From Pyrobaculum sp. 3827-6 (GTDB taxonomy: Archaea > Thermoproteota > Thermoprotei > Thermoproteales > Thermoproteaceae): 64,000 nucleotides of DNA. Of the stretch, positions 1-64,000 are shown piece by piece; within the stretch, counting starts at the first letter, position 1; each line of letters opens with the position of its first letter. The DNA is taken from positions 1,200,547-1,264,546 of the forward strand of contig NZ_JAOTQN010000001.1 in the NCBI RefSeq assembly GCF_025641885.1, given 5' to 3'. A program made the translations under genes and the position numbers. The notes below the pieces were generated by a model. That model did not search any database. It saw only the letters and a program-made list of their open reading frames with translations, and had not been told where the DNA came from.

Positions 1-851
1 ATCCACGCCCCCGCGGCCGCCGGGCTTATAACACCCGCCTTAACTAGAGAAATCCCAACCCAGGGCAGTATGACAAGCTCCACCGCCGCGTATATTAAAA
101 TCGCCGCCGAGACCATGGTGGGGTAGATGGCAGGCGCGCCGATGGCGCCAGCCGCCGCAATTGAGGCCGAGACGCCGCAGACGCCGACCCCAACCGCGGC
201 CACGACGCTGAGATCCGTATTCCTTGTGAACAGTCTAAATATTGGAAATGCGAGAAGCATAAACACCGGAAATGACATCAATACCATAGTCAAAACGGTG
301 CCGCCGTACCTAATCCAGTCGGTAAACAGGATCTTAGCGCCGAGGAGTACAATTGCCGTCTTTATAAACCACTCCCCTCTGGCAGAGCCCAGCAGCCACT
401 GAGGCACTCTGGGCAAATTCCCTAGCAACATCCCCACAAACAGCGCCAGAGTAAAGGCAAACTCGGTGGTAACCACGTCGGCAATAGGCTTGTAGCCGAT
501 AACAAAGGCGCATAGCCACCAAAGCCAGTAAACTACGGAAAAGCCCCTCACCCAGTCGCCGAACTTGACGCCGATCAACTTCGCCGGGCCCGCCAGCAAC
601 AACATCAACACAAGCCAAGCCACCACTAGGTTAACCCACGGAGAGCCGAACACAAGTTTTGGATTAGGAACGGCGAACGCCTTACCGGGGTCAGTCCACT
701 TAGTCCACATAGGCACCCACCCCAGCGCGTCGGCATACGCCCAAAATCCAATAAATGCGTAAAAGAACAAAACAAGTCCAAGCCACAGCGCCCACCAATC
801 CTCCTTTTTCCAGAGAGAACTCCAGTCAATTTTCTTTTGTTGCTGGGACAT
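1..851 (-). CDS. Integral membrane protein, 3' end beyond window start (partial)
   Basis: Minus-strand ATG at 851. My manual translation, MSQQQKKIDWSSLWKKEDWWALWLGLVLFFYAFIGFWAYADALGWVPMWTKW..., runs without a stop to position 1 and is hydrophobic helix-rich. It is absent from the ORF track, probably because it has no in-window stop. It explains the overlapping low-complexity ORFs at 127-829. Confidence 0.45.
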   Translation of the reverse strand, partial: MSQQQKKIDWSSLWKKEDWWALWLGLVLFFYAFIGFWAYADALGWVPMWTKWTDPGKAFAVPNPKLVFGSPWVNLVVAWLVLMLLLAGPAKLIGVKFGDWVRGFSVVYWLWWLCAFVIGYKPIADVVTTEFAFTLALFVGMLLGNLPRVPQWLLGSARGEWFIKTAIVLLGAKILFTDWIRYGGTVLTMVLMSFPVFMLLAFPIFRLFTRNTDLSVVAAVGVGVCGVSASIAAAGAIGAPAIYPTMVSAAILIYAAVELVILPWVGISLVKAGVISPAAAGAW

Positions 852-958
852 ATGTATCCTGTACTTTTCGTTTAATAAATTTTATTACACAACTTCAAGT
901 AATATATTGAATCAAACTTAAATATAATATTCTTATTACTGAATATCAAAATATATAA

Positions 959-1453
959 TTAATACAGAAAGTTGATCTTAAGAGAATCTTTAACCCAATT
1001 CAAGTATTCATATAGATTTTCGGTGAGTATCATATATGCGATTTGATCCCAATGGAACATGGCATCTCCAGGCGGGATGGTGACTATAAGCGCAGGTGCT
1101 ACAAGACCCTTTGTACACTCAATGGGCATCAACGCAAATATAAAATTAGTTTTGAAGCCTCGCCAAGGGATATCTTCCTTAATTATTGATATGCTAGATT
1201 TGTCAAAAATTTCATTGCAAAATTTATCTACTACTAGTTTCTTATCAAGAATAAAAACTAGTAGATATTCATTATTTTCCAACTTTGAAATGATATATAA
1301 CTGATATTGGGGAACATAGAAAAACTCTTCCTCTTTAGTTTGATATGAAAGAAAAAAATTAAGAGTTTTTGGCTGGATGATTTTAAATTGCATCTCTAAA
1401 GCCTTTGAATATATACTCGCCACGGGCTCTATAAGTGAGATAGGTGCGCGCAA
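959..1453 (-). CDS. Hypothetical protein, AT-rich, immediately downstream of dsrB
   Basis: 164-aa ORF in a strongly AT-rich stretch (880-1400) that contrasts with the GC-rich flanks. It overlaps the dsrB 3' end, so the true start may be the internal Met near 1393. I recognised no family. Confidence 0.35.
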   Translation of the reverse strand: MRAPISLIEPVASIYSKALEMQFKIIQPKTLNFFLSYQTKEEEFFYVPQYQLYIISKLENNEYLLVFILDKKLVVDKFCNEIFDKSSISIIKEDIPWRGFKTNFIFALMPIECTKGLVAPALIVTIPPGDAMFHWDQIAYMILTENLYEYLNWVKDSLKINFLY

Positions 1454-2516
1454 TGTCTGGCATCCACATGTACTCTGCTATAGGCCTCGGCACGCCTACT
1501 AAGTCCAGGAATTTAGCCCATCCAATCCTATCGATGAAGTCGGCTAGTCTCTCGCCTGGTTTGGCGTTCTGGCGCCATACCTCTACTACCTGCTTGACGA
1601 CAGCCACAATTTCCTCGTACCGAGGTGGGTTCGCCGGTAGCCATGGTATTAAGTTACGTGCCAGTCTTGGGCCGCCGCCTGAATTTGACATTCTACCCCC
1701 TACTAGGATAGCTACGCCAACATCTTTAGGATCGTAGTCAAATGCATCACAATTATCTTTACATCTGCCGCAGTTAATACACTTCTCACCAACCAATACT
1801 AATTTAATCTGGCCGTCTTGTCTCCTCAGAGTCAACGCACCCGTGGGACACACCTGCACTAGGAATATCTGCGACTCGGGTATTTTGGCGAGCGCCTTAG
1901 GCGGCGGCATACATAATGGTAAGACTTCTTCTCTTATTTTGGGCGGGGCTCCCCACATCCCCACAATTGCGATATCGGTGGCGGTGCCGCCGGCACACCC
2001 AGAGGGACAGCCGGAGATGAATATCCTTAGCTTGGCTGGCAACGGTATCTCGCCTGTAAAGTAAGGCTTTAAGGCGTCTCCAAGCGCTTTCCCTATACTC
2101 GGAGCGTCTACTACTCCTATCTGACATGTTAGAAATGCGGTACATGTATTTATGCCCCACATGGCACCCCTCCAGCCGCCTACTGGGAATCCCATTTTCT
2201 CCACCTCTTCCTTTATCTTTTGGGCCTTTTCTAAACTATCAGTGATGAATTCAACGTTGCCAGCTACTGTTATTCTTAATGCGCCCACGCCATATTTATC
2301 TGCAATATCTGCAAATTTTTCTAACGTATCTGCGCTTACCCTCGCATTTGGGGGCAACGCCACTTTTATTGTAAATACTCTTTCGCCCGTTTCTGAGATA
2401 TGTTCAATAATTCCGGACCCGTGGAACTTCCTCTCTTTCCATTTGCCGTAATTACGTTTTATTATCTCAGGAAGGAATCTCTCGACTTCAGTTGGGTATT
2501 TCAGCTCTATGCTCAT
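1383..2516 (-). CDS. dsrB: Dissimilatory sulfite reductase beta subunit
   Basis: 377 aa with a ferredoxin-like 4Fe-4S insert (CINCGRCKDNCDAF) and sulfite/nitrite reductase siroheme-binding Cys motifs (GCPSGCAG). It is the second gene of an AB pair and overlaps dsrA by 4 nt. Confidence 0.88.
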   Translation of the reverse strand: MSIELKYPTEVERFLPEIIKRNYGKWKERKFHGSGIIEHISETGERVFTIKVALPPNARVSADTLEKFADIADKYGVGALRITVAGNVEFITDSLEKAQKIKEEVEKMGFPVGGWRGAMWGINTCTAFLTCQIGVVDAPSIGKALGDALKPYFTGEIPLPAKLRIFISGCPSGCAGGTATDIAIVGMWGAPPKIREEVLPLCMPPPKALAKIPESQIFLVQVCPTGALTLRRQDGQIKLVLVGEKCINCGRCKDNCDAFDYDPKDVGVAILVGGRMSNSGGGPRLARNLIPWLPANPPRYEEIVAVVKQVVEVWRQNAKPGERLADFIDRIGWAKFLDLVGVPRPIAEYMWMPDIARTYLTYRARGEYIFKGFRDAI

Positions 2517-3751
2517 ACCCTCACCAACTGCTTAACTTTTTCGGCAAATTCTGCAAATTTCTTACGCTCTTCCTCTGGCAATACTCTATAGGGCACATTA
2601 TCTGGCAGTTTCTCGACGTATTTCGGCGTATCTTCTAAGCTAATACCAGCTTTTTCTATAAATCTGTATAATCCCTCCATGAGAATATAATCGCCAAGTC
2701 TATACTTTGCCTGCGCCTCCTCGTCCCACGGCTTAATTACTTTAAATGTGACATCTATTGCCTTATCAACCTCATCAGGTTTTAAGAATCCAATAAACCA
2801 GCCGAGTTTGGGGCCGTAACGCCCCTTACTACCCCCACCGACTACTACTGCTACTCTCTTTTCTTTACCTGGCTTAATAGCGGGGAACGCCGCCCTAATG
2901 CAGTGCATCGATTTTTTACACCGTGCCCCATCTATCTTGAGCTCTTTCTTAGCAGGATCCCAGCTGATTGCGCCGCTTGGACAGTTCGCCACAAGTTTCT
3001 CTGGATCTACCTCGCCGTTCTCAATCTTCTTCCTTAATAGTTCTTGATCTACCTCGGGCGCGCCTTTCCAAACACCTATAAATCCGATATCTCCTCTATT
3101 TGCCCTTGCGCAATCCATTGGACAGCCTGACAACTTTATCTTGAACTTATACGGATAGCCTGGAACGGCGGTGGCGTCATGTACACGCTTGTCTTTTCTA
3201 AACGCAACTAACCAGTTTAGTGTATCATAAAGTGCGAATTCGCACAGAGCAGGACCTACACATGCGTTTAATTCTCTAATCGCGTCGCCGCTCCCGCCGA
3301 CGTCTGTCCCTATCTCTCTGAGTGTATCAATCATTTTATCTCCCAAGTCTTTGCTCTTTACATTGATCACCATTGCACCAGTTTGCCCCACAGCTTCAAT
3401 TAAACCGACGCCATATTCCCTGGATATTTGGATAATCTTTCTAAGGTAGTCTGTAGGTAGAAATCTCCCGGGCGTGTGGAATACTCTGAAGTGAACCTCC
3501 TCCCCACCTCCTGGGACCCAGTCTCTGGCGATTCTGGCCAAGACGCCTGTAAGACGTTTTGCCTTAACGGCACTGGGGCCCCAAGGGCTTTTCCTAGCCA
3601 CTAGACCCACACCGTATACCCGCACCGGATAACCGGTCTTTTTCAACTCGCTTACATGGCTAGGCCATGGCCCTTTTTCAAGTTCAGCCAGGTATTCGTC
3701 GGCTTTTTCTAGAAGCTTTTCTGGCGGTGGTAATCCGGGTGGAGCTGCCAT
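2513..3751 (-). CDS. dsrA: Dissimilatory sulfite reductase alpha subunit
   Basis: 412 aa with Cys clusters typical of DsrA (SGCPMDCARANRGDIGFIGVW, ANCPSGA, CKKSMHC). It is upstream of and translationally coupled to dsrB. Confidence 0.88.
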   Translation of the reverse strand: MAAPPGLPPPEKLLEKADEYLAELEKGPWPSHVSELKKTGYPVRVYGVGLVARKSPWGPSAVKAKRLTGVLARIARDWVPGGGEEVHFRVFHTPGRFLPTDYLRKIIQISREYGVGLIEAVGQTGAMVINVKSKDLGDKMIDTLREIGTDVGGSGDAIRELNACVGPALCEFALYDTLNWLVAFRKDKRVHDATAVPGYPYKFKIKLSGCPMDCARANRGDIGFIGVWKGAPEVDQELLRKKIENGEVDPEKLVANCPSGAISWDPAKKELKIDGARCKKSMHCIRAAFPAIKPGKEKRVAVVVGGGSKGRYGPKLGWFIGFLKPDEVDKAIDVTFKVIKPWDEEAQAKYRLGDYILMEGLYRFIEKAGISLEDTPKYVEKLPDNVPYRVLPEEERKKFAEFAEKVKQLVRV

Positions 3752-3838
3752 GAGAAATCTTAACTAAATTCCTAAAAAGACTTGTTACTCGTAATTAAGA
3801 AATAGATCTGTAGAGAATAGTAGAAAGGTTGTGATAAC

Positions 3839-4333
3839 CTATATTTCTTTAGCGGATTTGCCCAGCGCCTTTAGTAAAACCAGTGTTATGTAAAGCCCCC
3901 TCCTTACCTCGGCATCATTTAGAAGAGATATAAGTGTACGTATAGATATTTTCTTGTCTTCCTTAGCCTCAACAAGTGCTTTTTCTAACTCTGGATCTGC
4001 TAATGCCCTGCCGATTACCTCTACTAGCGATGTTCTTGTCAAACCGTCAATCAAAAGGCCGAGGGGTCTTATTACATTTTTGGCAAGTTCATCTACCATT
4101 CTGTCAGTAACTACATCATGTAACATAGCAATAGTGGCGAGAAGCTCTACTACGTGATCCAATACGCCGGATCTCACTAGGTATTCAGCGGCTCCCCATA
4201 GTTGTTGCTCGACAACCTCTCTAGGCACTGTAGGCATGGATTTTCCTGAGGGCGTAGCTACTATTCTGTCTACGGCAAGCCACTTGCGCCGGATCTCCTC
4301 GGACAGATACTCTTTCACCTGCGTTTCTGTCAT
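3839..4333 (-). CDS. DUF1641-like protein coupled to the flavoprotein oxidoreductase
   Basis: ATGA start/stop overlap with the upstream flavoprotein gene at 4330-4333. The 165-aa helical protein resembles DUF1641 proteins, which commonly follow SQR/NDH-II-type flavoproteins. This is a recalled association, not a search result. Confidence 0.45.
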   Translation of the reverse strand: MTETQVKEYLSEEIRRKWLAVDRIVATPSGKSMPTVPREVVEQQLWGAAEYLVRSGVLDHVVELLATIAMLHDVVTDRMVDELAKNVIRPLGLLIDGLTRTSLVEVIGRALADPELEKALVEAKEDKKISIRTLISLLNDAEVRRGLYITLVLLKALGKSAKEI

Positions 4334-5520
4334 ATTAACCCTCTGAGTGTAAGCGGTATAGAGAGGTAGTACATCCTTATTAAATACCAGCCCCATCTAT
4401 TGCCTATAAACGGCCTTGCGTTTTTTACATATGTCCACCAGGGCATCCACGCCGCGCCTTTCTCAGCTGGGGAATACACAGCACCTAGATAGGGACAGAT
4501 AGTCTCGCCGTAAAAGATCCACTTATCGCCGTGGCCCTTAATTTCGCTAGCAATGTTGTGAGAAACCACAATTGCCTCATAGTGCGCCACCGAGCCGGCT
4601 CTGGTAACGCCAATGTCGGCGACATCGCCTACGATAAACACATCGTCGTAATGTTCTTTCCCCTTTCTGTACGTCAGATTATATCTATCGCCCGGTACTA
4701 AATTAAAGGGATTCCCTATGCCGGAGTCCCCTATGACTCGAGGCCCTCGATGTGGAGGTACTGTTATAAGTAAGTCGTATTTTATCTTTTCACCTTTAGT
4801 AGATATCAATACCTTGTTTTTAGCATCTACTCGCTCTGGCTCAAATTCGTAGATGTACTCCATGCCTCGGATTTTTAACATTTCTTCCAGTACTTTATTG
4901 ACCTCAGGCTGGGCGTGTAGGTGGTCTTGCGTAGTCGCCACAATTATCTTGTACCTCCCCTTCAGCATCCTTACATTGCTTAGATATGAATCTATCAAAA
5001 GAGGCGCCTTGCCGGAGGTTATTGGACATTTCATTGATACGTCAAGCATTGCTAAAAGCTGTACTATTGTGCCGCCTGTGAATTCTTGTAGTAGTTTTCT
5101 TACTTCCTTAGCGCCTTCGAAGGTATAGTAAGTATGATAATCGTCAAGGAGACCCGGCACCAGCGACGGCTCGTAGGAACACCCAAGAGCTATGACCAAA
5201 TAATCGTATGTATAGCTCTTCCCCTTTGCCGTAGTAATTGTCCGGTTTTTTAAATCTATTTTGACTACATTACCTTCATCTCCTAAAAAGGCTTTAATTT
5301 TAGGATCAAGTATTTTAGTTTTATCATATATAAGATCTTCCTCATCATATGCCCCAGCTATATACGGCACAAATGCTGCTTCAAAATAATAAGTTTTTGA
5401 TTTGTCGAAAATCATTAACTCAACCTCCCCTTTTACAATTTCTCTGCGCAAATCTCTGGCTAAGCTATTTGCAACTATCATTCCACCAGTCCCTGCCCCA
5501 AGGACAATAATTTTTTTCAT
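4330..5520 (-). CDS. FAD-dependent pyridine nucleotide-disulfide oxidoreductase (sulfide:quinone oxidoreductase / NDH-II-like)
   Basis: N-terminal Rossmann fold MKKIIVLGAGTGGMIVANSLA and a second dinucleotide motif (VATTQD..) in a 396-aa protein. It lies between dsrC and dsrAB. Confidence 0.8.
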   Translation of the reverse strand: MKKIIVLGAGTGGMIVANSLARDLRREIVKGEVELMIFDKSKTYYFEAAFVPYIAGAYDEEDLIYDKTKILDPKIKAFLGDEGNVVKIDLKNRTITTAKGKSYTYDYLVIALGCSYEPSLVPGLLDDYHTYYTFEGAKEVRKLLQEFTGGTIVQLLAMLDVSMKCPITSGKAPLLIDSYLSNVRMLKGRYKIIVATTQDHLHAQPEVNKVLEEMLKIRGMEYIYEFEPERVDAKNKVLISTKGEKIKYDLLITVPPHRGPRVIGDSGIGNPFNLVPGDRYNLTYRKGKEHYDDVFIVGDVADIGVTRAGSVAHYEAIVVSHNIASEIKGHGDKWIFYGETICPYLGAVYSPAEKGAAWMPWWTYVKNARPFIGNRWGWYLIRMYYLSIPLTLRGLI

Positions 5521-5542
5521 AGATTACAAAAAAAGCGCAGTT

Positions 5543-5878
5543 TTACACACAACCTGTTGGCTTAGGCGCTCCAGCTATTTTACAAGCGCCGTTTGCAGGG
5601 CCTGAGGGAAAGAGCTGGTATATTCTTTCAAGCGTGTTTCCTGTTTCTTTTAGCAACATCTTTATAGGCGGACATACGCCGTAGGTTTCCCAGTACTCTC
5701 TGAGATACTTAACTACTTTCCAATGATCATCTGTCATTTGTTGTATTCCCTCTAACTCACGCGCTAGCCATTCTGCTACTTTCTCATTCCACGCCTCTGG
5801 ATTTTGCATAAAACACTCCTCGTCTAATATTACAACAACATCATCAACCTTGTATTCCCCCGGGCATTTCACTGGCAT
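5543..5878 (-). CDS. dsrC: DsrC/TusE-family sulfur-relay protein
   Basis: 111 aa. The C-terminal arm ...NGACKIAGAPKPTGCV carries two conserved Cys, the penultimate CV being characteristic of DsrC. It lies 22 nt upstream of the flavoprotein gene. Confidence 0.85.
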   Translation of the reverse strand: MPVKCPGEYKVDDVVVILDEECFMQNPEAWNEKVAEWLARELEGIQQMTDDHWKVVKYLREYWETYGVCPPIKMLLKETGNTLERIYQLFPSGPANGACKIAGAPKPTGCV

Positions 5879-5964
5879 GCCACCTCTACTTAAGAGTAGT
5901 ATAAAAGGATCATTACTCTATTTTGAGTAATTATGTAACATGAAAGAAAACTACGATCCTTCCG

Positions 5965-6627
5965 CTATGTATGTTTACATTTACGAATAATTATCAACAA
6001 AGGTCTTACTCCTTGGAATTTATCTAATTCATCTACATTAACTATTTTAATACAACCTCCCCCTATTGTAATTGCATAACATATATATATTTCAACATTT
6101 TTCTCACAATTTTGTATTACAGCTGTCTTTACCATATCTAGTCTTTCGCCCATCATAAAAATTACGGCGGTGTCTGCTGCAACCTTGTTAAGGATTTCTG
6201 AGTTAAAATGAGGAAAAGAGAAGAGAGCTATATGTCTTAGCGATACGCCGTCTGTAAGCTCTATTTTGTACAACGCTGCAGCTGCCGTAAAGGCACTGAT
6301 GCCCGGCACTATTTGGCAGGACACTCCCCTATTTTCGGCTTTTTTACATATCTGTACTCCTCTGCCAAAGATAGAGGGATCTCCATTTTTCAGAATCACA
6401 ACATTCCGATCCCTAGCCTCTTCTATTAACTGTTCCACTATCGTATCATGTTCTTCTTTTCTGTGTCCAATTTTTACCCTCTTGGCGCTTGGAGCGTAAA
6501 GCGTAACGATTTCTTCAGGCACGAGATCGCCGTAGGCTACGACGTCTGCTTGACGCAGTAACTCCACTGCCTTAACCGTTAGCAGGCTCGGGTCGCCGGG
6601 GCCCGCCCCCACTACGTAGATCGGCAT
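5965..6627 (-). CDS. cobA: Uroporphyrinogen-III C-methyltransferase (SUMT, precorrin-2 synthesis for siroheme)
   Basis: Tetrapyrrole methylase motifs VVGAGPGDPSLLTVKAVELLRQADVV and GDPSIFGRG. The true start is probably the internal MPIYVVGAG (6627). The track ORF extends spuriously into dsrN. Confidence 0.85.
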   Translation of the reverse strand: MPIYVVGAGPGDPSLLTVKAVELLRQADVVAYGDLVPEEIVTLYAPSAKRVKIGHRKEEHDTIVEQLIEEARDRNVVILKNGDPSIFGRGVQICKKAENRGVSCQIVPGISAFTAAAALYKIELTDGVSLRHIALFSFPHFNSEILNKVAADTAVIFMMGERLDMVKTAVIQNCEKNVEIYICYAITIGGGCIKIVNVDELDKFQGVRPLLIIIRKCKHT

Positions 6628-7952
6628 AACGCCGCCAAGACGTTGTATGTATAGGGGTGGATGTGTAGGTACTGGGCGTGCATGTTGTGCTTCACAACGC
6701 CGTCCCACCCCCCTCCCACCCCCACGCCCCTCTCCAGCTTAATGACGAGATTCGGCTTCTCCCTAAAGATAATCTTAGAGTAGTGGAACTCGTGGCCCAC
6801 CAGCCTCGTCCCCCGGGGCGCCACTGGGGTATCCCCCACCACCTGCCCCCAGACGTATCCCTTGCCCACCGGCCTGTCCAGCATCACCGTGACGGCGTCT
6901 ATGGCGCCCACCATCTCGTACTCGCTACGATCGATAACTATAGAGGAGGTCATGTACATAAGGCCTCCGCACTCGGCGTACAGCCTCCCCCCCGACTCCA
7001 CATAGCGCAGGAGGGCTTTTCTAAAGGGCTTGTTCCGCTCCAGCTCCTCAGCCAGCACTTCGGGGAATCCGCCACCCACCACGACGAGATCCACCGGCGG
7101 CAGCGCTTGATCCCTCAGCGAATTTATGAAGACAGGCTCCCCCACCGACGCCGCGGCCTCGAGGAGCTCTGGGTAGTAGAAGGTGAAGGCGCGGTCCATT
7201 ATAATACCCAACCTGCAGTTGCCGCCAGCGGGGGGGTCAGCCTCGGGTTCTTCGTCCAGCTCCCCAGCCCTCTTGGCGATAGACAGAATCCCGTCGAGGT
7301 CGAGGTAGGGCACCACGTAGCTCTCCAACACGTCTAAGACGCCGCCTGCGTCGCCTCTCTCGCCGGTGGGGACTAGACCTAGGTGCCGGTAGGCGAAGGC
7401 CTCGGCCACTTTCTTCGACTTTGGCACAACGCCCACAATCTCCACGCCCTCCTCGGGGAGGGCCTTGACAAGCTTCTCCGCCTGCCTGGGGGTGACGTTT
7501 GTCAATATTACGCCAGCCACGTCCACGCCGGGGTCAAAAGCCTTGAGGCCTCTGACGACGGCGCGTAGCGTCCTGTTTACCCTCTCGCCGTTTAGCACCA
7601 CCACCACCGGGGCCTTGAGCAACTTCGCCACCTGCGCCGTGGAGCCCAACTCGGAGACGCCGTCTACCGAGTCGTAGAGGCCGAGCACGCCCTCCACCAC
7701 GGCCAAGTCGGCGCCAGCGGCGTACTTCACAAACCTCCTCCTCACCCCATCCTCGCCCATCAACACCACGTCGAGATTTCTGCCAGCCACCCCGGCGGCA
7801 AGGCTATGGTAGGAGGGGTCTATGTAGTCGGGCCCCACCTTGAAGGGCGCCACCCTCAGCCCTCTGCGGGCGAGGCCGTACAAAATGCCAAGGGTTACAA
7901 TGGTCTTGCCGGACATCCCACGGGGGGCTGATATAACAATCCTCGGAATCAC
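6612..7952 (-). CDS. dsrN: Cobyrinic acid a,c-diamide synthase homolog, probable siroheme amidase
   Basis: 446-aa CbiA/CobB-family protein with an N-terminal ATPase P-loop (SAPRGMSGKT) and a C-terminal glutamine amidotransferase domain. Its position inside the dsr/siroheme cluster matches the DsrN role known from dsr loci. Confidence 0.7.
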   Translation of the reverse strand: MIPRIVISAPRGMSGKTIVTLGILYGLARRGLRVAPFKVGPDYIDPSYHSLAAGVAGRNLDVVLMGEDGVRRRFVKYAAGADLAVVEGVLGLYDSVDGVSELGSTAQVAKLLKAPVVVVLNGERVNRTLRAVVRGLKAFDPGVDVAGVILTNVTPRQAEKLVKALPEEGVEIVGVVPKSKKVAEAFAYRHLGLVPTGERGDAGGVLDVLESYVVPYLDLDGILSIAKRAGELDEEPEADPPAGGNCRLGIIMDRAFTFYYPELLEAAASVGEPVFINSLRDQALPPVDLVVVGGGFPEVLAEELERNKPFRKALLRYVESGGRLYAECGGLMYMTSSIVIDRSEYEMVGAIDAVTVMLDRPVGKGYVWGQVVGDTPVAPRGTRLVGHEFHYSKIIFREKPNLVIKLERGVGVGGGWDGVVKHNMHAQYLHIHPYTYNVLAALCRST

Positions 7953-8001
7953 GGGCCAACGGGCGCATCATTTAAAAATCTTTATTACTAATAATAGGCT
8001 A

Positions 8002-8592
8002 CTACCTCCTCCTAGCCCTCACCCTCAGAATTCCGGGCGCCGTCACTATGTCCACTATTCCGTAGCCCAGATCCTCCAGCATGCATCTAACCGCCGACGC
8101 CGTCACCTCCACGCTCTCTATGCTGTAGCCTACGCCGATTGTGTCTATTGTGAACTCCCCGCCCTCGGCCTTTATCTCGAACCTCCTCGCCGGCACGACG
8201 TTTGCGAGGTACCTGGCGAAATATGCCGCGTTCTCTAGCGTGCCAAACACTGCCTTTACATATCCCGCGATCATCCTTCCGGCTTCGCACCAAATCGTCG
8301 TCGCTGTCTCTTTATTCATCTTGAACATCTCCACAACCATCTTGTCCAGGAGGCGGCCGGGGAGGGGGACAGTCTCAAGCTCAGTCATCACCTTGTAGAA
8401 GGTGGCTATGTCCCTGATCTGCTGCACCGAGAAGCCTTCCCTGATCAGCGCAAGGCCGACGCTGAGTATCTGGTTAGCCAGGGCGAACTGGGTGTAGCCC
8501 ATGGACTCCGCGGTCTTCGCCAAATCTTCAGCCACGTCCCTAGCCACTGCGATGTTTACTCTGTCCTTCCTGACACTCATAGAATCTCCCAA
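8002..8592 (-). CDS. Hypothetical protein upstream of dsrN
   Basis: Clean 196-aa ORF with codon usage like its neighbours. I recognised no family. It is a possible first gene of the dsr operon. Confidence 0.5.
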   Translation of the reverse strand: MGDSMSVRKDRVNIAVARDVAEDLAKTAESMGYTQFALANQILSVGLALIREGFSVQQIRDIATFYKVMTELETVPLPGRLLDKMVVEMFKMNKETATTIWCEAGRMIAGYVKAVFGTLENAAYFARYLANVVPARRFEIKAEGGEFTIDTIGVGYSIESVEVTASAVRCMLEDLGYGIVDIVTAPGILRVRARRR

Positions 8593-9278
8593 ATTTCAGA
8601 TATTTATAGTTAAAAGACGGGAAATAACCAGAGATAGTGCACACCTTTGGACTGGCTCAACAAGTTAATTCGCGATCTGTGTATAATTGTCTAAGACACT
8701 CCAAATCCGTCTTGTAAGCATTCTACACCATCTCCAATGGAGCCCAGAGAGCTCACAAACCCTACATGCCGCCTATGGAACCGACGCCCCCGCATACGGC
8801 GTAGATTCAAACTTGCCGTGAAGACCTGTGTCGAATTCCTCGTAGATCCACAACCCACCCTTCTCCTGCCGGAATTCGACGCATGCATTAACGCCGGGGA
8901 CGAGACGCCCCTTACACGCGGCTCATAAACCATTAGCCCGCGCTTAGCCTCGCGTTTCTGCACCCTAGACACCACATCAATACCTCTAGGTTAACCTAAG
9001 CCACAGACCGCTCCAGCTCCCCTCTCAGCTAAAGAAATAAATCTAGATATCAAGAAACGCAGTCGACTGGCGTAGAGGCCGCCGTACACACTTAGATGAC
9101 AGGTGCCTGCGTCGGGCCGGTGTTGCGTATATTCGCCCTTGAGAAGATCGCGGACCTAGATAAGCCTGCAAATGACTCTACTTGTCAGACCCAACGTCAT
9201 CGACTACGTGGAGAACAAGGGATGGGGAAACTAGTAGCGCACCACTGGGCGCTTTGTAATCAGAAAGAACCTCAGGAA

Positions 9279-9588
9279 GATGCCCGGCACCGCGGCAGTG
9301 CTAGGCGTCTTTAGCCCTAGTTGTGGAAGGCGCGCGGGGGCATTGGCGCACGTCAAGGGTGAGGCCTAAACTTCAGATACACTGGCAGAGCTGAGGACAA
9401 GGCACTCGGACTCGTGGGCTACGTCAAGAATCTTCCGGAGAGCAGGTTGGGAGTTGTGGCCTATGGCAACGAGGAGCGGGATCGTAAATTCGTGGAGAAG
9501 CTCTTAGGAGGGCTTGAGAAATGTAGAGTCACCGCGCCCTACCATGAACCTGCCGGGAGATACGACGATTTCTACGTTCAGTAGTGGT
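9279..9588 (+). pseudogene. Acylphosphatase, frameshifted
   Basis: Manual translation gives ...ALAHVKGEA* in one frame and GLNFRYTGRAEDKALGLVGYVKNLPESRLGVVAYGNEERDRKFVEKLLGGLEKCRVTAPYHEPAGRYDDFYVQ* in another. This reads as VxGxVQGVxFR ... GxVxNxxDGxVE, the acylphosphatase fold, with a small indel near 9343. Confidence 0.4.
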
Positions 9589-9740
9589 GCAGGCGGAAAG
9601 GGGGTGAGGAAAAAGGTTGTTTAATTATGTTTACTTTTTCTTTTCAGATTCTTTTTTCTTTTCTTCGGCCTTCTTTGGAGGTGCGCACATAGATGGCCAC
9701 CAAGTTCTGCAATATTTCTTTCTAAGCATTAATATTGATC

Positions 9741-10088
9741 CTATTTGCCGTGGACGCGGCTGGGGCTAAGCTTTGATACACATTCACTTATTAGATCTGC
9801 ACATTTTACGCATAGATCCCCTTTGGGATCTGTCAATCGCTTTTCTAAACAGTGGGCGCATTTGACTGCTTCAATAGAGGGGTTGCCCACGGCCTTTGCC
9901 AAGAGCGAGGGGAGGGCGTGGAGAGCCGGCGTGGGGGCATATGGGTGGTTGCCCAGCACCCCCATGAGAAGGGCCCTCACGGCGACGTAGGCGTTGTAGC
10001 AAGCCCATGAGTCGTCGCCCCGCTCGAGGCCTCTAATCGCCTCTGTCATGTGTCTATAGTGGCGCTCTATCCACTTGGGGTGGATCAC
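9741..10088 (-). CDS. HEPN-like helical protein with C-terminal CxxC..CxxC zinc ribbon
   Basis: 115 aa. The N-terminal helical region (EAIRGLERGDDSWACYNAYVAVRALLMGVLG) is HEPN-like. The C-terminus CAHCLEKRLTDPKGDLCVKCAD has four Cys. Confidence 0.4.
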   Translation of the reverse strand: MIHPKWIERHYRHMTEAIRGLERGDDSWACYNAYVAVRALLMGVLGNHPYAPTPALHALPSLLAKAVGNPSIEAVKCAHCLEKRLTDPKGDLCVKCADLISECVSKLSPSRVHGK

Positions 10089-10112
10089 GGGGGAAGATCT
10101 ATATAGCTACTT

Positions 10113-10598
10113 TTGTTTTTCTCCGTGAGGCTCGACATGTGCAAAACGTCTTCGATTCTTGACTACCGGGCTGTGATGTTTCTAGAGGGGGGCTACGTCA
10201 GAGTCACCGCCGCAAACGACAAGTCGCTTGTGGCAAAGGTGACGAAGGGGCCTTGTCTGGGGGTTTCTAGGGAGGTGGCCTTCCTGCTGTATCCCCACTA
10301 TGGCTGGGGCAAGATCCCCGTCGAGGCGGAGAGCGCCATGGAGGCTGTGGAGCTTGTTAAGGCTACTAGAGTTGTGACGCGGGTGCCCTTCGGCATAGGG
10401 GAGGCCGTGGTGCGGAGACGATTGGAGGGCTTCCCCGTGTGTGAAGGCTCGATGGCGCTTGAATACCTGGAGTATGTAGAGTTCGGCGAGGTGGTGCACG
10501 TGGAGCCTGCCCGGTTCTCGGTACTGGCGCCCGACACCACGCTGAGGCTCGTGGAGTTGCCTGTGGAGGACTCCGAGGTCGTCTTTATGCGTAGGTAG
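10113..10598 (+). CDS. Hypothetical protein upstream of sat
   Basis: 161-aa ORF. The start is uncertain: an internal MFLEGG is possible. No family recognised. Confidence 0.4.
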   Translation: MFFSVRLDMCKTSSILDYRAVMFLEGGYVRVTAANDKSLVAKVTKGPCLGVSREVAFLLYPHYGWGKIPVEAESAMEAVELVKATRVVTRVPFGIGEAVVRRRLEGFPVCEGSMALEYLEYVEFGEVVHVEPARFSVLAPDTTLRLVELPVEDSEVVFMRR

Positions 10599-10652
10599 GT
10601 TATCTTCTAACGGTTGTTAGTAATGTTTTAGATTTTTTCACATAGAGACGCC

Positions 10653-12020
10653 ATGCCTGCGCCACTTGAACCACACGGCGGGCGGCTGGTTTACAATGTG
10701 ATAGAAGATAGAGACAAGGCGGAGAGCGCCGTGAAGGGCCTCGCCAGATTGGAGATAGAGCCGACCCTCGGCCTGGACGGTGCGCCGATCCGCAACCCCT
10801 ACCGCGAGATTATGTCCATCGCATACGGCTTCTTCAGCCCCGTGGAGGGCTTCATGACGAGGAACGAGGTGGAGAATATTTTAAAGGAGAGGCGCCTACT
10901 GAGCGGCTGGCTCTTCCCATTCCCGCTGGTGTTCGACGTGGATGAGGAGAAGTTCAAGTCGCTGGGGGTTAAAGAGGGCGACACCGTGTTGCTCACCCTC
11001 AAGGGCAAGCCGTTTGCCACGTTGAAAATCGAAGAGGTGTGGAAGCTCCCGGACCGCAAGGAGTTCGCCGACGCCGTCTTCGGAACCCCTGAGCGCAACA
11101 AGGAGGTGGTGAAGAAGAGGTTTGATGAAAAACACCCCGGCTGGCTGATATACCGATCCATGAAGCCCATCGCTCTGGCGGGGAAGGTCACAGTGGTGAA
11201 CCCGCCGAGGTTTAAAGATCCCTACAGCAGGTTCTGGATGCCGCCGCACGTCTCGCGGGAGTACGTGGCTAAGAAGGGGTGGAAGATCGTGGTTGCCCAC
11301 CAGACGAGAAACGTGCCGCACATAGGCCACGAAATGCTTATGAAAATGGCCATGTTCGTCGCCGGTTGCGACAGGCCGGGGGACGCGGTGCTCGTAAACG
11401 CAATTATAGGGGCCAAGAGGCCGGGGGACTACGTCGACGAGGCCATCCTGGAGGGCCACGAGGCTCTGAACAAATTCGGCTACTTCCACCCAGACCGCCA
11501 CGTGGTTACCATGACTCTGTGGGATATGCGCTACGGGAACCCGCTGGAGTCGCTACTGCACGGGGTCATTAGGCAGAACCTCGGCGCGACGCACCACATG
11601 TTTGGCCGTGACCACGCCGCCACGGGCGACTACTACGACCCCTACGCCACGCAGTACCTCTGGACGCGGGGACTCCCCAGCTACGGCATCAACGAGCCGC
11701 CTCACGTGACGGACAAGGGGCTGAAGATACGCCCGGTGAACCTCGGCGAATTCGCCTACTGCCCCAAGTGCGGCGAGTATACATACCTAGGCATGTCTTA
11801 CGGCGACTACAAGGAGGTGGCCCTCTGCGGCCACACGCCGGAGAGGATATCCGGCTCCTTCCTCCGCGGCGTCATCATAGAGGGCCTCAGGCCGCCGAAG
11901 GTGGTCATGAGGCCGGAGGTGTACGACGTAATTGTAAAGTGGTGGAGGGTGTACGGCTACCCCTACGTCACAGATAGGTACCTAAAAATTAAAGAACAGG
12001 AGCTGGAGGTGGAGCTATGA
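10653..12020 (+). CDS. sat: Sulfate adenylyltransferase (ATP sulfurylase)
   Basis: 455 aa with the ATP-sulfurylase active-site motifs VAHQTRNVPHIGHE (QTRN + HxxH) and GRDHAATG. The N-terminal domain is PUA-like. Confidence 0.9.
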   Translation: MPAPLEPHGGRLVYNVIEDRDKAESAVKGLARLEIEPTLGLDGAPIRNPYREIMSIAYGFFSPVEGFMTRNEVENILKERRLLSGWLFPFPLVFDVDEEKFKSLGVKEGDTVLLTLKGKPFATLKIEEVWKLPDRKEFADAVFGTPERNKEVVKKRFDEKHPGWLIYRSMKPIALAGKVTVVNPPRFKDPYSRFWMPPHVSREYVAKKGWKIVVAHQTRNVPHIGHEMLMKMAMFVAGCDRPGDAVLVNAIIGAKRPGDYVDEAILEGHEALNKFGYFHPDRHVVTMTLWDMRYGNPLESLLHGVIRQNLGATHHMFGRDHAATGDYYDPYATQYLWTRGLPSYGINEPPHVTDKGLKIRPVNLGEFAYCPKCGEYTYLGMSYGDYKEVALCGHTPERISGSFLRGVIIEGLRPPKVVMRPEVYDVIVKWWRVYGYPYVTDRYLKIKEQELEVEL

Positions 12021-12361
12021 CGTACAAAATCGGGTTGCTGATAGACGAGAGGCGCTACGAGGCTATTAAAGACACGCCGCTGGCCCAGAACCTCAAGTCT
12101 ATGTTCGGCGGGGAGATAAAGATACTGGAGGTGGACGTCGACGAGGAGACCGCAAAGAGGATACTTGCCGAGTTCCCCTCGGCCAGAGTAGACGCCAGGG
12201 GCTTCCTCGAGGACCTCCCAGTGGCGTTCAAGAAGGCGCTGTTCGACGCCATTGCCCATACTAAGAGGGCTGATAAGACGGCGTTTGAAAAAGTGTTTGA
12301 AAAAATAGAGGCTATTAAGGAAGCGGCGCGGAAAGAGAAGGAGTACGTACCTCCACCTTGA
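12017..12361 (+). CDS. Small hypothetical protein translationally coupled to sat
   Basis: 114-aa ORF overlapping the sat stop (ATGA). Charged and helical. Unknown family. Confidence 0.45.
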   Translation: MTYKIGLLIDERRYEAIKDTPLAQNLKSMFGGEIKILEVDVDEETAKRILAEFPSARVDARGFLEDLPVAFKKALFDAIAHTKRADKTAFEKVFEKIEAIKEAARKEKEYVPPP

Positions 12362-12996
12362 GCCCCGGGGCGGGTAGCAACATCTTTTTTAGATACGCCG
12401 AGTGCCTCACAACGAATACGTGGATTTTCCCGTCTTTCTCGGTTTTTATGGGGGCGCCCCTGAATTTTTTGAGAGCCTCGTGCAGCGGCGAGCCGGCCAG
12501 TTGCGGTGGATATTCCACACTGTATAAAGCGATATCCTTATCGGCCAGCGGCTCGAAGAACAGCTCTTTCAAAAACTCATCTCCATTATATCAGTTACTA
12601 TCTTAGGAATCCTAAGATCATTTAATGTTTGTTTCAACTCTCTGATACCCCTTGCGCCCAAGATCGAATAATATCTAGCGGCCCCATACGTCAAGGGGCG
12701 AATAACTACGTATAAAATTTTTCGGCACTGCACGTTACCTTTATGCTCTCTGGGCGTCTCGGGGATACGGAGATGCTGGGCGTAAGCGGCACCGTAATGC
12801 GCATGGGCAACGCACTTGGAGGACCACCGCCGCGCCCTCCCAGATACGTATTGAGGACATCGACACATATCGGAGCCCTCACAAGGGCGGGACCGGCCTC
12901 GACCAGACCGTGCGTAGGAACTCACTCCTTTTGATTCAGTGATGCCGACTCGCCCTGGAGACTCGAACGTCTTCTTCCATCTTCTCTCGATACTTT

Positions 12997-13720
12997 CTAC
13001 CCCCGTAACCTCAAGATATAGTTGTATGCCGAGTAGGCCGCTACGGCCCCCTGCGCCGCGGCTATCTGTATCTGTTTAAACCCTCTGGGCATCGCCGTGG
13101 TGCAGTCCCCGGCCGCATAGATGCCGGGGATATTCGTCTCCATGGCCTCATTTACTTTAACATAGCCGTCTTCGGTGAGTTCTAGGCCGACGCGTCTGAA
13201 AAAATCCACGGCGTCTCCGCGCCTATTTCGATGAAGATGCCGTCAACTGGCAGTTTTTCTAACTCACCGCTGTCTACTCTCTTAATTACCGCCTCTCTAA
13301 GCATTTTATCGCCTCTGAGTTCAACCACCACGCGGTTCCACAAGATCTCTATCTTCCCGCTTTTAGAGAGGAGCTTTTGGTAATGCGGCCTCGCCCTCAG
13401 CCTATCCCTTAGTAGATCTTAGAGGCGTATTCCGCAAGCAACAAGGCGGCCTGCGCCGCCGAGACCCCTTCTCCCACAACGGCGACTGTTTTGCCCCTAA
13501 AGAGAGGGGCGTCGCAAGGAGCGCAGTAGCTCACCCCCCTCGCGTTAAACTCCTCCTCCCCCGGAACGCCGAGCTTCCTCCTCCGCTCCCCCACGGCAAT
13601 TATCACCGTGACAGCTTCCAACATCTCGCCGCTATCCATTGTCACAACAAATCTATTGTCTATCTGCCGGATATTCTCAACTTTTCCCAGTATAATAGGG
13701 GCGCACTACAGCTAATCAGA
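12997..13720 (-). pseudogene. Thioredoxin reductase (trxB-like), multiply frameshifted and N-terminally truncated
   Basis: Three consecutive frame segments read as TrxR. The first is ...[33 protein letters not shown]...[40 protein letters not shown], which includes the CxxC redox site. The second is [69 protein letters not shown]. The third is DFFRRVGLELTEDGYVKVNEAMETNIPGIYAAGDCTT...AYSAYNYIL. The FAD-binding GxGxxG N-terminus was not found. Confidence 0.6.
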
Positions 13721-14065
13721 TTATAACTTTTTCCACCTCATTTGGCGAGCTGTTAGAGGCTGTTACCGTGTTAACTGCCGTAAGGGAGCGGTGGAGGAAG
13801 TAGCCCCAAAGCCCTTGGCAATAGTGGTGAAAAACCACGCCTAGGCGGCAGTTTTCTTGAAGGCGTGGCTCTGCACTATACCTGTGGCAATAGTCATTTT
13901 TCAAGAATTCATGTCACTCCTAAGGCGGTTTGGCCAAGCCGCTACGCGGTCGCTATTTACGAATAGCAATTGTTTAAGCTGAAGTGGCGCCTCTCGTACT
14001 AGCGGGGCCCGCCGCTCTAAGTATACGCCTTCGTGGTGTCGTAGCTATTTGCATATACAAACAAG

Positions 14066-14551
14066 TTATCTTGTTTGCACTCTCTCGACTATTTCTTCTA
14101 CTAGCTTCTCCACCCGCTTTAGGGCCTCGGCCACCTGCTCCGCGGTTGCCCACCCCTCGTAGAAGTTTATGTGCATGGCGTTTGCTTGTGCCCAGGCGTC
14201 GTGTACCCAGTCGCCTAGCTCGTCGGCAATCTTCTTGGCGTAGTGCCACAGCTCTCCGTGTGACGCCAGTCTAACGCCGTCGCGCCAGTAGGCGTAGGCC
14301 TTTACCGCCAGAGCCGCCGCCCCCCAAATCTTCTCACTAGCCTGCCTCAAATCGCCAGCCCTCAGCCCCTCCCCCGCCGCCCTCAGCAGATCTAAGGCAA
14401 CTTCGGCGTACGCCCTAGCCCTCCCCGGGGGATCTGTGTTTGAGAGGGCTATTTCGAGCAGATAATCCTCAAGCGAAACAGCCTCAGACTCGGCCAACGC
14501 CCTCAGCCGCATAGCTAACGCGGAGGGTAGGTAGATCGCCTCCACATCCAC
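14066..14551 (-). CDS. PaREP1-family protein (Thermoproteales paralogous family)
   Basis: 161 aa with the PaREP1-type helical core ...ASEKIWGAAALAVKAYAYW...HGELWHYAKKIADELGDWVHDAWAQANAMHINFYEG. Paralogs are at 38371 and 52754. Confidence 0.65.
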   Translation of the reverse strand: MDVEAIYLPSALAMRLRALAESEAVSLEDYLLEIALSNTDPPGRARAYAEVALDLLRAAGEGLRAGDLRQASEKIWGAAALAVKAYAYWRDGVRLASHGELWHYAKKIADELGDWVHDAWAQANAMHINFYEGWATAEQVAEALKRVEKLVEEIVERVQTR

Positions 14552-14703
14552 AGAATATCCCAGTTTTTATAAGCCCGTACAGAGCCCCACAGGCCCACAT
14601 GCTGTCAGCCGGATCTCTTGACGTGGAGCAGGTGCTTGGCTAGGTTTCGCACATCTCAACTAGCCGCCTCATCCGCAAAGCAAAAAAGCGCCCACATGCG
14701 TAC

Positions 14704-15072
14704 TTACCAAGCCTCAGTGGTGTACAGCATCAGCGCCCTTTCTTTCAACCGTCCGGTGATTGGGTCTACCTCCAGCTCCAGCACCTCTAGAGTCGTCACT
14801 CCGATGAGCACCTTATCAATCACGTCTGATATCAAGACGGGGACCACCTTGCCGCGGTCGGCTATCTCCACGTAGGCCCTCCCCCGCTCCATTTCTATTA
14901 CTCCAGCACCTGTCTCCATTCTCGACACGGCGTGGGGTTTTATCCCGAGCTCCTCCGCCAGCCGCCTCGGCAACACGGTCAAAGTAGCCCCGGTATCCAC
15001 CAGCGCCTTTACAGATCTACGCGCCGTACCTTCTAAATTTCCAATAATAACCTCAACCCAGATATGACCCAC
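14704..15072 (-). CDS. Retropepsin-like (clan AA) aspartyl protease domain protein
   Basis: 122 aa with the catalytic-like motif ALVDTGAT and overall retropepsin-fold spacing. Confidence 0.55.
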   Translation of the reverse strand: MGHIWVEVIIGNLEGTARRSVKALVDTGATLTVLPRRLAEELGIKPHAVSRMETGAGVIEMERGRAYVEIADRGKVVPVLISDVIDKVLIGVTTLEVLELEVDPITGRLKERALMLYTTEAW

Positions 15073-15622
15073 GAATCTTTTAACGAGTTTAAAAGTAAAT
15101 TTTCCCTATGTCCCAGCCGCGTATTTACCGTGTTTTTTCACTATTTCGCCAATCGGCTACTCCAAATACCTAGCTGAGGCGGCACACTGCCAAGTTCAGT
15201 GTTGTGGGAGGGGGGCGAGAGAGCATTTCTCGGCCTCCAGTTAGAAATGTAACAGCTCTCATGCGGTTAATAAGTATCCCGCGATTGCTAATCCATTGGC
15301 CGCAAATATATGGTTGAAGTTTATCCAAACCTGTTTAGTAGGTAAGGTGGAGTAGTTCCGGCGGTCATGGTAGCAATTGCTAAAAACGCGTAGCGACGTG
15401 GATTAGATACGCCGCGTAGGAGAAGTTGCAAATAGATTTGAGCATAGGACCCCGTCGTGGAGTTTAGCAAAGAGGCTAGAAATAATACAAGTGGCCCGCT
15501 TTATGGCCTCGTCAGTCCGTGGATTTTAATTACCACCGGTAATAGGGAGCCGCAAGCAAGGCAGAGATAGGTAAAGGCTTTGCTAAAGACGAGACGCAGT
15601 AGGCTAAAAGCCCTTAACTTTC

Positions 15623-16516
15623 ATGACGTGGGGAAGATTTATTTTTCGCAAATTCCCCATCGTCGTGGAATACTTCGGCATGGACTTGCTAGTGCTAGCC
15701 GTGGTATTTACCGTGGCCTCAATTCCAATGGGAGCCTTTGCTTATGGCTTCTCCTCAATATCTACGCCGCTCCTTTTGCTAGCGGGTTATACAAATAGGC
15801 AATTCGCCCCACTTCTAAATTTCATAGAACTTTGGCAAAATCCATTATTGCTCTATGTGAATAGGAGAAGTATAACTGCTAAGGCACTTGGCCAAGCATT
15901 ACCTATAAGTCTAGGCATCGTGCCGGGCACCTTAGTGGGCGCCCTATTGCTTAAATCCGCTGACCCATCTCTCCTCAGGTTGGCCACGTTCCTTGTATTA
16001 GCCCCGTTGGTGCTGGCCCAAGCCGCTGGCATCAGAAGGCCCCTTGGTGACTGGCGGCTATTAGCCCCTCTGGGGTTTCCCATAGGGGTGCTCTACGGAG
16101 TGACCACAATCTCGGGCCCGCCGCTGGCCATGATCCTAAACAATAACGGGCTGGTCAAGGGAGAGTTTAGGACGGCCATGGCCGTAATTAGGACTGTGGA
16201 ATCCACGGCAACGTTCATAAGCTACTTAACGCTAGGCGTCTTTAAACCAGCTGTCGTTTACCTAGCGGCCCTCGTGGCGCCCGTAATCGTTGCCTCTATG
16301 ATTATCGGCCAAGTCGTAGCTCGCATGGCGCGTCCTGAGGACTTCAGGAGGCTGACCATGAGCTTCGACGCATGGATGATAGGCTACGGCTTAATGGGGG
16401 CTCTGGGCCACTGGCTACCCTTTGCCCTCATAGTCATCGCAGATCTAATACTCCTCCGGTATTACATCACCGTTCAGAGACCAAGAATTATCAAAGGGGA
16501 AAACTCACCTATATAG
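15623..16516 (+). CDS. TauE/SafE (TSUP) family sulfite/anion exporter-like permease
   Basis: 297-aa polytopic membrane protein with internal duplication and Gly-rich helices typical of DUF81/TauE. The start may be the internal MDLLVLAV (~15680). Confidence 0.6.
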   Translation: MTWGRFIFRKFPIVVEYFGMDLLVLAVVFTVASIPMGAFAYGFSSISTPLLLLAGYTNRQFAPLLNFIELWQNPLLLYVNRRSITAKALGQALPISLGIVPGTLVGALLLKSADPSLLRLATFLVLAPLVLAQAAGIRRPLGDWRLLAPLGFPIGVLYGVTTISGPPLAMILNNNGLVKGEFRTAMAVIRTVESTATFISYLTLGVFKPAVVYLAALVAPVIVASMIIGQVVARMARPEDFRRLTMSFDAWMIGYGLMGALGHWLPFALIVIADLILLRYYITVQRPRIIKGENSPI

Positions 16517-16560
16517 CCTCAAGAGACTACGGGAGTCAGGGAAAGACTCCTAAACAAAAC

Positions 16561-17130
16561 TCATTTACAGACGTCGACATATATCTTATTGAGATCTCCT
16601 GAACGCATTGCCAGATCCCTCGTCAAGATGCAGATGAGCCTAGCCGCTGTCGAGTCGTCCGGCACGTTAGATATCACGGCCTCTGGGTCGGGGCCGTTGT
16701 ATTGATACCTATGTAGCTCCAACGCGAGAAATGTGTTTTTCAACACCTCCTCGCCGAACTTCCGCGACAGCAACGCCGCGACCTCGGCCATCCTCGTAGT
16801 AGGCATCACGGCGATTACCACATCGACGTCCTCGACTTCCTCCACCGCCTCCCCCCTACGCAACCTAGCGACGCCGGGGAACTTAGCCTTCAGCATATCC
16901 CTCCCCTCGACCGCCAGAGCCGCCAGGTACGCCTTCCAGCACTGAAAAGCCTTGCCAGCGGCGTTTCTCACCAAGCCTTCGGAGAGGAACTCCAGCGCTA
17001 GTCTACACTCTATCTCAGCCTCCCTCATACGCGCCTCCCTATACCGCCCGGGATCTCTCCAAGGCTTAGCCAATACTGGGAACTCCACGCTACCGATGCG
17101 GCTTCCTCTTATAAATTTGACGAACCCCAC
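16561..17130 (-). CDS. PaREP1-related helical protein, subfamily with EGLVRNAAGKAFQ(A/C)WKA motif
   Basis: 189 aa. It shares LSEGLVRNAAGKAFQCWKAYLAALA and LHRYQYNGPDPE with the ORFs at 52073 and 55232. Confidence 0.55.
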   Translation of the reverse strand: MGFVKFIRGSRIGSVEFPVLAKPWRDPGRYREARMREAEIECRLALEFLSEGLVRNAAGKAFQCWKAYLAALAVEGRDMLKAKFPGVARLRRGEAVEEVEDVDVVIAVMPTTRMAEVAALLSRKFGEEVLKNTFLALELHRYQYNGPDPEAVISNVPDDSTAARLICILTRDLAMRSGDLNKIYVDVCK

Positions 17131-17419
17131 CGCCCTACCCCTCGGCGCTCCTTGAGGCGGCTATAGGCCCCCTAACCCATCTTGGTGAGGGCTGGTCTGG
17201 GCCAGCGCGGCGAGCCTTTCAGCTTCGAATACTGCCCCCCTCTCCTCTAAGGCCTTTTCGTCAACTGTGGATAGAGCTTGCTTGACGGCCTAGGCGTTCT
17301 GCTAAAGAGACTTCCATGCGTAGGTGGCCGCGAACACCGCGGTCGCTGGCGGGGCCCTCCTATATACCCAAGTGTTGAGGGCCTTCGAGCTATAGGTAGG
17401 CCGGGACGGCTGGGCGATC

Positions 17420-17761
17420 CTACCGCCCGTTTTCCCTCTTCAGCTCCTCGACGATCTCTAGATATTTTTCGACTATTTGGCGCCCCCTTTGGGTAAGCCT
17501 CAAGACTCTCCTGACGCCGGCTATGGTAATGGCTTTGCGCGACTCCACGAGGCCGCGGGACGCCAGGGCCTCTAGATGGCCGTGGACTGTGCTCTTGGAG
17601 AGCCCCACCGATCTGACCAGCGTGGCGAAGGTGACGTAGCCGTCCACGTAGTACAGGGCGAGCAGTATGCCGAGACGCACCGAGTTTGTCAAGTCCTCCG
17701 CCTGGAGCAATCTTATCAACTCCGTGATTCTAGAGCTCCGAGAGGGAGGCGGCTCCTGCAT
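17420..17761 (-). CDS. Winged helix-turn-helix transcriptional regulator (ArsR/MarR-like)
   Basis: 113 aa with a wHTH signature (LVRSVGLSKSTVHGHLEALASRGLVE). It is the last gene of the ABC-2 operon. Confidence 0.6.
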   Translation of the reverse strand: MQEPPPSRSSRITELIRLLQAEDLTNSVRLGILLALYYVDGYVTFATLVRSVGLSKSTVHGHLEALASRGLVESRKAITIAGVRRVLRLTQRGRQIVEKYLEIVEELKRENGR

Positions 17762-18275
17762 AAGCCCAGGTTATGCCTATTGCGAAGTATAGGGCGTTGT
17801 AGAAGTAGCTGAGTGCCATCAAGATCGGGAAGGGGATAAGCGCCATGTGGTCGTAGAACCTCGGCTTTAGTACTCTGAACACTGTGAGGTAGAGGAACGC
17901 CGCCACGGCCGTGCCGTAGGCGCCGTTTGCCAGCGCCCCGACCTCCGGCCTAAGAAGTGCTAAAGCTACCAGGAAAGTCAGCACTGCGATCAAGACGGCC
18001 CAGCCCGGGCGTTTCCCGGCTTGAAGCTTGGCCGCCCTCGCGGCGAGGGCGAATATGCGGGCGGTTACGGCAACGTATACAGCGATTAGGGCGATGAACA
18101 CGGCGTACATCGCCGTGGCGGATGCGCCAAGGTCTTCGCTTGCGGCGAAGGTCAGTGCTACGCTCATGGGAAATGTGGACCACAACACGTAGTAGAGCCC
18201 CATAGCCCTTCTTAGTACTCTCTTTACTATGGCGTTCGCGATTTCCCGGGGCCTCTCAACGACGTCGGCGCTCAT
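17730..18275 (-). CDS. Membrane protein of ABC-2 exporter operon
   Basis: Hydrophobic multi-helix protein. Probable start MSADVV at ~18275, overlapping the permease stop. The track ORF 17730..18509 is over-extended. Confidence 0.5.
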   Translation of the reverse strand: MSADVVERPREIANAIVKRVLRRAMGLYYVLWSTFPMSVALTFAASEDLGASATAMYAVFIALIAVYVAVTARIFALAARAAKLQAGKRPGWAVLIAVLTFLVALALLRPEVGALANGAYGTAVAAFLYLTVFRVLKPRFYDHMALIPFPILMALSYFYNALYFAIGITWAYAGAASLSEL

Positions 18276-19138
18276 GCCCCCTCCCTCTCCTCGGCCGGTG
18301 GTTTGTAGGTTATCTTCCCCACGACGAGGGCCGCCACTGCCAGCAAGGCGAGGGTCCAGAGGATCACGGAGGCGAGGCAGAGCCTCAGCGGCACGGAGTT
18401 GTTGGAGAGCGGGGGAGGCTTTGCGAGCGCCACGTTGGGCACGGTCCCCGTATAGGCGTAGACGCTGAGGTATACCAAGGCTGAGAAGGGGCTGGAGACC
18501 AGTAGCCATTCGGGCAGGGCGCCGTAGAGCGCCGAGAAGGCGAAGAAGAAGAACAGCAACATTGGCGTGAAGGATATGGCTCTGGAGTACTTGGGCGCGG
18601 CGCCTGTGGCCGCCGCCAGCGCGGTCGAGAGGGCGGTTACGAAGACAGAGGCTAGGACGGAGACCCCGGCGAACTCCACCGCGTTCACTAGAGAGGCGGG
18701 CAACACATCGGGGAGACCCACGTCGAACCCGCTGTGCCTAAGGCCGCCGGCCATCATCAACACCCCCGTTGCGATGAGAGCAGCGTCTAGGACGAGCGCC
18801 GCCGCGAGGGCGGACAGGAAGAGCGACAGCGTTATCTTGCGGGGCGTGGCTCTGCCGAATCTAATAAGGTAGGGATACGCCGCGGTGCTGTAGAGGATGG
18901 TCGCGACGACGCCGACGCCCGCAACCGTGGGGAGGTAGGCGACGCCCTCGGAGAGCCACACAGCTGTATAGGACCTCGCGAACTCGCCTACGGGCGCGGA
19001 GGGCGGTAGCTGGAAGCCGCGCGGGTAGACGTAGGCCCCCAGCGCTATCCAGAAGGCCCACCAGGTGGGGCCCCAGAAGAGCATCTGCCTATTCCTCAGG
19101 TAGCTCTTGGAGAGGTAGCCTAGGTAGCCCATGGTCAC
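18272..19138 (-). CDS. ABC-2 type transporter permease
   Basis: 288 aa with six predicted TM helices. Its start overlaps the ATPase stop (ATGA). Confidence 0.6.
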   Translation of the reverse strand: MTMGYLGYLSKSYLRNRQMLFWGPTWWAFWIALGAYVYPRGFQLPPSAPVGEFARSYTAVWLSEGVAYLPTVAGVGVVATILYSTAAYPYLIRFGRATPRKITLSLFLSALAAALVLDAALIATGVLMMAGGLRHSGFDVGLPDVLPASLVNAVEFAGVSVLASVFVTALSTALAAATGAAPKYSRAISFTPMLLFFFFAFSALYGALPEWLLVSSPFSALVYLSVYAYTGTVPNVALAKPPPLSNNSVPLRLCLASVILWTLALLAVAALVVGKITYKPPAEEREGA

Positions 19139-19971
19139 GCCGAGTATATCATATCTATCGTGGCCATGTCGCCGAGCCTCCTTCCGGCGCCTCTGCGCAG
19201 AGAGTACTTCACGCCGCCTATCTCCAGAACCGCCGCGGCGTCTCCGTGTACCCCCTCAGCAAGCCCTAGGTCCAGGAGCTCTCCCGCGGCGAACGGCCCG
19301 TAGATCCTCCCCTCGACTAAGAGATACGCGTCGAACTCCGGCATGGCTCTCAACGCGCCGAGGTCGTGGGTCGCCACCAGCCCAACCTCGCCGAAGCTTC
19401 TGAGGGCCTCCGCCACGAGCCTCCTCCTGGCGGGATCCACGTTCTCGAAGGGCTCGTCCACCAGGTAGGCCCTAGGTCTGGAGGCCAGGGCCGCCGCCAG
19501 CCTCACCAGCGTCGACTCCCCCGCGGAGAGGGCGTGGATCGGCTTCCTCGACAACTCGCCGGGGTCCAGCCTGAAGGATCTGAGGAGCTCCTCGAAGAGG
19601 CGGGGGTCGAAATCCCCCTTTAGGTCAGCCCAAACCTCGGCGATCCCCCCAACCCTATACACCGCTTGGTATATCTCGGGGAGGTTAGACGAGACTCCTA
19701 ACAGCCCCCTGGCTCTCCTCACCTCGGCCCCAAAGATCCTTATGCTCCCCTCGTACGGCACCACGCCCGACGCGGCCCTAAGGAGCGTCGTCTTGCCGGA
19801 GCCGTTAGGCCCGAGGAGAAATGCCCTCGACCTAACCGTAAAGGTCGCGCCGGAGATTACGGCCCTCCCCCGCGCTCTGACGGACATCTTTTCGAACTCT
19901 ATCACGGAAGATAGAACGAGGATGGATAAAAGGTAGGCGGAAGTTCCCAGATCCGAACTCGCGCCTAACAT
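19135..19971 (-). CDS. ABC transporter ATP-binding protein
   Basis: Walker A LLGPNGSGKTTLL, signature LSAGESTLVRLAAAL, Walker B AYLVDEPFENVD. The true start is inside the 366-aa track ORF, at Met 19971 or a GTG near 19905 before VIEFEK. Confidence 0.8.
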   Translation of the reverse strand: MLGASSDLGTSAYLLSILVLSSVIEFEKMSVRARGRAVISGATFTVRSRAFLLGPNGSGKTTLLRAASGVVPYEGSIRIFGAEVRRARGLLGVSSNLPEIYQAVYRVGGIAEVWADLKGDFDPRLFEELLRSFRLDPGELSRKPIHALSAGESTLVRLAAALASRPRAYLVDEPFENVDPARRRLVAEALRSFGEVGLVATHDLGALRAMPEFDAYLLVEGRIYGPFAAGELLDLGLAEGVHGDAAAVLEIGGVKYSLRRGAGRRLGDMATIDMIYSA

Positions 19972-20440
19972 GCGCCAAATGCCTAAATACGCGGCGGGCT
20001 TTGAGACGGTAGTCCCCGACTCCGGGCAAGGCTCGGGGTGATCCGGAGGGGCACAGAGAAGCCAGGCTGAGGGAGACCCGGCTGTAGATAGCATCCGCCT
20101 TGGAGTTCCACGAGGAGGACCTCGCAGGTGGGTGGTTAGCAAGCCGTTTCTGATGTGGAATGTCAGCCGTACAATTCGTTGGGGAGAGGGATGGGTCAGC
20201 AAAGGAGTTGCGACCCCTACCCCCGAGAGCGGCAACCCATCAAAGCTACCGAGTTGTTATCTTCGGCGCCACGCGTCGTCTCGGTCGATCTCTACTGGCT
20301 TAACGGAGGCCGTGGGGCTAATGTTTCCCGTGCTTTACCCGGATGTGGAGGAGGGGGATCTGCCAAGCCGGCGGAGGTCTCTGGCGGCACGGCAATGCGG
20401 GGAGAGATATGGCCGATGTCAAAGTCTGGGCCGTCTTTGT

Positions 20441-21355
20441 CTACTGTTCCTCCACCACGTAGTTTCGCAGTACGCCGATCTTTTCCACCTCGGCCTCCAC
20501 CACGTCGCCTCCCTTTAGGAATTTTCCTTTGGCCCAGCCGACGCCGGGCGGCGTGCCGGTGAATATCATGTCTCCCGGCTTCAGCGTTATGCCCTGGGAG
20601 GCCCAGTGTATGAGTTGTTGTACGTTGAAGATAAGCTCTGAGGTGTTGCCCACCTGCTCAAGATTGCCATTAACCCAAAGCCTAAGCCCAAGCCTGTTGG
20701 GGTCAGTCACCTCGTCCTTAGTGACGATGTACGGCCCCACTGGAGCTGCGGTGTCCATGGACTTCCCCCATATCCAGTTCTTTCCGTACTGCCTCGCCGT
20801 CTTCTCGTCGGGGTTCTGCCAGTCACGCATAGATACGTCCACCCCAACTGCGTATCCGAAGACGTAGTCCAGGGCCTTTTCGGGGGGTATGTACTTCCCC
20901 GCTTTGCCCATCACCACCACCAGCTCCACCTCCCAATCCATCTTCTGCACCACCCGGTGCTTAACGATCGGTTGCTCGTGGCCCACCAGGGCGTTGGGAA
21001 ATTTGGGGAAGAAGTAGGGCCTCTCCGGCGGCTCCATGCCCGTCTCGGCGCCGTGGGCTTTGTAGTTCACAGCCACCGCAAATATCTTCTCTGGGTTCGG
21101 CACCGGGGGGTCCCACGTTATCTCCTTCGCGCCGAGCCTAGCCTCGGCGGGGGCTCTGCGGGCTAGGTAATCAACGACGTCCAGGGCGGGCCTCCCCACG
21201 GCTATGAGCTTCCTCATGTCGTACAGAAACTCCGGCGCCTCGTAGGCGTCGTACACAGCCAGATACGCCTTCGGCAGGTCCAGAATCTCGCCGTCTAGGA
21301 AAAGACCCACCTTTCTCACATCCCCTTTTCTAAACGTTAACAATTTCATGAGCAA
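20441..21355 (-). CDS. Fumarylacetoacetate hydrolase (FAH) family protein
   Basis: 304 aa with an FAH-fold C-terminal domain (GDMIFTGTPPGVG, metal-binding E/D residues). Confidence 0.8.
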   Translation of the reverse strand: MLMKLLTFRKGDVRKVGLFLDGEILDLPKAYLAVYDAYEAPEFLYDMRKLIAVGRPALDVVDYLARRAPAEARLGAKEITWDPPVPNPEKIFAVAVNYKAHGAETGMEPPERPYFFPKFPNALVGHEQPIVKHRVVQKMDWEVELVVVMGKAGKYIPPEKALDYVFGYAVGVDVSMRDWQNPDEKTARQYGKNWIWGKSMDTAAPVGPYIVTKDEVTDPNRLGLRLWVNGNLEQVGNTSELIFNVQQLIHWASQGITLKPGDMIFTGTPPGVGWAKGKFLKGGDVVEAEVEKIGVLRNYVVEEQ

Positions 21356-21420
21356 CGGGACGTGTTGTAAACTAAAATTTTTCGGGAATACTTCTATCAG
21401 CGGATTTACGAGTTAAATAT

Positions 21421-22521
21421 CTAGCGAACCTCCACTCTAGAGAGTAGTAGGGATGTCAGCGCGGCCGTGGCGGCCACCACCGCGGCCGAGGCAATGAAGG
21501 GGGCGGTGGCCGATATTGTGGTGTAGAGGTAGCCGCCGATGGCCGGTCCGGCTATCCTGCCGAGGGTCCCCGCCGACTGCAACGCGCCGAGCTCCACGCC
21601 GGCACCTATCCTCGACGCCGCGGCGAATATAAAGGAAGACGCCACCACGCCGCCAAGCGACACCAACGCGGCGCCTATGTAGAGAACCGCCAGCGAGCTC
21701 GAGGCTAGGCTCAGCAGAAGCAGGCCCGTAGCCATGGTGGCCATGCCCAGCGGCGCGTTTTTCCCGGGGCTGGAGGACCTCTCGAGGCGTCTAACCACCG
21801 GCTGGGCCGCCCCGGCGGCTACGCCGGAGACGAGGAACAAGAGGCCTATCTGGAAGGGGGTCAGCCCCCGGGCGAAGGCCGAGAAGTAGGAGAGGAGAGC
21901 CTCGAACATAGACATGCCCAGGTTCAGCATGAGCACCGGCGCCGCTAGGAGGCCCACCGCAATTTCAAAACCCTGGCGCCGGGTTGGCCTGGCGTTGGGC
22001 AACCTAGCCACCGCGGCGCCCGCCAGGGCGTAGAGCACCGCCGAGGCGAGGAACGGCAACCGGGCGTGTAGCGTGCCTAAAGCGCCCCCGATGGCGGGCC
22101 CCGCGACGAAGCCGACGCCGAAGGCTATGCCGAATAGCGCCATGGCGGAGGCCCTGCGATCACTCGGCGTGAGATCCGCTATCCAAGCCTGGAGCGCTGC
22201 CAGGGTGCCGCCCCCCACGCCGGCCAGCGCCCTGCCGAGGGCCAGCTGGGCGAGGCTTTGGGCGGCGTAGGCAACGGCTTGGCCTGCGGCTCCGAGGGCT
22301 AGGCCAGCCGCCACCACGGGGGCCCTGCCTATCTTGTCGGAGACGTAGCCCCATAGAGGCGCCGTGACGAACTGCATTAGGGAGAATAGGGACACCAGCA
22401 GACCCTGAGCCGCCGCGTCGCCCCCCAGCTCCCTTAGGAGGAAGGGCATCGCGGGTAGTATTATGCCGAAGCCCAACATCTGCAGAGCAACCGCGCCCAG
22501 TAGCAGAAAGCGCGTCTCCAT
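21421..22521 (-). CDS. MFS transporter
   Basis: 366 aa, 12 TM helices, MFS motif GYVSDKIGRAP between TM2 and TM3. Confidence 0.8.
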   Translation of the reverse strand: METRFLLLGAVALQMLGFGIILPAMPFLLRELGGDAAAQGLLVSLFSLMQFVTAPLWGYVSDKIGRAPVVAAGLALGAAGQAVAYAAQSLAQLALGRALAGVGGGTLAALQAWIADLTPSDRRASAMALFGIAFGVGFVAGPAIGGALGTLHARLPFLASAVLYALAGAAVARLPNARPTRRQGFEIAVGLLAAPVLMLNLGMSMFEALLSYFSAFARGLTPFQIGLLFLVSGVAAGAAQPVVRRLERSSSPGKNAPLGMATMATGLLLLSLASSSLAVLYIGAALVSLGGVVASSFIFAAASRIGAGVELGALQSAGTLGRIAGPAIGGYLYTTISATAPFIASAAVVAATAALTSLLLSRVEVR

Positions 22522-22605
22522 GCCGGCTGATGGACATGGATATTAAAGTGTAGAACCGGCGCGGTGGCGGGGGACGCGACTACGCCGTACGGAAGACTTA
22601 TAACC

Positions 22606-22962
22606 ATGGAGGGCGGTGTTTTTGTGAAGGCGCTGGTGCATGTGGATAGAGAGGATTTGACCGCCATGAATATCGCTCTTTCTAATATCGAGAATCTGCT
22701 GGCGGCGGCGCCGGGGGCGGAGGTTGCGGTGGTGGCTAACGGCAACGCCGTGATATTCTTCACACAACACGCCCCTAGCCACGTCAAGGAGAGACTCACC
22801 GCGCTGGCGGCGAGAGGCGTGAAGTTCTATATATGCAACAACTCCCTCAGAACACACGGAATCGACCACGGGGAGTTACTACCCTTCGCCGAGGTTGTAC
22901 CCGCCGGCATAGTAAAAATACTAGAGCTCCAGTCATCGGACTACCTCTACGTAAAGCCCTAA
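22606..22962 (+). CDS. DsrE/DsrF-like sulfur-relay family protein (tentative)
   Basis: About 118 aa from the internal Met. The fold-level pattern of DsrE/DsrF-like proteins is present (VKALVHVD..., VAVVANGNAV). This is a low-specificity call. Confidence 0.4.
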   Translation: MEGGVFVKALVHVDREDLTAMNIALSNIENLLAAAPGAEVAVVANGNAVIFFTQHAPSHVKERLTALAARGVKFYICNNSLRTHGIDHGELLPFAEVVPAGIVKILELQSSDYLYVKP

Positions 22963-23037
22963 ATAAGCTGGGCACAGGCGCCGCGCGGCCCGCGGCGCCG
23001 GGCTCGCAGTACATTTTTATGTACAATTCAATAACGT

Positions 23038-23765
23038 CATGGACAGGCTGAGGGGTAAGAGGATCTTCGTGGGGGGCGTGGGGCCTGGGCTGGGTTCGGC
23101 TGTTGTATACCTAGCTCTGTCGGAGGGTGCCGGGGTTGTACGCCGCGGCGCGTAGTAGAGACTTTCTAGAGCGGCTTAGACGCGAGTTTTCTAGATTCGG
23201 CGAGCTCCACATAGGCGCCTACGACTTGTCGAGGCCCGAGGGCGCCGAAGCCGCCGTGGCAGACGCAGTTGCCAAGCTCGGGGGCCTGGACGGCGTGGTG
23301 GTGACGGCCGGGGGCTACGCCGAGACGCCGATAGAGGAGCTGGACCCCTCCGCGCTGGAGGACCTCCTCTCCCGCAACTTGAAGGCCCATCTCTACGTGG
23401 TCAAGGCGGCTACCAAGCATCTGAAGCCGGGATCCTCCATAGTCCTAGTCACGGCGGTGGGCGGGGCGTACCCCGCCTGGCTTACGAGGAATGTGGCGTA
23501 TGTCGCCTCCAAGGCGGCGTTGGCTAGAGCTGTGGAGTCCCTCGCCGCGGAGCTGATTGACAAGGGGATTAGGGTAAACGGCGTGGCGCCCGGCGGGATG
23601 AGCAAAGACTTTACGCCCGGCGGAGCGGCGAGGCGGCCACCCCTCGGCGCCCCCCAGGCGCCGCCAGAAGAGGTGGCCCGGGTAGTCATATGGCTACTCA
23701 CTGAAGAGTCTTACTGGGTAAATGGGGCAGTAATCCCGGCAGACGGAGGCCGGAGGCTAACCTGA
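23038..23765 (+). pseudogene. Short-chain dehydrogenase/reductase (SDR), frameshifted near 23125
   Basis: The N-terminal Rossmann segment MDRLRGKRIFVGGVGPGLGSAVVYLALSEGAGVV ends in a stop. The remainder continues in another frame (23127..23765) with SDR motifs (YVASKAAL = YxxxK, NGVAPG). Confidence 0.55.
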
Positions 23766-23876
23766 CGTGAACCCAGCGGCGAGGTCTACACAGCCCCTAT
23801 GCGATCTCCGCACGCTACCACAGCCAGCCCCCCGTAGTGGGCAAGGCAGAGCAGGGCTCTTGTGGATCTTCCCAGT

Positions 23877-24578
23877 CTATAGAGGCCTAGGCGGGGTGCT
23901 TGTCTGCGGCTGTGGAGTTTGTGGGGCTGGAGGTGTCCACTCGGAGGCCTCTTTGTAAGCCAGCATCTCAACTACGTACTGCACGAGGAGGACTATAGCC
24001 CCCAAGATGCCGATGTAGGGTATTATACTTAATACGAGCCCTATTATGAGGAGTATATATGCCGTGTGGAATTTCCCAATACCTGTGTGTCTATACATGT
24101 TGCTAAGGAAGAGTATGTGGGCTATGGTTAGGAATATCCCAAAGGCGCCGAGGATTATGAGCATAACAAGCGCGGGGGCTAGGATGGACCATATCCGCTC
24201 GCCGGTGATTGGCCCCCGGTCAATTGACTGCGCATGCGTCAACGCGGCCAGCGCCAGCACGACTATGGTGGCAATTCCCAGCACAGCCTCTATTATGGGC
24301 CCCCAAGCCATCCACCACGCCCAGCCTATGCCTATCCTGTGTAGCGCCATGTAGCCTCTGAAGAGGTAGAGAAAAAATATGAGGACGCCGGCTATTATGA
24401 AGGCCACCACCTCCCCCGCGAGTAGAGCCACCGCGGGTGCCAAAGCGCTGGGGGAGTTTGTCAATGGTAAGAAAGCGGCGAGGACTGTGACAATAACGGC
24501 GGCAATGGCGACAATAGCTAGAATTAATGAATATAGATACCCTCTGTACAGCAGTTTATTTGCTTCTCGAAACTCCAT
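23877..24578 (-). CDS. Membrane protein (archaeal multi-TM family)
   Basis: 233 aa with six hydrophobic helices and a Pro/Thr/Gln-rich C-terminal tail. Confidence 0.5.
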   Translation of the reverse strand: MEFREANKLLYRGYLYSLILAIVAIAAVIVTVLAAFLPLTNSPSALAPAVALLAGEVVAFIIAGVLIFFLYLFRGYMALHRIGIGWAWWMAWGPIIEAVLGIATIVVLALAALTHAQSIDRGPITGERIWSILAPALVMLIILGAFGIFLTIAHILFLSNMYRHTGIGKFHTAYILLIIGLVLSIIPYIGILGAIVLLVQYVVEMLAYKEASEWTPPAPQTPQPQTSTPPRPL

Positions 24579-24841
24579 AAAAAATCACGACGGCGCCAAT
24601 ATAAAACTTTAAACTCTAATATTGACGGCACCGCGACGGCATGTTAAGCCTCCTGCGCCGATGCAAGGGTTTTTAAAGCCGTGGAGATTTATATGAGTTA
24701 ATTGGTAAATACTAGACGTGTTTAAACTGAGGACTATAGCTGTGGTGGGGCGTCGAGGGATCCCTCTAAGTGGGCCCACGTGGCTGTACAGCCTCCCTCC
24801 GCAGGAGACTAAGGCGTGTGCGTAGCCCTCGTTCCCCTCGG

Positions 24842-25340
24842 CTAGGCGGAAGTCGGCCAGATCGCGGGTGTAGTAAATCCCCCGGTTGTGGCAACAAGCA
24901 AGAGACCGCCGGCCGGGAGCAGGTTGTGCTGGACGTGTTTAAACCTCAGCGGCTTGAGTTCCTCTAGGCTAGGCCCCGTCAGCATATGCCCGACCTCGAC
25001 GGCGGCGACTAGGGCGTCCCCGAAGCTCGCCATGTCGGTCACGTGCGGCGGGCCGTGGGGGAAATACCAGCCTAGCTCCTTCGCCAGCCCGCGGAGGTCG
25101 ACCTCCTTATTGGCGGCCAGATCCAGCAACACGGGCCCCTCCAGCGAGGCGTAGAGCCGGCCCTCCAGCTGGACTAGCCGCCAGCAGGACCGTTTGTACA
25201 CCTTCTCCTCGGTGGGTAGTCTGTAGATCTCCTCCCACGCGCAGACGTAGTCCTCGAAGAGGTCGTTTACGTCATTGCCGCGGCAACAGAAGAGCTCCCC
25301 GTCGCGGTGTATCTGGGAGGTGCCGCCGCAGGATTGGCTT
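24842..25340 (-). CDS. Hypothetical protein (possibly a fragment, no ATG start)
   Basis: The ORF extends upstream of the track's GTG start to a stop near 25343. Sequence is protein-like (...NDVNDLFEDYVCAWEEIYRLPTEEK...). No family recognised. Confidence 0.3.
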
Positions 25341-25395
25341 GTCGAATTCTGTTCTTATGTGACTGAGTTTTTTATCATACCTCCGGTGTGAATCT

Positions 25396-25956
25396 GTGCA
25401 GATCTTCCGCCCGTATGTGGATCACCGCAGGTCGGCCGCGTTTTTAGACGACTTGAGGCTTGGTAAGCAGAGGGTTGAGGCTAAGCAGGTGATTAAGGTG
25501 ATTCTGCGTAGGCTTGGGCTTATCAACGACGGGAGGAGGGGGTGGTGGAACCACCCCATCGTCTTGATGTACTTCAACGGCGGGGAGCCGTACATCGAGG
25601 ATTTGGTGAAGTACTTCGACGCCGTGGTGGAGGAGTGGGGTGGGAGGGGCCGCAGGAGCTCTCTCGGCCTCGGCGACCTCGCGCCGTATCTCGAAAAGGT
25701 GAGGGGGGCCAGCGGCACGCCTATTACCCACGTCCACGAGGTGGAGTACAGGAGGGTCCTCCTGCTGAAAGAACCGTGCTTCTACCTCAAAAAGCTGTCG
25801 CCGCAGGAGCTTGAGGAGGTGTTTGAGACTGAGCCCGTGCCTATAAACGGCGTCAACACCTGGCTGTTTAAACGCTATGAGAGGTACAGGGAGTTCGTCG
25901 CGGGGCTGAGGAGGGGCGAGGTTGACTGCCGCCCCCTATTTGAACACGACCGCTAG
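25396..25956 (+). CDS. Pyrimidine-dimer DNA glycosylase-like protein (T4 endoV / Pyr_excise family), tentative
   Basis: The N-terminus MQIFRPYVDHRRSAAFLDDLRLGKQRVEAKQVIKVILRRLGLINDGRRGWWNHPIVLMYF matches the characteristic start of this family (M.i..P.y.D...L.d.RL..qr.E...v...L.....GY.NHP...f). Confidence 0.45.
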   Translation: MQIFRPYVDHRRSAAFLDDLRLGKQRVEAKQVIKVILRRLGLINDGRRGWWNHPIVLMYFNGGEPYIEDLVKYFDAVVEEWGGRGRRSSLGLGDLAPYLEKVRGASGTPITHVHEVEYRRVLLLKEPCFYLKKLSPQELEEVFETEPVPINGVNTWLFKRYERYREFVAGLRRGEVDCRPLFEHDR

Positions 25957-25982
25957 CCCGCGGCCCGGAGGCGCGAGACCTC

Positions 25983-26384
25983 TCAGCGGCGCGTCAAGAT
26001 CTGGGCCGCGGTTAGACAGCGCGCGGCGGCTTGGCAGAGCTTGCCGTCCTCCGTGACGAGGGGGGCGTCGAGGGACTCGGCCAGCCAGAGGTACACCGCG
26101 TCGTAGTAGGTAAGCCCTCTTCTGGTTGCTATGTCTAGCACCTCGTCTCTAAGCCCCACGCCGTGCACCGTCATGTGTGCGAGGAGTTTCGTGAAGAACT
26201 CTGCATAGGGAGCTACGTCGTCTATAACCTCTCTCCTCCTGAGCTTCCATATGTAGTTGCCTATTTCGTAGTGGGCGAGGTCCGCCGTGTGCTGTCTCTT
26301 TAAAGCCGCGGGGGCCCTTCTAGGCGCGATTTCCACGATTTTGATTATTGCCGAGGCGTCGAATACGTAGCTACCTCCCTTCAC
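25983..26384 (-). CDS. vapC: PIN-domain toxin VapC
   Basis: 133 aa with conserved acidic residues at PIN positions (FDASAII, TYYDAVYL, LVTED). Confidence 0.8.
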   Translation of the reverse strand: MKGGSYVFDASAIIKIVEIAPRRAPAALKRQHTADLAHYEIGNYIWKLRRREVIDDVAPYAEFFTKLLAHMTVHGVGLRDEVLDIATRRGLTYYDAVYLWLAESLDAPLVTEDGKLCQAAARCLTAAQILTRR

Positions 26385-26619
26385 GATCCTCCCTCACGCT
26401 CCGCGCCGCGTAGTCCTCTCCAAGCTCCGCGCTGGCTTTTCTAAGGCCCTCGGCCACCCTTACGGCAAGCTCCGACAGCTCTTCAAGCTCTCTTTTTTCA
26501 ACCTCTTCTTCCAGCGCCTTTCTGAGGACTTGGGATATGTTTATGCCGTATTTCCTCGCCTTCTCTACGACGTCGCGCCTCACTTTTGTAGACACGGTAA
26601 CCCAGCCCACGTCTACCAA
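26371..26619 (-). CDS. vapB: VapB-like antitoxin (RHH/CopG-type)
   Basis: 82 aa immediately upstream of vapC and overlapping it by 14 nt. Charged helical C-terminus. Confidence 0.6.
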   Translation of the reverse strand: MVDVGWVTVSTKVRRDVVEKARKYGINISQVLRKALEEEVEKRELEELSELAVRVAEGLRKASAELGEDYAARSVREDREGR

Positions 26620-27083
26620 AGATGTAGCTATTTAAAAGCCTACCGCGAGAGGAGTATTTATAGCTGGGGCGTAAACTCCGCGTGGTTGAGGTGTTGGTGT
26701 GGTGGGTAGTCTTCACGGTAGCGCTCTGGGTATTGCTGAGCCTGCTGGCTGGGAGGGCGGTGAACCCTCTGGGGGTTTTCCTAGGCGTCGTCTTGGCCCC
26801 AGTTGCCTTTCTAGTCGCCGCTGTCGTTGTCGGCTTCTTGGCGGTCGCTCTCGGCGTGTTTATCTGGCCGCTACTGGTGCTCGCCCCCTTCGCGGCGTTG
26901 CTCGCCGGGTTTCTAGCGGCGCTTTTCGTAGTGTCAGCCCTGGCCGGCGTAGACATGGTAAGGGCCTTCATCGCCCTGCTCCTAGCCACAGTCCTCCTCC
27001 TTGTGCTGAGCGGCTTGCTGTGGCACTCGCCGCTTCCGCCCAGGCTCCCTCTTCATTTTTAAACCCGGTGGTCGTGTCCGTGG

Positions 27084-27497
27084 GTGGCCGATAGAGAGAG
27101 AGCAGAGAGAGTTCTATGGGAGTTGAGGCGGACTTTGAGGCTTATGGAACGTATGTTGGAGAGGCCAGTTGACGAGTTTGTTAATGACGACGAGGCTGTC
27201 TACGCACTTAGGTATGCAGTGGTGGAGTTTGTCGAGGCGGCGGCTCAAGTGGGTCTGCTCCTCGCGCGTAGGGCGGGGGCCAGGCCCGGTAGCTACGGCG
27301 AGGTGTTCGACGTGCTGGGCGATCTCGGGGTAATCTCAAGGGATCTAGCCGTAGCCATGAGGAAGTTTGTCTCTCTCCGAAACCTGCTGGTCCACAGGTA
27401 TTGGGAGGTGGATGATAGGCGGATGTTTACAGAGCTCAAGGAGGGGGGCGCGGCGGCTTTGAAAAAATTTATCGAGGCTGTGGAGAGGCATGTTTAG
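27084..27497 (+). CDS. HEPN-domain protein (DUF86/HepT-like)
   Basis: Rx4HxY motif LRNLLVHRYWEV near the C-terminus. 137 aa. Confidence 0.75.
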   Translation: MADRERAERVLWELRRTLRLMERMLERPVDEFVNDDEAVYALRYAVVEFVEAAAQVGLLLARRAGARPGSYGEVFDVLGDLGVISRDLAVAMRKFVSLRNLLVHRYWEVDDRRMFTELKEGGAAALKKFIEAVERHV

Positions 27498-27882
27498 GTG
27501 GTTTGAGCTGAGCGGCGAGGAGAGGCGGCGCGTGGTTGAGACTTTGAGAAGGGAGCTGGAGGGCGATGCCGGTATTGCATTCGCCTTTGTCTTTGGTAGC
27601 TTTGTCGAGGGGGGGCCTTTTAGAGATGTGGACGTCGGCATCTACTTGAGGAGATCTCTCGACGTGCTTGAGGCTTATGCATACGCGGAGGAGCTCTCGG
27701 CGAGGCTCTCCAGGGCCGTTGCTCTACCCGTCGACGTCGTTGTGCTGAACTTCGCCCCCACCTGGCTGAGGAGGAGGGCGCTGAGGGGGCTGGAGCTGTT
27801 TGTAAAAGACGAGCTTCTCTGGGCCGCCGTGTGGGCCAGCGCCGTAGACGAAGAGGAGGGCCTCAGGCTCCATACGCAATAA
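27490..27882 (+). CDS. Minimal nucleotidyltransferase (MNT/MntA-like)
   Basis: GSxxxG...DxD motif FVFGSFVEGGPFRDVDVGIY. Overlaps the preceding HEPN gene by 8 nt. Confidence 0.75.
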   Translation: MFRWFELSGEERRRVVETLRRELEGDAGIAFAFVFGSFVEGGPFRDVDVGIYLRRSLDVLEAYAYAEELSARLSRAVALPVDVVVLNFAPTWLRRRALRGLELFVKDELLWAAVWASAVDEEEGLRLHTQ

Positions 27883-28003
27883 GACGACGCCTCCAACTCC
27901 GGCCTAGCCTCTCCGCCGCTCCCCCCTCCGGCGCTACTTAAACCGCGGCGCCAGGCAGAGTGCGCGCCGGCCCCCGCGGCGTGTTTAACGGCGCCGGTAT
28001 AGG

Positions 28004-28474
28004 CTAGTTGCCGGCTGTGTATGCACCTACAACCTTTTTCACATCTTCTACATATTGGCGGACTTTTTCCAGCTCTACCTTGAGCTCCTCGATGTCCACC
28101 ACGCCTTCGTAAAAAGCCTCTCCGTGCAGTATTTTATATCTAGCCATGTATCTATCTCTCAAGCCTAGATCCCTGACAACGGGGTGTCTCTTCTCCAGCT
28201 CTCTTAACATTACCCTCCTCTCGTAGTGGCTCATTGGCATCTTCCCCGCCAGCGCCAGTATCAACGCGTTTGTAGCCTGCACCACCGCGTTGCACGCCTT
28301 CTCGGCGGCGTCTCTCACCAAGATTCTATCCCCCTTAACCACAGCCTCGCCGAACTCCCCCTCCGCGGCCCGCGCGAAAGCCTCAGCGTCTTCAATCAGC
28401 TCCTTAACCCTGCCTGCAACGCCCAATTGCACGCCACATTCCCACTTCAGGTATATAATCTCACCGCTCCTCAA
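28004..28474 (-). CDS. Helical protein, PaREP1-related or HEPN-like
   Basis: 156 aa with DAAEKACNAVVQATNALILALAG resembling the PaREP1 core, and a C-terminal RYKILHGE (Rx4H). Confidence 0.35.
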   Translation of the reverse strand: MRSGEIIYLKWECGVQLGVAGRVKELIEDAEAFARAAEGEFGEAVVKGDRILVRDAAEKACNAVVQATNALILALAGKMPMSHYERRVMLRELEKRHPVVRDLGLRDRYMARYKILHGEAFYEGVVDIEELKVELEKVRQYVEDVKKVVGAYTAGN

Positions 28475-28632
28475 CCTTTTCTAAATCCCATAGCCTCAGA
28501 CCTGCTCGACCGTTTACCGCCAGCCTGGTTTCTCAGCCGCAACTTTATTACCCCCACGTGGCGGTGATGTTTTAAGCATCTCTGAAATGTGTATTGAGTC
28601 TTATCTCGCCGCGAGTATATCGGTAATGCGGT

Positions 28633-29046
28633 GTGGATATGAGGGAGGAGGCTCTTGTCTGGTTTAGAGAGACCGTGAAGGGCTGCCTAACGGCGAAGAT
28701 GTTGCTTGAGGCTGGTGTTTTCCACTCACGTGCATTTTTCTCCCACCAGGCGGCGGAAAAGGCTTTGAAGTCTCTTTTCTTCGTGCTGGCTAGGAAAGAG
28801 CCGCCTAAGCGGCACAACCTCCTAGAGCTGTACAGAGAGCTAAGGCGATACGGAGTGGAGCTCTCCCCCCAGCTAGTGGAGGGCCTCGCCGTGGTGACGA
28901 AGTACTACGCCACGTCCCGCTACCCAGACGCCGCGGGAGGCCCTCCCTCTGAGCTCTTCACGAAGAGAGAGGCTGAATACGCCCTTGAGGTTGCGAGAGA
29001 GTTGATAAGGCTGGCGTCCCTGACTTATGGAGAGGAGGGTTGCTGA
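28633..29046 (+). CDS. HEPN-domain protein (classical HEPN)
   Basis: SHQAAEKALKSLFFVL...PKRHNLLELY matches the HEPN PF05168-type core. Confidence 0.75.
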   Translation: MDMREEALVWFRETVKGCLTAKMLLEAGVFHSRAFFSHQAAEKALKSLFFVLARKEPPKRHNLLELYRELRRYGVELSPQLVEGLAVVTKYYATSRYPDAAGGPPSELFTKREAEYALEVARELIRLASLTYGEEGC

Positions 29047-29347
29047 CGTCGTTCAGAAATTTGTGGAGGAGCTGAGGAGGGAGGGCATCGAGGTTGTGGC
29101 AGTCTACCTCTTCGGCTCCTGGGCGCGGGGGGACTGGCTGGTCGACAGCGACGTGGACTTGGTAATTGTGTCACCCCACTTCAGAGGCGTGCCCTGGCTC
29201 AAGAGGCTGGAGATGCTGGCTAGGATAGAGGCGCGGCTCGACCTTCCGTTGAGTCTAGACGTGTTGCCCTACACGCCGGAGGAGTTGGAAAAGGTCAAAT
29301 CCGCCGTCTTAAGAGACGCCTCCCGTTACTGGAGGCGTGTAGTATAG
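29027..29347 (+). CDS. Minimal nucleotidyltransferase (MNT)
   Basis: VYLFGSWARGDWLVDSDVDLVIV is the GSxxRG...DxD NTase motif. Overlaps the preceding HEPN gene. Confidence 0.8.
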   Translation: MERRVADVVQKFVEELRREGIEVVAVYLFGSWARGDWLVDSDVDLVIVSPHFRGVPWLKRLEMLARIEARLDLPLSLDVLPYTPEELEKVKSAVLRDASRYWRRVV

Positions 29348-29454
29348 CTAAAAACGCCGCGCCGGAGGCCGCAGAGTGGACCTCGGCGGCGCTCGGCGAG
29401 GTGAGAAAGGCGCAACGCGGCGGCGCCGAGCCAGCACGGGGCGCGCGACGCGCG

Positions 29455-31350
29455 CTAGCCTAGGACCGCCTCTCCTATCTTTTCGAAGCGGTAGTTGAGC
29501 CTCCACACCATTCTCCAGCCTACGAGGTACACGCCGTCCTCGGTGAAGAAGGCTCTTTCTGCTGGGAGGTCCAGATCTGCCTTAACTGCGAGCCCCCTTC
29601 CCACCTCGATGAAGAGAGTTCTAAGCCTCCCGTAATGGCCGACGTATGGTATGAAGGCTAGCCTCGTGGAGGGGTCGTAGGCAAAGGCGTGGTGGTCTTG
29701 GAAAACGGGAGGGTAGGCACCGGCTATTGTGATGTTAGACATCTCGCGCGGCGCCGCCGGGTTAGACACGTCGAATAGGGCGATTTTGACGCCGCGCCCG
29801 TGGAGGCCCACCCCTAGCAACAGCCCCTCCCCCACCGGGTGGAGGTATTCCGAGAAGCCCGGGGTCTTGAGGTAGCCGAGCACCCTCGGCCTAGCCGGGT
29901 CGGCCAAGTCGACGGCGTAGAGGGGGTCAACCTGTCTAAAGGTTATTAGGTACATCACGTTCCCCACCAGCCTCGCCGCGTATATCCTCTCCCCCGGCGC
30001 CAGGCCCTCGACAGAGCCCACAAGCCTCCCCCCTTTGTCGAAGACGTAGACGGCGTTTACCGGCTCGCCCTCTGTGATGTAGAGGCGGGGCTCGGGGGGA
30101 CATCTGACGACCACCCTCGCCGGCGTCCGGGTTATGTCTATGACGGGGCACCCCACCGCCCGCCACACATACCCCACGTGGAAGCGGATGGGAGACGCCG
30201 TGGTGGCCACGGCAAAGCCGCCGTCAAACTCCTCTACTGCAAACTGGTCTAGCACCTTCCCAGGCGCCTCGGCCACCGCCTTCAACCTCAGGTGGGGCCC
30301 CTCGCCTTCAAATACATAGATCCTAGTGGCCGTGGTGATATTCGCCCTATTCAAGATGTGGACGACGTCTGTGCCGTTCTTCAGTAGCTCCATTATGGAG
30401 AGGTATAGGAGGAGTGGGTTCGTTCTGTCCAGCCTCTTCTTGACGTCGTCTGGCAGGTGGCCCCACGTGGCGTTGACCGCCTTGGCCAGGTAGTCCGGCA
30501 GGGCGAGGGGGGTGATTACGTATAGGCGGTTGCCCCTCATGTAGACCCTGGGCGTGGAGCCGGCGACGTAGACAGAGGCGTTGAATTGGAGACTTCTCAA
30601 ATCCACCCCGGCGATCACCAGCACCGCGGGCGGCGCTCCGAGGGCGAGCACCGGGGCCTCCTCGACGACGCGGCCGTTGATCTCCACCTTGGCGGGGGAC
30701 TGGGCGACTATGTACACCGCGCCGTCGCTCATCCTCGCCGCCGCCGGCCAGCCCGACAGATTGAACACAGCGAGGCGGGAGCCACTCCCAAGATCGTACA
30801 CGTAGAGGACTGTGTAGCCCCTCGTCTCTCCATACACCAGCGCCCTCCCGCCCCAGACAAATACGTGGCACCCCAGCCCTGGGCACTCCAACGTCTTCAC
30901 CACACGCGGAGTCTTATCCACCACGTAGAGCCTCCACCCCGCCGCCACGTATAGATACTCCCCGTCGAACTTCACATAGTCCTCCTCGTCGACGCCCCAC
31001 ACCTGGACGTTGGCCGCCGACGCCGATTTAAACACGCCAGCCGCCGCAGGCGCGGCGGTTGTTAGATAAACTGCGCGTAGATCAGCCATTATAAAGTCGC
31101 CTTGTTGCAACAGCTCCAGAGCGGCGAGTTTAACAACTGGTAGCCTCGGCGAGGCAGTTGTCTCCGCCGCACCCCCATCGACGTGTATCTTAACTGCGAG
31201 AAGGAGTGCCAGCGCCAGTATAGTCAGCGCCAGAGCCGCAAGCTGGCGAAGCACGGAAATACACCCCTCTCGGCTTATATCCCTAATGTACTGGGAGTAC
31301 ATCCCGAGCGGCTGGGCGTTAAACAATTTGCACAAAGCCTGGAAAAACAT
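29455..31350 (-). CDS. Secreted/membrane-anchored beta-propeller domain protein
   Basis: 631 aa with an N-terminal hydrophobic anchor (LAALALTILALALLLAV), then repeated beta-strand-rich units consistent with archaeal beta-propeller proteins. Confidence 0.55.
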   Translation of the reverse strand: MFFQALCKLFNAQPLGMYSQYIRDISREGCISVLRQLAALALTILALALLLAVKIHVDGGAAETTASPRLPVVKLAALELLQQGDFIMADLRAVYLTTAAPAAAGVFKSASAANVQVWGVDEEDYVKFDGEYLYVAAGWRLYVVDKTPRVVKTLECPGLGCHVFVWGGRALVYGETRGYTVLYVYDLGSGSRLAVFNLSGWPAAARMSDGAVYIVAQSPAKVEINGRVVEEAPVLALGAPPAVLVIAGVDLRSLQFNASVYVAGSTPRVYMRGNRLYVITPLALPDYLAKAVNATWGHLPDDVKKRLDRTNPLLLYLSIMELLKNGTDVVHILNRANITTATRIYVFEGEGPHLRLKAVAEAPGKVLDQFAVEEFDGGFAVATTASPIRFHVGYVWRAVGCPVIDITRTPARVVVRCPPEPRLYITEGEPVNAVYVFDKGGRLVGSVEGLAPGERIYAARLVGNVMYLITFRQVDPLYAVDLADPARPRVLGYLKTPGFSEYLHPVGEGLLLGVGLHGRGVKIALFDVSNPAAPREMSNITIAGAYPPVFQDHHAFAYDPSTRLAFIPYVGHYGRLRTLFIEVGRGLAVKADLDLPAERAFFTEDGVYLVGWRMVWRLNYRFEKIGEAVLG

Positions 31351-31457
31351 AGTGAAGTCTCTTACCCAGCTATAGTGCTGGCTTCTCCGATGATAATATA
31401 TTCTCTTATTTTATCTACAATAGAGTTTATGAATACTTATGTAGCATATTTAAAGAG

Positions 31458-32525
31458 TTGTTTGTTGTGTTTCATATGGTGTTTGCAAAAAACCCGATAG
31501 ATCGCCTCCGTGAACGCGGTTTTGATGTCGGCGACGTGGGGGATGCCCTACGTCTTGCTATTATAGCTGAGCTAGACGCCATCAGCCTGTATCTACAGCT
31601 CGCTAGATATGCAGAAGACGAGAGGGTGCGCAGAGTTTTTCAAGACGTGGCAAACGAGGAGAGGACGCACTTCGGCGAATTCCTCGCCCTCCTCAAGGAG
31701 TACGACCCCCAGCTAGCCGGGGAGCTGGAGGCGGGGGCGAAGGAGGTGCGGGAGCTGGCTGGCGTGGGGGCCGGCGAGGGTAGAGATCCGCCTAGCAACG
31801 GCAGATGGATCAGCCAGCTGGCTAAACAGGTGGCCGACGCCGCCGCCGCGGCGAGGCGGTTTAGGAAAGTGCTCGCTACCTACAACGTGGGACGCGGCGC
31901 CGAGGCTGTGGCCTTTGAAGTGCTGACGAGGGAGGGCAAAGCCGAGAGGAGGATCACGCCATTGAGGGAGCTGAAAATTAGGTTCACCGTGTCGCAACAA
32001 CAAGTCGACCTCGCGCTGTCCAGGGGGGCACCTGTGGAATCTGTCGAGGCTGATAAGGCCGCCGTCAAGCTGGCATATGAAGAAGACGCCGCGGTGCTCG
32101 GCGATCTTCTTAAAAGCGGAGATGTTGTAGAGATTTCCAGCTGGGACAGGCCGGGGTCTGCTGTGCAGGAGGTGGCTAAGGCAGTGGCTGAGTTGTACAG
32201 GAGATACGTCCCCGAGCCCTATGTCCTGTTCGTAAGCCCCGGGAGGTTCGCAAAGCTGGTAGCTGTAGAGGAAAAGACGGGGGTTATGGAGCTCACACGG
32301 GTAAAGACCTTGGTGAGGGACGTGGTGGCGTTGCCACAGCTCAGCGACGACGACGCCCTGCTCATGTCTGTACACCCCTCCGTGGCCGACATAGCTGTGG
32401 GTGTCGACGCCGAGGTCATATACCTAGGCCCGGAGGAGGGGGGACACGGCTTTCTACTACGCGAGACCTTCGCCGTGAGGGTGAAGAACCCCGCCGGCGT
32501 CTTGGCGCTACGGGTAGGTGGGTAG
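31458..32525 (+). CDS. Family-1 encapsulin shell protein with N-terminally fused ferritin-like (Flp) cargo domain
   Basis: The N-terminal ~100 aa carry a ferritin-like/rubrerythrin di-iron signature (DALRLAIIAELDAISLYLQLARYAEDERVRRVFQDVANEERTHFGEFLALL). The C-terminus matches encapsulin (Linocin M18) ends (GVMELTRVKTLVRDVVALP...GHGFLLRETFAVRVKNPAGVLALRV). This is the same architecture as the Pyrococcus furiosus virus-like-particle protein. Confidence 0.7.
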   Translation: MFVVFHMVFAKNPIDRLRERGFDVGDVGDALRLAIIAELDAISLYLQLARYAEDERVRRVFQDVANEERTHFGEFLALLKEYDPQLAGELEAGAKEVRELAGVGAGEGRDPPSNGRWISQLAKQVADAAAAARRFRKVLATYNVGRGAEAVAFEVLTREGKAERRITPLRELKIRFTVSQQQVDLALSRGAPVESVEADKAAVKLAYEEDAAVLGDLLKSGDVVEISSWDRPGSAVQEVAKAVAELYRRYVPEPYVLFVSPGRFAKLVAVEEKTGVMELTRVKTLVRDVVALPQLSDDDALLMSVHPSVADIAVGVDAEVIYLGPEEGGHGFLLRETFAVRVKNPAGVLALRVGG

Positions 32526-32566
32526 TTTTTCTCTAAACTTTATAGGTATGTAGTTACTACATACCT

Positions 32567-33649
32567 ATGTTGTTTAGAGACAGGCCTGCGGAGCGGCTGG
32601 AGGAGCTTTTCGACAGAGAGAGGGAGGTGAGGCGGCTGGTGGAGGCGTTGGGCGGCAGGGCTCTTACCCTGGTGCTGGGGATGAGGCGGGTGGGGAAGAC
32701 TTCGGTGGTTAAGGCGGCGACTTACGGCCGCCTGCGGGTGTACATAGACGCGAGGGTGTTCGAGGAGAGGCCCTACATATCCTACGACGACTTTCTAAAC
32801 GCGCTGAGGGACGAGCTTAGGCGGCTCCTGCCTCTGCACAAGAGGCTGGCTGAGCTCGTGGCGAGGGTCAGGGGTGTATCCGTGGCCGGCGTAGATGTTA
32901 GATTCGATGTGGGGCGGAACGCGCCGCGGCTCGCCGAGTTGCTGGAGGCTTTTGACCAGTGGGCTGGGGAGAGGGGGGAGAGACTGATCTTCATAATCGA
33001 CGAGGCGCAGGAGCTGGTTAAGCTCAGGGGCAGGACTCTGCTCCCGGCGCTGGGCTACGCCTACGACCACCTCCGCAACGTTGCGATGGTGTTCACAGGC
33101 TCCAAAGCCGGGCTGTTGCTGAGGTTTCTCCGGCTGGAGGACCCCCACAGCCCCCTCTTCGGGAGGTACGCCGAGAGGATTGACATCGGCCCCTTTCCGC
33201 CGGAGCTCTCGGCGAGGTTTCTAGAGGAGGGGTTTAGACAGGCGGGGGCGGAGATCGGGAGGGACCTCGTCGAGAGGGCAGTGGAGCTCCTCGACGGGGT
33301 GGTGGGCTGGCTGGCGTACTTCGGCCTCAGAGCCTTGAAAAGCCCCGGGACGGCGCTTGACGAGACTGTGGAGTACGCCAAGAGGCTGGCGGCATCGGAG
33401 TTCTGCCACTTCGTCCAGTACACAGGATCGCGGAGGTACATCCACGTGGCTAAGATCTGCAGACAAGGCGCCAGGTGGTCCGACGTGAAGCGCTACCTCA
33501 CCGCCGCGGAGGGCCGGGAGGTCTCAGACCCCGAGGTCACCAAGTTGCTCACCAACCTGGTGAACTACGGCTTCTTGGAGAAAAGAGGCGATTTATACGT
33601 AGTGGCGGACCCCGCCCTCAGGCTGGCCCTGGGGGATCTGCGTTGCTAG
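32567..33649 (+). CDS. Archaeal ATPase (AAA+ superfamily, Arch_ATPase/DUF234-type with C-terminal wHTH)
   Basis: FDREREVRRLVEAL...LVLGMRRVGKTSVV (Walker A) and IFIIDEAQEL (Walker B). 360 aa. Confidence 0.75.
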   Translation: MLFRDRPAERLEELFDREREVRRLVEALGGRALTLVLGMRRVGKTSVVKAATYGRLRVYIDARVFEERPYISYDDFLNALRDELRRLLPLHKRLAELVARVRGVSVAGVDVRFDVGRNAPRLAELLEAFDQWAGERGERLIFIIDEAQELVKLRGRTLLPALGYAYDHLRNVAMVFTGSKAGLLLRFLRLEDPHSPLFGRYAERIDIGPFPPELSARFLEEGFRQAGAEIGRDLVERAVELLDGVVGWLAYFGLRALKSPGTALDETVEYAKRLAASEFCHFVQYTGSRRYIHVAKICRQGARWSDVKRYLTAAEGREVSDPEVTKLLTNLVNYGFLEKRGDLYVVADPALRLALGDLRC

Positions 33650-34512
33650 CGCTCCCCCTTTAGGATGTGCTGGAGGTGGCTAAGCAACTCCATGGGCACT
33701 ACGATCTTCGTCGACGGGGAGGAGGCCATGTTCTTAAGCGCCTCTAGGTACTGGAGCAACAGGGCGTTCGGCCCCAGCTTAGAGGCGGCTTCGTTAAGCA
33801 GTTCAAGCGCCTTCGCCTGGCCCTCTGCTCTGAGGATAGCCGCCTGGCGCTCCCCCTCCGCCTGGAGGATGGCGGACTGCTTCTGACCCTCCGCCCTCAG
33901 AATCGCGGCTTGCTTCTCGCCGTCTGCCTGGGCGATCATAGCCCTCCTCTCCCTCTCGGCGGCTATCTGCTTCACCATCGCCGACTGCACCGTCGACGGC
34001 GGGATGATCTCCCTAATCTCCACCGCAGTCACCTTCACCCCCCACCTCGCCGTGACCTCGTCCAGCTTAGCCCTGAGCACGGAGTTGATGTACTCCCTCT
34101 TGGCGAGGACCTCGTCCAGCTCTATGTCGCCCACAACGGCTCTAAGCGTCGTCGTGGCTATCCCCACGGCCGCCTGCTTAAAATTCTGCACCTGTGTGAT
34201 AACCTTCTCCGGGTCCACCACCTTTAGGTATATGAGGAGGTCGATGTCCACCGGCGCGTTGTCCTTAGTGATGCACGTCTGCTTCGTCACGTCGATGACC
34301 TGCTCCCTGAGATCCACGGGGTAGGCCTGGTCGACGACGGGGATGAGGAACACCAGACCAGGCCCCCTCAGCCCGACGAGGCGCCCGAGGCGGAAGACCA
34401 CCAGCCTCATAAACTCCGGCACCACGCGTATGGAGGTGGCGAGGACGGCGATCACGACGACGGCAGTCAACAGCGCCGCGATGCCCCAGACAATCTCCGC
34501 CTGCAGTAGCAT
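33646..34512 (-). CDS. SPFH/band-7 (stomatin/prohibitin-like) protein
   Basis: N-terminal TM helix, SPFH core (VVFRLGRLVGLRGPGLVFLIPVVD...) and a C-terminal AAILRAEGQ repeat coiled coil. Confidence 0.85.
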   Translation of the reverse strand: MLLQAEIVWGIAALLTAVVVIAVLATSIRVVPEFMRLVVFRLGRLVGLRGPGLVFLIPVVDQAYPVDLREQVIDVTKQTCITKDNAPVDIDLLIYLKVVDPEKVITQVQNFKQAAVGIATTTLRAVVGDIELDEVLAKREYINSVLRAKLDEVTARWGVKVTAVEIREIIPPSTVQSAMVKQIAAERERRAMIAQADGEKQAAILRAEGQKQSAILQAEGERQAAILRAEGQAKALELLNEAASKLGPNALLLQYLEALKNMASSPSTKIVVPMELLSHLQHILKGER

Positions 34513-34518
34513 ATTGAG

Positions 34519-35766
34519 CTATTTCACCACTTTTTTAACTTTAAGGGTGAGGCCCTCCACCTCCACCACAACCACCTCCGCCCCCCTCTCCACGGCCTCG
34601 TCAGACACAGCCGTCCACTCCTCCCCGGCCACGTACACAACCCCCGGCTGCCCCGGCCCTATCTCCGTCTTGGCCACCCCCCTCGCCCCCATCAGCTGGC
34701 TACGGTAGTCCAGAGGACGCCTCTTCAAAGCCTGCCTCACCTTGTACCCCACGTACGCCACAGCCACCGCCCCAACCGCGGCTAGGCCCGCCGCGGCGTA
34801 TGACGCCCCCTGGGACTGGTAGTAGGGCTGGCCGCTCCCCGCGAAGTACAGCGAAAGGGCAAAGAGGGCCAGGCCCGAGGCGGCCAGGGCCCCGTGGCCG
34901 GCCACCATCTCCCCCACGATAAGCGCCGCGCCGGCCAGGGCGAGGAGAAGAGAGAGGAGGTCGGCCCCCAGCTGGCCCACGAGGTAGAGGGCCAGGGCGA
35001 GGAGAACGCCGCCCACCACGCCCACCCCCTGGAACCCCGCGGCCACCAGCTCGTAGCCGATGAGCACGACACCCAGCAGGATCATAAGCGAGATGAGGGC
35101 CGGGTCCGACAGGGCGTTGAGCAACCTCGCCAGCGGGTCCCGCCTGTACACAGCCGCGAAGCTCCAGCCCTCGGGAGGCGGCGGCTCGGCGATGCCGAGC
35201 TTCACGGCCTCCGCGCCGGTGAGCACCCTGTTCTGCCTCACAAATGACTCCGCGACGTCGACGCGGGAGTCGTTCCACTTGGCGGAGGCCAGGGACCTCA
35301 TCCTAGCCGCGGCGTAGTTCACCACCTTCGGGTCCGGGGGCCTGGGCTCCGCCGCGCCTATCTCAGCCGTCGGCGCCATGTAGATGCGCTTAGCCGCCAT
35401 GGCTATGAAGGCGCCCGCCGACACCGCCTTGGCCCCCTCCGGCACGTAGGCGTACACCGGCACCCCGGCGTTTAGAAACATCTCCACGATCTGGTCCATG
35501 GGGCCGAGGAACCCCCCGTAGGTGTCCAACACCACCACGAGAGGCACCCCGAGCCTCTCCGCCTCAGCCAGCGCGGACCTAGCCAGCGACGCCGCCGTGC
35601 CGTCCACAGTCCCGTCGAGGTAGAGGGCCACCGCCGCCCCCCCGGCCGCCGCGTGCGCCGCGAGGAGGAGAAGCAACCCCAGCCACCTGCCCACGCCCCC
35701 ATCAACAAACAGTTTTAAAAATTGAGGCGCCCAGCACCCCGTGGCCAAGGAGGCGAAGAAGGCCAT
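34519..35766 (-). CDS. NfeD-like membrane-bound serine protease (stomatin operon partner)
   Basis: ClpP-class protease domain (LVVVLDTYGGFLGPMDQIV), central TM helices and a C-terminal OB-fold segment (GVAKTEIGPGQPGVVYVAGEEWTAV). Immediately upstream of the stomatin gene. Confidence 0.75.
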   Translation of the reverse strand: MAFFASLATGCWAPQFLKLFVDGGVGRWLGLLLLLAAHAAAGGAAVALYLDGTVDGTAASLARSALAEAERLGVPLVVVLDTYGGFLGPMDQIVEMFLNAGVPVYAYVPEGAKAVSAGAFIAMAAKRIYMAPTAEIGAAEPRPPDPKVVNYAAARMRSLASAKWNDSRVDVAESFVRQNRVLTGAEAVKLGIAEPPPPEGWSFAAVYRRDPLARLLNALSDPALISLMILLGVVLIGYELVAAGFQGVGVVGGVLLALALYLVGQLGADLLSLLLALAGAALIVGEMVAGHGALAASGLALFALSLYFAGSGQPYYQSQGASYAAAGLAAVGAVAVAYVGYKVRQALKRRPLDYRSQLMGARGVAKTEIGPGQPGVVYVAGEEWTAVSDEAVERGAEVVVVEVEGLTLKVKKVVK

Positions 35767-38283
35767 CAGGGAGAGGATATGGAGGCTAATGGAGGAGAGA
35801 GGCGTCGCCGCCTTCCCCCGCCCCGTCTACGGCAGAATCCCCAACTTCAAAGGCGCTGAGAAGGCCTGCCAAAACCTAGCCCACCTAGACATATTCGCCA
35901 AGGCCGCCGTTGTTAAGATAAACCCCGACGCCCCCCAGAGGCCCTGCCGCGAGGCGGCGATGCACGCCGGCAAGAAGGTGGTGATGCCCACACCCCGCAT
36001 CCGCGAGGGCCTCCTACTCCTAGACCCAGCCCAAATCCCCAAAGCCGCGTACAGAGAGGCATCCACCATCGCCGGCGCCTTTAAATGGGGCAAGCCCGTC
36101 AAGCCCTGGGACCTCCCACCGGTAGACCTCGTGGTGATAGGCTCGGTAGCCGTAAACCCCAGAGACGGGAGGAGGCTCGGAACCTTCGCATATAATCTCG
36201 CTGGGCTCACAACTGGACCAATAGCCTAAGGCCTCCTCTTTTTCCAAGCTTCACAGATTCCCAATTACATGACTCTGACAAAGCGCTCTGTTGGTAAGGA
36301 TTTTGGTTTGTATTTCTTCGCCTAAAGATCTAAGTAGGTAATAATCGCCGATGGAAAGATTTCCGTCTTCTAAAACGACTATTCATAAATTTAAAAATAT
36401 TACATTGTATATGGGCAATTTAGGTATAGATGGCCTATGGCATAAGGACGCGATCAATTGTGCTGAAGAGTGGAGAAGTTACCTTAGCGAATCCTGCGAT
36501 GATCTCATTACAAAGCTAAGGCAAGCCCTAATGCAGGTTCCTAGAGTTATCAGCCGGGGGAAAAGAACCTTGTTTGATTATGGCGATGTAAAGATATCTA
36601 CAGATGGAAAGGTCACTATACTAAAAGTAAAAGGTCAGAATGAGTTAGCAACAAAGCTTAAGAAATTAAAAGGTACTGCAAATATCTCCTCGGATTTCAA
36701 ATATTCATACCTGCTTGGATGGCTTGCTTCAGATGCCTATATTGAGGATATTTATGTCAAAGTCGGCACTACGCAATTTTGGCAATTATCGAAATTAACT
36801 AAATTATTTAATCTAATAAATATTAGAATAAAAGGCTTTAGCCTCACTAAAAAGGGACTGAAACCAATTGTAGAGATATACTGGCGCCTTGACACAAGCT
36901 GGTGGAATGTCACAGTACGGGAAGCGGTATCAGCTCTAAATTCAAATCCACTAATACAAAGGGCTATTAGTGCTATAAACAGCAGGTTAGATGTAAGCAA
37001 CTTTCTCTCTGATTGGAATAGAAGAGCTAGAAGATATGTTTCAGCCTCACTACTTAACAAAAGCGAAAGAGATTTCGGCGCCTTCATGTTGGGATTAATA
37101 GAAGGCGACGGCCACGTAAATGAAAAATACAGTTACGTCTCTATTACCATTGGCGATGAAAAATTGGCAATAATACTAGTAGCGCTTATGTGGAAATTCG
37201 GGTTTACCCCAAGAATATATAGACGTAGAAGATACTACTTGCTTAATATTTATAAACGACAACTTCGCAAACTCGTGACAATCATACCCCCAGAATTGCT
37301 TACAGATTCACCCAAAGCTGAAAATTAGTAAAAATCGGAAGCTTTAAATGGAGCTTCTCTGTGAGAAAAACCAGCACTTCAATAAACGTGATTACATCGC
37401 CTAAAAACCAATTCCAAACTTATCTAACTGTTGAAAAGCTAAAAGAAATAGGCCTAACAGAAAAAATACACTTTACATTTGCAGTGCCATCCCCCCACAA
37501 GAGCGGACGTGTTACTATAAAACACGAAGGATTAAGATACCTAGCATATCTAGCATACCGAAAAAATAACAAAAAAGCACAGAACTTATTAACATATTTA
37601 AAAGAACAAGCACATAAAACTTCTGCTTACCACGCCATAAACAAAATAATTGAAGAGGGACAGCGGTATTCATCAAGAGACCTACCCGAGGACATTACAG
37701 CCGAAGCGCTGATAGATGGGAATAAGTTGCGCATCAATATAAAGCCTCATAACCTCACCATCACGTTCAGAATAGAGAGAAAAAACACCATCGTTGGAGA
37801 GGCGCCAGCCAGAAAGGCAGTGGAAGAGAGGAAACACATCTTAGAAAAGCTACTAGGTAGAAACGTACCAATTAAGCAACATTCCTTTAAGCTAAGCGGC
37901 GGCGATTTCCGGAGGCTACTTGAATACAAACAACTCTTCGACACAATGTATAAGTGGTACATAAACACCCCCTTTTTTCCACACATGAACACGGCTACGC
38001 CGAGCTCGAGTGGGGCATCCTCTCAGCCCTGGGGAAGGTAGGCGAGGACACGCCGGTAGCCACCACGGTACACGACGTGCAACTGGTTGACGACGAGATC
38101 CCTCGCGAGCCCTTCGACCTGCCGGTAGACGTCGTGGCCACCCCAACCCGCGTCATACACACCAAGAGAGTAGACAAGAAGCCCCACGGAATCCTCTGGC
38201 AATACATCACCAAAGAAACGCTCGCGGAAATCCCACTCCTCGCCGAGCTAAAAGAAAAACTCGCAACAAGCCGCACGTCATGA
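35741..38283 (+). CDS. 5-formyltetrahydrofolate cyclo-ligase (MTHFS) gene interrupted by a ~1.8-kb insertion. Exon-like parts are 35741..~36184 and ~37984..38283, in different frames.
   Basis: The N-terminal ORF ends ...DLVVIGSVAVNPRDGRRLG then degenerates. The C-terminal ORF resumes ...HEHGYAELEWGILSALGKVGEDTPVATTVHDVQLVDDEIPREPFDLPVDVVATPTRVIHT, which reads as the GxGxYD and PxxxxDxxVDxxxTP motifs of MTHFS. The parts are separated by 1.8 kb and the frames are 35741 mod 3 = 2 versus 37954 mod 3 = 1. Confidence 0.65.
36185..37983 (+). mobile_element. AT-rich insertion (candidate mobile intron or inserted element) carrying a LAGLIDADG endonuclease ORF
   Basis: Sharp compositional drop from ~60% GC to AT-rich exactly between the two halves of the MTHFS gene. 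It contains two ORFs in the host-gene orientation. Confidence 0.6.
36351..37328 (+). CDS. LAGLIDADG-family homing endonuclease (two-motif, single chain)
   Basis: Two LAGLIDADG-like motifs about 125 aa apart: YSYLLGWLASDAYIE and GAFMLGLIEGDGHVNE. 325 aa. AT-rich codon usage unlike the host. Confidence 0.7.
   Translation: MERFPSSKTTIHKFKNITLYMGNLGIDGLWHKDAINCAEEWRSYLSESCDDLITKLRQALMQVPRVISRGKRTLFDYGDVKISTDGKVTILKVKGQNELATKLKKLKGTANISSDFKYSYLLGWLASDAYIEDIYVKVGTTQFWQLSKLTKLFNLINIRIKGFSLTKKGLKPIVEIYWRLDTSWWNVTVREAVSALNSNPLIQRAISAINSRLDVSNFLSDWNRRARRYVSASLLNKSERDFGAFMLGLIEGDGHVNEKYSYVSITIGDEKLAIILVALMWKFGFTPRIYRRRRYYLLNIYKRQLRKLVTIIPPELLTDSPKAEN
37361..38041 (+). CDS. Hypothetical protein encoded inside the insertion
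   Basis: 226-aa AT-rich ORF that reads through into MTHFS exon 2 out of frame. No recognised family. Confidence 0.35.
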   Translation: MRKTSTSINVITSPKNQFQTYLTVEKLKEIGLTEKIHFTFAVPSPHKSGRVTIKHEGLRYLAYLAYRKNNKKAQNLLTYLKEQAHKTSAYHAINKIIEEGQRYSSRDLPEDITAEALIDGNKLRINIKPHNLTITFRIERKNTIVGEAPARKAVEERKHILEKLLGRNVPIKQHSFKLSGGDFRRLLEYKQLFDTMYKWYINTPFFPHMNTATPSSSGASSQPWGR

Positions 38284-38370
38284 CGCCATCCCCACACACG
38301 CCACGGCCCCAAACACCACGCCGCGCCCGCAGAGCCACACAAAAATATATTTAGCAATTCAGACAGAGAC

Positions 38371-38832
38371 GTGGCAGTCACCATATCTCCCCCCGTGGCC
38401 GAGGTGCTGAAAAAAGCGGCAGGAGATAAAGATCTGGAGGAGTTCCTACTCACACTAGTCGCAGAGCGGCTCGATCCGCCAGAGCGCGTCGAGGCTTACC
38501 TCAAGCTTCATGAGAAGTTTTTGAGGGAGGCTGAGGAGCTGTATCAAAAGGGCGACTTGGTGCAGGCTGGTGAGAAGTACTGGGGCGCCGTAGCCGCTTT
38601 GCTAAACGCATTGGCGGAGAAGCGGGGCTGGGAGCACCACAGCCACAGAGACTACGCAGTCGCGGTAGAGAGGCTGTACGAAGAGACAAGAGACAGAGAG
38701 CTGGTGGTGGGGTTTAGAATGGCCGAGGGCCTCCACGCAAACTACTACCACAACTTCATGAGAAGAGAGGGGTTTGAACTGCACAGAGAGGCCGTATTGA
38801 AGCTTGTGGAGAAGCTGAAGAAATTCCTATAA
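38371..38832 (+). CDS. PaREP1-family protein
   Basis: GEKYWGAVAALLNALAEKRGWEHHSHRDYAVAVERLYEE...MAEGLHANYYHNFM is paralogous to 14066..14551. Confidence 0.65.
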   Translation: MAVTISPPVAEVLKKAAGDKDLEEFLLTLVAERLDPPERVEAYLKLHEKFLREAEELYQKGDLVQAGEKYWGAVAALLNALAEKRGWEHHSHRDYAVAVERLYEETRDRELVVGFRMAEGLHANYYHNFMRREGFELHREAVLKLVEKLKKFL

Positions 38833-38889
38833 AACGCCGCCGAGACCGACGGCGCGGTTAATTTTAAATATGGATACACGAGATACCAC

Positions 38890-39570
38890 ATGTATATAGA
38901 CTTGACGATGGAGCTGGGCCCCGACACGCCTGTCTTCCTCGGCTACCCCAAGCCGGCTTTCATCCAGTGGTCCAAGATAGACCTCCACGGCTACTACTCC
39001 CGCGTGATGTACACGCCAGAGCACTCAGCCACACACGTCGACTCCCCCGCCCACTTCGTGCCGGGGGCGAGGACAGTGGACCAGATACCCCCCGAGAAGT
39101 TCATCGGCGCCTTCGTCGCACTCGACTTCTCCGACCTGCCCCCCAGAGGCCAGATAACGCTGAGGGCATTCGAGGCCAGACTCCCCCGCGGCGCCGACCT
39201 CGGCCCCGGCGCCGTGGTCCTCCTCCGGACGGGGTACGACGCCTACGCCGGGACAGACCGCTGGCTGGAGCACCCCGACATATCGCCAGAGCTGGCTGAG
39301 CACCTAGCCAAGCTAGGCATAAACGCCGTGGGGACAGACGCCCCCTCCCCAGACCACGCCCCCTTCGAAATACACAAAATACTCCTCGCGAGGGAGGTTT
39401 TGATATACGAAAACCTCACAAACCTCGCCGCCGTCGTCGGCAAGAGAGGCCGCTTCTACGGCCTACCCCTAGTGCTATCCCCACACCCCATCTTCATTTT
39501 TCCTGACTCGACGTCGGATGTTTTTCCTGATTCAGGAAGATTGTCTGATTTTAACTCAGGTAAAATGTAG
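38890..39570 (+). CDS. Cyclase-family protein (arylformamidase/kynurenine formamidase-like); C-terminus fused into IS hairpin sequence
   Basis: PF04199-like motifs (HSATHVDSPAHF, LLRTGYD, GTDAPSPD). The last ~28 codons (PHPIFIFPDSTSDVFPDSGRLSDFNSGKM) are encoded by the IS terminal hairpin repeat. Confidence 0.7.
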   Translation: MYIDLTMELGPDTPVFLGYPKPAFIQWSKIDLHGYYSRVMYTPEHSATHVDSPAHFVPGARTVDQIPPEKFIGAFVALDFSDLPPRGQITLRAFEARLPRGADLGPGAVVLLRTGYDAYAGTDRWLEHPDISPELAEHLAKLGINAVGTDAPSPDHAPFEIHKILLAREVLIYENLTNLAAVVGKRGRFYGLPLVLSPHPIFIFPDSTSDVFPDSGRLSDFNSGKM

Positions 39571-40716
39571 ATGGGAGGGTTGAAAGTCGTGTTGGGAAAA
39601 AAGGGGGATTATTTCCCGGTACCTCTTCTGTGCCCAATGTATCGGCACATCGTCACGGTTGGCCTCAAAGCCGCACTGACATTTCACCCTTCTGTTCGGA
39701 AGCTCCTCCATCTTTGCTCCGCATCTGGGGCAAATGGTGGAGTACAGCCTCAGCTCTGCGTAGGGCACCCCGTACCACTCGGCAAGCTCCCTCAGCCTCT
39801 TCACAAGCCTCCCCACATTGAGATACTTCTTGACGTTTGACTTTACCCTATCGCCTTTCTTCAGCCCCCGTATAGATTCGTCTATGGGCTCGTCCACTAC
39901 GACGGCGGCTTTGTACTGCATAGCGAGCTTCACGATCTTCTTTGCCGCCTCTATTGTCCATTGCCTCCACAGCCGCCAGAGGCGGCTCTTGGCCTCTGTT
40001 GCCTTTTTGCAGTAGGCGCCGCCTTTTGTGGTACATAGGGAGTCCAGCCTGGCGATCTCCCTCTCCAAGCGGCCGATGCGGCCGAGATCAGGCCTCAAGA
40101 TGCCCTTCTGCAACACCTTATCTTCCTCTATGGTGGCTATCACTATGCCGTTGTGGAGGGCGTTGACGTCGACTACGAGAAGCCTCTTGGGCTGGTATGG
40201 CGTAATTTCTCTGTGGAACACAAGCACCACGTTGAAAGTGGCGATGTTGCTGTCCCGCCGCCTGCCTACCCACGCCAGGGCGAATTTCAGCTGGGCGCTC
40301 TCCTTCACCCTTTCTTCAATCCACTTGATCTCAGACTTCCTCAGCTTAATCACGATGGTGTTGCCTCTCTCGCCGCTCCACTTCCTGATTCTAACCTCCC
40401 TCTCTGACAGATCTACAAGGACGCCGCGGCTGTTGTCGCCCGCGTTTTTATCAAGCCTCAGCTCTGCGTTGAAAGGAAGCGGCACCCTCCACACGCCATT
40501 CTTAAGCCCATTCGCGGGCAAGAGCTTCAACGCATGTTTCAACTCAGTGGCGAAGTACTTCAGTGGATTCTGCTGTGGGAGCGGTGCTTTGAATCCGCTC
40601 TTGTACCACTCCGTTGCCCACTCCTGGAACTTCTGTTGCACCTCTAGGAATTTGGTCAGCTGATGCGGCGGTATTTCTTCCACTCTCCTCTTTATTACCA
40701 GCGTTCGGTAGCCCAT
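39556..40716 (-). CDS. tnpB: TnpB (IS605 OrfB) RNA-guided nuclease-like transposon protein
   Basis: 386 aa with a RuvC-like split nuclease domain and a C-terminal zinc finger CPRCG...CQCG, which is typical TnpB architecture. Confidence 0.85.
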   Translation of the reverse strand: MGYRTLVIKRRVEEIPPHQLTKFLEVQQKFQEWATEWYKSGFKAPLPQQNPLKYFATELKHALKLLPANGLKNGVWRVPLPFNAELRLDKNAGDNSRGVLVDLSEREVRIRKWSGERGNTIVIKLRKSEIKWIEERVKESAQLKFALAWVGRRRDSNIATFNVVLVFHREITPYQPKRLLVVDVNALHNGIVIATIEEDKVLQKGILRPDLGRIGRLEREIARLDSLCTTKGGAYCKKATEAKSRLWRLWRQWTIEAAKKIVKLAMQYKAAVVVDEPIDESIRGLKKGDRVKSNVKKYLNVGRLVKRLRELAEWYGVPYAELRLYSTICPRCGAKMEELPNRRVKCQCGFEANRDDVPIHWAQKRYREIIPLFSQHDFQPSHLHFT

Positions 40717-40768
40717 GTCCCGCTATGCACACCTCCACACGTGGAAGTGACGCCCCACCGTTGTTACC

Positions 40769-41248
40769 TCAGCCAGGGGGCGGCTTGTCTGCATGCACAG
40801 CGGCTAAGTGGTTTTCCGAGCAACCGCCGCATAGCGCCTCTGCCTGAAGCGTAGAGGTGCTGGCTGGTGAAGCGCCTACAAACTTGGCGTATTTCGCCAT
40901 GGTCACCGGCTCCTCCACCGGCTTGTCCTGGCTCCTGGCCCTGGGGGGGAGGGGAGGCTTCCTCGGCTCTGCGGAGGGCCTCCTTCTGTTGAGCGGGGGC
41001 TTGAAGACCGCGTGGAGCCACGCCTCCCACATCTCGGCGAGACGCCTCCTCCGCGTGTAGGCCAAGATGATGAAGACGTCGGCCCTAAGCCCCCTCCTCG
41101 CCGCCGAGGAGCGCCCCCGGAGGTGCATGTAGACCCGGTCGTAGTAGCCGCGGCGCTTCCCCACCCCCACATACGCCACACGCCCACCCGCCAGCACCAA
41201 GTAGGCGTAGTGGACAGCCCCCACGAATACATCGGAATTTAAAGCCAA
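40769..41248 (-). CDS. Possible GIY-YIG nuclease-domain protein in the tnpA position of the IS (tentative)
   Basis: The N-terminal ~90 aa fit GIY-YIG spacing: YAY-x9-YVGVG-x~12-R..H (VHYAYLVLAGGRVAYVGVGKRRGYYDRVYMH), then E (AEMWEAW). The C-terminal half is low-complexity. No HuH/Y1 transposase motifs. The region is GC-rich with many alternative ORFs. Confidence 0.3.
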   Translation of the reverse strand: MALNSDVFVGAVHYAYLVLAGGRVAYVGVGKRRGYYDRVYMHLRGRSSAARRGLRADVFIILAYTRRRRLAEMWEAWLHAVFKPPLNRRRPSAEPRKPPLPPRARSQDKPVEEPVTMAKYAKFVGASPASTSTLQAEALCGGCSENHLAAVHADKPPPG

Positions 41249-41399
41249 CTACGGCTTTCCACTCCCCCATATACGTTTTTCCTGACTTGACATCGGACGT
41301 TCTGCCTGATTCAGGAAAAACGTCTGACGTTGAGTCAGGAAGAATGTAGATGGAGTGTTGCGCCGCCTCGGCATAATTTTGAACTGTCCGCACGCCATA

Positions 41400-41760
41400 A
41401 CAGTTGAAAGAGAGGGATGCCGAAGCCAGTTCCAAATCTAAAGATTTGGAATTGGTGAAGACGGAATGGGCGAAGCTTGACGTACGCCGATCGTTAATTC
41501 ATAAATTGGGGATGTGTTTATGCGCACATGGGCAAGCTGGCGCCCGCCCCGCCTCCCGCGAGGGCACCGGGAGGCGCCGTTGCGTCCAATACGCTCCGCC
41601 GAAGGGGCGGCGTTATTCCTCCGGGCGGCCCCGCCCCGGAAGTCCGCAAGGACGATCCGGGGCCCCGTGCCCCCCGGGACGCCCGGAGAGTAGAAAGGGG
41701 GTATACCCCTCAAGCTAACACAGGGAAGCGGCGCACCCGTAAGGGCAATCGTGGAGATAA
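41400..41760. repeat. GC-rich repeat element copy A (candidate structured ncRNA or mobile-element terminus), homologous to 63560..63840
   Basis: Shared blocks with copy B: AGTTGAAAGA..GCCAGTTCCAAATCTAA (hairpin), CGTT.ATTCAT.AAAT.GGGGA, CGCTCCGCCGAAGGGG.GGCGTTA..CTCC.GGCGGCCCCGCCC, GAGAGTAGAAA.GGGG. Some stems differ in sequence but keep their pairing, e.g. CCCGG...CCGGG versus GGCCGAG...CTCGGGCC. Confidence 0.5.
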
Positions 41761-41809
41761 CGCCGGCATAGCCACCGGGTGATTTAAATACAGGCCACCA
41801 TCCGCTCCC

Positions 41810-43204
41810 GTGGCCGGCACGAGGATACTTGCCGCCGTCAGCGGCGCCGTGGCGCTCGCCGCCTCCCTCATCTACACACTTACAGTAACCAGGAGGCTCC
41901 CCACCCAAGACCTCGCCCTGCTCACCCTCTACAACTCCGCCTACGCCGTCGCCACCGCCGTCGTGGGCTACGCAACCACGTGGTACCCACGGGTGCTAGC
42001 AAAGGACCCGAGCCGCCTCCCCGAGCTAGCCGCCGCCGGCATCCTAGTCGCCCTCGCCGCCGCCATCCCCCTAGCCGCCTACCTCGCCCTATACGGGAGG
42101 CTAGACCCCGTACTCCTCGCCCTTGGTGCAACCTCGCTGGTGCTGTTTGCGTGGCCCGCCGGCGCCTACATAGCGGTTTACAGACAGAGGCTGAGCGTAG
42201 CGGCTAATTTCGCAAGTCAGCTGGTCAAGATCGGCGGTGCCTACGCCGTGAGGCAGAGCCCCACTGCGTATGTGGCTATCGCCGTCACGGCGCTGATGCT
42301 ACTACCCGCCGCAGTGGCTAAGAGAGCTAAGCCAAATTTTAGAAGAGCTATCCCGACAGTCGTGGCTTTTCTGAGAGGCGCGCCCTACCAGACCCTGTTC
42401 TTGGCGACCACCGCGGCGGGCGGCCTCGTTACGTACGCCATCCTCTTGGCAGGCGGCGACAAGTTGCTTTCCTACAACTTCATACTCTTTCAAATCAGCA
42501 AATCGGTGTACCCAGCCCTCGCCATTGTGCCGCTTATGTACGGCTCGCTACTCACAGAAAAAGACAAGACGAGGCGGGCGTTGATAGACGGCGCCGTCCT
42601 CCTCTACCTCTACCTCCTCGCCGCCGCTGTTATGGCAAAAACCCCCCAGTGGTACATAGCCCTACTCAGACCCACAGAGCTAAACAGCGAACTCATAGAG
42701 GCTGTGAGGCTAAACGCGGCCGCCCTTGTAGCATCAGGCATATATCTCCATGCAGACACAACACTCAAAGGCCTCACAGAGAAAGAAATATTTTCACTAA
42801 AAGATCCACCTGCAAAAGCCTTACTCTTAGACCTAGTCACCGCACCCATCAACACAGCCCTCACCTACGCCCTTGCTAAATCCCTAGGAGCCCCCGGCAT
42901 GGTACTAGCCCAGCTCATAATTTTAGCCACAATCGCCTCATATAGAATACAACTTCTAGGTGTACATGCTAAACAACTCATAACACAACTTTACCTCCCC
43001 TCCGCCATAACGCTTATAGCTATCTACCTAACCCCGATGCCACTCTTCCCATTTGCCTCTAAAAACCTTATAGATACCATAACAACATACATTCCCAACC
43101 TAGTCATTTTAGCCCTAGTAGCTGGAGGATACATGTTAGCCCTCTCTAGATCAGCTCGAGAAGCCGCCACAACGCTATTGAGAAAAGCCACACGCCAAAT
43201 TTAA
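41810..43204 (+). CDS. Polysaccharide/oligosaccharide flippase (Wzx/MOP superfamily)
   Basis: 464 aa, ~12-14 TM helices, first gene of the glycan cluster. Confidence 0.7.
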   Translation: MAGTRILAAVSGAVALAASLIYTLTVTRRLPTQDLALLTLYNSAYAVATAVVGYATTWYPRVLAKDPSRLPELAAAGILVALAAAIPLAAYLALYGRLDPVLLALGATSLVLFAWPAGAYIAVYRQRLSVAANFASQLVKIGGAYAVRQSPTAYVAIAVTALMLLPAAVAKRAKPNFRRAIPTVVAFLRGAPYQTLFLATTAAGGLVTYAILLAGGDKLLSYNFILFQISKSVYPALAIVPLMYGSLLTEKDKTRRALIDGAVLLYLYLLAAAVMAKTPQWYIALLRPTELNSELIEAVRLNAAALVASGIYLHADTTLKGLTEKEIFSLKDPPAKALLLDLVTAPINTALTYALAKSLGAPGMVLAQLIILATIASYRIQLLGVHAKQLITQLYLPSAITLIAIYLTPMPLFPFASKNLIDTITTYIPNLVILALVAGGYMLALSRSAREAATTLLRKATRQI

Positions 43205-43225
43205 ATAACGTAACAAGACAGCAAC

Positions 43226-44431
43226 GTGTACGCAGTAGTAGCCCACCACTACTGGGGAAGCCCCGGGGGAGGACAGCTAGTCTGCGCCGCCACAGCCTGG
43301 TCCCTAGACGCTATGGGATACCGCCCTGTCCTCACCGGCACCTTCAAATTCGACCCGGCAAAATACCGCGAGTGGTACGGCATAGACCTCGCCAAGTACT
43401 CCGCCGTCACTCTCCCCATATCAGCCAGAGCCTTCGGCCTATGGGCCAGGCTGTGGGTGTGGCGCCCCGCCGCCAAAGCTATAAAGAAGTACAAGCCAGA
43501 TATCGTGTTCATAGACGAAGTCACCTACAAGCCGCTCTTAAAGGAGAAGGACTTCAAGCTAGTGGAGTACATACACTTTCCCTTTGAGGTGGTGGTTGAC
43601 CCCCGCTTCAAGGGCACCGGCTTGGCCTACGGCGAGGATCCCTACATAATGGAGCGCTACGGCAGATTCCCCCTAAACCTCTACTGGAAGATCTTCGTCA
43701 AGGGGCTCAAGAGGTACATGCGGGAGAACCCCTTCCACGCCGCCGACGCCGTGCTGGTAAACTCCAAGTGGACAGCCGAAGTAGCGAAGATGGTCTACGG
43801 CGAGAGGCCCGCCGTCCTGAACCCCCCGCTACCCCCAAACGTCGAGATCGTTGAGAAGCCCAGGCCCTTCGAGGAGAGGAAGCCGTGGGTCGTCATGCTG
43901 GGCCGCTTCAGCCAGGAGAAGAGGTACCACTGGGTAGTGACGGAGGTGGCCCCCCGCCTCTTCAAGGAGGTGCCCGAGGCCCGTCTCTTCATCTTCGGCG
44001 GGGCCGCCACGCCCACATTACAGGCGTACAAGGAGCGGGTGAGGCTGATGGCGCAAAACGCCGGGCTGAAGGTCGCCGAGACGCTGGACGCAGACGCCCA
44101 GGTCTATTTGATCGCCAACGCTCCCCGCCGCCTTATAAACGAGGTGATGGACCAGGCAAGGGCCTTCCTCCACGCCACGGTAAATGAGCACTGGGGCATC
44201 GCCGTCGCGGAGGCCATGGCTCGGGGATTGACGCCGGTTGTACACAAATCCGGCGGCACGTGGACAGACCTAGTGGAAATGGGGAGGTACGGCATGGGAT
44301 ACGAATCGTCGGAGGAAGCCGTCGAGGCGCTGTCAAAGGCCTTGCTCAACGGCGCGGTCTACCCGACTTGGGAAAAGACAAAAGAAGTCAGTCTCGATCA
44401 CTACGTTGCGAAGCTCCGCCAGTATCTATGA
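43226..44431 (+). CDS. Glycosyltransferase family 4 (GT-B, GT1/GT4-like)
   Basis: C-terminal GT4 signature ...RAFLHATVNEHWGIAVAEAMARGLTPVVHKSGG (EX7E-type). Confidence 0.8.
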   Translation: MYAVVAHHYWGSPGGGQLVCAATAWSLDAMGYRPVLTGTFKFDPAKYREWYGIDLAKYSAVTLPISARAFGLWARLWVWRPAAKAIKKYKPDIVFIDEVTYKPLLKEKDFKLVEYIHFPFEVVVDPRFKGTGLAYGEDPYIMERYGRFPLNLYWKIFVKGLKRYMRENPFHAADAVLVNSKWTAEVAKMVYGERPAVLNPPLPPNVEIVEKPRPFEERKPWVVMLGRFSQEKRYHWVVTEVAPRLFKEVPEARLFIFGGAATPTLQAYKERVRLMAQNAGLKVAETLDADAQVYLIANAPRRLINEVMDQARAFLHATVNEHWGIAVAEAMARGLTPVVHKSGGTWTDLVEMGRYGMGYESSEEAVEALSKALLNGAVYPTWEKTKEVSLDHYVAKLRQYL

Positions 44432-45207
44432 TCCTCGCCACATACCTCCCCATCCACCGCGTCATCGAGCTAAAAATTTTCAAAGAAAATATAGAAATTG
44501 CAAATCCAGATAAAATAGTTATTTGTATAGATTATTACTTTGATAAAAATCAAGATACACTCTATCAACAGTTTATAAGGGAACTGGGAGAGGCGGAAAC
44601 CATAAAAGGCAACTGGAGGAATAGATCGTCTTGCTTGCTCAGACTCGTCCGCCACATTGCGGAGAACGGAGGCGACGGACTGATAGTGGACTCCGACGTC
44701 GTGCTCCCACAACAATGGAAAGAAATCGACAAGAAGCTCAACCTACCCTTTTACCACCTAGCCCATGAGGCTTGGCGACACAAGAGAGTGCGCAGGGAGA
44801 TAGTAAATGGCATAGAGGTATACTACTGGAAGGTAAAAGATCCCCTTGCAAAGTACATGCAGGTATTTACCGGTCCAAAACTAGGAATTAGATACAAAGG
44901 GCTGACGCTAAATCTCAAAGCAGTAGATGAAGTAACGGCATTCTTTGACGAGGTCGACACGTACTACTCAAGCATTATAGCCGACGAGGTAGCTCTCGGC
45001 ATAGTCTACGACCTCAGCGGAGTGAAAGAAGTCCCCTTCATAGTGGGTGCACGTCACTATGTACATAAGTCATATCCAGCAGTTAAATCAGATGAAAAAC
45101 TACGTAAATGCATATACGCAAAGGCATTAGTCAAGCTTTATAGAAGATTTAATTACAAACTACCGCAACTCAGATACCTGGTATCACAGCTACTAAACTG
45201 CCATTAG
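44428..45207 (+). CDS. Hypothetical protein (AT-rich cassette gene 1), ATGA-coupled to the GT4 gene
   Basis: The start MILATYLPIHRV overlaps the GT4 stop. The ~260-aa protein is AT-rich (low GC from 44460). No confident family. The track ORF 44260..45207 is over-extended upstream. Confidence 0.45.
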   Translation: MILATYLPIHRVIELKIFKENIEIANPDKIVICIDYYFDKNQDTLYQQFIRELGEAETIKGNWRNRSSCLLRLVRHIAENGGDGLIVDSDVVLPQQWKEIDKKLNLPFYHLAHEAWRHKRVRREIVNGIEVYYWKVKDPLAKYMQVFTGPKLGIRYKGLTLNLKAVDEVTAFFDEVDTYYSSIIADEVALGIVYDLSGVKEVPFIVGARHYVHKSYPAVKSDEKLRKCIYAKALVKLYRRFNYKLPQLRYLVSQLLNCH

Positions 45208-45238
45208 AAATGAAAGCAAAACCGCCCCTCATATACAT

Positions 45239-46450
45239 ATGAATGTCCCTATTGTTTTGAGTATACTATACCACTCATTAGACGACAGTAGAGGAATAGC
45301 AGAGGAGCGAACACCGCCCTGGAACTACAGAGCCGCTTGGGCCATCACGAAGTATCTCAAAATTCCCACCATAGCCATCAGGCCCACCGAACTGGAACAA
45401 CCGGTTGTAAAAATCCTAAACAACGTAGTAGTAGTCCTCCTCCCATACCACCACCTAAATATACCACTTCCGAAAATGGTAAAATCTACAATAGCCGCCC
45501 TCCAGCCCTTAGAAAGAAATATAAAATATATCTATGACTTAGTAAAAAACATTAAAAAAGACAGACAACAAGTAGTATACTATATACATGAATATAAAAA
45601 TATTTATAACATTCCCTTCTATCTAGATAGAGACAGTCCCTTTATACTTCAACAACATTCCCGAAAACCCTTCGAACCCAAGGTAGCCGATATTATAAAG
45701 ATCAGACTTCTAAGAGGACTGGAAAAAACAGCCTTCTATGCCCTATCTATCTACGAGAAAGAGTCGCTCCAAAGTCTGGGATTCCAGCACGTGTACCTCC
45801 GCCCCATGGGAGTAGCCGTCGACCAAATACCCCTTGTTGAAAAACATAGAAAATATGAGATCCGCGAAAAGCTAGGCCTCCCCACCGACCGAATCATAAT
45901 CACGACCTATGTCTCCACGCCGATATACAAACACGGCGAGCTATTCGACGTCAAGGGCTCCCATCTACTTCCCCACATACTAAGATACCTCTCAACCACG
46001 CACAAAAACACACTTCTCGTAGTCTTCAACCTAAGAGGCGACTTCGCGAACTACCTTAGAAAGATGGGAGCTACGGTATACCCCTACGTGTCCCAAGCCG
46101 AGTTCTTTCAGCACCTCGCCGCCAGCGATCTCTATATACTGCCAGCCACCGACCTCCTAAAATACTCAGGCATAAACATCGCGGTCGTTGAGGCTATGGC
46201 CATGGGCAAGCCGGTCTTGAGCCCCACACTAATCCACCTACCAGATTTAAGACTCCTACCCACAGTAGGCATAGCACCCCCATACATAAACAACATAAAT
46301 AAACTAAATATATTTCTAAAAAAATTAACTGAAATAATTGAAAATATTAATAAATATAAACCAGCAGAAATAAGAGAAGTAGCCCAAAAGTTCTATTCAT
46401 GGGAAACCTTCGCCAACGACTTCAAAGACACACTGCACAAAATCGCCTAA
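45239..46450 (+). CDS. Glycosyltransferase family 4, AT-rich
   Basis: The C-terminal GINIAVVEAMAMGKPVLSP and overall GT-B layout. Markedly lower GC than its neighbours. Confidence 0.7.
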   Translation: MNVPIVLSILYHSLDDSRGIAEERTPPWNYRAAWAITKYLKIPTIAIRPTELEQPVVKILNNVVVVLLPYHHLNIPLPKMVKSTIAALQPLERNIKYIYDLVKNIKKDRQQVVYYIHEYKNIYNIPFYLDRDSPFILQQHSRKPFEPKVADIIKIRLLRGLEKTAFYALSIYEKESLQSLGFQHVYLRPMGVAVDQIPLVEKHRKYEIREKLGLPTDRIIITTYVSTPIYKHGELFDVKGSHLLPHILRYLSTTHKNTLLVVFNLRGDFANYLRKMGATVYPYVSQAEFFQHLAASDLYILPATDLLKYSGINIAVVEAMAMGKPVLSPTLIHLPDLRLLPTVGIAPPYINNINKLNIFLKKLTEIIENINKYKPAEIREVAQKFYSWETFANDFKDTLHKIA

Positions 46451-46611
46451 AAAGGCGTCGCCATCTTTCTAACATGCCTGCCCACCACGCCACTAACCCG
46501 TCGGCCAATCTTTTCTGACTCTCCCAGAGGCTGACCAGCGTAGATTACGATGTTTAAAAGAGGCAACGAGAATAACATTTTCAATTAATCTATAGTGGCA
46601 TCCTATAAGCG

Positions 46612-46883
46612 AGGCCACGGATCGGGCCAGGGCGTTCCTGCACGCCACGGTAAATGAGCACTGGGGCATCGCCGTCGCGGAGGCCATGGCCCGCGGGCTA
46701 ACACCCGTAGTGCACAAGTCGGGAGGGCGTGGATCGACCTGGTGGAGATTGGGAGGTACGGCATGGGTATCTTACAGCCACGAGGCGCTCGCGGCGCTCG
46801 CCAGGCTACTTCTACAGAGACACGACGTAGAGATACACAAAAAGATTAAATCACTAACCTTAGGGGAATCGAGAAGGGCCTAG
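46612..46883 (+). pseudogene. Duplicated 3' fragment of the GT4 gene (copy of ~44148-44345), frameshifted
   Basis: About 200 nt at 46612-46810 are near-identical to the 3' part of the 43226..44431 gene (RAFLHATVNEHWGIAVAEAMARGLTPVVHKSGG...). A 1-nt indel breaks the frame. Confidence 0.6.
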
Positions 46884-48007
46884 CCGCTACTATCTAACCC
46901 CTCTGTGCGATCTTCCATAATCAAGTCGCTATGAGAAACAAACCTCTTTCTCATAAAAGTCGACCTAACGGGAAAGAATACATGGCTGAGCGTCACTATA
47001 GATGGTAGCCTTACCCGCGGCACATTACTTAGATCGATAATGCCGTATTTCGCCTTCAATTTTTGCCCTACCCTCCACCCGTCAACTGTAGCTTTATACA
47101 TTGTACAGTACTTTTCAATACCTAGTTTACAAAGAAGATATGAACTATACTTCACTCTTAAATAATAAATATATGTGAGATGGTAGAAAGGTCTCTTGAC
47201 GATAGAATGGACTATGAACTTCGCCCTTATGGGGTAGTACTTAATCGTGCCGCTTTGGCGTGTGGTTAGCGAAACATAATGCACCCCAGCCACGACAGGC
47301 ACATAGTAACTACCATAGCCGGAGTTCCACAACTTAAGACTCAGAAGTAAGTCATCGGCGTAGAGAAATGTCTCATCAATAAAAGGCATTCCATCAAACC
47401 CCAAACGCCTTATCACGTCGACCTTGGCCACGTAGTAGGCGCCGTCCGCATAGCTCACGGGGTGCGGCTTCCCCGCCGAAGGACAGTCGGAATATTTAGC
47501 ACCATGGCATATTCCAATAGACGACAAGATATCATCAGTAGCCCAACCAGCTGAGTATATAGTCGATCCATCAGGGTAATAGAGCAACCCGCTCGCAGCA
47601 CCCACATCTTCGTTGCCGATCAGAAACTCTACAAGCTGTCTCAGAGAACTAGGCTCTACCACTAGGTCGTTATTTAGAAAAGCGACGATGCGGCTGTCTT
47701 TATCGATCGCTTTCCAGCCCAAGTTCATCCCCCCGGCATACCCCCTGTTGACATCACTCCTAACAATCCTAACACTAATTCCACTTGGCCTCCGCTTATT
47801 CACATACTGCTCAATGGCTTCAGAACTTCCATCTGTAGAAGCGTTATCAACAATAATGATTTCGTAGTTATCATAATCTATACTATATAAAGATTCTAAA
47901 GATTTCAACACAACATCAAGTATTTTCTGACTATTGTAGTTAAGCCAGATTATAGAGACTTTATACACGGCGTCTGCAAACACTATATTTTTAAATATAC
48001 ACGGCAC
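46880..48007 (-). CDS. Glycosyltransferase family 2
   Basis: GT-A motifs (YEIIIVDNASTDGS, DxD-containing ADDLLLS). 375 aa. AT-rich. Confidence 0.8.
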   Translation of the reverse strand: MPCIFKNIVFADAVYKVSIIWLNYNSQKILDVVLKSLESLYSIDYDNYEIIIVDNASTDGSSEAIEQYVNKRRPSGISVRIVRSDVNRGYAGGMNLGWKAIDKDSRIVAFLNNDLVVEPSSLRQLVEFLIGNEDVGAASGLLYYPDGSTIYSAGWATDDILSSIGICHGAKYSDCPSAGKPHPVSYADGAYYVAKVDVIRRLGFDGMPFIDETFLYADDLLLSLKLWNSGYGSYYVPVVAGVHYVSLTTRQSGTIKYYPIRAKFIVHSIVKRPFYHLTYIYYLRVKYSSYLLCKLGIEKYCTMYKATVDGWRVGQKLKAKYGIIDLSNVPRVRLPSIVTLSHVFFPVRSTFMRKRFVSHSDLIMEDRTEGLDSSG

Positions 48008-48284
48008 CTACAATAAAGACTAACCAAACACAACCTACGTCTCAAATAAGCTAGGCTGAATTGAAATATAAGACAAGCAGGTGAAGAAAATCTGCCCTTA
48101 AAATCCATTACTTAAGTTAAGAAGTAGTGACCTAAGCGATTATCTCGCCACATCTAACAACGGACGGCTATTAGAGTTAAGCCACACAAAGGTAACTGAT
48201 ACATTTATCAACACAACTCCAGTTTTTAAAGACTAATATATACTTATAAGATGCTCCAAACATACTACAGTTATTACTAAATTA

Positions 48285-48842
48285 TCAACTAGAATATTCG
48301 AAATTGTTCTCCGCCTCAGCGAGGGGCGGGCAGTTGCGGTCTTTCTGGCTTAGTATTGCCTTTTCGGGGGCGGGCCATCTTATCCCGAGGGCCGGGTCGT
48401 CCCACTTGGCGCATCTATCCCGCTGGGGGTCGAACTCCTTAGTCACTAGGTAGAGGAGGAGGGTCTCCTCGAGGGCTTGGAACCCGTGGGCGAAGCCAGG
48501 CGGAATCCAAAGCGCCCTGCCCGGCACGAGCTCAACGGCGACGTACCTCCCAAACCACGGCGAGCCCCTCCTAATGTCAACGGCGACGTCAAAGACGCGG
48601 CCCCTCACTACGGTGACCAGCTTACCCTGCTCAGAAGGCTTAAGCTGGTAGTGCAGGCCCCTAACCACGTAGGGCCTTGAATATGATAGATTCACTTGGA
48701 CAAAGTCGTATGGGAGGCCCGCCGCCAGATACTCCCCCCGCTTCCACAGCTCTGTGAAGAACCCCCGCTCGTCCTCGAAAATCTTGTACTCGAAGAGGAT
48801 CACGTCCGGTATCTCCAGCCTCCTAGCGCCGACCAGCGGCAT
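48285..48842 (-). CDS. rmlC: dTDP-4-dehydrorhamnose 3,5-epimerase
   Basis: Cupin-fold RmlC motifs (RGLHYQ, FDVAVDIRRGSPWFG, WIPPGFAHGF). Confidence 0.85.
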   Translation of the reverse strand: MPLVGARRLEIPDVILFEYKIFEDERGFFTELWKRGEYLAAGLPYDFVQVNLSYSRPYVVRGLHYQLKPSEQGKLVTVVRGRVFDVAVDIRRGSPWFGRYVAVELVPGRALWIPPGFAHGFQALEETLLLYLVTKEFDPQRDRCAKWDDPALGIRWPAPEKAILSQKDRNCPPLAEAENNFEYSS

Positions 48843-49683
48843 GTCCCATATCGGCCTTAAACCTATTTAAAGACTCCCCCAAATCCCAGAAGGGGGTTTT
48901 TAGTAGAGATTTCGCCAGCGATACATCCAGACTAGAGTCAGCAGGCCTCCTCGCCACCCACCTCATATCCGCCATCTTGGAGGGCTTGATCAACTCCTTC
49001 GGGAGGCCGAAAGCCTCGGCGATGGCCGTTGCGAACTCCAGACGGGAGAGGCGAGGGCCGGCGACGTGGAGGACGCGCGGCCTGTCGCGTTCAAGAAGCT
49101 CGGCAATTGCCTCCGCCAGCAGGCCGGCGTATGTGGGGGAGTAGAACTGGTCCGCCACAGCGGAGATCACATCGCCCTTAGACAGCCTCTCAACGACGGC
49201 CTCCGGGAAGCTCTTCTTACCGCCCCCCACCCCGTACACCCCGCTGGTCCTCACAACCCAGCCCCCTCTTGCCAGAACAGCCTCCTCGCCCAACAGCTTA
49301 GTCAAGCCGTAGAAGTTGACCGGGCTCGGCACGTCGTCCTCTTTGTACAGCCCCCGGTCGCCGGGGAAGACGTAGTCCGTAGAGATGTAGATAGTCGGCA
49401 TCTTAGAAGCGACCCGCCTGGTGGCCAGGACGTTGGAGCGCCAGCAAGCCGGCCTATCCACCTCGCAGAGATCGACGTCGGTCATCGCCGCGGCGTGTAC
49501 CGCCAAGTCGGCAGGCGGGATGTCCACCTCCGCGAGGTCGCCGACGACCTTCACAAGGCGGGGGTGCTCCACAGGCGGCACCCTTCTATGGAAAACGGCC
49601 ACCACGTCATACCCCTTCTCCAGCAGAACGGCCAGTAGCCTACTGCCGAGAAACCCAGCCGCGCCTGTGAGGAGGACCTTCAC
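48823..49683 (-). CDS. rmlD: dTDP-4-dehydrorhamnose reductase
   Basis: The Rossmann start MKVLLTGAAGFLG and YxxxK (YGLTKLLGE) match the RmlD/SDR-extended family. Confidence 0.85.
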   Translation of the reverse strand: MKVLLTGAAGFLGSRLLAVLLEKGYDVVAVFHRRVPPVEHPRLVKVVGDLAEVDIPPADLAVHAAAMTDVDLCEVDRPACWRSNVLATRRVASKMPTIYISTDYVFPGDRGLYKEDDVPSPVNFYGLTKLLGEEAVLARGGWVVRTSGVYGVGGGKKSFPEAVVERLSKGDVISAVADQFYSPTYAGLLAEAIAELLERDRPRVLHVAGPRLSRLEFATAIAEAFGLPKELIKPSKMADMRWVARRPADSSLDVSLAKSLLKTPFWDLGESLNRFKADMGHAAGRR

Positions 49684-50651
49684 AGCCAGGGCTCGTCCCT
49701 AACCACGTACTCGTCCACCAACGGCTCCCACCACCACCGGTTAGCCACATACCACTCAACGGTGGACCTTAGGCCAGCCTCCCAAGGCGTCTTCGGCCTC
49801 CAGCCCAAGGCCGCCACCCTGTCGCCACGCATGGCGTAGGCCTTGTCGCCGCCAGGCCTGGCGCGGCCGCGCTTGACCTCCCCCCTCCCCAGGATTTTGA
49901 GGACGGCCTCCACCACCTCCCGAACGGTGCGGGGGTTGCCCCCCGGCACGTTGTACACCACATCGCTCCCCCTCTCGGCGATTAAGTCAAGCGCCTCGCA
50001 GAAGTCAGCCACGTATAGGTAGTCTCTCACGTCTGAGCCGTCGCCGTAGATGACGGCCGGCTTCCCAAGAAGGACGCGGACGACGGTGCGGGGGATAAGC
50101 TTCTCCGGATGCTGGTACGGGCCGTACATGTTGCTAGGCCTAACAATCTTCACATCGAGGCCGTAGGTACGGGCATACGACAGCAGGAAGAGGTCGCCCG
50201 ACGCCTTGCTCGCCGAGTAGGGGCTGGAGGGGAGGAGGGGAGAGTCCTCCGCGGCGGGGGCCCTGCCGTACATGTCGCCGTAGACCTCGTCAGTCGAGAT
50301 GTGGACCACCGGCGTCTTCCTCCGCCGGGCCACCTCAGCCAGCGTGTACACGCCCAGGACGTTAGTCCTCACGAAACGCGCCGGCTCGTTTATAGAGCGG
50401 TCCACGTGGGACTCAGCAGCGAAGTTCACCACAAGATCCGGCTTGTGGTCTGCCACAGCCTTGTCGAGAGAAGCCTCGTCAGCCACGTCGCCCTTGACGA
50501 CGGCGATATTGCCGGCGACATCCCGCAGGTTCTCGGGCCTCCCGGCGTAGGTAAAGAGGTCGTACACAACCACCTCCCTGCTCTGCGCCACCCAACGCCT
50601 CACGCAGTTACTCCCCACAAAGCCCGCGGCGCCTATGGCGAAGATCCTCAC
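49680..50651 (-). CDS. rmlB: dTDP-glucose 4,6-dehydratase
   Basis: GAAGFVGSN, catalytic YSASKASGD, 323 aa. Overlaps the rmlD start. Confidence 0.9.
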   Translation of the reverse strand: MRIFAIGAAGFVGSNCVRRWVAQSREVVVYDLFTYAGRPENLRDVAGNIAVVKGDVADEASLDKAVADHKPDLVVNFAAESHVDRSINEPARFVRTNVLGVYTLAEVARRRKTPVVHISTDEVYGDMYGRAPAAEDSPLLPSSPYSASKASGDLFLLSYARTYGLDVKIVRPSNMYGPYQHPEKLIPRTVVRVLLGKPAVIYGDGSDVRDYLYVADFCEALDLIAERGSDVVYNVPGGNPRTVREVVEAVLKILGRGEVKRGRARPGGDKAYAMRGDRVAALGWRPKTPWEAGLRSTVEWYVANRWWWEPLVDEYVVRDEPWL

Positions 50652-50672
50652 GGCTTGAGCAACAGCCCTCTT

Positions 50673-51725
50673 TTAAAGCTCTACCACCGAGTAGTCCGAA
50701 ATGTGTAGCCTCACGTAGCGCCTCGCGTTTGAGGCCACCCGGGCGTAGCGCCCCACCAGCGACTCCTCCAGCCGCTCAACCCCCTCCACCACGGCCCCCT
50801 CCATCAAGACGCTGTACTCCACAGAGCTGTTCCTAACCACGGCGCCGTCCCCCACGCTGGTGTACGGCCCAATAAAGGACCCCTCAATAACGGCGCCCCT
50901 CCCGACGACGGCGGGGCCCCGGACAGTGCTGTCCTTAACGACGGCGCCCTCCTCCACCACGACACGGCCCTCGATTTTGCTGTCCTCGACCCGGCCTCTG
51001 ACCTCCCTCTTGGCGTATTCGTCGAGGAGGAGGGCGTTTGCGGCGAGAACGTCGTCTTTCTTCCCCACGTCCAGCCACCAGCCGTCGTGCACCGCGTAGT
51101 CAACGCGGCGGCCGTCCTTAAGCATTAGGTCTAGGGCGTCGGTGATTTCGTACTCGCCGCGCCAGGAGGGCTTGAGCCGCTTGATGTATTCGAAGATCGT
51201 TGGCGTGAAGAAGTAGACGCCGACGAGGGCGTATCTAGACGGCGGTTGCCTGGGCTTCTCCACGAAGCCCGACAGCCTCCCCCCGTCGAACACAGCCACG
51301 CCGAAGCGCGTCGGGTCCTCCACCTCCTTAAGCAAAACCATTGCGTCTGCCCCAGCGTCTACGAAGCGCTTGGCGTACCGCGCCACCCCGCCCTGCAGAA
51401 GGTTATCGCCCAAATATACAAGGAATGGGCCGTTTACAAGGCCCTCTGCCAGAGAAACCGCGTGGGCAAGGCCGAGAGGCCTCTCCTGCACGAGGTACTC
51501 CACCGATACGCCAAAGCGGGAGCCATCCCCCACATACTCCGCAATCTGCTCCCGGTTATGCGGACCCACCACAATGAAGACCTCCTTTACGCCAGCCTCG
51601 GCGATTTGCGAAAGAACCCAGCCAAGCACCGGCCTATTGGCGAGGGGTACGAGATGCTTAGTAAAGGAAAGAGAAGTAGGCCTAAGGCGGGTTGCATAAC
51701 CACCGGCCAAGACTATGGCGTCCAC
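50673..51725 (-). CDS. rmlA: Glucose-1-phosphate thymidylyltransferase, long form with C-terminal left-handed beta-helix
   Basis: The N-terminal MDAIVLAGGYATRLRPTSLSFTKHLVPLANRPV is the sugar-1-P nucleotidylyltransferase motif. The C-terminal ~110 aa are hexapeptide repeats (GAVVKDSTVRGPAVVGRGAVIEGSFIGPYTSVGDGAVVRNS). Confidence 0.85.
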   Translation of the reverse strand: MDAIVLAGGYATRLRPTSLSFTKHLVPLANRPVLGWVLSQIAEAGVKEVFIVVGPHNREQIAEYVGDGSRFGVSVEYLVQERPLGLAHAVSLAEGLVNGPFLVYLGDNLLQGGVARYAKRFVDAGADAMVLLKEVEDPTRFGVAVFDGGRLSGFVEKPRQPPSRYALVGVYFFTPTIFEYIKRLKPSWRGEYEITDALDLMLKDGRRVDYAVHDGWWLDVGKKDDVLAANALLLDEYAKREVRGRVEDSKIEGRVVVEEGAVVKDSTVRGPAVVGRGAVIEGSFIGPYTSVGDGAVVRNSSVEYSVLMEGAVVEGVERLEESLVGRYARVASNARRYVRLHISDYSVVEL

Positions 51726-51865
51726 TTATGCACCGGTACTGAGTATTATTAAGTTTTGACATAGATTAAACGACTACATACGTACTGTGTTGGTGCATCA
51801 TTAACCTTTTCTGGATACCGCCGTGGCGGCGCCGTGTGTGCGGCGGAAAAGTTTATAATTTCGTG

Positions 51866-51950
51866 TGTAGAAGAGAGGCGCCGGGCGGGCTCCCCTAAGC
51901 TCCCTGTCTTCAGAAGTCTGTCCGCGTGGGTCCGGTCATCGCCCGCCCGG
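51866..51950. repeat. Conserved hairpin element (GGCGGGCTCCCC...GTCATCGCCCGCCCGG), three copies in the window
   Basis: Near-identical ~70-nt sequences at 51866-51950 and 61090-61172, with a partial third copy at 62603-62650. A terminal inverted repeat CGGGCGGGC/GCCCGCCCG closes a ~50-nt loop region. Confidence 0.5.
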
Positions 51951-52072
51951 CGAATGTAATTATGCCGAGGGTTTAAGAATTGGATATGGGAAGGGTTTGT
52001 GGTTTTTCGTGTTGTCTAGGTTTTTGGCTGAGTTTGTGGGCGGCGGATGTGAGGATCGCCTAGGTGCGGCGG

Positions 52073-52630
52073 CTAGCGGAGGCTTGTCTTGAGCTCTTCC
52101 AGTGCCTTTTCCAGTTCTTGGCTCCACTTGACGCGGAGTTTGAGGAACTCGGCGTATCTAATCACTCCCTGGACTAGCTTAACCACGTCGTAAGCCGCCT
52201 CCTCGCTACTTCTGTACTTAGAGAGGGCCATATCCGGATCCGGCCCGTGGTACTGGTAGTCGTGGAGGTCGAGGGCCTTGTCAGTCCACAGAGAGATGTC
52301 GGGGTGGCCTATCTGCTCCAGCATCTGAGAGAGGGTTTTCATCCTCCCAGTGGGCAGTCGGGGCACCGCCGTCGACTCAAGCCACTTCCTCTCCTCCTCA
52401 GTCTTGGCGAGAGATTTCAGCTTGTCTAGCTCCAGCCTCAATAAGGCGGCCATAAACGCCCTCCACGCCTGGAAGGCCTTGCCGGCGGCGTTTCTAACGA
52501 GGCCCTCCTCGAGGTATCTCAACGCCAGCCGGGCCTCCACCAGGGCCTCTAGGAGGCGGGCTGTTACATAGCCTTCGCTGGTGGGTTTAGGTAGGGGCTT
52601 ATCCAAAGTCTTTGCCAGAACCACGTCCAC
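52073..52630 (-). CDS. PaREP1-related helical protein (EGLVRNAAGKAFQAWRA subfamily)
   Basis: 185 aa. Paralog of 16561..17130 and 55232..55783 with ~60% identity by eye. Confidence 0.6.
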   Translation of the reverse strand: MDVVLAKTLDKPLPKPTSEGYVTARLLEALVEARLALRYLEEGLVRNAAGKAFQAWRAFMAALLRLELDKLKSLAKTEEERKWLESTAVPRLPTGRMKTLSQMLEQIGHPDISLWTDKALDLHDYQYHGPDPDMALSKYRSSEEAAYDVVKLVQGVIRYAEFLKLRVKWSQELEKALEELKTSLR

Positions 52631-52753
52631 ACTAGCCAGTTTATATTTAACTAATGTGGCTTTTGGTAGCCGCCGCTCTGTAGTGGGCAGGCGTGTGGGC
52701 TGGGGTGGTGGCTGTAGGCACCTACCTCAACACCCCCGCGTCTTTACCGGTGT

Positions 52754-53350
52754 CTAGCGTCTTTGTGCGCGGCTCTGGAGTATTTTCCTTGCCTCGTCTA
52801 GCATTTTCTTGACTTTGTCTACGCCTGTCTTTACGTATTCTATGGTTAGCTTGCCTTCGTGAAATCCCCAGACGTGTAGGTCGTATGCGGCGTTCCAGCC
52901 GTCTTGGATCCAGTCGCCTAGGTTTTTGGCGAGGGTTTTGCTCGCCATGCTGAGCAGGTAGGTGTACCACCTGCCCTCTCTGAGGAACCTGCCGTATTCG
53001 GGGGTTCTGTATTTCTCCGCCAGGGCCTTTACCACCTCTTCGGCGGCTTTGTAGGCCTTTTCGCTGGCCTGCACGGCGTCGCCCTTGTTTACGTACTCCT
53101 GGCACTCCTCCATGTACCTCTCGGCGAGTTTGAGCCTCTTCCTGGAGCTCTCCTCGGGATCCCCGGCGCTTAGGGCGTCAAGTGGGAGTTCCTCTACGTT
53201 AATTCCTCTCTTTTCCAGCTTTTTGATAAGCTCCTCCAAGGTGTGGTTGGGAACTTTATCTTTAAATCTCTCCCCAGTGCCGGGCAACTGGGCGCACCGC
53301 CGCGCGGAGGTGCAGATGCGCGTCCTGGGCGCGCTGAAGAGGCGGCGTGT
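52754..53350 (-). CDS. PaREP1-family protein (start uncertain, no in-frame ATG near the domain start)
   Basis: Core SEKAYKAAEEVVKALAEKYRTPEYGRFL...LGDWIQDGWNAAYDLHVWGFHEGKLT is paralogous to 14066 and 38371. The track ORF extends to 53464 through Arg/Pro-rich non-coding-looking sequence. Confidence 0.55.
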   Translation of the reverse strand, partial: TRRLFSAPRTRICTSARRCAQLPGTGERFKDKVPNHTLEELIKKLEKRGINVEELPLDALSAGDPEESSRKRLKLAERYMEECQEYVNKGDAVQASEKAYKAAEEVVKALAEKYRTPEYGRFLREGRWYTYLLSMASKTLAKNLGDWIQDGWNAAYDLHVWGFHEGKLTIEYVKTGVDKVKKMLDEARKILQSRAQRR

Positions 53351-53818
53351 GGGTGGATTTTGGGAGCCCCCCAGACTTAAAAACCTAGGCCTAGGGCAGA
53401 GCCGTCTCCTGGGAGTTTTGTAGACAATGCAAGTTCTGCGGCGGCCGCCGCGTCTTTGAGGCATTTACCCGACGCGGGACGCGCGGTCAGGGCGGCTGTC
53501 GTGCGTCGGTGGGGGCGGTCTTTCAATTCTAAGGGCCTGCCCCCCGTCGGCGAGCACCGCTTCGACGCTTGGGTTAGAGGCGGCCTAACGCCCTCTACGC
53601 CACCACGATGGACACGGCCTATACCTGTGTTAGAGCCGCTTCCTCGGCTTGCAGGTGGGAGCGGCGGCCTTCCACGCGCGGTTCCCGCCGTGTGTTCTCT
53701 AAGGACTGCATTGCGGCCCGCGCCCGATCGCTTGGTGGTTGAGCGGTGCGTTCCGCAAGCCGGAGGCGCGACGTCCTCTCGACTAGGCTTCTATTTAAAC
53801 CGGGAGAGTAGCTTCCAT

Positions 53819-54571
53819 ATGCGGCTGTTGGAACAGCTTGATAGGGTGAAGAGGTATCTGGCCCTGCTGAGGGAGAGGCTGGAGGGGGGTGGGGACTTGT
53901 TTGCCCTTGAGCGCCTCGCGGAGCTCGTGGCCCAGTCTGTCCTCGACCTGGCGGCTATGTGGGCGGCGGCTGAGGGGGGCGAGAAGCCGGCCACCTATAG
54001 GGATCTGGCGGCTTTTTTGGCGAGGAAGATCGGGGGCCATGGGGAGTTCCTGAGGCGCCTCGCCTCATTTAGGAATATAATCGTACATAGATACTATCAG
54101 CTGGACGAGGCGAGGGAGCTGGAGGCCTTCCGCGAGATCGCCTCCACTATGCCGCAGATAGTCGAGGCCCTGGAGGCGAAGTTGCCCGGCGACCCCTGTA
54201 TCGACGACGTGGGGAGGCTGAGGGAGGTTTTCGAGAGGCACGGCGTGGCATACGTCGTCGTCTTCGGCTCCGTCGCCAAGAAGGGGTGCGGCCGCGATCT
54301 TGACCTAGCCGTCAAGTTCACGAGGCCGGTAGGTCTGTGGGATCTCGCGGGCTTCGCGGCCGACGTGGCGGAGGCCCTGGGCCTCGACTACGGACAAGTA
54401 GACGTGGTGGACATAGACACGGCGCCCCCCGGCGTCCTCCTATCTATCCTCGAGGGAGTACCTGTGTACAACGAGGAGAGGGCTAGGGAGGACCTGGCGC
54501 GGAGGTACATAGAGCTTCTAGACGTAGGCGAGGCCTGGCGCGCCGCACAGCAAAGGCTCGCGAGGCGGTGA
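53819..54571 (+). CDS. Fused HEPN (DUF86) - minimal nucleotidyltransferase single-polypeptide protein
   Basis: An N-terminal HEPN with FRNIIVHRYYQLD (Rx4HxY) is followed by the NTase motif VVVFGSVAKKGCGRDLDLAV. The start is taken at MRLLEQLDRV (53819). The track ORF's upstream 120 aa look non-coding. Confidence 0.65.
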   Translation: MRLLEQLDRVKRYLALLRERLEGGGDLFALERLAELVAQSVLDLAAMWAAAEGGEKPATYRDLAAFLARKIGGHGEFLRRLASFRNIIVHRYYQLDEARELEAFREIASTMPQIVEALEAKLPGDPCIDDVGRLREVFERHGVAYVVVFGSVAKKGCGRDLDLAVKFTRPVGLWDLAGFAADVAEALGLDYGQVDVVDIDTAPPGVLLSILEGVPVYNEERAREDLARRYIELLDVGEAWRAAQQRLARR

Positions 54572-55231
54572 GGACACACACAGACAAATCCAGCCCCCCG
54601 GTCCCTCGGCCTCTTGGTCAACAGACAACTAGCCCATCCTCCATCTGCTTCTCTGGATTTAGGACCTGTCCGTCGGTCACCACATGGGGCCTGGGCAATC
54701 GCCGAACCCGCCTGCGTGTCCGCGCTGAGCGGGTAGATTCGTCAGTTAGCGAACGCACCGGACCCCACGGAGGCGTACACGACCCCTATAGCGGCGGAAG
54801 CGGTCCTGAAGACTGCGAGAGGGGAATGCGAGGCAACGCTAATTGGCTCGTTACTCCCGTCTGGCGCCACTTTGACCTTGCGGCCTCTCGGAATCCCTAC
54901 TCCCTTTCAACTACGGTTCCCAAAGAGCCGCGCCAGCACCTACACGGCTATGTCTACACACGACGCCTCAACCCCATCCAGTAGCCCTCCACCCCCCGCG
55001 GTGTGGTTTTTTCATAGACGGCGTTTGCGAACGCATTGCGTTGATTACGGCTATGCCATTCGACATCCCCCACAGCCTCTTCTTACCCCCTCGGGGACTA
55101 CAGAACGATCCACGCTAGTCTCATCCCACTACTGCGTGTAAGCGTGGTTATTCACAAAGCTGTTTAATTTTCGCAAGCTGTCGGGATAAATTTTATTCCC
55201 CATAACAAGCTTTAAAGGGTGTGGAGTATAT

Positions 55232-55783
55232 GTGGATGTGAGAGTTTTGGAGAAGCCCCTCCCCAAGCCCTCTGCGGAGGACTACGTCTCTGCCCGCCTT
55301 CTGGAGGCTCTTGTGGAGGGCTGGCTTGCTGTTAGGTTTCTAAAGGAGGGCCTCGTTAGAAACGCCGCGGGGAAGGTCTTCCAGGCGTGGAGGGCGTTGC
55401 TGGCGGCTCTGCTGAGGCTTGAACTTGACAAATTGAAATCCCTTGCCAAGACTGAGGAGGAGAGGAGATGGCTTGAGTCGACGGCTGTGCCTAGAGTGCC
55501 CACCAGCAGAATGACTGCGCTGTCGCAGATGCTTGAGGAGGTTGGACACGCTAAGATTGCCCTCGGCACTGCCCTGGCGTTTAATCTCCACGACTACCAA
55601 TACCACGGGCCTGATCCCGACATGGCGTGGTCAAAATACCGCACAAGAGAAGAAGCCGCAAAAGACATGGTCTTGTTATTGAGGGAGCTCGCCGAGAGGG
55701 TGAAAGCGTTAAGGGGGAGAGTCAAGTGGAGCGGCGAGTTAGAGGAGTCGTTGAAGGAGTTAATGAGGGAGCTGGCGACGTAG
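55232..55783 (+). CDS. PaREP1-related helical protein (EGLVRNAAGKVFQAWRA subfamily)
   Basis: 183 aa. Paralog of 52073..52630. Confidence 0.6.
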   Translation: MDVRVLEKPLPKPSAEDYVSARLLEALVEGWLAVRFLKEGLVRNAAGKVFQAWRALLAALLRLELDKLKSLAKTEEERRWLESTAVPRVPTSRMTALSQMLEEVGHAKIALGTALAFNLHDYQYHGPDPDMAWSKYRTREEAAKDMVLLLRELAERVKALRGRVKWSGELEESLKELMRELAT

Positions 55784-56037
55784 CCGTATATATTTTTGGG
55801 TTTTGCGCTTCACTACAGTCGTGGAGACTTGGGGGTTGGAGATCGGCTGGTTTGGTTGTTGGGCGGTTGGATAGCCGTGGTGGTGTGGGGATAACTGCCT
55901 TATATACCGGGTGGCGGTCTGGAGTTTTCTGATGTATCTGCGTAGCTGTGCCTTACTGCGGCTGTAGGGGATTGTGGATGCAGAATAAGATGCCGAAATT
56001 CTGACATCTGGGAATTTTTTATAAATCTGTTATTCTG

Positions 56038-56268
56038 TTGTGTATGAGGGTTGTTAAAGTGTCTAAGAAAAACACAGTGTATATACCTAAGGAGATCGCC
56101 GACGCGCTGGGCATTGGAGAGGGGTCACTGCTGGAGCTCCGGGTAGAGGGAGGCACACTGGTGGCCGTGCCGATCCCCAGCCCACTTAAGCTAGCCCTTG
56201 AGGGGCCGAAGTTCGCCAAGACCACTGTGGAGGAGTTTGAGAGGGGGAGCGAGGAGGGGCAGTCGTGA
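56038..56268 (+). CDS. vapB: AbrB/MazE/SpoVT-type antitoxin (VapB)
   Basis: 76 aa. KNTVYIPKEIADALGIGEGSLLELRVEGGTLVAVPI is the swapped-hairpin beta-barrel antitoxin signature. It overlaps the downstream PIN gene by 4 nt. Confidence 0.65.
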   Translation: MCMRVVKVSKKNTVYIPKEIADALGIGEGSLLELRVEGGTLVAVPIPSPLKLALEGPKFAKTTVEEFERGSEEGQS

Positions 56269-56640
56269 AGAGGGTACTTCTCGACACCTCGTTTATCCTG
56301 CCCATACTGGGGGTCGAGGTGGAGGGGGCGGCGCTGGTGCTGAAGAGGCTCTATACGCTGTCGAGGAGAGGTGAGGTGGAGCTTTACTACTCGGATTTCT
56401 CCATACTAGAGGCTTTGTGGAAAATTGCAAAAACCAATTTTGATATTAAGAGAGTGGAGATGGGACTTAGAAGTATTGAACTGGGCCTCCGGAAGGCCTA
56501 CGCAGACCGCCGCGTCTTTCTAAAGGCTCTGGAGCTCAGGAGGGGGGCCATCGGGATGTGGTAGCTCTGCTTCTCTACGCAACCGCCGCAAGAAACCACC
56601 TTAACTCGGAAATTCCTCTTGCGTGAGTTGGATCCCCCAG
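56265..56640 (+). pseudogene. PIN-domain toxin (vapC), frameshifted and truncated
   Basis: The N-terminus MKRVLLDTSFILPIL stops at 56564. The PIN C-terminal motif continues in another frame (DVVALLLYATAARNHLNSEIPLA) and then terminates early. Confidence 0.5.
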
Positions 56641-56754
56641 CCGTAGGGTAGGCGGAGTCCGGCTAGAGCCGGGGCGTTGCGCCGTGTTGGGCAGGTTCCG
56701 CCACTCTGGTTTTACGAGGTGTTTGTGGCTTGTGCCGTCTCAATTTTGACGTAT

Positions 56755-57036
56755 TTAGCTTGGAGCCGTCTCATCTCTCCTCGTCATTAGGTGTATTTCT
56801 AGGGGGTAGCCGCTGGGTAGTCCGCGTCTCTCGGCTCTTTCAATTATCTCGAGGACTATCCCCGCCCTCTCGAAGGCACTCTTAGGGACTTCGTCTATCA
56901 CCACGGCTATGTCTATGTCGCTACTGGCGGTCAGCCTGCCCTCTGCGGCCGAGCCGAAGACGTACACCTCGGCGCCGCCGAGGACCTCCTTTACTGCCTC
57001 TGCGACAAGCGGGGCGTATTCACGCCACCTGAGCAA
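56755..57036 (-). CDS. Minimal nucleotidyltransferase (MNT)
   Basis: VYVFGSAAEGRLTASSDIDIAVVI is the GSxxxG...DxD motif. 93 aa. Confidence 0.75.
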   Translation of the reverse strand: MLRWREYAPLVAEAVKEVLGGAEVYVFGSAAEGRLTASSDIDIAVVIDEVPKSAFERAGIVLEIIERAERRGLPSGYPLEIHLMTRRDETAPS

Positions 57037-57073
57037 CTTCTTAAGCCTCTCCGCCTGGTGTCTTGCTACTATG

Positions 57074-57507
57074 TCACTTGAAGACGTCGTCCTCCACCTC
57101 TTTCAAAAAGTTTTTCATATCCGTTGCTGTCTCCAGCGCTTTTTCTGCCTCTTCTTTTTCAAATTCCCTCGCAAAGTGGCGTGACGTAATGTAGACCTCC
57201 TCCAGAGTTGCAGGCTCCCGTCTGCGGCGGCGTGAGGCCTCGGCGATTTTCACCGCGGCGTCTACCTTTCCTAGTCCGCGCAACGCCGTTGCAACAACCC
57301 CCGGCAACTCTTTAATGCCGTGAGTCCTCGGCGTGTATCCCAACAGCATTAAAACACGGCTTTTATGAATAGCTGAAGCGCCTGCTCGCTGAAGAACATA
57401 GCGAGGTCGTAGTGGCCTCTGCCCAGCGCCTCCCTAGCGTACCCTAGCATAGCCAAGCCCCGCCTCTTGAGAATCTCCACCTCTTCAATAGAGCTCATAG
57501 GCGCCGT
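57074..57507 (-). pseudogene. HEPN-domain protein, frameshifted
   Basis: The N-terminal part MSSIEEVEILKRRGLAMLGYAREALGRGHYDLAMFFSEQALQLFIKAVF* (57348-57507) and the C-terminal part (57074..57349, LLGYTPRTHGIKEL...) are in different frames, shifted by 1 nt at a T-run (gtgtttta). Confidence 0.5.
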
Positions 57508-57891
57508 TGCGGTTATATCCACTTCTAAAGGTATCGTGTACCCCCGCGGTGGTCATGTATATTTGCCGGTGCCTAGGGTTTATCGGCCTACAGGCTTCGT
57601 CCACATCTCTTAACCAGATAATTTCTCGGCACGTTTCGGCGATGGTTCTCTGTGTGCTAGTAGTACGCCTTATAGATTATATAGTGGTCCATATGTTGCT
57701 TGTATGTGATTAACGCCATCAATTCTCTCATTAGGCAAGTTAATTTTGGTGTCTACCCCCACCATCTCTCCCGGAGTGTTTTCCTAAGCCAATATGCTGT
57801 AGATTTCGTGAACTCTTCTATTACCTCATCCTTATCTAAGTGGCTCTGCGTGGGCATGCGGCGCCGCGTGTTGGTAGTTATTTAAGCAACT

Positions 57892-58503
57892 TTGCGCCGA
57901 TGTGGGCTTTATGGCTTGGCAAATTTGCTTTTATTTGGGTATCATAGTGTAGCGGTGTTGCGTCTACTTGAGGATGGGACCTTCCTCGTGGTGAAGGGAG
58001 GCGAGGGGGTAAGGCTGAGGATTAGGTCGGTGGCTACCGGCGACGACGTGCTGAAGGCTAGGGCGAGCGGCGCCAGGGCCATCGCGGCTAAGGTTTTCCT
58101 GCCAGAGGCCGTCGAGGTGGCTGGTAGGGAGGGGGTGGAGTTGGTAAATGTGGAGGACGTGGTTGGGCCCCTGGCCTCTGTTTTAAAGGAGTTGCTGAGA
58201 GAAAGGCGGCCCGATTTGCTTGTTAGGTTCTTCCAAGAGATCCTCCCCGAAGCGGTGGCGCGGAGCTACTCCTACAGAGAGTACACAGACTACACCGGCG
58301 CGACATCAGCCGTGGAGTTCAGCGTAGACGCCAAATTTATAAAAGGGGCCCTGGGGCTGTTCGACGACGTTTTTAGTCTTCTCTCTGCCATTGCCTCTAA
58401 GGCCTCGGAACTCGGGATGTACACATCGCTGAATTCTACCTCGGATCCAAGGTGGAAAGAACGTAGAGTTGTACTCGACTTAAAAATAGACCTAAAAACA
58501 TAG
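57892..58503 (+). CDS. Hypothetical protein
   Basis: 203-aa ORF of normal composition. The start may be an internal GTG. No family recognised. Confidence 0.4.
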   Translation: MRRCGLYGLANLLLFGYHSVAVLRLLEDGTFLVVKGGEGVRLRIRSVATGDDVLKARASGARAIAAKVFLPEAVEVAGREGVELVNVEDVVGPLASVLKELLRERRPDLLVRFFQEILPEAVARSYSYREYTDYTGATSAVEFSVDAKFIKGALGLFDDVFSLLSAIASKASELGMYTSLNSTSDPRWKERRVVLDLKIDLKT

Positions 58504-58648
58504 ACGCGCAGCCGCCACATGAACATGTTCCACGTAGCGGCCTCCTACTCCTGCAAGGGGACAAGCACCGGCTCCCGGCGCTCCTCGCATTTCCACGAAG
58601 TTAAGCAGAGGCGGCTATAATTTTTAAAATCAACACTCCCCTATACAC

Positions 58649-59182
58649 ATGTCCATCGACCTCAAGACGCTTGAGGAGGTAGTGGAGAGGGCTGTAAAGA
58701 GGGCCCTTGCAGAAGCCCGTGGCGAGGAGATGAAGGCAGTGGCCGAGGCTTTGAAGGCGCTGGCAGACTACACCAAGGCAGGCTTCGCCCAGCTGACAAT
58801 ACGAGTTGAGAAACTGGAGAAACGCGTATCCACGCTTGAGGATAACCTCGGCTCGCTTACCGAGGCCACCCTCTCCCGGTACGTCTGGGAGGACCTCAGA
58901 GAGGAGGTTGGGGCCAGGGGGGAGGTGGTGCTCGCCAGACGCCGCAACGCCCGTGTGGACGGCTTGGATATCGACCTCCTCGTGGAGACGGATAGGTCGG
59001 TGTACGTGGTGGAGGTGAAGACTAGGGCTAGGAGGAGGGATGTGGACGCCGTGGCTAGGAAGGCGGAGGCGGCCCGCGGAGCCTACGGCAAGCCCGCCGT
59101 CGCCATACTCGCCGGCGTAAGGATAGGAGACGACGTGGAGAAATACGCAAAGGGAAAGGGGGTGCAGGTGTATAGGTACTAG
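58649..59182 (+). CDS. PD-(D/E)XK nuclease-fold protein with N-terminal coiled coil
   Basis: N-terminal heptad-rich helix (LTIRVEKLEKRVSTLEDNLGSLTEA). The C-terminal GLDIDLLVETDRSVYVVEVKTRARRRD fits a D...(D/E)xK restriction-endonuclease-like core. Confidence 0.45.
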   Translation: MSIDLKTLEEVVERAVKRALAEARGEEMKAVAEALKALADYTKAGFAQLTIRVEKLEKRVSTLEDNLGSLTEATLSRYVWEDLREEVGARGEVVLARRRNARVDGLDIDLLVETDRSVYVVEVKTRARRRDVDAVARKAEAARGAYGKPAVAILAGVRIGDDVEKYAKGKGVQVYRY

Positions 59183-60460
59183 GGTGCTAGAGTTCACCGA
59201 GGCCGTGGCGGCGATCTGCGGCCAGCCGCCTCTAGATCTGGCTAGCTGGTGATAGAGCTGTCTAATGCCATCTTCGCCAAGTCCCACGTGGCGTCTATAT
59301 GGGCCAATCTATACCTCCCAATTTCTCACCTAGCGTACCTCGCCGCCTCTCTAAATTTATCCACATGTCTCTCAAACGCAGGCGCGCCTCTATTCTCCGT
59401 CAACGCCACGCCCCCTAACTGTAGCTAATCGCAATTGCGTAGATTCCCGGCGGGTCAAGCCCCCCGCCCCAAGTTCTGGCAGTGCGCCGATTTCCCTAGC
59501 CAGCGGCTCCGCCTCATATCTGAAAAGGATGAAATACAAAAAACCCTCGGCAAAGCCCTCAACCACAAACCAGACGATCTTTTCAGCTCTCACCGCGTCA
59601 AGAACCTCCTCATCAAGACCCCAAGTCAAGAAAATTGTAGATAGCGGGAGTAGAAAGACGGAACCACACTACGCCTCCGCCTCTTCCAAATCTATGAAAT
59701 TGTCCTAGGCCCCCCGCCGCAGACGCCCAACAACACACACAGCGCCAGGTAGACGGATAGGCGCAGCCCGCAGAACAGCCCCACACCAAGGAGCCAGCCC
59801 CGCCACCTTACCCCCACTAGACAGAGGCACCCCCCACGTAACTTGCTCACCCACCATGTAGACGAACCCCCTCCTCTCCCCCTATACCCAGAACCCCACA
59901 AGAAGGTACCCCCACCACCTCTGTATAGAGATATCGGCAACTCCAGCGCCCAATCCTCAAAACCCACGGCACAGCCACAGCCGCCGGGCGGGCGATGACC
60001 GATCCACGCTCGCAGATTTCTGAGTTTTGAGAACTCAGGAGAGCCCGCCCGGCTAGTACTACAGTACTCCATAGATATAAATCTTCCCCGCCGATCACAC
60101 GACGTACCTCTCAACTGCAACGTCTACAAGAAACGAAAAGGCAATCGCCGGTTAAAACAAGGCAGACTGCAGACAGCCGCAGAAACCACAAAGCCCTAAG
60201 TCGGGGGTTTGGAAGTACAGACAGCCGCCGACGCCTGCCCGAAGCACAGTAGCCATAGGGCGTTGATATGAATGCGGCCTATTGCCAGCGGCGTATATGA
60301 GCTCTGTTAGAGGCGAAAATCGCCGCCCTCAGCCCCTCCACCTGTCAGCCCTACAAATTCGTCAAGGGCCGCCTCTGGCCGCGTGAGTACTCGACACACC
60401 CCTCAGCCCACCTAGACATTCTACTAACCCCAGCACGAAATAAACCACAGACACAGCTGG

Positions 60461-60667
60461 CTAAACGGCGAGACAAGGCGCCAACTCCCCAAGGCTTGGA
60501 AGCCTCCTAGCCCTCTCATACATAAACCCTATGCCCAGTCCCTGGACCTTGTGGGGGGTTGTTACGACGTCCCCATAGAAGCCGGTATCGACGAGAGCCC
60601 TCAACCTAACCCCACCACCAGGGCCACGCACCTCCACCTCGACAATCACAGAACTCACAACATGCAT
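60461..60667 (-). pseudogene. Retropepsin-like aspartyl protease fragment
   Basis: MHVVSSVIVEVEVRGPGGGVRLRALVDTGFYGDVVTTPHKV... is similar to the N-terminal half of 14704..15072 but ends after ~68 aa. The upstream part of the track ORF is non-coding-like. Confidence 0.4.
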
Positions 60668-61089
60668 CAGATTCCTATATAATAACATTCCATAAAATGA
60701 GAACAATAATGGTAAGCCACAACACGAGCCGCGTTTCAGAACGCTCCGACCGAGCCAAGCACAAAAAAGGAGAAAAAACCACAGCCTAGCCCGAAGTGCT
60801 CCGATACCCATGAGAAAATTACGTACCGTCAACTCCTTGCACCACCACCCTCCCACGGCCAGCGGATCAGACCCGAGGCTTACGCAACTAACTTGTCTCT
60901 AAAAATCCCCAGCGCGAAGCCGCCCCCTCCAACGCCCCCCGGGCGGCCCCTCCCCTTGGCGCCTTCGGCGCCTCGGGGCCCCGTGACCCCCGAGACGCCC
61001 GGAGAGCAGAAGGGGACATTCTGCTCAGCGCAGAGCCGCGTTGCCAGAGGGCCGGGGCTTAGTGAAAAATTTATAAATATTTGTGGAGA

Positions 61090-61172
61090 ATTGTACGGCC
61101 GGGCGGGCTCCCCTGAGTTCCCTATCTTCAGAAATCTGTGGGCCAGGTCTTCGGTCATCGCCCGCCCGGCTG
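61090..61172. repeat. Second copy of the conserved hairpin element (see 51866..51950)
   Basis: GGCCGGGCGGGCTCCCCTGAGTTCCCTATCTTCAGAAATCTGTGGGCCAGGTCTTCGGTCATCGCCCGCCCGGC is ~85% identical to the 51866 copy, with the same terminal stem. Confidence 0.5.
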
Positions 61173-61798
61173 GCGCGTCCGTTTTTAAGAATTTGGGTTT
61201 TGTCAACACGCCAAGCCACTACAACCCAGACACCACACAGCCGGACCCCACACCAATTCAGACACGGACCGCTGGGGGAGACACACCGCCGCCGAAGTCC
61301 ATTAGATCAGAGTAGTAACAGATTGCACAGGTACTAGCACCGGCTTCGAAGCTCTAATTACAACAGAGCCTCAATTCCGCAACAAGGCCGAGATCCTATA
61401 TACAAGACACTTGTTACCTCTCTTCTATCCCACCACCTCCGCCAACCTAGGAGCAACCGCTCTCAAACACCTCCACATCCAGCCTATGCCCATCCAGCAC
61501 AGCCGCGGAGTCGAGACACTTAAACGCTTCGTACAAGCCGGCGGCCACCGACAAGGGGCCCGAAGCCCGGCCGAGGCCGCGCCCAGCACGAGGGCGGAGC
61601 TCCTAAAAGCAGTCACGCCGCCGGACAGCCGACGGAGACAGCGCAGAGAACCCGCCACAAGATCACCGCGAAGACATGCACTAGCTAAAACACGCCGCGA
61701 AAGAGTTCACGAAGTAGTACTTCGGCCCCGCGGGGCACCACGCCGAGAGAAGCGCCGAAAAGCGCCTAGCGGGGAGACTCTGCGCAGTTGCGGCGTGC

Positions 61799-62173
61799 TT
61801 AACCGCCCCGAGATCTGAGCACGGGAACCCCAAAAGCCCCGGCCCTCCCCGCCATCCTCTTGTCGAAAGTAGCCAGGCGAAGGCCGAGCCTCCTCGCCGT
61901 GAAGACAATCACCAAGTCGTTATAGTAGGCGAACCTCGCGCCGGCCGCCTTCCTCAACGACGCCAAGTCCTCGCACTCCACCACGACCTTCTCGTACCCC
62001 AGGAGGGCCCTCAAGAAATCAACCCCCCTATCTGGCGCCGCCTTCTTGAAAAACCACACTAATTCACGGACCACGACGGTGGGGAGATGCCAGACGTCCA
62101 GAGAGTCGAGGAGTGTCCCGGCGGCGAATCCTCGACCACGTAGTATATCACCGCGTTCGTGTCGACAACAGCC
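61799..62173 (-). pseudogene. PIN-domain toxin (vapC), frameshifted
   Basis: N-terminal MGEAVVDTNAVIYYVVEDSPPGHSSTL (PIN motif 1) in one frame. The remainder (VRELVWFF...FAYYNDLVIVFTARRLGLRLATFDKR...) is in another frame, with the shift near 62085-62095. Confidence 0.6.
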
Positions 62174-62395
62174 TCACCCATCGACTGCGCCCTGTTCTAC
62201 AAACCTGTCTATGTCCTCCGGCGTCAGCCTCATCCCCAGCCTAATCCTCGGCAACGCCCCCGCAACCTTCCTAATCACTATCCGATCCCCCTCGACCTCC
62301 ACCAACAGTCGATCCCCCTCGCGGATTCCCAACGCCCTCCTGACATCTGCCGGGATCGTTATCTGGAAGTTACGCGTCACCTTGACCACCGCCAT
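62174..62395 (-). CDS. vapB: AbrB/SpoVT-type antitoxin (VapB)
   Basis: 73 aa. VKVTRNFQITIPADVRRALGIREGDRLLVEVEGDRIVIRKV. Its stop abuts the start of the PIN gene. Confidence 0.7.
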   Translation of the reverse strand: MAVVKVTRNFQITIPADVRRALGIREGDRLLVEVEGDRIVIRKVAGALPRIRLGMRLTPEDIDRFVEQGAVDG

Positions 62396-62842
62396 AAAGT
62401 ATATATTCCCAATAGCTTAAAAAACTAACTAATACAGCTAGGCAACCCCTCCGCAAGCAGACTACGCCGCCTGCCTCCCTAAACTCCGCTCTGTCCACGT
62501 ACTCCAGTTGGGCTAAGTGGGGCGGGATCTGGCCCACCGCGAGGAACTTGCCACAGTCGGGAGATGCGCCGCGTGGCTGGCGGAAAAGGATTATATTTAC
62601 GGAGTACTGCGGCACGGGACGGGCGGGCTCCCCCGAGCTCCCAAACCTGTGCAACCCCGGTTTCCGTCGAGGAGGCGTCCTGTCGCGGGGCGGCCTCTGC
62701 GCTTCCTCGCCCGAGGGCTAGCGCAACGACCGCAGCCAGCTCGTTTTCATGTAGAGGAATCCGCCGAAGAGGAGGTTCCTCAGCTGAGGGCATCTGATCC
62801 ACAGCCACGATCGCCCGCCGAGCTTAGAAATGAAGTAGCGTA

Positions 62843-63286
62843 GTGTGGGTAAATCTTCGACTCCTACTTGTTAGCTGTATGTTTAAATATGGGGCTTCTC
62901 ATATGTACGTGTCCGGGGAGCTGGGGGTTTTGGCGCAGGAGGCGCTTAGGGTGGCTGTGGAGTCTGTCCTCGGCAAGTTGAGGGAGGGTAAGAAGCTGTC
63001 CACTGAAGACATCTTCCTCCTCTACTTGGCGACAATAGGAAAGGAGCTTGACGAGATTAGGAGGGAGATCGCCGAGGTAAACCAGAGAATAGACCAGACA
63101 AACAGACGGATTGACACGATAGCTCAAGAGTTGGGTAGGCGTATTGACGAGACGAATAAGCGTATTGACGCGATAGCCCAGGAGCTGGGTAGGAGGATAG
63201 ATGAGACGAATAAGAGGATTGATGGGGTGTATGCGTTGCTTCTTGACATACAGAAGCTGTTGGTGGAGATTGCCAGGAAGAGCTGA
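62843..63286 (+). CDS. Coiled-coil protein with internal 18-aa tandem repeat
   Basis: 147 aa. The nucleotide tandem duplication (54-nt period) at ~63119-63226 encodes IAQELGRRIDETNKRID twice, and a third degenerate repeat (RIDQTNRRIDT) lies upstream. Confidence 0.5.
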   Translation: MWVNLRLLLVSCMFKYGASHMYVSGELGVLAQEALRVAVESVLGKLREGKKLSTEDIFLLYLATIGKELDEIRREIAEVNQRIDQTNRRIDTIAQELGRRIDETNKRIDAIAQELGRRIDETNKRIDGVYALLLDIQKLLVEIARKS

Positions 63287-63559
63287 GGCGCGGTTGCTCT
63301 TATCCTCTGTAAGAAGGGGACAAACCCAGTTCTTTAAGTCGGAGAGGTGGTCAGCAACTTTCTCTCCTACGCGTATGCGCCCAAGCTGACATTCCGCCGC
63401 CGGGCGCCCCTACAGCTGTTGATCTCGGTAGCCCGACTCACAGCGCGGCTTTCGATATTCTACTTGAAGTTAAAATCGGACATTCCCTGAATCAGGTATA
63501 ACATCTAATGCTCCGCATGGCGTCGCCAAACGCGTAATCTAGAACTGCCTACCCACTAG

Positions 63560-63840
63560 GGGAGTTGAAAGAATGAGGCGCCGGGGCCAGTTCCAAATCT
63601 AACTTAGAACTGGTTAAGGCGAGTTCGGCGCATGCCTGTCGTTTATTCATTAAATAGGGGGACGTGTTCATAGGCATACGGACAGATATGTACCTGCCGC
63701 CCCCCGGGGGGCTTCGGGAGGCGATAACGCCCCCGAACCGCTCCGCCGAAGGGGTGGCGTTAACCCTCCAGGCGGCCCCGCCCGGCCGAGAGATAGCTCG
63801 GGCCCCTGCCCCTGAGACGCTTTGAGAGTAGAAATGGGGC
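63560..63840. repeat. GC-rich repeat element copy B (homolog of 41400..41760), preceded by a solo IS-end-like hairpin at 63465-63500
   Basis: Block-wise homology to copy A (see that entry). About 70 nt upstream, AAAATCGGACATTCCCTGAATCAGG resembles the IS subterminal hairpin CATCGGACGTTCTGCCTGATTCAGG at 41290-41315. Confidence 0.5.
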
Positions 63841-64000
63841 ATCTGGTAGCTTCAGCGGGGTCTTAAACGCCAAGTGCTCCTCAAACAGCCAGCTGGTGAT
63901 GGGGTGCGCCCCCCAGGCGCCCAGCGCCGAGGCGGCTAGGTCGGGGTCGTTGGTGACCCAGCTGAGCGCCACGTAGCTCTTGTTGACGTCTATGCCGAGC

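Follow-up and report, generated by a model that had tools for sequence, protein, structure and literature searches.

A TnpB element with a GIY-YIG-family gene and long palindromes inserted in the 3' end of a Pyrobaculum cyclase gene

Introduction

The closest described systems to the locus analysed in this work are the IS1341-type (TnpB-only) elements of the IS200/IS605 family with a 3' omega or sot RNA (ISDra2 TnpB; Halobacterium sotRNAs; PMC4615843; PMC8612924). Features common to these elements and to ours include a TnpB with RuvC-like residues and a zinc finger, the absence of an own transposase gene, palindromes close to the ends, a conserved and structured non-coding stretch extending to the right boundary, solo non-coding derivatives, and related motifs beside the left end and at the right end. 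IS605-family elements have been described as carrying near-identical motifs in the left-end flank and at the right end (PMC10055086). Autonomous IS605 and IS607 elements (tnpA plus tnpB) likewise carry a pair of genes, tnpB and an upstream enzyme gene that is often lost or decayed; here, however, the upstream gene is that of a GIY-YIG nuclease and not of a Y1 HUH transposase or serine recombinase.

A broad survey of TnpB associations reports Y1, serine, tyrosine, DDE and Cas1-like partners, together with rare cargo that includes a WhiA/meganuclease-like protein, and the word GIY is absent from it (PMC10691335). In the literature searched, the only mobile element that combines TnpB-family and GIY-YIG genes is the Fanzor1-bearing Mariner element PGv-1 of a eukaryotic giant virus (PMC3627910), which differs from the present element in its eukaryotic/viral setting, its DDE Mariner transposase and its unrelated GIY-YIG protein of 291 aa. 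Within the same literature, a GIY-YIG gene as a partner of TnpB in prokaryotes is previously unreported. Free-standing GIY-YIG homing endonucleases (I-TevI and the Seg proteins of phage T4) resemble the protein described here in having a small N-terminal catalytic domain with Y, Y, R, H and E residues followed by a linker and a short C-terminal part, in being encoded by genes that sit among other genes in a multi-copy or mobile setting, and in their patchy presence, frequent decay and mosaic identity around the gene. The gene in our element differs in being archaeal, IS-borne and always beside a palindrome of ~100 nt.

Compared with IS1341-type elements, the element has very long palindromes (~90-108 nt), the right one of which lies 350 nt inside; a palindrome stands between tnpB and the candidate omega RNA, which has an apparent promoter box of its own; in the canonical order the GIY-YIG gene stands between the left palindrome and tnpB; and the core occurs in either orientation relative to the ends among members of the family.

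Results

The window comprises 64,000 nucleotides of the Pyrobaculum sp. 3827-6 genome, and all positions given below refer to it (Table 1). Within it, the element is inserted into the 3' end of a cyclase gene. A metagenome contig, L128, contains this gene uninterrupted: window 38624-39470 matches L128 positions 1-847 at 94%, after which the match resumes at window 41704, with L128 841-895 matching window 41704-41758 at 85%. Because this empty site is uninterrupted, the inserted DNA can be defined as 39471-41703, or as 39471-41710 when one TACCCCT copy is counted, giving an insertion of 2.23-2.24 kb in the last ~20 codons of the gene. An earlier, sequence-only reading of this DNA had proposed an insertion into the cyclase 3' end, which L128 bears out, but had bounded the unit by its hairpins at 39497-41354; the empty site adds 16 nt to the left of palindrome A and a 350-nt tail to the right of palindrome B. 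That reading was also right that the element supplies the end of the cyclase, the ORF at 38890..39570 running into the element, although the contribution is 32 codons plus a stop codon and not ~28 codons.

TACCCCT is present at both junctions, as L128 841-847 aligns to both 39464-39470 and 41704-41710, and this single empty site fits either a TAM/TEM pair or a 7-bp duplication. No comparable target duplication was seen in three other copies, whose ends are placed approximately. As judged by eye, TA..CCCC-like motifs lie beside the left end in copies L126, L148 and L147 but not in L001, and several copies have TA..CCCC both to the left of the left end and at the end of the tail. A 7-bp target duplication would be unlike IS200/IS605 elements, which make none. 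With a TAM of exactly TACCCCT, the motif would still precede the guide match once the site is occupied, and TnpB would need bases further upstream to discriminate between occupied and empty sites.

Table 1. Positions of the element, its parts and the interrupted cyclase gene in the window.
Feature	Position	Strand	Basis or remark
Cyclase gene body (arylformamidase-like) to insertion point	38890..39470	+	Pfam Cyclase PF04199, E 3e-32; L128 match
TACCCCT, left copy	39464..39470	+	Abuts left end of element; possibly a TAM-like motif at the target, or one half of a 7-bp duplication
Left end outside palindrome, AGTGCTATCCCCACAC	39471..39486	+	Empty site L128
Palindrome A (89 nt; arms 39487-39530 and 39532-39575)	39487..39575		Repeat finding, motif count, folding
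tnpB (PaREP12-type TnpB, 386 aa)	39556..40716	-	Pfam, NCBIfam, NCBI identity, conserved residues, dN/dS
GIY-YIG nuclease gene (151 aa from the GTG where homologues start)	40769..41224	-	Homologues, motifs, profiles, dN/dS
Palindrome B (arms 41267-41309 and 41311-41353)	41267..41353		Repeat finding, motif count, folding
Conserved non-coding tail	41355..41703	+	GIY side, strand opposite tnpB; alignments to other copies
AT-rich box in tail, TTAATTCATAAATT	41494..41507	+	Conserved in tail alignments
GC-rich structured 3' domain of tail, candidate omega-RNA scaffold	41590..41705	+	Covariance model R1; domain stops exactly at element boundary
TACCCCT, right copy	41704..41710	+	Either terminal motif of element or duplicated target; L128 alignment
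Displaced native cyclase 3' end (..KLTQGSGAPVRAIVEITPA, then stop)	41711..41771	+	L128 match; frame worked out from sequence

Read from left to right, the element begins with a 16-nt left end and palindrome A; tnpB and then the GIY-YIG gene follow on the minus strand, after which come palindrome B and the conserved 350-nt tail. Both palindromes are long and imperfect, with the centre CCTGATTCAGG. The paired imperfect palindromes of ~80 nt noticed in the earlier reading are real: a repeat finder aligns A with B over 89 nt in direct and 108 nt in inverted orientation, each at 81%, the 16-nt arm motif occurs four times (0.1 expected by chance), and folding as single-stranded DNA yields z-scores of -3.1 and -6.9. 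Their supposed direct orientation, which had been offered as evidence of IS608-type transposition, is undefined because each repeat is itself palindromic, and direct and inverted alignments are equally good. Palindrome A overlaps the last 20 nt of tnpB, including the stop codon at 39556-39558, and lies 16 nt from the left boundary, as expected for IS200/IS605; palindrome B lies 350 nt from the right boundary, and the very right end of the element has a short GGGG-GTATA-CCCC hairpin. A C-rich box similar to the left end (TTTTCCCCC..CCC) precedes the left palindrome in other copies when left flanks are compared by eye. Searches of Rfam with the palindromes returned no match at gathering or permissive thresholds beyond meaningless miRNA-like hits to the hairpins, and scanning genome contigs with the 16-nt palindrome pattern (14 specified bases) returned only chance matches in unrelated bacteria.

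The TnpB protein matches Pfam PF07282 (Cas12f1-like TNB zinc-finger domain) at 32.1 bits against a cut-off of 26.3, is weakly similar to the NCBIfam model 'guided_TnpB' (E 1.2e-7, below that model's cut-off), and agrees at 100% identity with a Pyrobaculum sp. 3827-6 protein that NCBI lists as 'RNA-guided endonuclease InsQ/TnpB family'. With D183, D275, D355 and the cysteines C329/C332/C346/C348 invariant among 16 homologues, this supports the view of an intact 386-aa TnpB with RuvC-like residues and a zinc finger; dN/dS for tnpB is 0.17-0.21. No relatives were detectable in the PDB by phmmer, and none were found in viral contigs. No Y1 HUH transposase was found inside the element (39471-41710), where the coding ORFs are tnpB and the GIY-YIG gene only and the other ORFs have no Pfam match. 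Both the lack of an internal Y1 transposase and the assignment to TnpB-only IS200/IS605-type elements are supported. TnpB relatives at 58% identity keep the left-end palindrome while the GIY-YIG gene is absent.

The second gene stands in the place of tnpA, on the strand of tnpB and 52 nt upstream of it, and its open frame extends to 41248 (a 159-aa ORF). In its product, a Pro/Arg-rich linker joins an N-terminal GIY-YIG domain to a short C-terminal region; the protein is 74% identical to a P. ferrireducens copy (E 3e-65). The motifs HYAYL..AYVGVG..DRVYMH..AEMWEAW are conserved in 19 homologues, the Asn position is not, and the conserved positions align with Y6, Y17, R27, H31 and E75 of I-TevI. 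A TTTAAA box upstream of the start was rejected as a promoter, as it lies only ~14-19 nt from the GTG, and no promoter is called for the GIY-tnpB pair. Annotation of the source genome apparently lacks the gene, the homologue search having given no 100% match.

The alternative that this ORF is what is left of a decayed gene, or arose by chance in GC-rich DNA, draws on its apparent absence from the annotation and on the outcome of direct searches, in which the window protein had no match in Pfam (including PF01541), NCBIfam or PHROGs and only 5 of the 19 close homologues matched PF01541 weakly (best E 0.031). Distant relatives provide the missing link: a profile of the N-terminal 84 aa, run against 1.84 billion proteins, retrieved them at E 1e-12 to 1e-5, and four proteins found by the domain profile at E 8.6e-8 to 9e-5 (P0151, P0147, P0154 and P0153) score 31.5, 25.6, 23.3 and 23.0 bits, respectively, on PF01541, above its cut-off of 22.6. 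The profile check proposed earlier for 40769..41248 therefore yields no direct Pfam match and no Y1 transposase, and a GIY-YIG link through these relatives. Three family members carry the UniRef label 'GIY-YIG domain-containing', and dN/dS is 0.23-0.35 for the gene and 0.17-0.34 for its N-terminal domain. The homologues with conserved motifs, the dN/dS values and the PF01541 link refute the remnant or chance reading for practical purposes, and we regard its probability as negligible; purifying selection, conserved motifs and the transitive link together mark the ORF as a genuine GIY-YIG-family gene, neither remnant nor spurious. A PDB profile search found nothing significant, nor did hhalign against I-TevI alone; an AlphaFold2 model from the 19 close homologues is too poor for a fold search (pLDDT 44, pTM 0.27), with an order of secondary structure compatible with a GIY-YIG fold. 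No locus was confirmed by a protein-pattern scan of genome contigs with the GIY alignment.

The same architecture occurs at four unrelated loci, two in P. ferrireducens (L001 and L126), one in a metagenome (L147) and one in a MAG (L148), each with the order palindrome, GIY, tnpB, palindrome, tail, all in one direction. Further copies in Pyrobaculum sp. 3827-6 itself are represented by P0005, P0010, P0124 and P0129. In other loci, members of the GIY gene family directly follow a palindrome as well, and the gene downstream is an unrelated one of the LAGLIDADG fold; a palindrome precedes the GIY gene in every case, these GIY-LAGLIDADG units have only one palindrome, and GIY-less occurrences of the LAGLIDADG-fold gene exist. 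Of the five GIY copies linked to TnpB, two (P0133 and P0134) are frameshifted, with tnpB intact. A 460-aa ORF upstream in L147 and a 438-aa ORF in L149 were checked as partner nucleases and rejected.

Since the tail follows tnpB in the four other copies and here lies on the GIY side, the window segment between the two palindrome centres is, by this comparison of gene order, inverted. L148 is mosaic: its right junction is 95-97% identical to the window and its core only 80% identical, with the switch, as placed by eye, inside palindrome B. It could be argued that the inversion is an assembly artefact of two ~100-nt palindromic repeats and that the mosaic L148 is a chimeric MAG assembly, given that the inverted segment is bounded by repeats matching in both orientations and that the two halves of L148, a MAG contig of 5 kb, resemble different loci. 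However, the palindromes are only 81% identical, so that spanning reads would be distinguishable, both outer junctions fit a single clean insertion relative to L128, and in T. uzoniensis the tail is likewise on the GIY side; we consider an artefact very unlikely.

The tail is conserved in five full copies and ends at the insertion boundary, with identities to the window of 82% (L001), 83% (L122), 97% (L148), 77% (L147) and 68% (L126). ORFs across it have no Pfam match, Rfam has no match at gathering or permissive thresholds, and viral contigs contain no copy of the tail motif apart from one chance match. The AT-rich box may be an archaeal promoter for the RNA that would follow. Covariance model R1, which scores 120.9 bits on the 3' domain, found eight other copies; in this domain 91% of cells are paired and eight pairs change on both sides, a number reached by 0 of 500 shuffles and compared with a maximum of 4 in slid controls. 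Thermodynamic z-scores are unremarkable, because the sequence is ~72% G+C, and the structure claim therefore rests on covariation. Gene-less tails were found elsewhere in the window at 63457-63843 (a 'half-palindrome plus tail'), 60913-61022 and 12731-12850, the latter two being fragments. All three resemble gene-less derivatives of the ends of the element, comparable to PATEs (palindrome-associated transposable elements, non-autonomous IS200/IS605 derivatives; PMC3119063; PMC10055086). The tail also stands beside a TnpB-less GIY-LAGLIDADG unit (L122). These TnpB-less and solo tails count against an omega-RNA function of the tail.

The sequence-only reading had predicted an omega RNA from the tnpB 3' end, at roughly 39480-39620 on the minus strand. 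The tnpB 3' end does lie in the hairpin, but an omega RNA there is unlikely because only 16 nt of element extend beyond palindrome A and because the tail, and not the flank, follows the tnpB-proximal palindrome in the four other copies. Such an RNA, passing through palindrome A into the flank and leaving the tail as an unrelated, independently mobile or functional non-coding RNA, would suit the overlap of tnpB with the palindrome and the four tails that lack TnpB, and passages of PMC10055086 and PMC4615843 describe TnpB omega RNAs as usually overlapping the tnpB 3' end. In the four canonical copies, however, its guide would be drawn from unvarying sequence of the element, and in the window the insertion boundary coincides with the end of the tail, not with the palindrome. 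We thus judge this arrangement improbable and, because the tail ends at the insertion boundary, favour the tail as the better omega-RNA candidate.

Discussion

In the account that we favour, and hold to be slightly on the probable side, the locus is a TnpB-only element of the IS200/IS605 type, specific to Thermoproteaceae and inserted in a cyclase gene, in which a selfish nuclease gene linked to a palindrome is nested. The whole element would have been moved by IS200/IS605 chemistry, with a Y1 transposase supplied in trans from elsewhere, and would have inserted beside a TA..CCCC motif resembling its own right-end motif, like the TAM/TEM pair of IS605 elements. The tail would encode an omega RNA transcribed from its own AT-rich promoter box, with the guide read from the flanking cyclase 3' end (the first 16-20 nt of 41711..41771); cleavage of the empty site (TACCCCT, then CAAGCT...) by TnpB would in turn drive re-copying of the element. 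The GIY-YIG gene would be nested in the element as a selfish gene for a nuclease of the free-standing homing-endonuclease type, and would travel with the long palindrome. Breaks at or near palindromes may promote gene conversion of the cassette and recombination among element copies, which would explain why the core is inverted, why identity is mosaic and why GIY so often decays.

We infer this nested or accessory role because TnpB relatives (58%) and LAGLIDADG genes occur without GIY, because GIY also precedes the LAGLIDADG-fold gene behind a palindrome, because GIY is frameshifted beside intact tnpB in two of five copies, and because L148 is mosaic; the tie to the palindrome is one of position. 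A different role, in which the GIY-YIG protein replaces TnpA as a transposase-like enzyme cutting the two long palindromes and the element is autonomous and of a new type, would take advantage of the tnpA position of the gene, the palindrome that always precedes it, its purifying selection and the lack of any other transposase in the element. Furthermore, GIY often decays and leaves TnpB-only copies, much as TnpA is lost from IS605 elements (PMC10691335), and the inversion shows the cassette between the palindromes behaving as a unit. Against this, the inserted DNA reaches 16 nt and 350 nt past the palindromes, so that these are not the transposed ends; GIY-LAGLIDADG units carry a single palindrome; and relatives of both TnpB and the LAGLIDADG gene exist without GIY. 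We know of no GIY-YIG enzyme that performs strand transfer, and consider this alternative unlikely.

A broader proposal, which we put forward as tentative and rather doubtful, is that the long palindrome and the GIY-YIG gene form a new archaeal mobility module, in which the nuclease would recognise or cleave the ~100-nt palindromes (as hairpin or cruciform) and thereby move, flip and exchange cassettes whose second 'homing' nuclease is TnpB, with its omega RNA, or a LAGLIDADG enzyme. If true, these selfish elements would carry two nucleases and would be mobilised by an enzyme outside the Y1, serine, tyrosine and DDE transposase classes.

Cas12 descends from TnpB elements, whose life cycle is understood only for Y1 and serine-recombinase partners. 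For TnpB biochemistry the locus supplies a complete test set: the site in its occupied and its natural empty form, TACCCCT as candidate TAM, a candidate guide and, lying physically apart from tnpB, a candidate omega RNA. A conserved, selected GIY-YIG gene in the tnpA position may represent either a parasite within a parasite, as a homing endonuclease spreading among IS copies, or a new means of mobilising TnpB cassettes, and both options are testable with two small hyperthermophile proteins and short DNA substrates.

Results

Scanning metagenome contigs with the cyclase protein recovered an empty site (contig L128) in which the gene is uninterrupted. Its positions 1-847 correspond to window 38624-39470 at 94% identity and its positions 841-895 match window 41704-41758, so that 39471-41703 of the window, 2233 bp, represents DNA absent from this contig. 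Across the junction such an empty site reads ..CCTACCCCT|CAAGCTGGCACAGG.., and the 7-mer TACCCCT occupies both 39464-39470 and 41704-41710. The proposal, made in the sequence-only reading, that an element had inserted into the cyclase gene is thereby borne out; the native C-terminus (..GLPLKLAQGSGAPVRAIAEIIS in L128) persists as a displaced fragment at 41711-41771, and the cyclase ORF now terminates in 32 codons derived from the element. The unit at 39497-41354, previously taken as the whole element, proves to be the core only, and the hairpins cannot be its boundaries, since inserted DNA runs past both palindromes, by 16 nt at palindrome A and by 350 nt at palindrome B. Directly upstream of the cyclase gene lies a PaREP1-family gene (38371-38832, +), and PaREP1 genes also occur within 2.5 kb of TnpB elements at two other loci (L001 9495-9989; L127 1731-2174), which may be a coincidence in repeat-rich Pyrobaculum genomes.

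In one account of the IS605 family, the left-end (TAM) and right-end (TEM) motifs differ at just two positions and insertion makes no target duplication (PMC10055086). TACCCCT at both junctions fits such a TAM/TEM scheme, and TA..CCCC-like motifs were seen by eye to the left of the left end in three other copies (L126, L148 and L147), as well as at several tail ends. With one empty site, a 7-bp target duplication is nevertheless a possible reading of the repeated TACCCCT.

Features of the element and related sequences (window coordinates unless a locus is named)
Feature	Position	Strand	Remarks
Palindrome A arms	39487-39530/39532-39575		complementarity 73%
tnpB	39556..40716	-	386 aa
Palindrome B arms	41267-41309/41311-41353		complementarity 79%
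AT-rich box of tail	41494-41507	+	TTAATTCATAAATT; conserved
GC-rich domain of tail			ends ..GGAGAGTAGAAAGGGGGTATACCCCT at element boundary
Degenerate tail-like sequence	12731-12850	-	lower GC; 25.5 bits, E 3e-4
Tail 3' domain alone	60913-61022	+	52 bits; 90% identity over 42 nt
Solo unit	63457-63843	+	half palindrome 63457-63505 and tail-like motif
L127 palindrome and repeats	164-270 and 1510-1613		GIY-less TnpB locus

The repeats noticed earlier at the two ends of the core are real: a repeat finder returned both a direct match of 89 nt (39486-39574 vs 41265-41353) and an inverted match of 108 nt (39483-39590 vs 41251-41358), each at 81%. Their supposed direct orientation is meaningless, each repeat being itself a palindrome, and the orientation of the repeats therefore lends no support to an IS608-type mechanism. 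A 16-nt motif from the arms was counted four times (0.1 expected), and the two palindrome regions, folded as single-stranded DNA, gave z-scores of -3.1 and -6.9.

The same parts were identified at four other loci, namely L001 and L126 of P. ferrireducens, metagenome contig L147 and MAG contig L148 (GCA_049971835.1, JBMFKV010000137.1). All four present palindrome, GIY gene, tnpB, palindrome and a 350-nt tail in one direction, and their tails share 68-97% identity with window 41355-41703. The genes on either side are not the same in the window, L001, L126 and L147, which indicates a mobile unit. In the window copy the tail lies on the GIY side, on the strand opposite to tnpB, and the left-end box adjoins the 3' end of tnpB; relative to the outer ends fixed by the empty site, the core between the palindrome centres is thus inverted. 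Because the two palindromes form inverted repeats of one another, recombination between them would yield exactly such an inverted core.

L148 shares its right flank with the window and its ~200-bp left flank, which differs from the window's, with L126. Over positions 4497-5142, which take in half of the right palindrome, the tail and the right flank with the cyclase 3' fragment, it matches window 41257-41901 at 95-97% identity, so its right junction is orthologous to that of the window; its GIY-tnpB core is 80% identical and in canonical orientation, opposite to the window's. By eye, the switch in identity falls within the right palindrome, in its outer arm. Two origins would explain this mosaic: recombination at the palindromes, with exchange or rearrangement of the cassette, or chimeric assembly of the MAG contig. 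In L126, a further palindrome, accompanied by what appears to be the start of a GIY gene in reverse (~50 nt), occupies 4101-4249, some 650 nt upstream from the complete element; it is probably left over from another copy.

The tail itself gave no match to Rfam, and ORFs across it gave none to Pfam. It contains a hairpin whose sequence varies, with a GCAA cap in one copy and a UUCG cap in another. A covariance model built on its last 116 nt scores every full copy at 75-121 bits and finds three more sites in the window, making four tail-type sequences in 64 kb. Among nine sequences, 91% of cells in the 3' domain are paired and both sides change in 8 of 25 pairs, values reached by 0 of 500 shuffles (slid controls gave at most four such pairs), although, with an alignment fitted to the model, this covariation is supportive rather than conclusive; at 72% G+C, MFE z-scores carry no information. 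Given that the tail follows tnpB in four of the five copies and ends where the flank starts, it is the natural candidate for an omega RNA, whose guide would run from 41711 onwards. The omega RNA predicted earlier at 39480-39620 (-) is unlikely, as in canonical copies it is the constant tail, not flank, that comes after that position.

One of the additional sites, the solo unit, matches the tail by blast at 63563-63839 (68%) and by the covariance model at 63736-63843 (92 bits), has no tnpB or GIY gene beside it, and looks like a PATE-type gene-less derivative or a remnant of the element. The isolated 3' domain carries a variable hairpin capped by UUCG, while the degenerate sequence, whose similarity extends by eye to about 12960, immediately follows the end of a thioredoxin-reductase-like ORF.

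At NCBI, the TnpB protein has a counterpart of 100% identity in Pyrobaculum sp. 3827-6, named 'RNA-guided endonuclease InsQ/TnpB family protein', and its P. ferrireducens relatives carry the annotation PaREP12. Its assignment in the sequence-only reading is upheld by a match to the Pfam Cas12f1-like TNB zinc-finger domain (32.1 bits, cut-off 26.3) and by invariant residues, with weak matches to NCBIfam guided_TnpB and a PHROGs transposase family. TnpB looks catalytically competent, because D183, D275, D355 and four cysteines are invariant across 16 homologues (51-83% identity); dN/dS against the four other copies is 0.17-0.21.

For the small ORF, no direct match was found in Pfam, NCBIfam or PHROGs. 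A homologue search identified 19 relatives, all from Pyrobaculum or Thermoproteus and three bearing the UniRef name 'GIY-YIG domain-containing', which begin at a GTG equivalent to window 41224, giving 151 aa. Their alignment resolves a conserved N-terminal domain of 85 aa (HYxYL..AYVGVG..DRVYMH..AEMWEAW..PP), a Pro/Arg-rich linker and a short C-terminal part. With dN/dS of 0.23-0.35 over its full length and 0.17-0.34 in the N-terminal domain, the ORF is a protein-coding gene under selection. A profile of this domain found 22 matches among 1.84 billion representative proteins, and the distant matches P0151, P0147, P0154 and P0153 reach Pfam PF01541 (GIY-YIG) at 31.5, 25.6, 23.3 and 23.0 bits (cut-off 22.6), two further ones falling just under. 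In a joint alignment, two Tyr, Arg, His and Glu align with I-TevI; the AlphaFold model has a pLDDT of 44, and a PDB sequence search gave no match. From transitive homology and motif conservation we conclude that the small ORF encodes a GIY-YIG family member, as its motif spacing had earlier suggested.

This gene also occurs apart from tnpB. In T. uzoniensis (L122) and P. ferrireducens (L123, with contigs L124 and L125) it lies directly downstream of a related palindrome, and a gene for a LAGLIDADG-fold protein of 437-468 aa, unrelated to TnpB, comes after it within 12-31 nt. A relative of this second gene, 43% identical, was found without GIY gene, palindrome or tail. L122 has a complete tail on the reverse strand (4359-4700) followed by one palindrome (4709-4817); another, near-perfect and 120 nt long (4888-5008), lies 70 nt further on, in front of the GIY gene. 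Two palindrome-bearing units may thus adjoin, or one was inserted next to the other. Conversely, the P. aerophilum-type locus L127 encodes a TnpB of 58% identity and lacks a GIY gene; directly upstream of its tnpB is a 107-nt palindrome that differs from those above and likewise has CCTGA motifs, and three tandem ~27-nt GTTCAAC/GTTGAAAG repeats replace the downstream palindrome and GC-rich tail.

Discussion

Since the boundaries do not lie at the palindromes, our analyses argue that the whole element was moved by machinery recognising its outer ends, for which a Y1 TnpA acting in trans would be the most simple candidate. Cleavage at the palindromes by the GIY protein is a less likely way of moving it. 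GIY-less relatives, frameshifts in two of the five TnpB-linked GIY copies (P0133 and P0134, with intact tnpB genes) and the two partner genes thus mark the GIY gene as an optional, decaying passenger that travels with the palindrome and precedes two different 'homing' nucleases. A free-standing homing-endonuclease-like selfish gene would fit better than an essential transposase, and we infer GIY function from such sequence comparisons.

The locus represents a new variant among IS200/IS605-type TnpB-only elements, set apart from known ones by palindromes that are long and internal, an omega-RNA candidate uncoupled from tnpB, a GIY-YIG nuclease gene nested within it and, in this copy, an inverted core. 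A broad survey of TnpB and Cas12 lists Y1, serine, tyrosine, DDE and Cas1-like partners, with rare cargo including a 'WhiA/meganuclease-like protein', and nowhere mentions GIY (PMC10691335). Our full-text literature search returned no paper joining GIY-YIG with prokaryotic TnpB; the only co-occurrence it found is of Fanzor1 with a GIY-YIG ORF in a Mariner element of a eukaryotic giant virus (PMC3627910). The GIY-TnpB pairing is therefore unreported in the literature covered by this search, and is directly testable.

Follow-up and report, generated by a model that had tools for sequence, protein, structure and literature searches.

A probable non-coding right-end module and omega-RNA scaffold of a TnpB insertion sequence of the Thermoproteaceae

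A repeated element present in the 64-kb stretch of Pyrobaculum DNA analyzed here, termed the window, is probably the non-coding right-end module of a TnpB insertion sequence (IS) of the Thermoproteaceae, in which it would provide the omega-RNA scaffold. This reading is based on the linkage of the element to tnpB, a boundary shared by its copies, its structure, and its strand bias. We infer that the module is transcribed and possesses an internal promoter, that it is bound by TnpB and has a guide function, and that its present arrangement has a recombination history. The canonical element would consist, in this order, of a palindrome, ORF159, tnpB, a second palindrome that extends across the stop codon of tnpB, and a module of ~345 nt that ends in GAGAGYAGAARGGGG(G)YAT. 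The original prediction had considered a novel structured RNA, possibly associated with an IS. The association with a tnpB element is supported, whereas an independent new class of RNA is not. Most likely, the element belongs to the known class of TnpB omega RNAs, as a member that is specific to this lineage and unusual in parts of its anatomy.

Two copies of the element, A and B, had been described originally as homologous and collinear, with several shared sequence blocks, and the alignments bear this out. Their mean column identity was 78% in a MAFFT alignment of positions 41380-41800 with 63540-63960, blastn aligned 41402-41704 with 63563-63842 at 68.5% identity over 305 nt (E 5e-23), and a global alignment gave 73% over 311 nt. 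The block CGCTCCGCCGAAGGGGYGGCGTTA has two matches in the window against a shuffled expectation of 0.00, and the blocks GCCAGTTCCAAATCTA and GAGAGTAGAAAKGGGG are likewise present, confined to A and B, and far above the shuffled expectation. Copy A is a full right-end module at 41359-41704 on the plus strand (alignments; nhmmer E 8e-92). It begins with a leader (41359-41401), behind which lies a 5' domain that contains the hairpin GCCAGTTCC...GGAATTGGT at 41425-41457. An AT-rich box separates this domain from the GC-rich 3' domain, and the last letters of the copy are GAGAGTAGAAAGGGGGTAT at 41704. Copy B, at 63521-63842 on the plus strand (101.6 bits with the covariance model), is a solo module without tnpB; its closing helix is partly eroded, and it belongs to the same subfamily as a copy found in a Thermoproteus metagenome-assembled genome (MAG; locus L033, 78% identity). 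The number of copies had been underestimated, since the window contains at least four and not just two. Copy C (60902-61019, plus strand; detected by blastn and by the covariance model with 67.3 bits, E 2e-16) is a fragment that comprises only the 3' domain and carries an apical hairpin of its own sequence, GGCGCCTTCGGCGCC. Copy D (~13000-12738, minus strand; nhmmer E 5.7e-8) is probably a decayed full-length copy, which scored only 11.3 bits with the covariance model, folds poorly, and lacks a palindrome. Copy C is located inside the supposed island at 41.8-63.5 kb and copy D 28 kb outside it.

The motif AGTWGAAAG, with which the module starts, was found seven times in the window (at 3819, 32450, 41402, 41689, 54904, 59649, and 63563), as compared to 0.9 occurrences expected. 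The module begins with GGGAGTTGAAAG, a sequence that also makes up the outer arm in the palindromes of the IS. Two further candidates, at 54912 on the minus strand and at 59649, were rejected as copies, since they have only the AGTWGAAAG start in common with the module and do not align to it; small remnants of IS ends may be present at 54904 on the minus strand and at 59649, the latter followed by CTCTTCCAAATCTA.

Copy A lies beside an IS in which two palindromes bracket tnpB (39556-40716, 386 aa) and ORF159 (40769-41248), both encoded on the minus strand. The palindromic end next to copy A (41245-41358, 114 nt) is self-palindromic and, according to blastn, an inverted repeat with ~80% identity (80.7% over 114 nt) to the other palindromic end at 39483-39595, which extends over the stop codon of tnpB. 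IS200/IS605 elements characteristically have a subterminal palindrome at either end, and the two found here are ~80% alike; should the module be included in the IS, ~345 nt would separate the right-hand palindrome from the end, an atypical distance for this family. An IS-type palindrome had been reported ahead of each module copy, and one is indeed found at both, complete at copy A and in degenerate form at copy B, where a remnant at 63457-63520 matches the IS end with 82% identity over 51 nt (blastn). The gene of a cyclase-family protein (PF04199; 38890-39570, plus strand) enters the IS palindrome with its 3' end, such that its last ~25 codons are IS-derived and the gene was truncated by the insertion.

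The TnpB protein of the window matched the Pfam family PF07282 with 32.1 bits (cut-off 26.3). It is a divergent member, since it reached 31 bits with the NCBIfam model guided_TnpB, for which the cut-off is 100, and a PDB sequence search gave no match. D/E/D and CxxC motifs were read by eye, and a protein of Pyrobaculum sp. 3827-6 with 100% identity is named InsQ/TnpB family protein at NCBI. No Y1 (HUH) TnpA was recognized in the IS, the sole other ORF of which, ORF159, was without a match in Pfam, NCBIfam, PHROG, and PDB; a TnpA might act in trans. ORFs of the ORF159 type (~150-160 aa, 65-75% identity) are conserved upstream of tnpB in three related loci, namely, L146 (9499-9948), L147 (2804-3286), and L148 (2419-2877). 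An assignment of ORF159 as a GIY-YIG nuclease was considered on the basis of a motif read by eye in its N-terminal half (YxYL...VAYVGVG...R..H...E...PxN) and was rejected, since profile searches and PDB returned nothing and a single-sequence AlphaFold model was unusable (pLDDT 43). No further remnants of tnpB or ORF159 were found elsewhere in the window. A relation to CRISPR through the motif GTTGAAAG was discarded as well, as this motif belongs to the arms of the palindromes and no CRISPR array is present in the window. Copy A and tnpB are on opposite strands, with tnpB at the far end of the IS, so that an RNA of copy A could not originate from the tnpB mRNA at this locus.

A clear link between the module and tnpB emerged from the comparison with loci of other genomes. 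One of these loci is from P. ferrireducens, two are on Pyrobaculum contigs, and one is from a metagenome record, and all encode a TnpB at least 65% identical to that of the window; including the window, five IS loci were covered. Insertion sequences of this type are annotated as paREP12 or TnpB in Pyrobaculum. In four of the four loci that were fetched, the module comes next on the 3' side of tnpB and shares its strand, following a palindrome that overlaps the stop codon. It spans 11304-11611 in P. ferrireducens (L146; E 1.6e-65), 4636-4951 in a Pyrobaculum MAG (L147; E 3e-86), and 4201-4497 in a JGI metagenome contig (L148; E 1e-61), whereas in L149, where TnpB is 65% identical, only the 3' domain was detected (7033-7145, 78 bits). 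The 5' half and the hairpin of L149 differ in sequence, and the GC-rich 3' domain with its terminus is kept in the same orientation. The same-strand position 3' of the gene, as seen for omega RNAs, was thus found in L146 to L149 and not for copy A of the window, where the core is inverted. The junction between palindrome and module is identical in copy A, L146, L147, and L148, and the divergence of the module approximately tracks that of TnpB. In the left flanks of the window, L146, L147, L148, and L149, next to a left boundary that is uncertain too, no consistent TAM motif was found.

More distant relatives were also inspected. In L151, a Thermoproteus locus with a TnpB of 52% identity, tnpB is followed by a GC-rich stretch of ~350 nt, which gives way to an assembly gap that contains vector sequence; behind the gap lies AAGGGGGCAT, which weakly resembles the module terminus. 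At 3990-4045 of this scaffold from Yellowstone, in the tnpB 3' region, the cloning-vector polylinker GGATCCTCTAGAGTCGACCTGCAGGC lies beside a run of N and is an assembly artefact in the public record. In L150, with a tnpB of the P. aerophilum type (58%), the 3' region differs and is without the GC-rich domain. Three or four small repeated hairpins of the form TTCAAC-N8-GTTGAA(AG) were seen there 3' of tnpB, at 1457-1730, and this region may represent another omega-RNA or end architecture within the same protein family.

The right boundary of the module is sharply defined. Seven independent copies (A/L147, L146, L148, L149, B, C, and D) end in ...GAGAGYAGAARGGGG(G)YAT, and immediately past GGGG(G)YAT their right flanks are unrelated. 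This order, with a conserved scaffold up to the right boundary and a locus-specific flank behind it, would be the anatomy expected of a TnpB omega RNA or reRNA. At copy A, the candidate guide segment would be 41705-41724 on the plus strand, which begins where the similarity of the seven copies stops. The tnpB stop codon is overlapped by the palindrome and the conserved module begins more than 110 nt downstream; palindrome and module amount to ~450 nt, which exceeds the length of the TnpB omega RNAs described.

The most conserved part of the module is its 3' domain, located at 41586-41705 (plus strand) in copy A, with 142.9 bits in the covariance model R1 and a fold z-score of -4.2. This domain consists of a small stem-loop, a 9-bp closing helix (CUCCGGGCG/CGCCCGGAG) that bears a variable apical hairpin and a C-rich internal loop, and a purine-rich single-stranded tail. 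R1 describes the 3' domain with 14 base pairs and recovers A, L147, L146, L148, B, L149, C, and L033. In the alignment of these eight sequences, which was fitted to the model, 93.8% of the cells are paired, as compared to 45-55% in slid controls, four pairs are changed on both sides, and several G-U cells appear when the alignment is read on the tnpB-sense strand. A conserved structure on the sense strand, as is typical of omega RNAs, is thus present in these few sequences and in an alignment fitted to the model. Six different versions of the apical hairpin were distinguished, all of them self-complementary; its sequence differs between A and B with self-complementarity kept, in agreement with the original observation that hairpins are replaced by other self-complementary sequences between the copies. 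Compared to shuffled sequences, the IS-attached copies have fold z-scores of -3.2 to -4.2, whereas those of the solo copies B, C, and D range from -0.4 (copy B) to -1.2. On account of these weak folds, the solo copies look like decaying remnants and not like maintained genes.

Between the two domains lies the AT-rich box GTTAATTCATAAATT (41494-41506, plus strand), which is conserved in A, L146, L147, L148, and B. L149, which is without the 5' domain, has an equivalent box, AAAAATCAAAAATACTGG, ahead of the GC-rich domain. The box GTTAATTCATAAATT is a possible candidate for an archaeal TATA/BRE element that would drive the synthesis of an RNA of ~180 nt from near 41527.

These data can be combined into a mechanism. 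The module, or its GC-rich 3' 180 nt, would be transcribed on the tnpB-sense strand, and the resulting RNA would act as the omega/reRNA scaffold to which TnpB binds. The transcript would extend ~16-20 nt into the flank, and this flank segment would form the guide. Loaded with it, TnpB would cut the vacated site, by which the transposon would be retained or homed.

Several known systems are similar in part. The RNA of ISDra2 is ~150 nt long and derives from the tnpB 3' end and the right end, with its last ~16 nt coming from the flank (PMC8612924). In common with this TnpB reRNA, the module is structured and non-coding, lies on the 3' side of tnpB and on the same strand, and extends to the right end; in both cases the end of the conserved scaffold coincides with that of the element, locus-specific flank comes after it, and the partner, predicted in the present case, is a TnpB-type protein with a zinc-ribbon TNB domain. 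In contrast to ISDra2, a palindrome of 110-130 nt, which is also found at the left end, separates tnpB and module, the module is ~345 nt instead of ~150 nt long and may have its own promoter, the element contains no TnpA, and no TAM was found. Another example is RAGATH-18, which is described in PMC11061315 as an orphan structured RNA motif from comparative genomics that sits downstream of tnpB and guides it. The reRNAs derived from RAGATH-18, which belong to IS607 TnpBs, have the same kind of history and genomic linkage as the module, but sequence and structure are unrelated (no Rfam match) and the transposon family is different. For the tnpB of Sulfolobus acidocaldarius (Saci_1941), RNA-seq evidence exists for a processed omega RNA at the 3' end (PMC12817955). 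This RNA also comes from the 3' end of a crenarchaeal tnpB and is likened to the module by position and not by sequence; unlike the module, it overlaps the gene at its 3' end.

The history of the element can be addressed at one locus. L147 is the orthologous locus of copy A, and the two module copies are 97.6% identical. From 41333 onward, through the palindrome's right arm and the module and into the beginning of a flippase gene, the window and L147 share ~98% identity; the switch to this level of identity lies within the right arm, near 41333. The IS cores (39483-41358 in the window, 2712-4596 in L147), in contrast, have only 80% identity and run in opposite directions, and the left flanks are not alike either. 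Relative to the four other loci, the tnpB-ORF159 core of the window is inverted between its palindromic ends. A module and flank with ~98% identity next to an inverted core with 80% identity imply that the module has not simply co-evolved with this core, and the difference between the two loci suggests either recombination within the palindrome, resulting in core replacement, or a chimeric MAG contig.

Since each palindrome is self-complementary and the two ends are alike, they constitute both direct and inverted repeats, so that inversion as well as deletion of the core is possible. Recombination between the palindromic ends would invert the core, giving rise to the state at copy A, or would delete it, leaving a palindrome and a module as at copy B and in the Thermoproteus locus L033. 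At L033, a solo module is accompanied by the shortened palindrome remnant GGCGTTTAAAGAAAAACGCC, and the palindrome remnants of B and L033 are at the same relative place. We infer that copy B is a deletion derivative, and copies C and D would be remnants in further decay. With a palindromic end, a right-end module, and no protein gene, B and L033 resemble PATEs and MITE-like derivatives of IS200/IS605. Their palindromes are degenerate and their structure is eroded, however, and they look like deletion remnants rather than active non-autonomous elements.

The contrast between the window and L147 could also be explained differently, in that the unit from palindrome to palindrome is the real transposon and the module its preferred target. 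A preferred IS200/IS605 target was among the initial proposals. The ~345-nt element would then be a separate host or selfish repeat, beside the 5' leader of which the IS inserts, or homes in an RNA-guided manner, in either orientation. Cores of opposite orientation and 80% identity next to modules of ~98% identity at the same locus agree with this explanation, as do the palindromes at both core ends, which resemble the classical left and right ends of IS200/IS605 (PMC8612924), and the module copies without tnpB (B, C, D, and L033). On the other hand, the module is present in all five loci with a TnpB of at least 65% identity, and none of them stops at the palindrome alone; across TnpB lineages down to 65%, and weakly down to 52%, the module or its terminus is found at an equivalent position and with unchanged orientation, which holds for L149 with its different hairpin and, by weak similarity, for L151. 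The divergences of module and TnpB are roughly congruent. Furthermore, neither of the informative solo copies, B and L033, is a pristine copy without a palindrome remnant. Due to the module at the five loci, the terminal domain kept in distant TnpB lineages, and the palindrome remnants of the informative solo copies, a preferred target is less parsimonious than a right-end module and is ranked second, as an unlikely explanation.

The module could also belong to the IS and act at the level of DNA, as structured single-stranded DNA or as protein sites for the transposase or ORF159, with no guide RNA involved. The ends of IS200/IS605 elements function on one strand, as hairpins of single-stranded DNA (PMC8612924). 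Hairpins made of DNA tolerate G-T pairs, such that the G-U strand bias is no proof of RNA, and ORF159 is an uncharacterised IS protein. However, known IS200/IS605 ends need one short subterminal hairpin, which the palindromes already provide, whereas the module forms a multi-helix structure of ~300 nt in which the apical loop is hypervariable and the single-stranded tail at the boundary is conserved, which is the appearance of a TnpB scaffold. The conserved AT-rich promoter-like box ahead of the GC-rich domain is a further argument against a function in DNA alone, to which we assign a low probability.

Equally doubtful is an arrangement in which nuclease and guide are modular, with the module being expressed from its own archaeal promoter, solo copies loading TnpB in trans, and the core serving as an invertible and exchangeable cassette. 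It would explain the different, oppositely oriented cores beside an unchanged module at one locus. If true, it would stand as a natural intermediate between omega RNAs that are bound to a transposon and guide loci that are encoded separately.

An independent family of structured ncRNA genes, or boundary repeats of a 22-kb island or composite element, unrelated to the IS in either case, is the least probable explanation, because, although A and B bracket a mosaic region and possess a conserved structure and a promoter-like box, at least four copies exist, both within and beyond the bracket, the identity of A and B of just ~73-78% is not that of att-type duplications, which would be exactly two near-identical flanking copies, the linkage to tnpB and the palindrome is constant across genomes, Rfam contains no match, and the structure of the solo copies is eroded.

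The non-coding nature of the module in the preferred reading, a right-end module with a probable role as omega-RNA scaffold, coincides with the original proposal that neither copy is coding. No reading frame is conserved between A and B, the peptide identity is below the DNA identity, and translation in six frames gave no protein homologue; neither the ORF on the minus strand of copy B nor a six-frame translation in which three copies were concatenated matched anything in a collection of 5.8 billion protein sequences. RNase P (type T) and SRP RNA, which had been dismissed at the outset, were not recovered either, as a scan of the whole window with Rfam at gathering thresholds provided no match to these RNAs (RNase P type T, archaeal SRP RNA), to HEARO, to group I introns, or to others. 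When both copies were searched against Rfam at E values up to 10, only chance-level matches of miRNA type to the hairpins were obtained. A tRNA scan of the window found none, and blastn against plasmid and phage collections gave no match. Scans with exact patterns resulted in zero or chance matches in viral contigs, in 106 loci in JGI metagenomes that were all due to chance according to blastn filtering, and in one true match in the GTDB representative genomes, which is the Thermoproteus MAG locus L033.

If confirmed, the module would define the omega-RNA scaffold and the right-end boundary for a TnpB lineage of hyperthermophilic archaea for which there is no Rfam model. It would help to annotate Pyrobaculum and Thermoproteus genomes, in which this region is now blank or covered by spurious ORFs, and would aid the reconstitution of a very thermostable RNA-guided nuclease. 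The local repeats, inversions, and deletions would moreover be explained without a genomic island.

Some additional features were noted in the window. A cluster of the dissimilatory sulfite reductase type (two NIR_SIR proteins, DsrC, and ATP sulfurylase) lies within positions 1-12020 and bears no relation to the element. A trxB-like gene (thioredoxin-reductase-like, Pyr_redox_2) is split into two short ORFs (12997-13209 and 13409-13645, minus strand) and is likely a pseudogene; copy D begins at the stop codon of one fragment of it. A coiled-coil ORF at 62843-63286, immediately upstream of copy B, contains a tandem repeat (63085-63222) of 2.6 copies and a period of 54 nt. In the Logan short-read assembly SRR21876913, which encodes proteins identical to those of the window, contig L038 starts at 41692, the 3' end of the module, and this assembly break is consistent with a unit that is repeated in the genome.

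Follow-up and report, generated by a model that had tools for sequence, protein, structure and literature searches.

Three toxin-type genes of Pyrobaculum sp. 3827-6, a hot-spring, hyperthermophilic crenarchaeon (draft genome JAOTQN000000000), are true pseudogenes and not sequencing errors. Their inactivations fall within 6.4 kb, and the partner of each is still an open reading frame (ORF). We consider it very probable that the ordinary, already described two-step erosion of chromosomal toxin–antitoxin (TA) modules explains this arrangement. All positions refer to the window, by which we mean the whole stretch of DNA that was analysed, 64,000 nucleotides in length.

Lesions in three toxin-type genes and state of their partners

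The region contains two modules of the AbrB–PIN type and one of the HEPN–MNT type. An earlier note on this DNA had given coordinates and domains for the six genes, which Pfam profiles and reading frames bear out, and had described three interrupted toxin-type ORFs next to three open partner ORFs, as we also find:

56038-56268, plus strand: vapB1, AbrB/MazE-type antitoxin gene; open ORF of 76 aa (Pfam MazE_antitoxin, E=1e-11)
56265-56626, plus strand: PIN1, vapC-like pseudogene with three lesions; aligned to intact 140-aa orthologs
56602-58729, unstranded: DNA block with HEPN-MNT and a 203-aa ORF; BLAST boundaries
56755-57036, minus strand: MNT (minimal nucleotidyltransferase), 93 aa; open ORF (Pfam NTP_transf_2, PF01909, E=1e-10)
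57074-57498, minus strand: HEPN pseudogene, PF05168-type (Pfam E=8e-21 after repair)
61799-62181, minus strand: PIN2, vapC-like pseudogene (Pfam PIN E=5e-14 after repair)
62174-62395, minus strand: vapB2, AbrB/MazE-type antitoxin gene; open ORF of 73 aa (Pfam PF04014, E=8e-17)

In the first module, vapB1 (56038-56268) overlaps the start of PIN1 at 56265, with both genes on the same strand and the antitoxin upstream. The NCBIfam AbrB domain of vapB antitoxins, TIGR01439, is matched above cut-off, and vapB1 is full length relative to the orthologs of P. ferrireducens and ERZ1669248, with a pN/pS of 0.28 against the former. PIN1 carries three lesions: the deletion of a single A, flanked by Gs, between 56543 and 56544; a GAT>GCT change (Asp>Ala) at 56565, a conserved acidic position; and a replaced 3' end, where homology to intact orthologs stops at 56601/56602. 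The replacement removes the C-terminal ~25 residues, including the LTMDRD segment with the last conserved acidic residue, and the Pfam PIN match covers only profile positions 1-105 of 120. The PIN residues that we take to be catalytic are assigned from motif knowledge, without a structure. A complete PIN domain with the conserved acidic residues is absent from PIN1 and present in the 140-aa ortholog of P. ferrireducens; a second intact ortholog of the same length lies on ERZ1669248 contig 6708. The 3' junction recurs in contigs of ERZ1669248 and JGI 3300019821 and is inherited, not recent, and truncated and intact PIN1 alleles co-occur in one hot-spring metagenome. At 8 nonsynonymous to 1 synonymous substitution, the evolution of PIN1 looks neutral.

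The second PIN module repeats this layout, as vapB2 (62395-62174) overlaps the start of PIN2 at 62181, on the same strand and again with the antitoxin upstream. The lesion in PIN2 is a complex indel at 62114-62123, in which 22 nt have given way to 9 nt (net -13). A complete PIN domain is absent from PIN2, with its 13 nt lost, and is present in the intact 128-aa ortholog of P. ferrireducens; homologs of 126-136 aa are widespread. The same lesion is found in the metagenome contig WPAA01021412 and is inherited, not recent. Even between these two deletion-bearing sequences, the pN/pS of PIN2 is ~0.2, which implies recombination or a recent lesion, and not long neutral decay. The null allele sits on two different 3' haplotypes, which implies recombination or persistence in populations. 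In an exact-protein look-up, vapB2 has the same amino-acid sequence in 3827-6 and P. ferrireducens (100% protein identity across three lineages), the two genes differing by 0 nonsynonymous and 3 synonymous changes; against WPAA, which offers the only post-inactivation comparison, there are 0 differences of any kind, and this comparison is therefore uninformative on selection after toxin loss.

The third module lies in a block of DNA (56602-58729) that adjoins the truncated PIN1, has another gene context in MAG JBMFKV010000162, and is missing from the syntenic region of P. ferrireducens. Intact HEPN orthologs of 131 aa occur in four assemblies (L005, L006, L008, L009), and BLAST places the edges of the block where homology to P. 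ferrireducens ends (56601), where homology to L005 begins (56602), and where that to L006, L008, and L009 runs out (58699-58729). MNT carries the GSX10DXD motif (GSAAEGRLTASSDID at residue 28), and the same 93-aa form stands beside an intact HEPN in two environmental contigs (L008, L009); its C-terminus is shorter than in more distant homologs (108-129 aa), and it shows a 2-nt indel relative to L005. L006, where coverage is just 8.5x, has its intact HEPN next to an MNT of 78 aa that bears an additional frameshift.

In HEPN, one G of a GG is deleted at 57354/57355, beside a T-run (GTGGTTTTA > GTGTTTTA). The earlier note had placed this shift in the T-run and favoured a technical cause, which does not hold: the T4 run has equal length in 5/5 compared HEPN sequences, and the lost base is a G. 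A second indel at 57105-57115 adds 10 aa to the C-terminus, and four nonsynonymous changes are found only in the 3827-6 strain when it is compared with the four orthologs. As a result of the frameshift, a stop and a start codon overlap at 57347-57351 (TAATG), and the downstream fragment begins at the ancestral Met codon, both of which would suit a HEPN that is split and not dead, its coupled 49-aa and 91-aa fragments perhaps being made and perhaps reassembling. We regard a split HEPN as very improbable: the strain-specific changes and the second indel suggest relaxed constraint, 0/4 orthologs are split, and we know of no precedent for a functional split HEPN of the PF05168 type.

As to family, HEPN matches PF05168 and not PF01934 (HepT-like), with no match in NCBIfam. 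An Rx4-6H motif was not found in its C-terminal half, the sole regex match being REALGRGH at residue 22; a HepT-like paralog at 27063-27494 of the same window has RNLLVH at residue 106. The PF05168-type HEPN is a putative toxin, named so only by analogy with other HEPN families.

These genes had been described as broken by single-nucleotide frame changes. The description fits the 1-nt deletions in PIN1 and HEPN, but not the net -13 of PIN2, the Asp>Ala change and 3' replacement of PIN1, or the second indel of HEPN. Each toxin bears multiple or complex lesions rather than simple homopolymer slips, and the lesions are real, mutually independent, and different in kind.

Authenticity of the lesions and other pseudogenes in the window

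Several frameshifts inside one 64-kb window, and a second HEPN indel sitting in adjoining A and T runs, might be taken as signs of a sequencing or assembly artefact, whereby systematic indel errors make false frameshifts. This reading, one of two in the earlier note, is rejected as extremely improbable because an independent re-assembly equals the window at all three loci. The genome was read on the Illumina NovaSeq (2x100; 29.4 M reads over 2.3 Mb, or ~1290x), and the Logan assembly of the same reads (SRR21876913), made with a different assembler, is 100% identical to the window over 55639-58751, 59134-62958, and 19455-38553, which takes in 3/3 TA loci and the SDR locus. Most lesions lie outside homopolymers (a complex indel of net 13 nt, a junction, a lost A flanked by Gs, a lost G in GG), and independent environmental assemblies carry the PIN2 lesion as well as the 3' junction of PIN1. 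Nor are frameshifts spread uniformly across essential genes, as sequencing error would have it: the large housekeeping ORFs within the window show no interruption. The practical use is a quality check, in that the frameshifts are biological and should be annotated as pseudogenes, not 'corrected'.

Disruptions had also been reported in three genes outside the TA modules, and ortholog, profile, and frame evidence confirms all of them:

22967-23765, plus strand: SDR pseudogene with a 1-nt insertion (G at 23138)
9279-9588, plus strand: acylphosphatase pseudogene with a frame change near 9355-9365, in the N-terminal active-site loop
13000-13960, minus strand: trxB-like (Pyr_redox_2) pseudogene with several frame changes

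An intact SDR ortholog of 241 aa is found in Pyrobaculum sp. CTOTU25734. In Pfam, the match of the acylphosphatase is confined to profile positions 11-72 of 85, the first ~10 being in another frame, and the trxB-like gene is represented by three ORF fragments in at least 3 frames that align one after another to the Pyr_redox_2 profile. A GT1 fragment is a further pseudogene in the window.

Order of decay and the possible part of selection

Under two-step erosion, the killing of an antitoxin while its toxin works would be lethal or strongly counter-selected, and surviving decay paths would thus begin with toxin inactivation; we infer that lethality of antitoxin-first loss gives rise to the toxin-first order. 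The short antitoxin gene would then linger, either because too little time has elapsed or, alternatively, owing to some residual use, e.g., as an autoregulator or in cross-neutralisation. The toxins would once have been active, and the antitoxins would still be expressed. The orthologous toxins (PIN1, PIN2, HEPN) are whole in relatives, and the partner ORFs are those that accompany intact toxins elsewhere. Recurrent inactivation of toxins with their antitoxin ORFs kept, as the earlier note proposed, is supported as an observation.

The island that holds the three broken toxins has been rearranged, turns over fast, and is rich in both TA modules and PaREP1 genes. It is conceivable that the stretch at 56-62.4 kb is simply a junk island undergoing non-specific decay, in which toxins were struck as the longer genes, with no TA-specific logic. 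Compared with P. ferrireducens, the TA region shows rearrangement and inversion, no recognisable genes were found at 59.2-61.8 kb, and the window holds the other pseudogenes listed above (SDR, acylphosphatase, trxB-like, and the GT1 fragment). By length alone, the probability that all three first lesions fall in the longer gene is 0.24. We nevertheless judge junk decay to be unlikely, as toxins are enriched among the pseudogenes of the window (3/7 against ~4/70 other genes; p=0.014), all five disabling lesions are in toxins and 0 in partners (p=0.09), there is constraint on the vapB genes, and the 203-aa and 177-aa ORFs of the same island are still open.

The asymmetry between toxin and antitoxin is not statistically compelling and only weakly above chance (p ~0.1 to 0.25): in this one window, 3/7 toxin-type genes are broken against 0/7 partners (Fisher one-sided p=0.096). 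This lack of significance counts against two-step erosion, as do the pN/pS of ~0.2 in PIN2, the putative status of the toxin and antitoxin roles in the HEPN-MNT pair, and the intact HEPN beside a frameshifted MNT in L006.

A stronger reading would have toxin loss positively selected and the antitoxins kept by selection, either as anti-addiction or immunity factors against related toxins of plasmids and viruses or as regulators. It draws on the three independent inactivations within 6.4 kb, the purifying selection on the vapB genes, the vapB2 protein that is 100% identical across three lineages, and the PIN2 null allele on two 3' haplotypes; anti-addiction has also been treated as a concept in published work. 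Such adaptive disarmament seems improbable to us, as survivorship plus short elapsed time may account for the pattern too, the counts are not significant, and the analysis identified no mobile element with a related toxin. Pooled over vapB1 and vapB2, 5/14 changes are nonsynonymous (p=0.002), and the vapB genes are under constraint; this constraint, however, takes in time with functional modules in the compared lineages, is not assignable to the post-inactivation period, and is no evidence of selection once the toxin had died. Nor is toxin loss general, since in the window four other TA-like modules still have theirs intact. Hence the words 'selective' and 'anti-addiction' in the earlier note go beyond the evidence: survivorship alone yields the toxin-first order. 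Selection for anti-addiction is possible.

We give similarly little credence to a related idea, whereby disarmed TA alleles have an advantage and pass between co-existing Pyrobaculum lineages by homologous recombination, with VapB and MNT serving as standing immunity; the protection would be anti-addiction against toxin-carrying viruses or plasmids. Hints of a spreading disarmed allele come from the PIN2 null on two haplotypes, the co-existing PIN1 alleles, and the invariant vapB2 protein. Natural populations of Pyrobaculum carry whole as well as decayed alleles of these TA modules side by side, and the wider interest lies in whether selection keeps orphan antitoxins.

Comparison with known systems

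The two vapB-PIN pairs resemble VapBC modules in gene order, overlap, domain content, and sizes, and AbrB-PIN pairs are nearly ubiquitous (Makarova 2009). A VapBC toxin stops growth and is neutralised by its antitoxin. They differ in that both PIN genes are disabled in 3827-6, PIN1 also being without its C-terminal segment.

The HEPN-MNT pair resembles MNT-HEPN modules of the COG1708-COG2250 type and type VII HepT/MntA in that an MNT with the GSX10DXD motif adjoins a small HEPN protein. MNT was originally proposed as the toxin of the MNT-HEPN pair (Makarova 2009). In type VII systems the HEPN protein is the toxin, which the MNT antitoxin neutralises by AMPylation. Relative to type VII HepT/MntA, the HEPN here is PF05168 (COG2250-like) and not HepT PF01934, Rx4-6H is absent where HepT has one, and MNT scores 35 bits against NF047752 (NCBIfam MntA_antitoxin), whose cut-off is 60. 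The assignment of toxin and antitoxin roles within the pair is putative and made by analogy.

The 2002 genome paper of Fitz-Gibbon on Pyrobaculum aerophilum reportedly describes a single-nucleotide frameshift spectrum. The many small-indel pseudogenes in this Pyrobaculum genome recall the MutSL-less archaea, although most lesions here lie outside mononucleotide runs; in such hyperthermophiles, 1-nt frameshifts make up a prominent share of mutations (review PMC4471258, with data from Sulfolobus).

The closest likeness is to two-step erosion. In Photorhabdus, toxin inactivation before antitoxin loss is the usual two-step decay (Belot et al. 2026, PMC13617665), and decay of ccdO157 in E. coli is cited there from Mine et al. 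2009. As in those systems, toxin ORFs are truncated or frameshifted and antitoxin ORFs persist, the spots are of high turnover, and intact and decayed alleles occur among close relatives. The present case differs in concerning a hyperthermophilic crenarchaeon instead of a bacterium and in comprising three modules in one window, known from sequence, and it extends to a hyperthermophile among the archaea a route of decay for which the documented examples have so far been bacterial.

The six toxin–antitoxin genes and the soundness of their sequence

We checked the six genes of the three toxin–antitoxin (TA) loci by ORF listing, three-frame translation and Pfam, with the following result:
56038-56268, + strand: vapB1, AbrB/MazE-type antitoxin gene; ORF open
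from 56265, + strand: PIN1, vapC-like toxin gene; ORF interrupted
57036-56755, - strand: MNT, minimal nucleotidyltransferase gene; ORF open
57498-57074, - strand: HEPN, toxin-type gene; ORF interrupted
62395-62174, - strand: vapB2, AbrB/MazE-type antitoxin gene; ORF open
62181-61799, - strand: PIN2, vapC-like toxin gene; ORF interrupted

The earlier note had described three toxin ORFs broken by single-nucleotide frame changes beside intact partners. The genes lie where it placed them, with all three toxin-type ORFs interrupted and all three partner ORFs open; its account of the lesions was not confirmed, as PIN2 shows a net change of -13 nt, PIN1 has lost its 3' end and HEPN carries a second indel.

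Pyrobaculum sp. 3827-6 is a Kamchatka isolate with P. ferrireducens 1860 as its closest cultivated relative, sequenced on an Illumina NovaSeq 6000 (2x100; 29,430,240 reads, SRR21876913; 2.30-Mb genome, about 1290x) and assembled with Unicycler and SPAdes (PMC9872711). In the Logan re-assembly of the same reads, for which the assembler differs from that of the published genome, contigs are 100% identical to the window at 19455-38553 (L001), 59134-62958 (L003) and 55639-58751 (L007), stretches that take in the three TA loci and a disrupted SDR gene. This identity, together with the sequencing depth, makes systematic indel error, the technical reading that the note had offered, untenable. Long housekeeping genes are also unbroken in the window, among them sulfite-reductase-like genes, ATP sulfurylase, a CobB-like gene and dTDP-sugar genes.

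Lesions in PIN1, HEPN and PIN2

Aligned to intact 140-aa orthologs from P. ferrireducens (L002) and metagenome contig ERZ1669248 NODE_6708 (L016), PIN1 has lost a single A (56543/56544), which turns AGGAGGAGGGG into AGGAGGGGGG; the G6 run at the site is the result of this deletion, not its cause. At 56565, GAT>GCT replaces, in the ancestral frame, the Asp of VVDLLLYATA, which we take to be an acidic residue conserved in PIN domains, with Ala. Homology to the intact orthologs ends exactly at 56601, with loss of the C-terminal ~25 residues, LTMDRD included, and from 56602 on there follows a different DNA block with HEPN–MNT and a 203-aa ORF. That block also occurs in MAG JBMFKV010000162 in another context, its homology beginning exactly at 56602, and the truncated PIN1/HEPN–MNT junction recurs in ERZ1669248 NODE_6247 and JGI 3300019821. 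With an intact PIN1 on NODE_6708 and the truncated junction on NODE_6247, two contigs that match window 56000-58700, both arrangements are thus found in one metagenome, and the assembled contigs indicate that intact (native 3' end) and decayed forms co-exist in one hot-spring community. Nonsynonymous and synonymous PIN1 differences stand at 8:1, in line with neutrality.

HEPN is intact, at 131 aa, in four orthologs (the MAG, L005; NODE_6247, L006; and environmental contigs L008 and L009) that are 92-93% identical. The window copy lacks one G at 57354/57355 (GCCGTGGTTTTAATG has become GCCGTGTTTTAATG). A shift in a T-run had been proposed here, but the missing base is a G and the T4 run is equal in all five HEPN sequences, so the loss is no T-run slip. 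The overlapping stop/start TAATG (57347-57351) left by the split is a chance product of ancestral TTA-ATG codons. The second indel (net +1, 57105-57115) falls within neighbouring A and T runs and takes away the native stop of the downstream fragment. All four window-specific substitutions relative to the four orthologs are nonsynonymous. Pairs among the window, L005 and L006 show 0 synonymous and 8-11 nonsynonymous differences, also between both intact copies, a hint that selection on this HEPN subfamily is diversifying or relaxed. The repaired HEPN had no match in a PDB sequence search and no relative in a genome contig collection, which lacks strain 3827-6.

The polarity of the HEPN–MNT pair is uncertain. 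HEPN is of the PF05168/COG2250-like type and matches no HepT family, and where HepT carries its Rx4-6H motif this protein has none; the score of its MNT does not reach the MntA cut-off, and MNT was first suggested as the toxin by Makarova 2009. The MNT protein has 93 aa, and more distant homologs have 108-129 aa and a longer C-terminus; the MAG still uses the frame of this C-terminus, and a 2-nt deletion therefore gave rise to the 93-aa form. As it adjoins intact HEPN in L008 and L009, the 93-aa form is older than the HEPN lesion, and it is presumably functional. The antitoxins of strain 3827-6 are intact, with the caveat that MNT is this shortened form. On NODE_6247, intact HEPN adjoins an MNT that has lost one further nucleotide (78 aa). 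Should MNT be the antitoxin, this would be a lesion on the antitoxin side; coverage of the contig is only 8.5x, so the deletion may be an assembly error.

Where the intact 128-aa PIN2 of P. ferrireducens has 22 nt (GTTTCATAAGGAGGCCGAGGCG), the window copy has 9 nt (GCCGGGACA) at 62114-62123. The lesion is identical in WPAA01021412, a metagenome contig 94.7% identical overall, and is therefore inherited. In the 3' part of the gene, WPAA01021412 and P. ferrireducens differ at 7/295 positions, and the window sequence is about 7-12% different from either (pN/pS about 0.2); the null allele thus lies on two haplotypes, which implies recombination. Movement of a ~340-bp patch (vapB2 and the PIN2 lesion) between lineages was rejected because a sliding-identity profile gives 93-98% identity for the upstream flank as well. 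The outlier in that profile is the divergent 3' part of window PIN2; the profile as a whole is a mosaic with no clean transferred patch, and recombination is likely.

Two other explanations were considered. Homopolymer slippage as a shared mutational cause, reportedly the mononucleotide-run argument of Fitz-Gibbon's 2002 genome paper on P. aerophilum, was ruled out for four of the five small indels examined. Programmed frameshifting was also ruled out, since the 3' end of PIN1 is missing in any frame and PIN2 has lost 13 nt and has a downstream frame without an upstream start codon.

Other modules, pseudogenes and mobile-looking DNA

A census of the window, drawn from gene tables and from Pfam scans of every plausible ORF, includes four more TA-like modules, in each of which the toxin-type gene is open:
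25986-26631, - strand: CcdA-like/PIN module; open
27063-27879: HepT-like/Polbeta module; open
28627-29344: HEPN/MNT module; open
53456-54571, + strand: HepT-Polbeta fusion; open

The fusion is a single 371-aa ORF with HepT-like HEPN and Polbeta/MNT domains, so that one protein combines toxin-like and antitoxin-like parts; in P. ferrireducens, the syntenic gene call has just 166 aa. The pseudogene census contains all three further disruptions named in the earlier note:
SDR pseudogene; +G at 23138
acylphosphatase pseudogene
trxB-like pseudogene; several lesions
46596-46880: GT1 3' fragment, duplicated

The last entry duplicates the 3' end of the GT1 glycosyltransferase gene at 43226-44431. The copies flank a glycosyltransferase cassette (44.2-48.0 kb; 46-47% GC vs 57.5% for the genome) that looks like a horizontal-transfer insertion. 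Low GC (43-47% vs 57.5%) likewise suggests a foreign origin for the Dsr-like sulfite-reductase/DsrC cluster at 1-6000. A free-standing LAGLIDADG_3 homing-endonuclease-like ORF (36351-37328, +) lies in a 41% GC patch, and a TnpB/Cas12f1-like gene (IS200/IS605 OrfB-type, 386 aa) lies at 39556-40716 (-). Next to the broken acylphosphatase, ORF 9741-10088 (-) matches HEPN weakly, short of the cut-off (E=0.007), with no MNT adjoining it.

Six PaREP1 genes (14069-14566, 16564-17160, 38284-38829, 52076-52726, 52757-53464 and 55232-55783) occur in the 64-kb window, three of them directly upstream of the decayed TA island; PaREP1 is an RHH-HEPN fusion family according to Makarova 2009. An exact-protein search with a 183-aa PaREP1 and a 177-aa ORF gave no match, probably owing to start-codon differences. 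Relative to P. ferrireducens CP003098, the block of vapB2, PIN2 and a DUF948-like gene (61794-63288) is inverted, and the two vapBC loci are separated by 5.2 kb that take the place of about 2 kb of other genes there; leftover ORFs at 59-62 kb had no Pfam match. A ~100-nt repeat is present at 59978-60085 (-), 61070-61176 (+) and, in degenerate form, 62586-62692 (+); in each copy, a TATA-like TTTATA(T/A)AT box precedes an 11-bp GC-rich stem (GCCGGGCGGGC...GCCCGCCCGGC) by about 25 nt. The repeat may represent a family of small-RNA genes or a MITE. The window holds no tRNA gene or Rfam family, and the repeat matches neither; on the same grounds, the tRNA-like look of repeated 'GSPEF' ORF pieces was dismissed.

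Antitoxin constraint and probable TA erosion

The vapB2 protein equals that of P. ferrireducens (3 synonymous, 0 nonsynonymous differences), vapB1 is full length with a pN/pS of 0.28, and the pooled nonsynonymous deficit of the vapB genes has p=0.002. Within the window, 3/7 toxins vs 0/7 partners are broken (p=0.096); the probability that, by length alone, the longer gene takes the first lesion in all three cases is 0.24, and that of five disabling lesions all falling in toxins is 0.09. Against other genes (about 4/70), the 3/7 broken toxins give p=0.014. In these comparisons the three broken toxins share one island and so are not independent samples.

The note's biological reading was selective inactivation of toxins; ordinary TA erosion is what the evidence supports, and selection as the cause is not. 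Antitoxin-first lesions would be eliminated by the toxin itself, and because of this the asymmetry between toxins and antitoxins would need no special selection. Active retention of the antitoxins (anti-addiction) would be a further, less probable reading. It has been reported that 'toxin inactivation precedes antitoxin loss' and that most non-functional systems have truncated toxin ORFs (PMC13617665). The broken-toxin pattern is real and matches this two-step decay already described for chromosomal TA systems, of which the broken toxins of strain 3827-6 are a further example.
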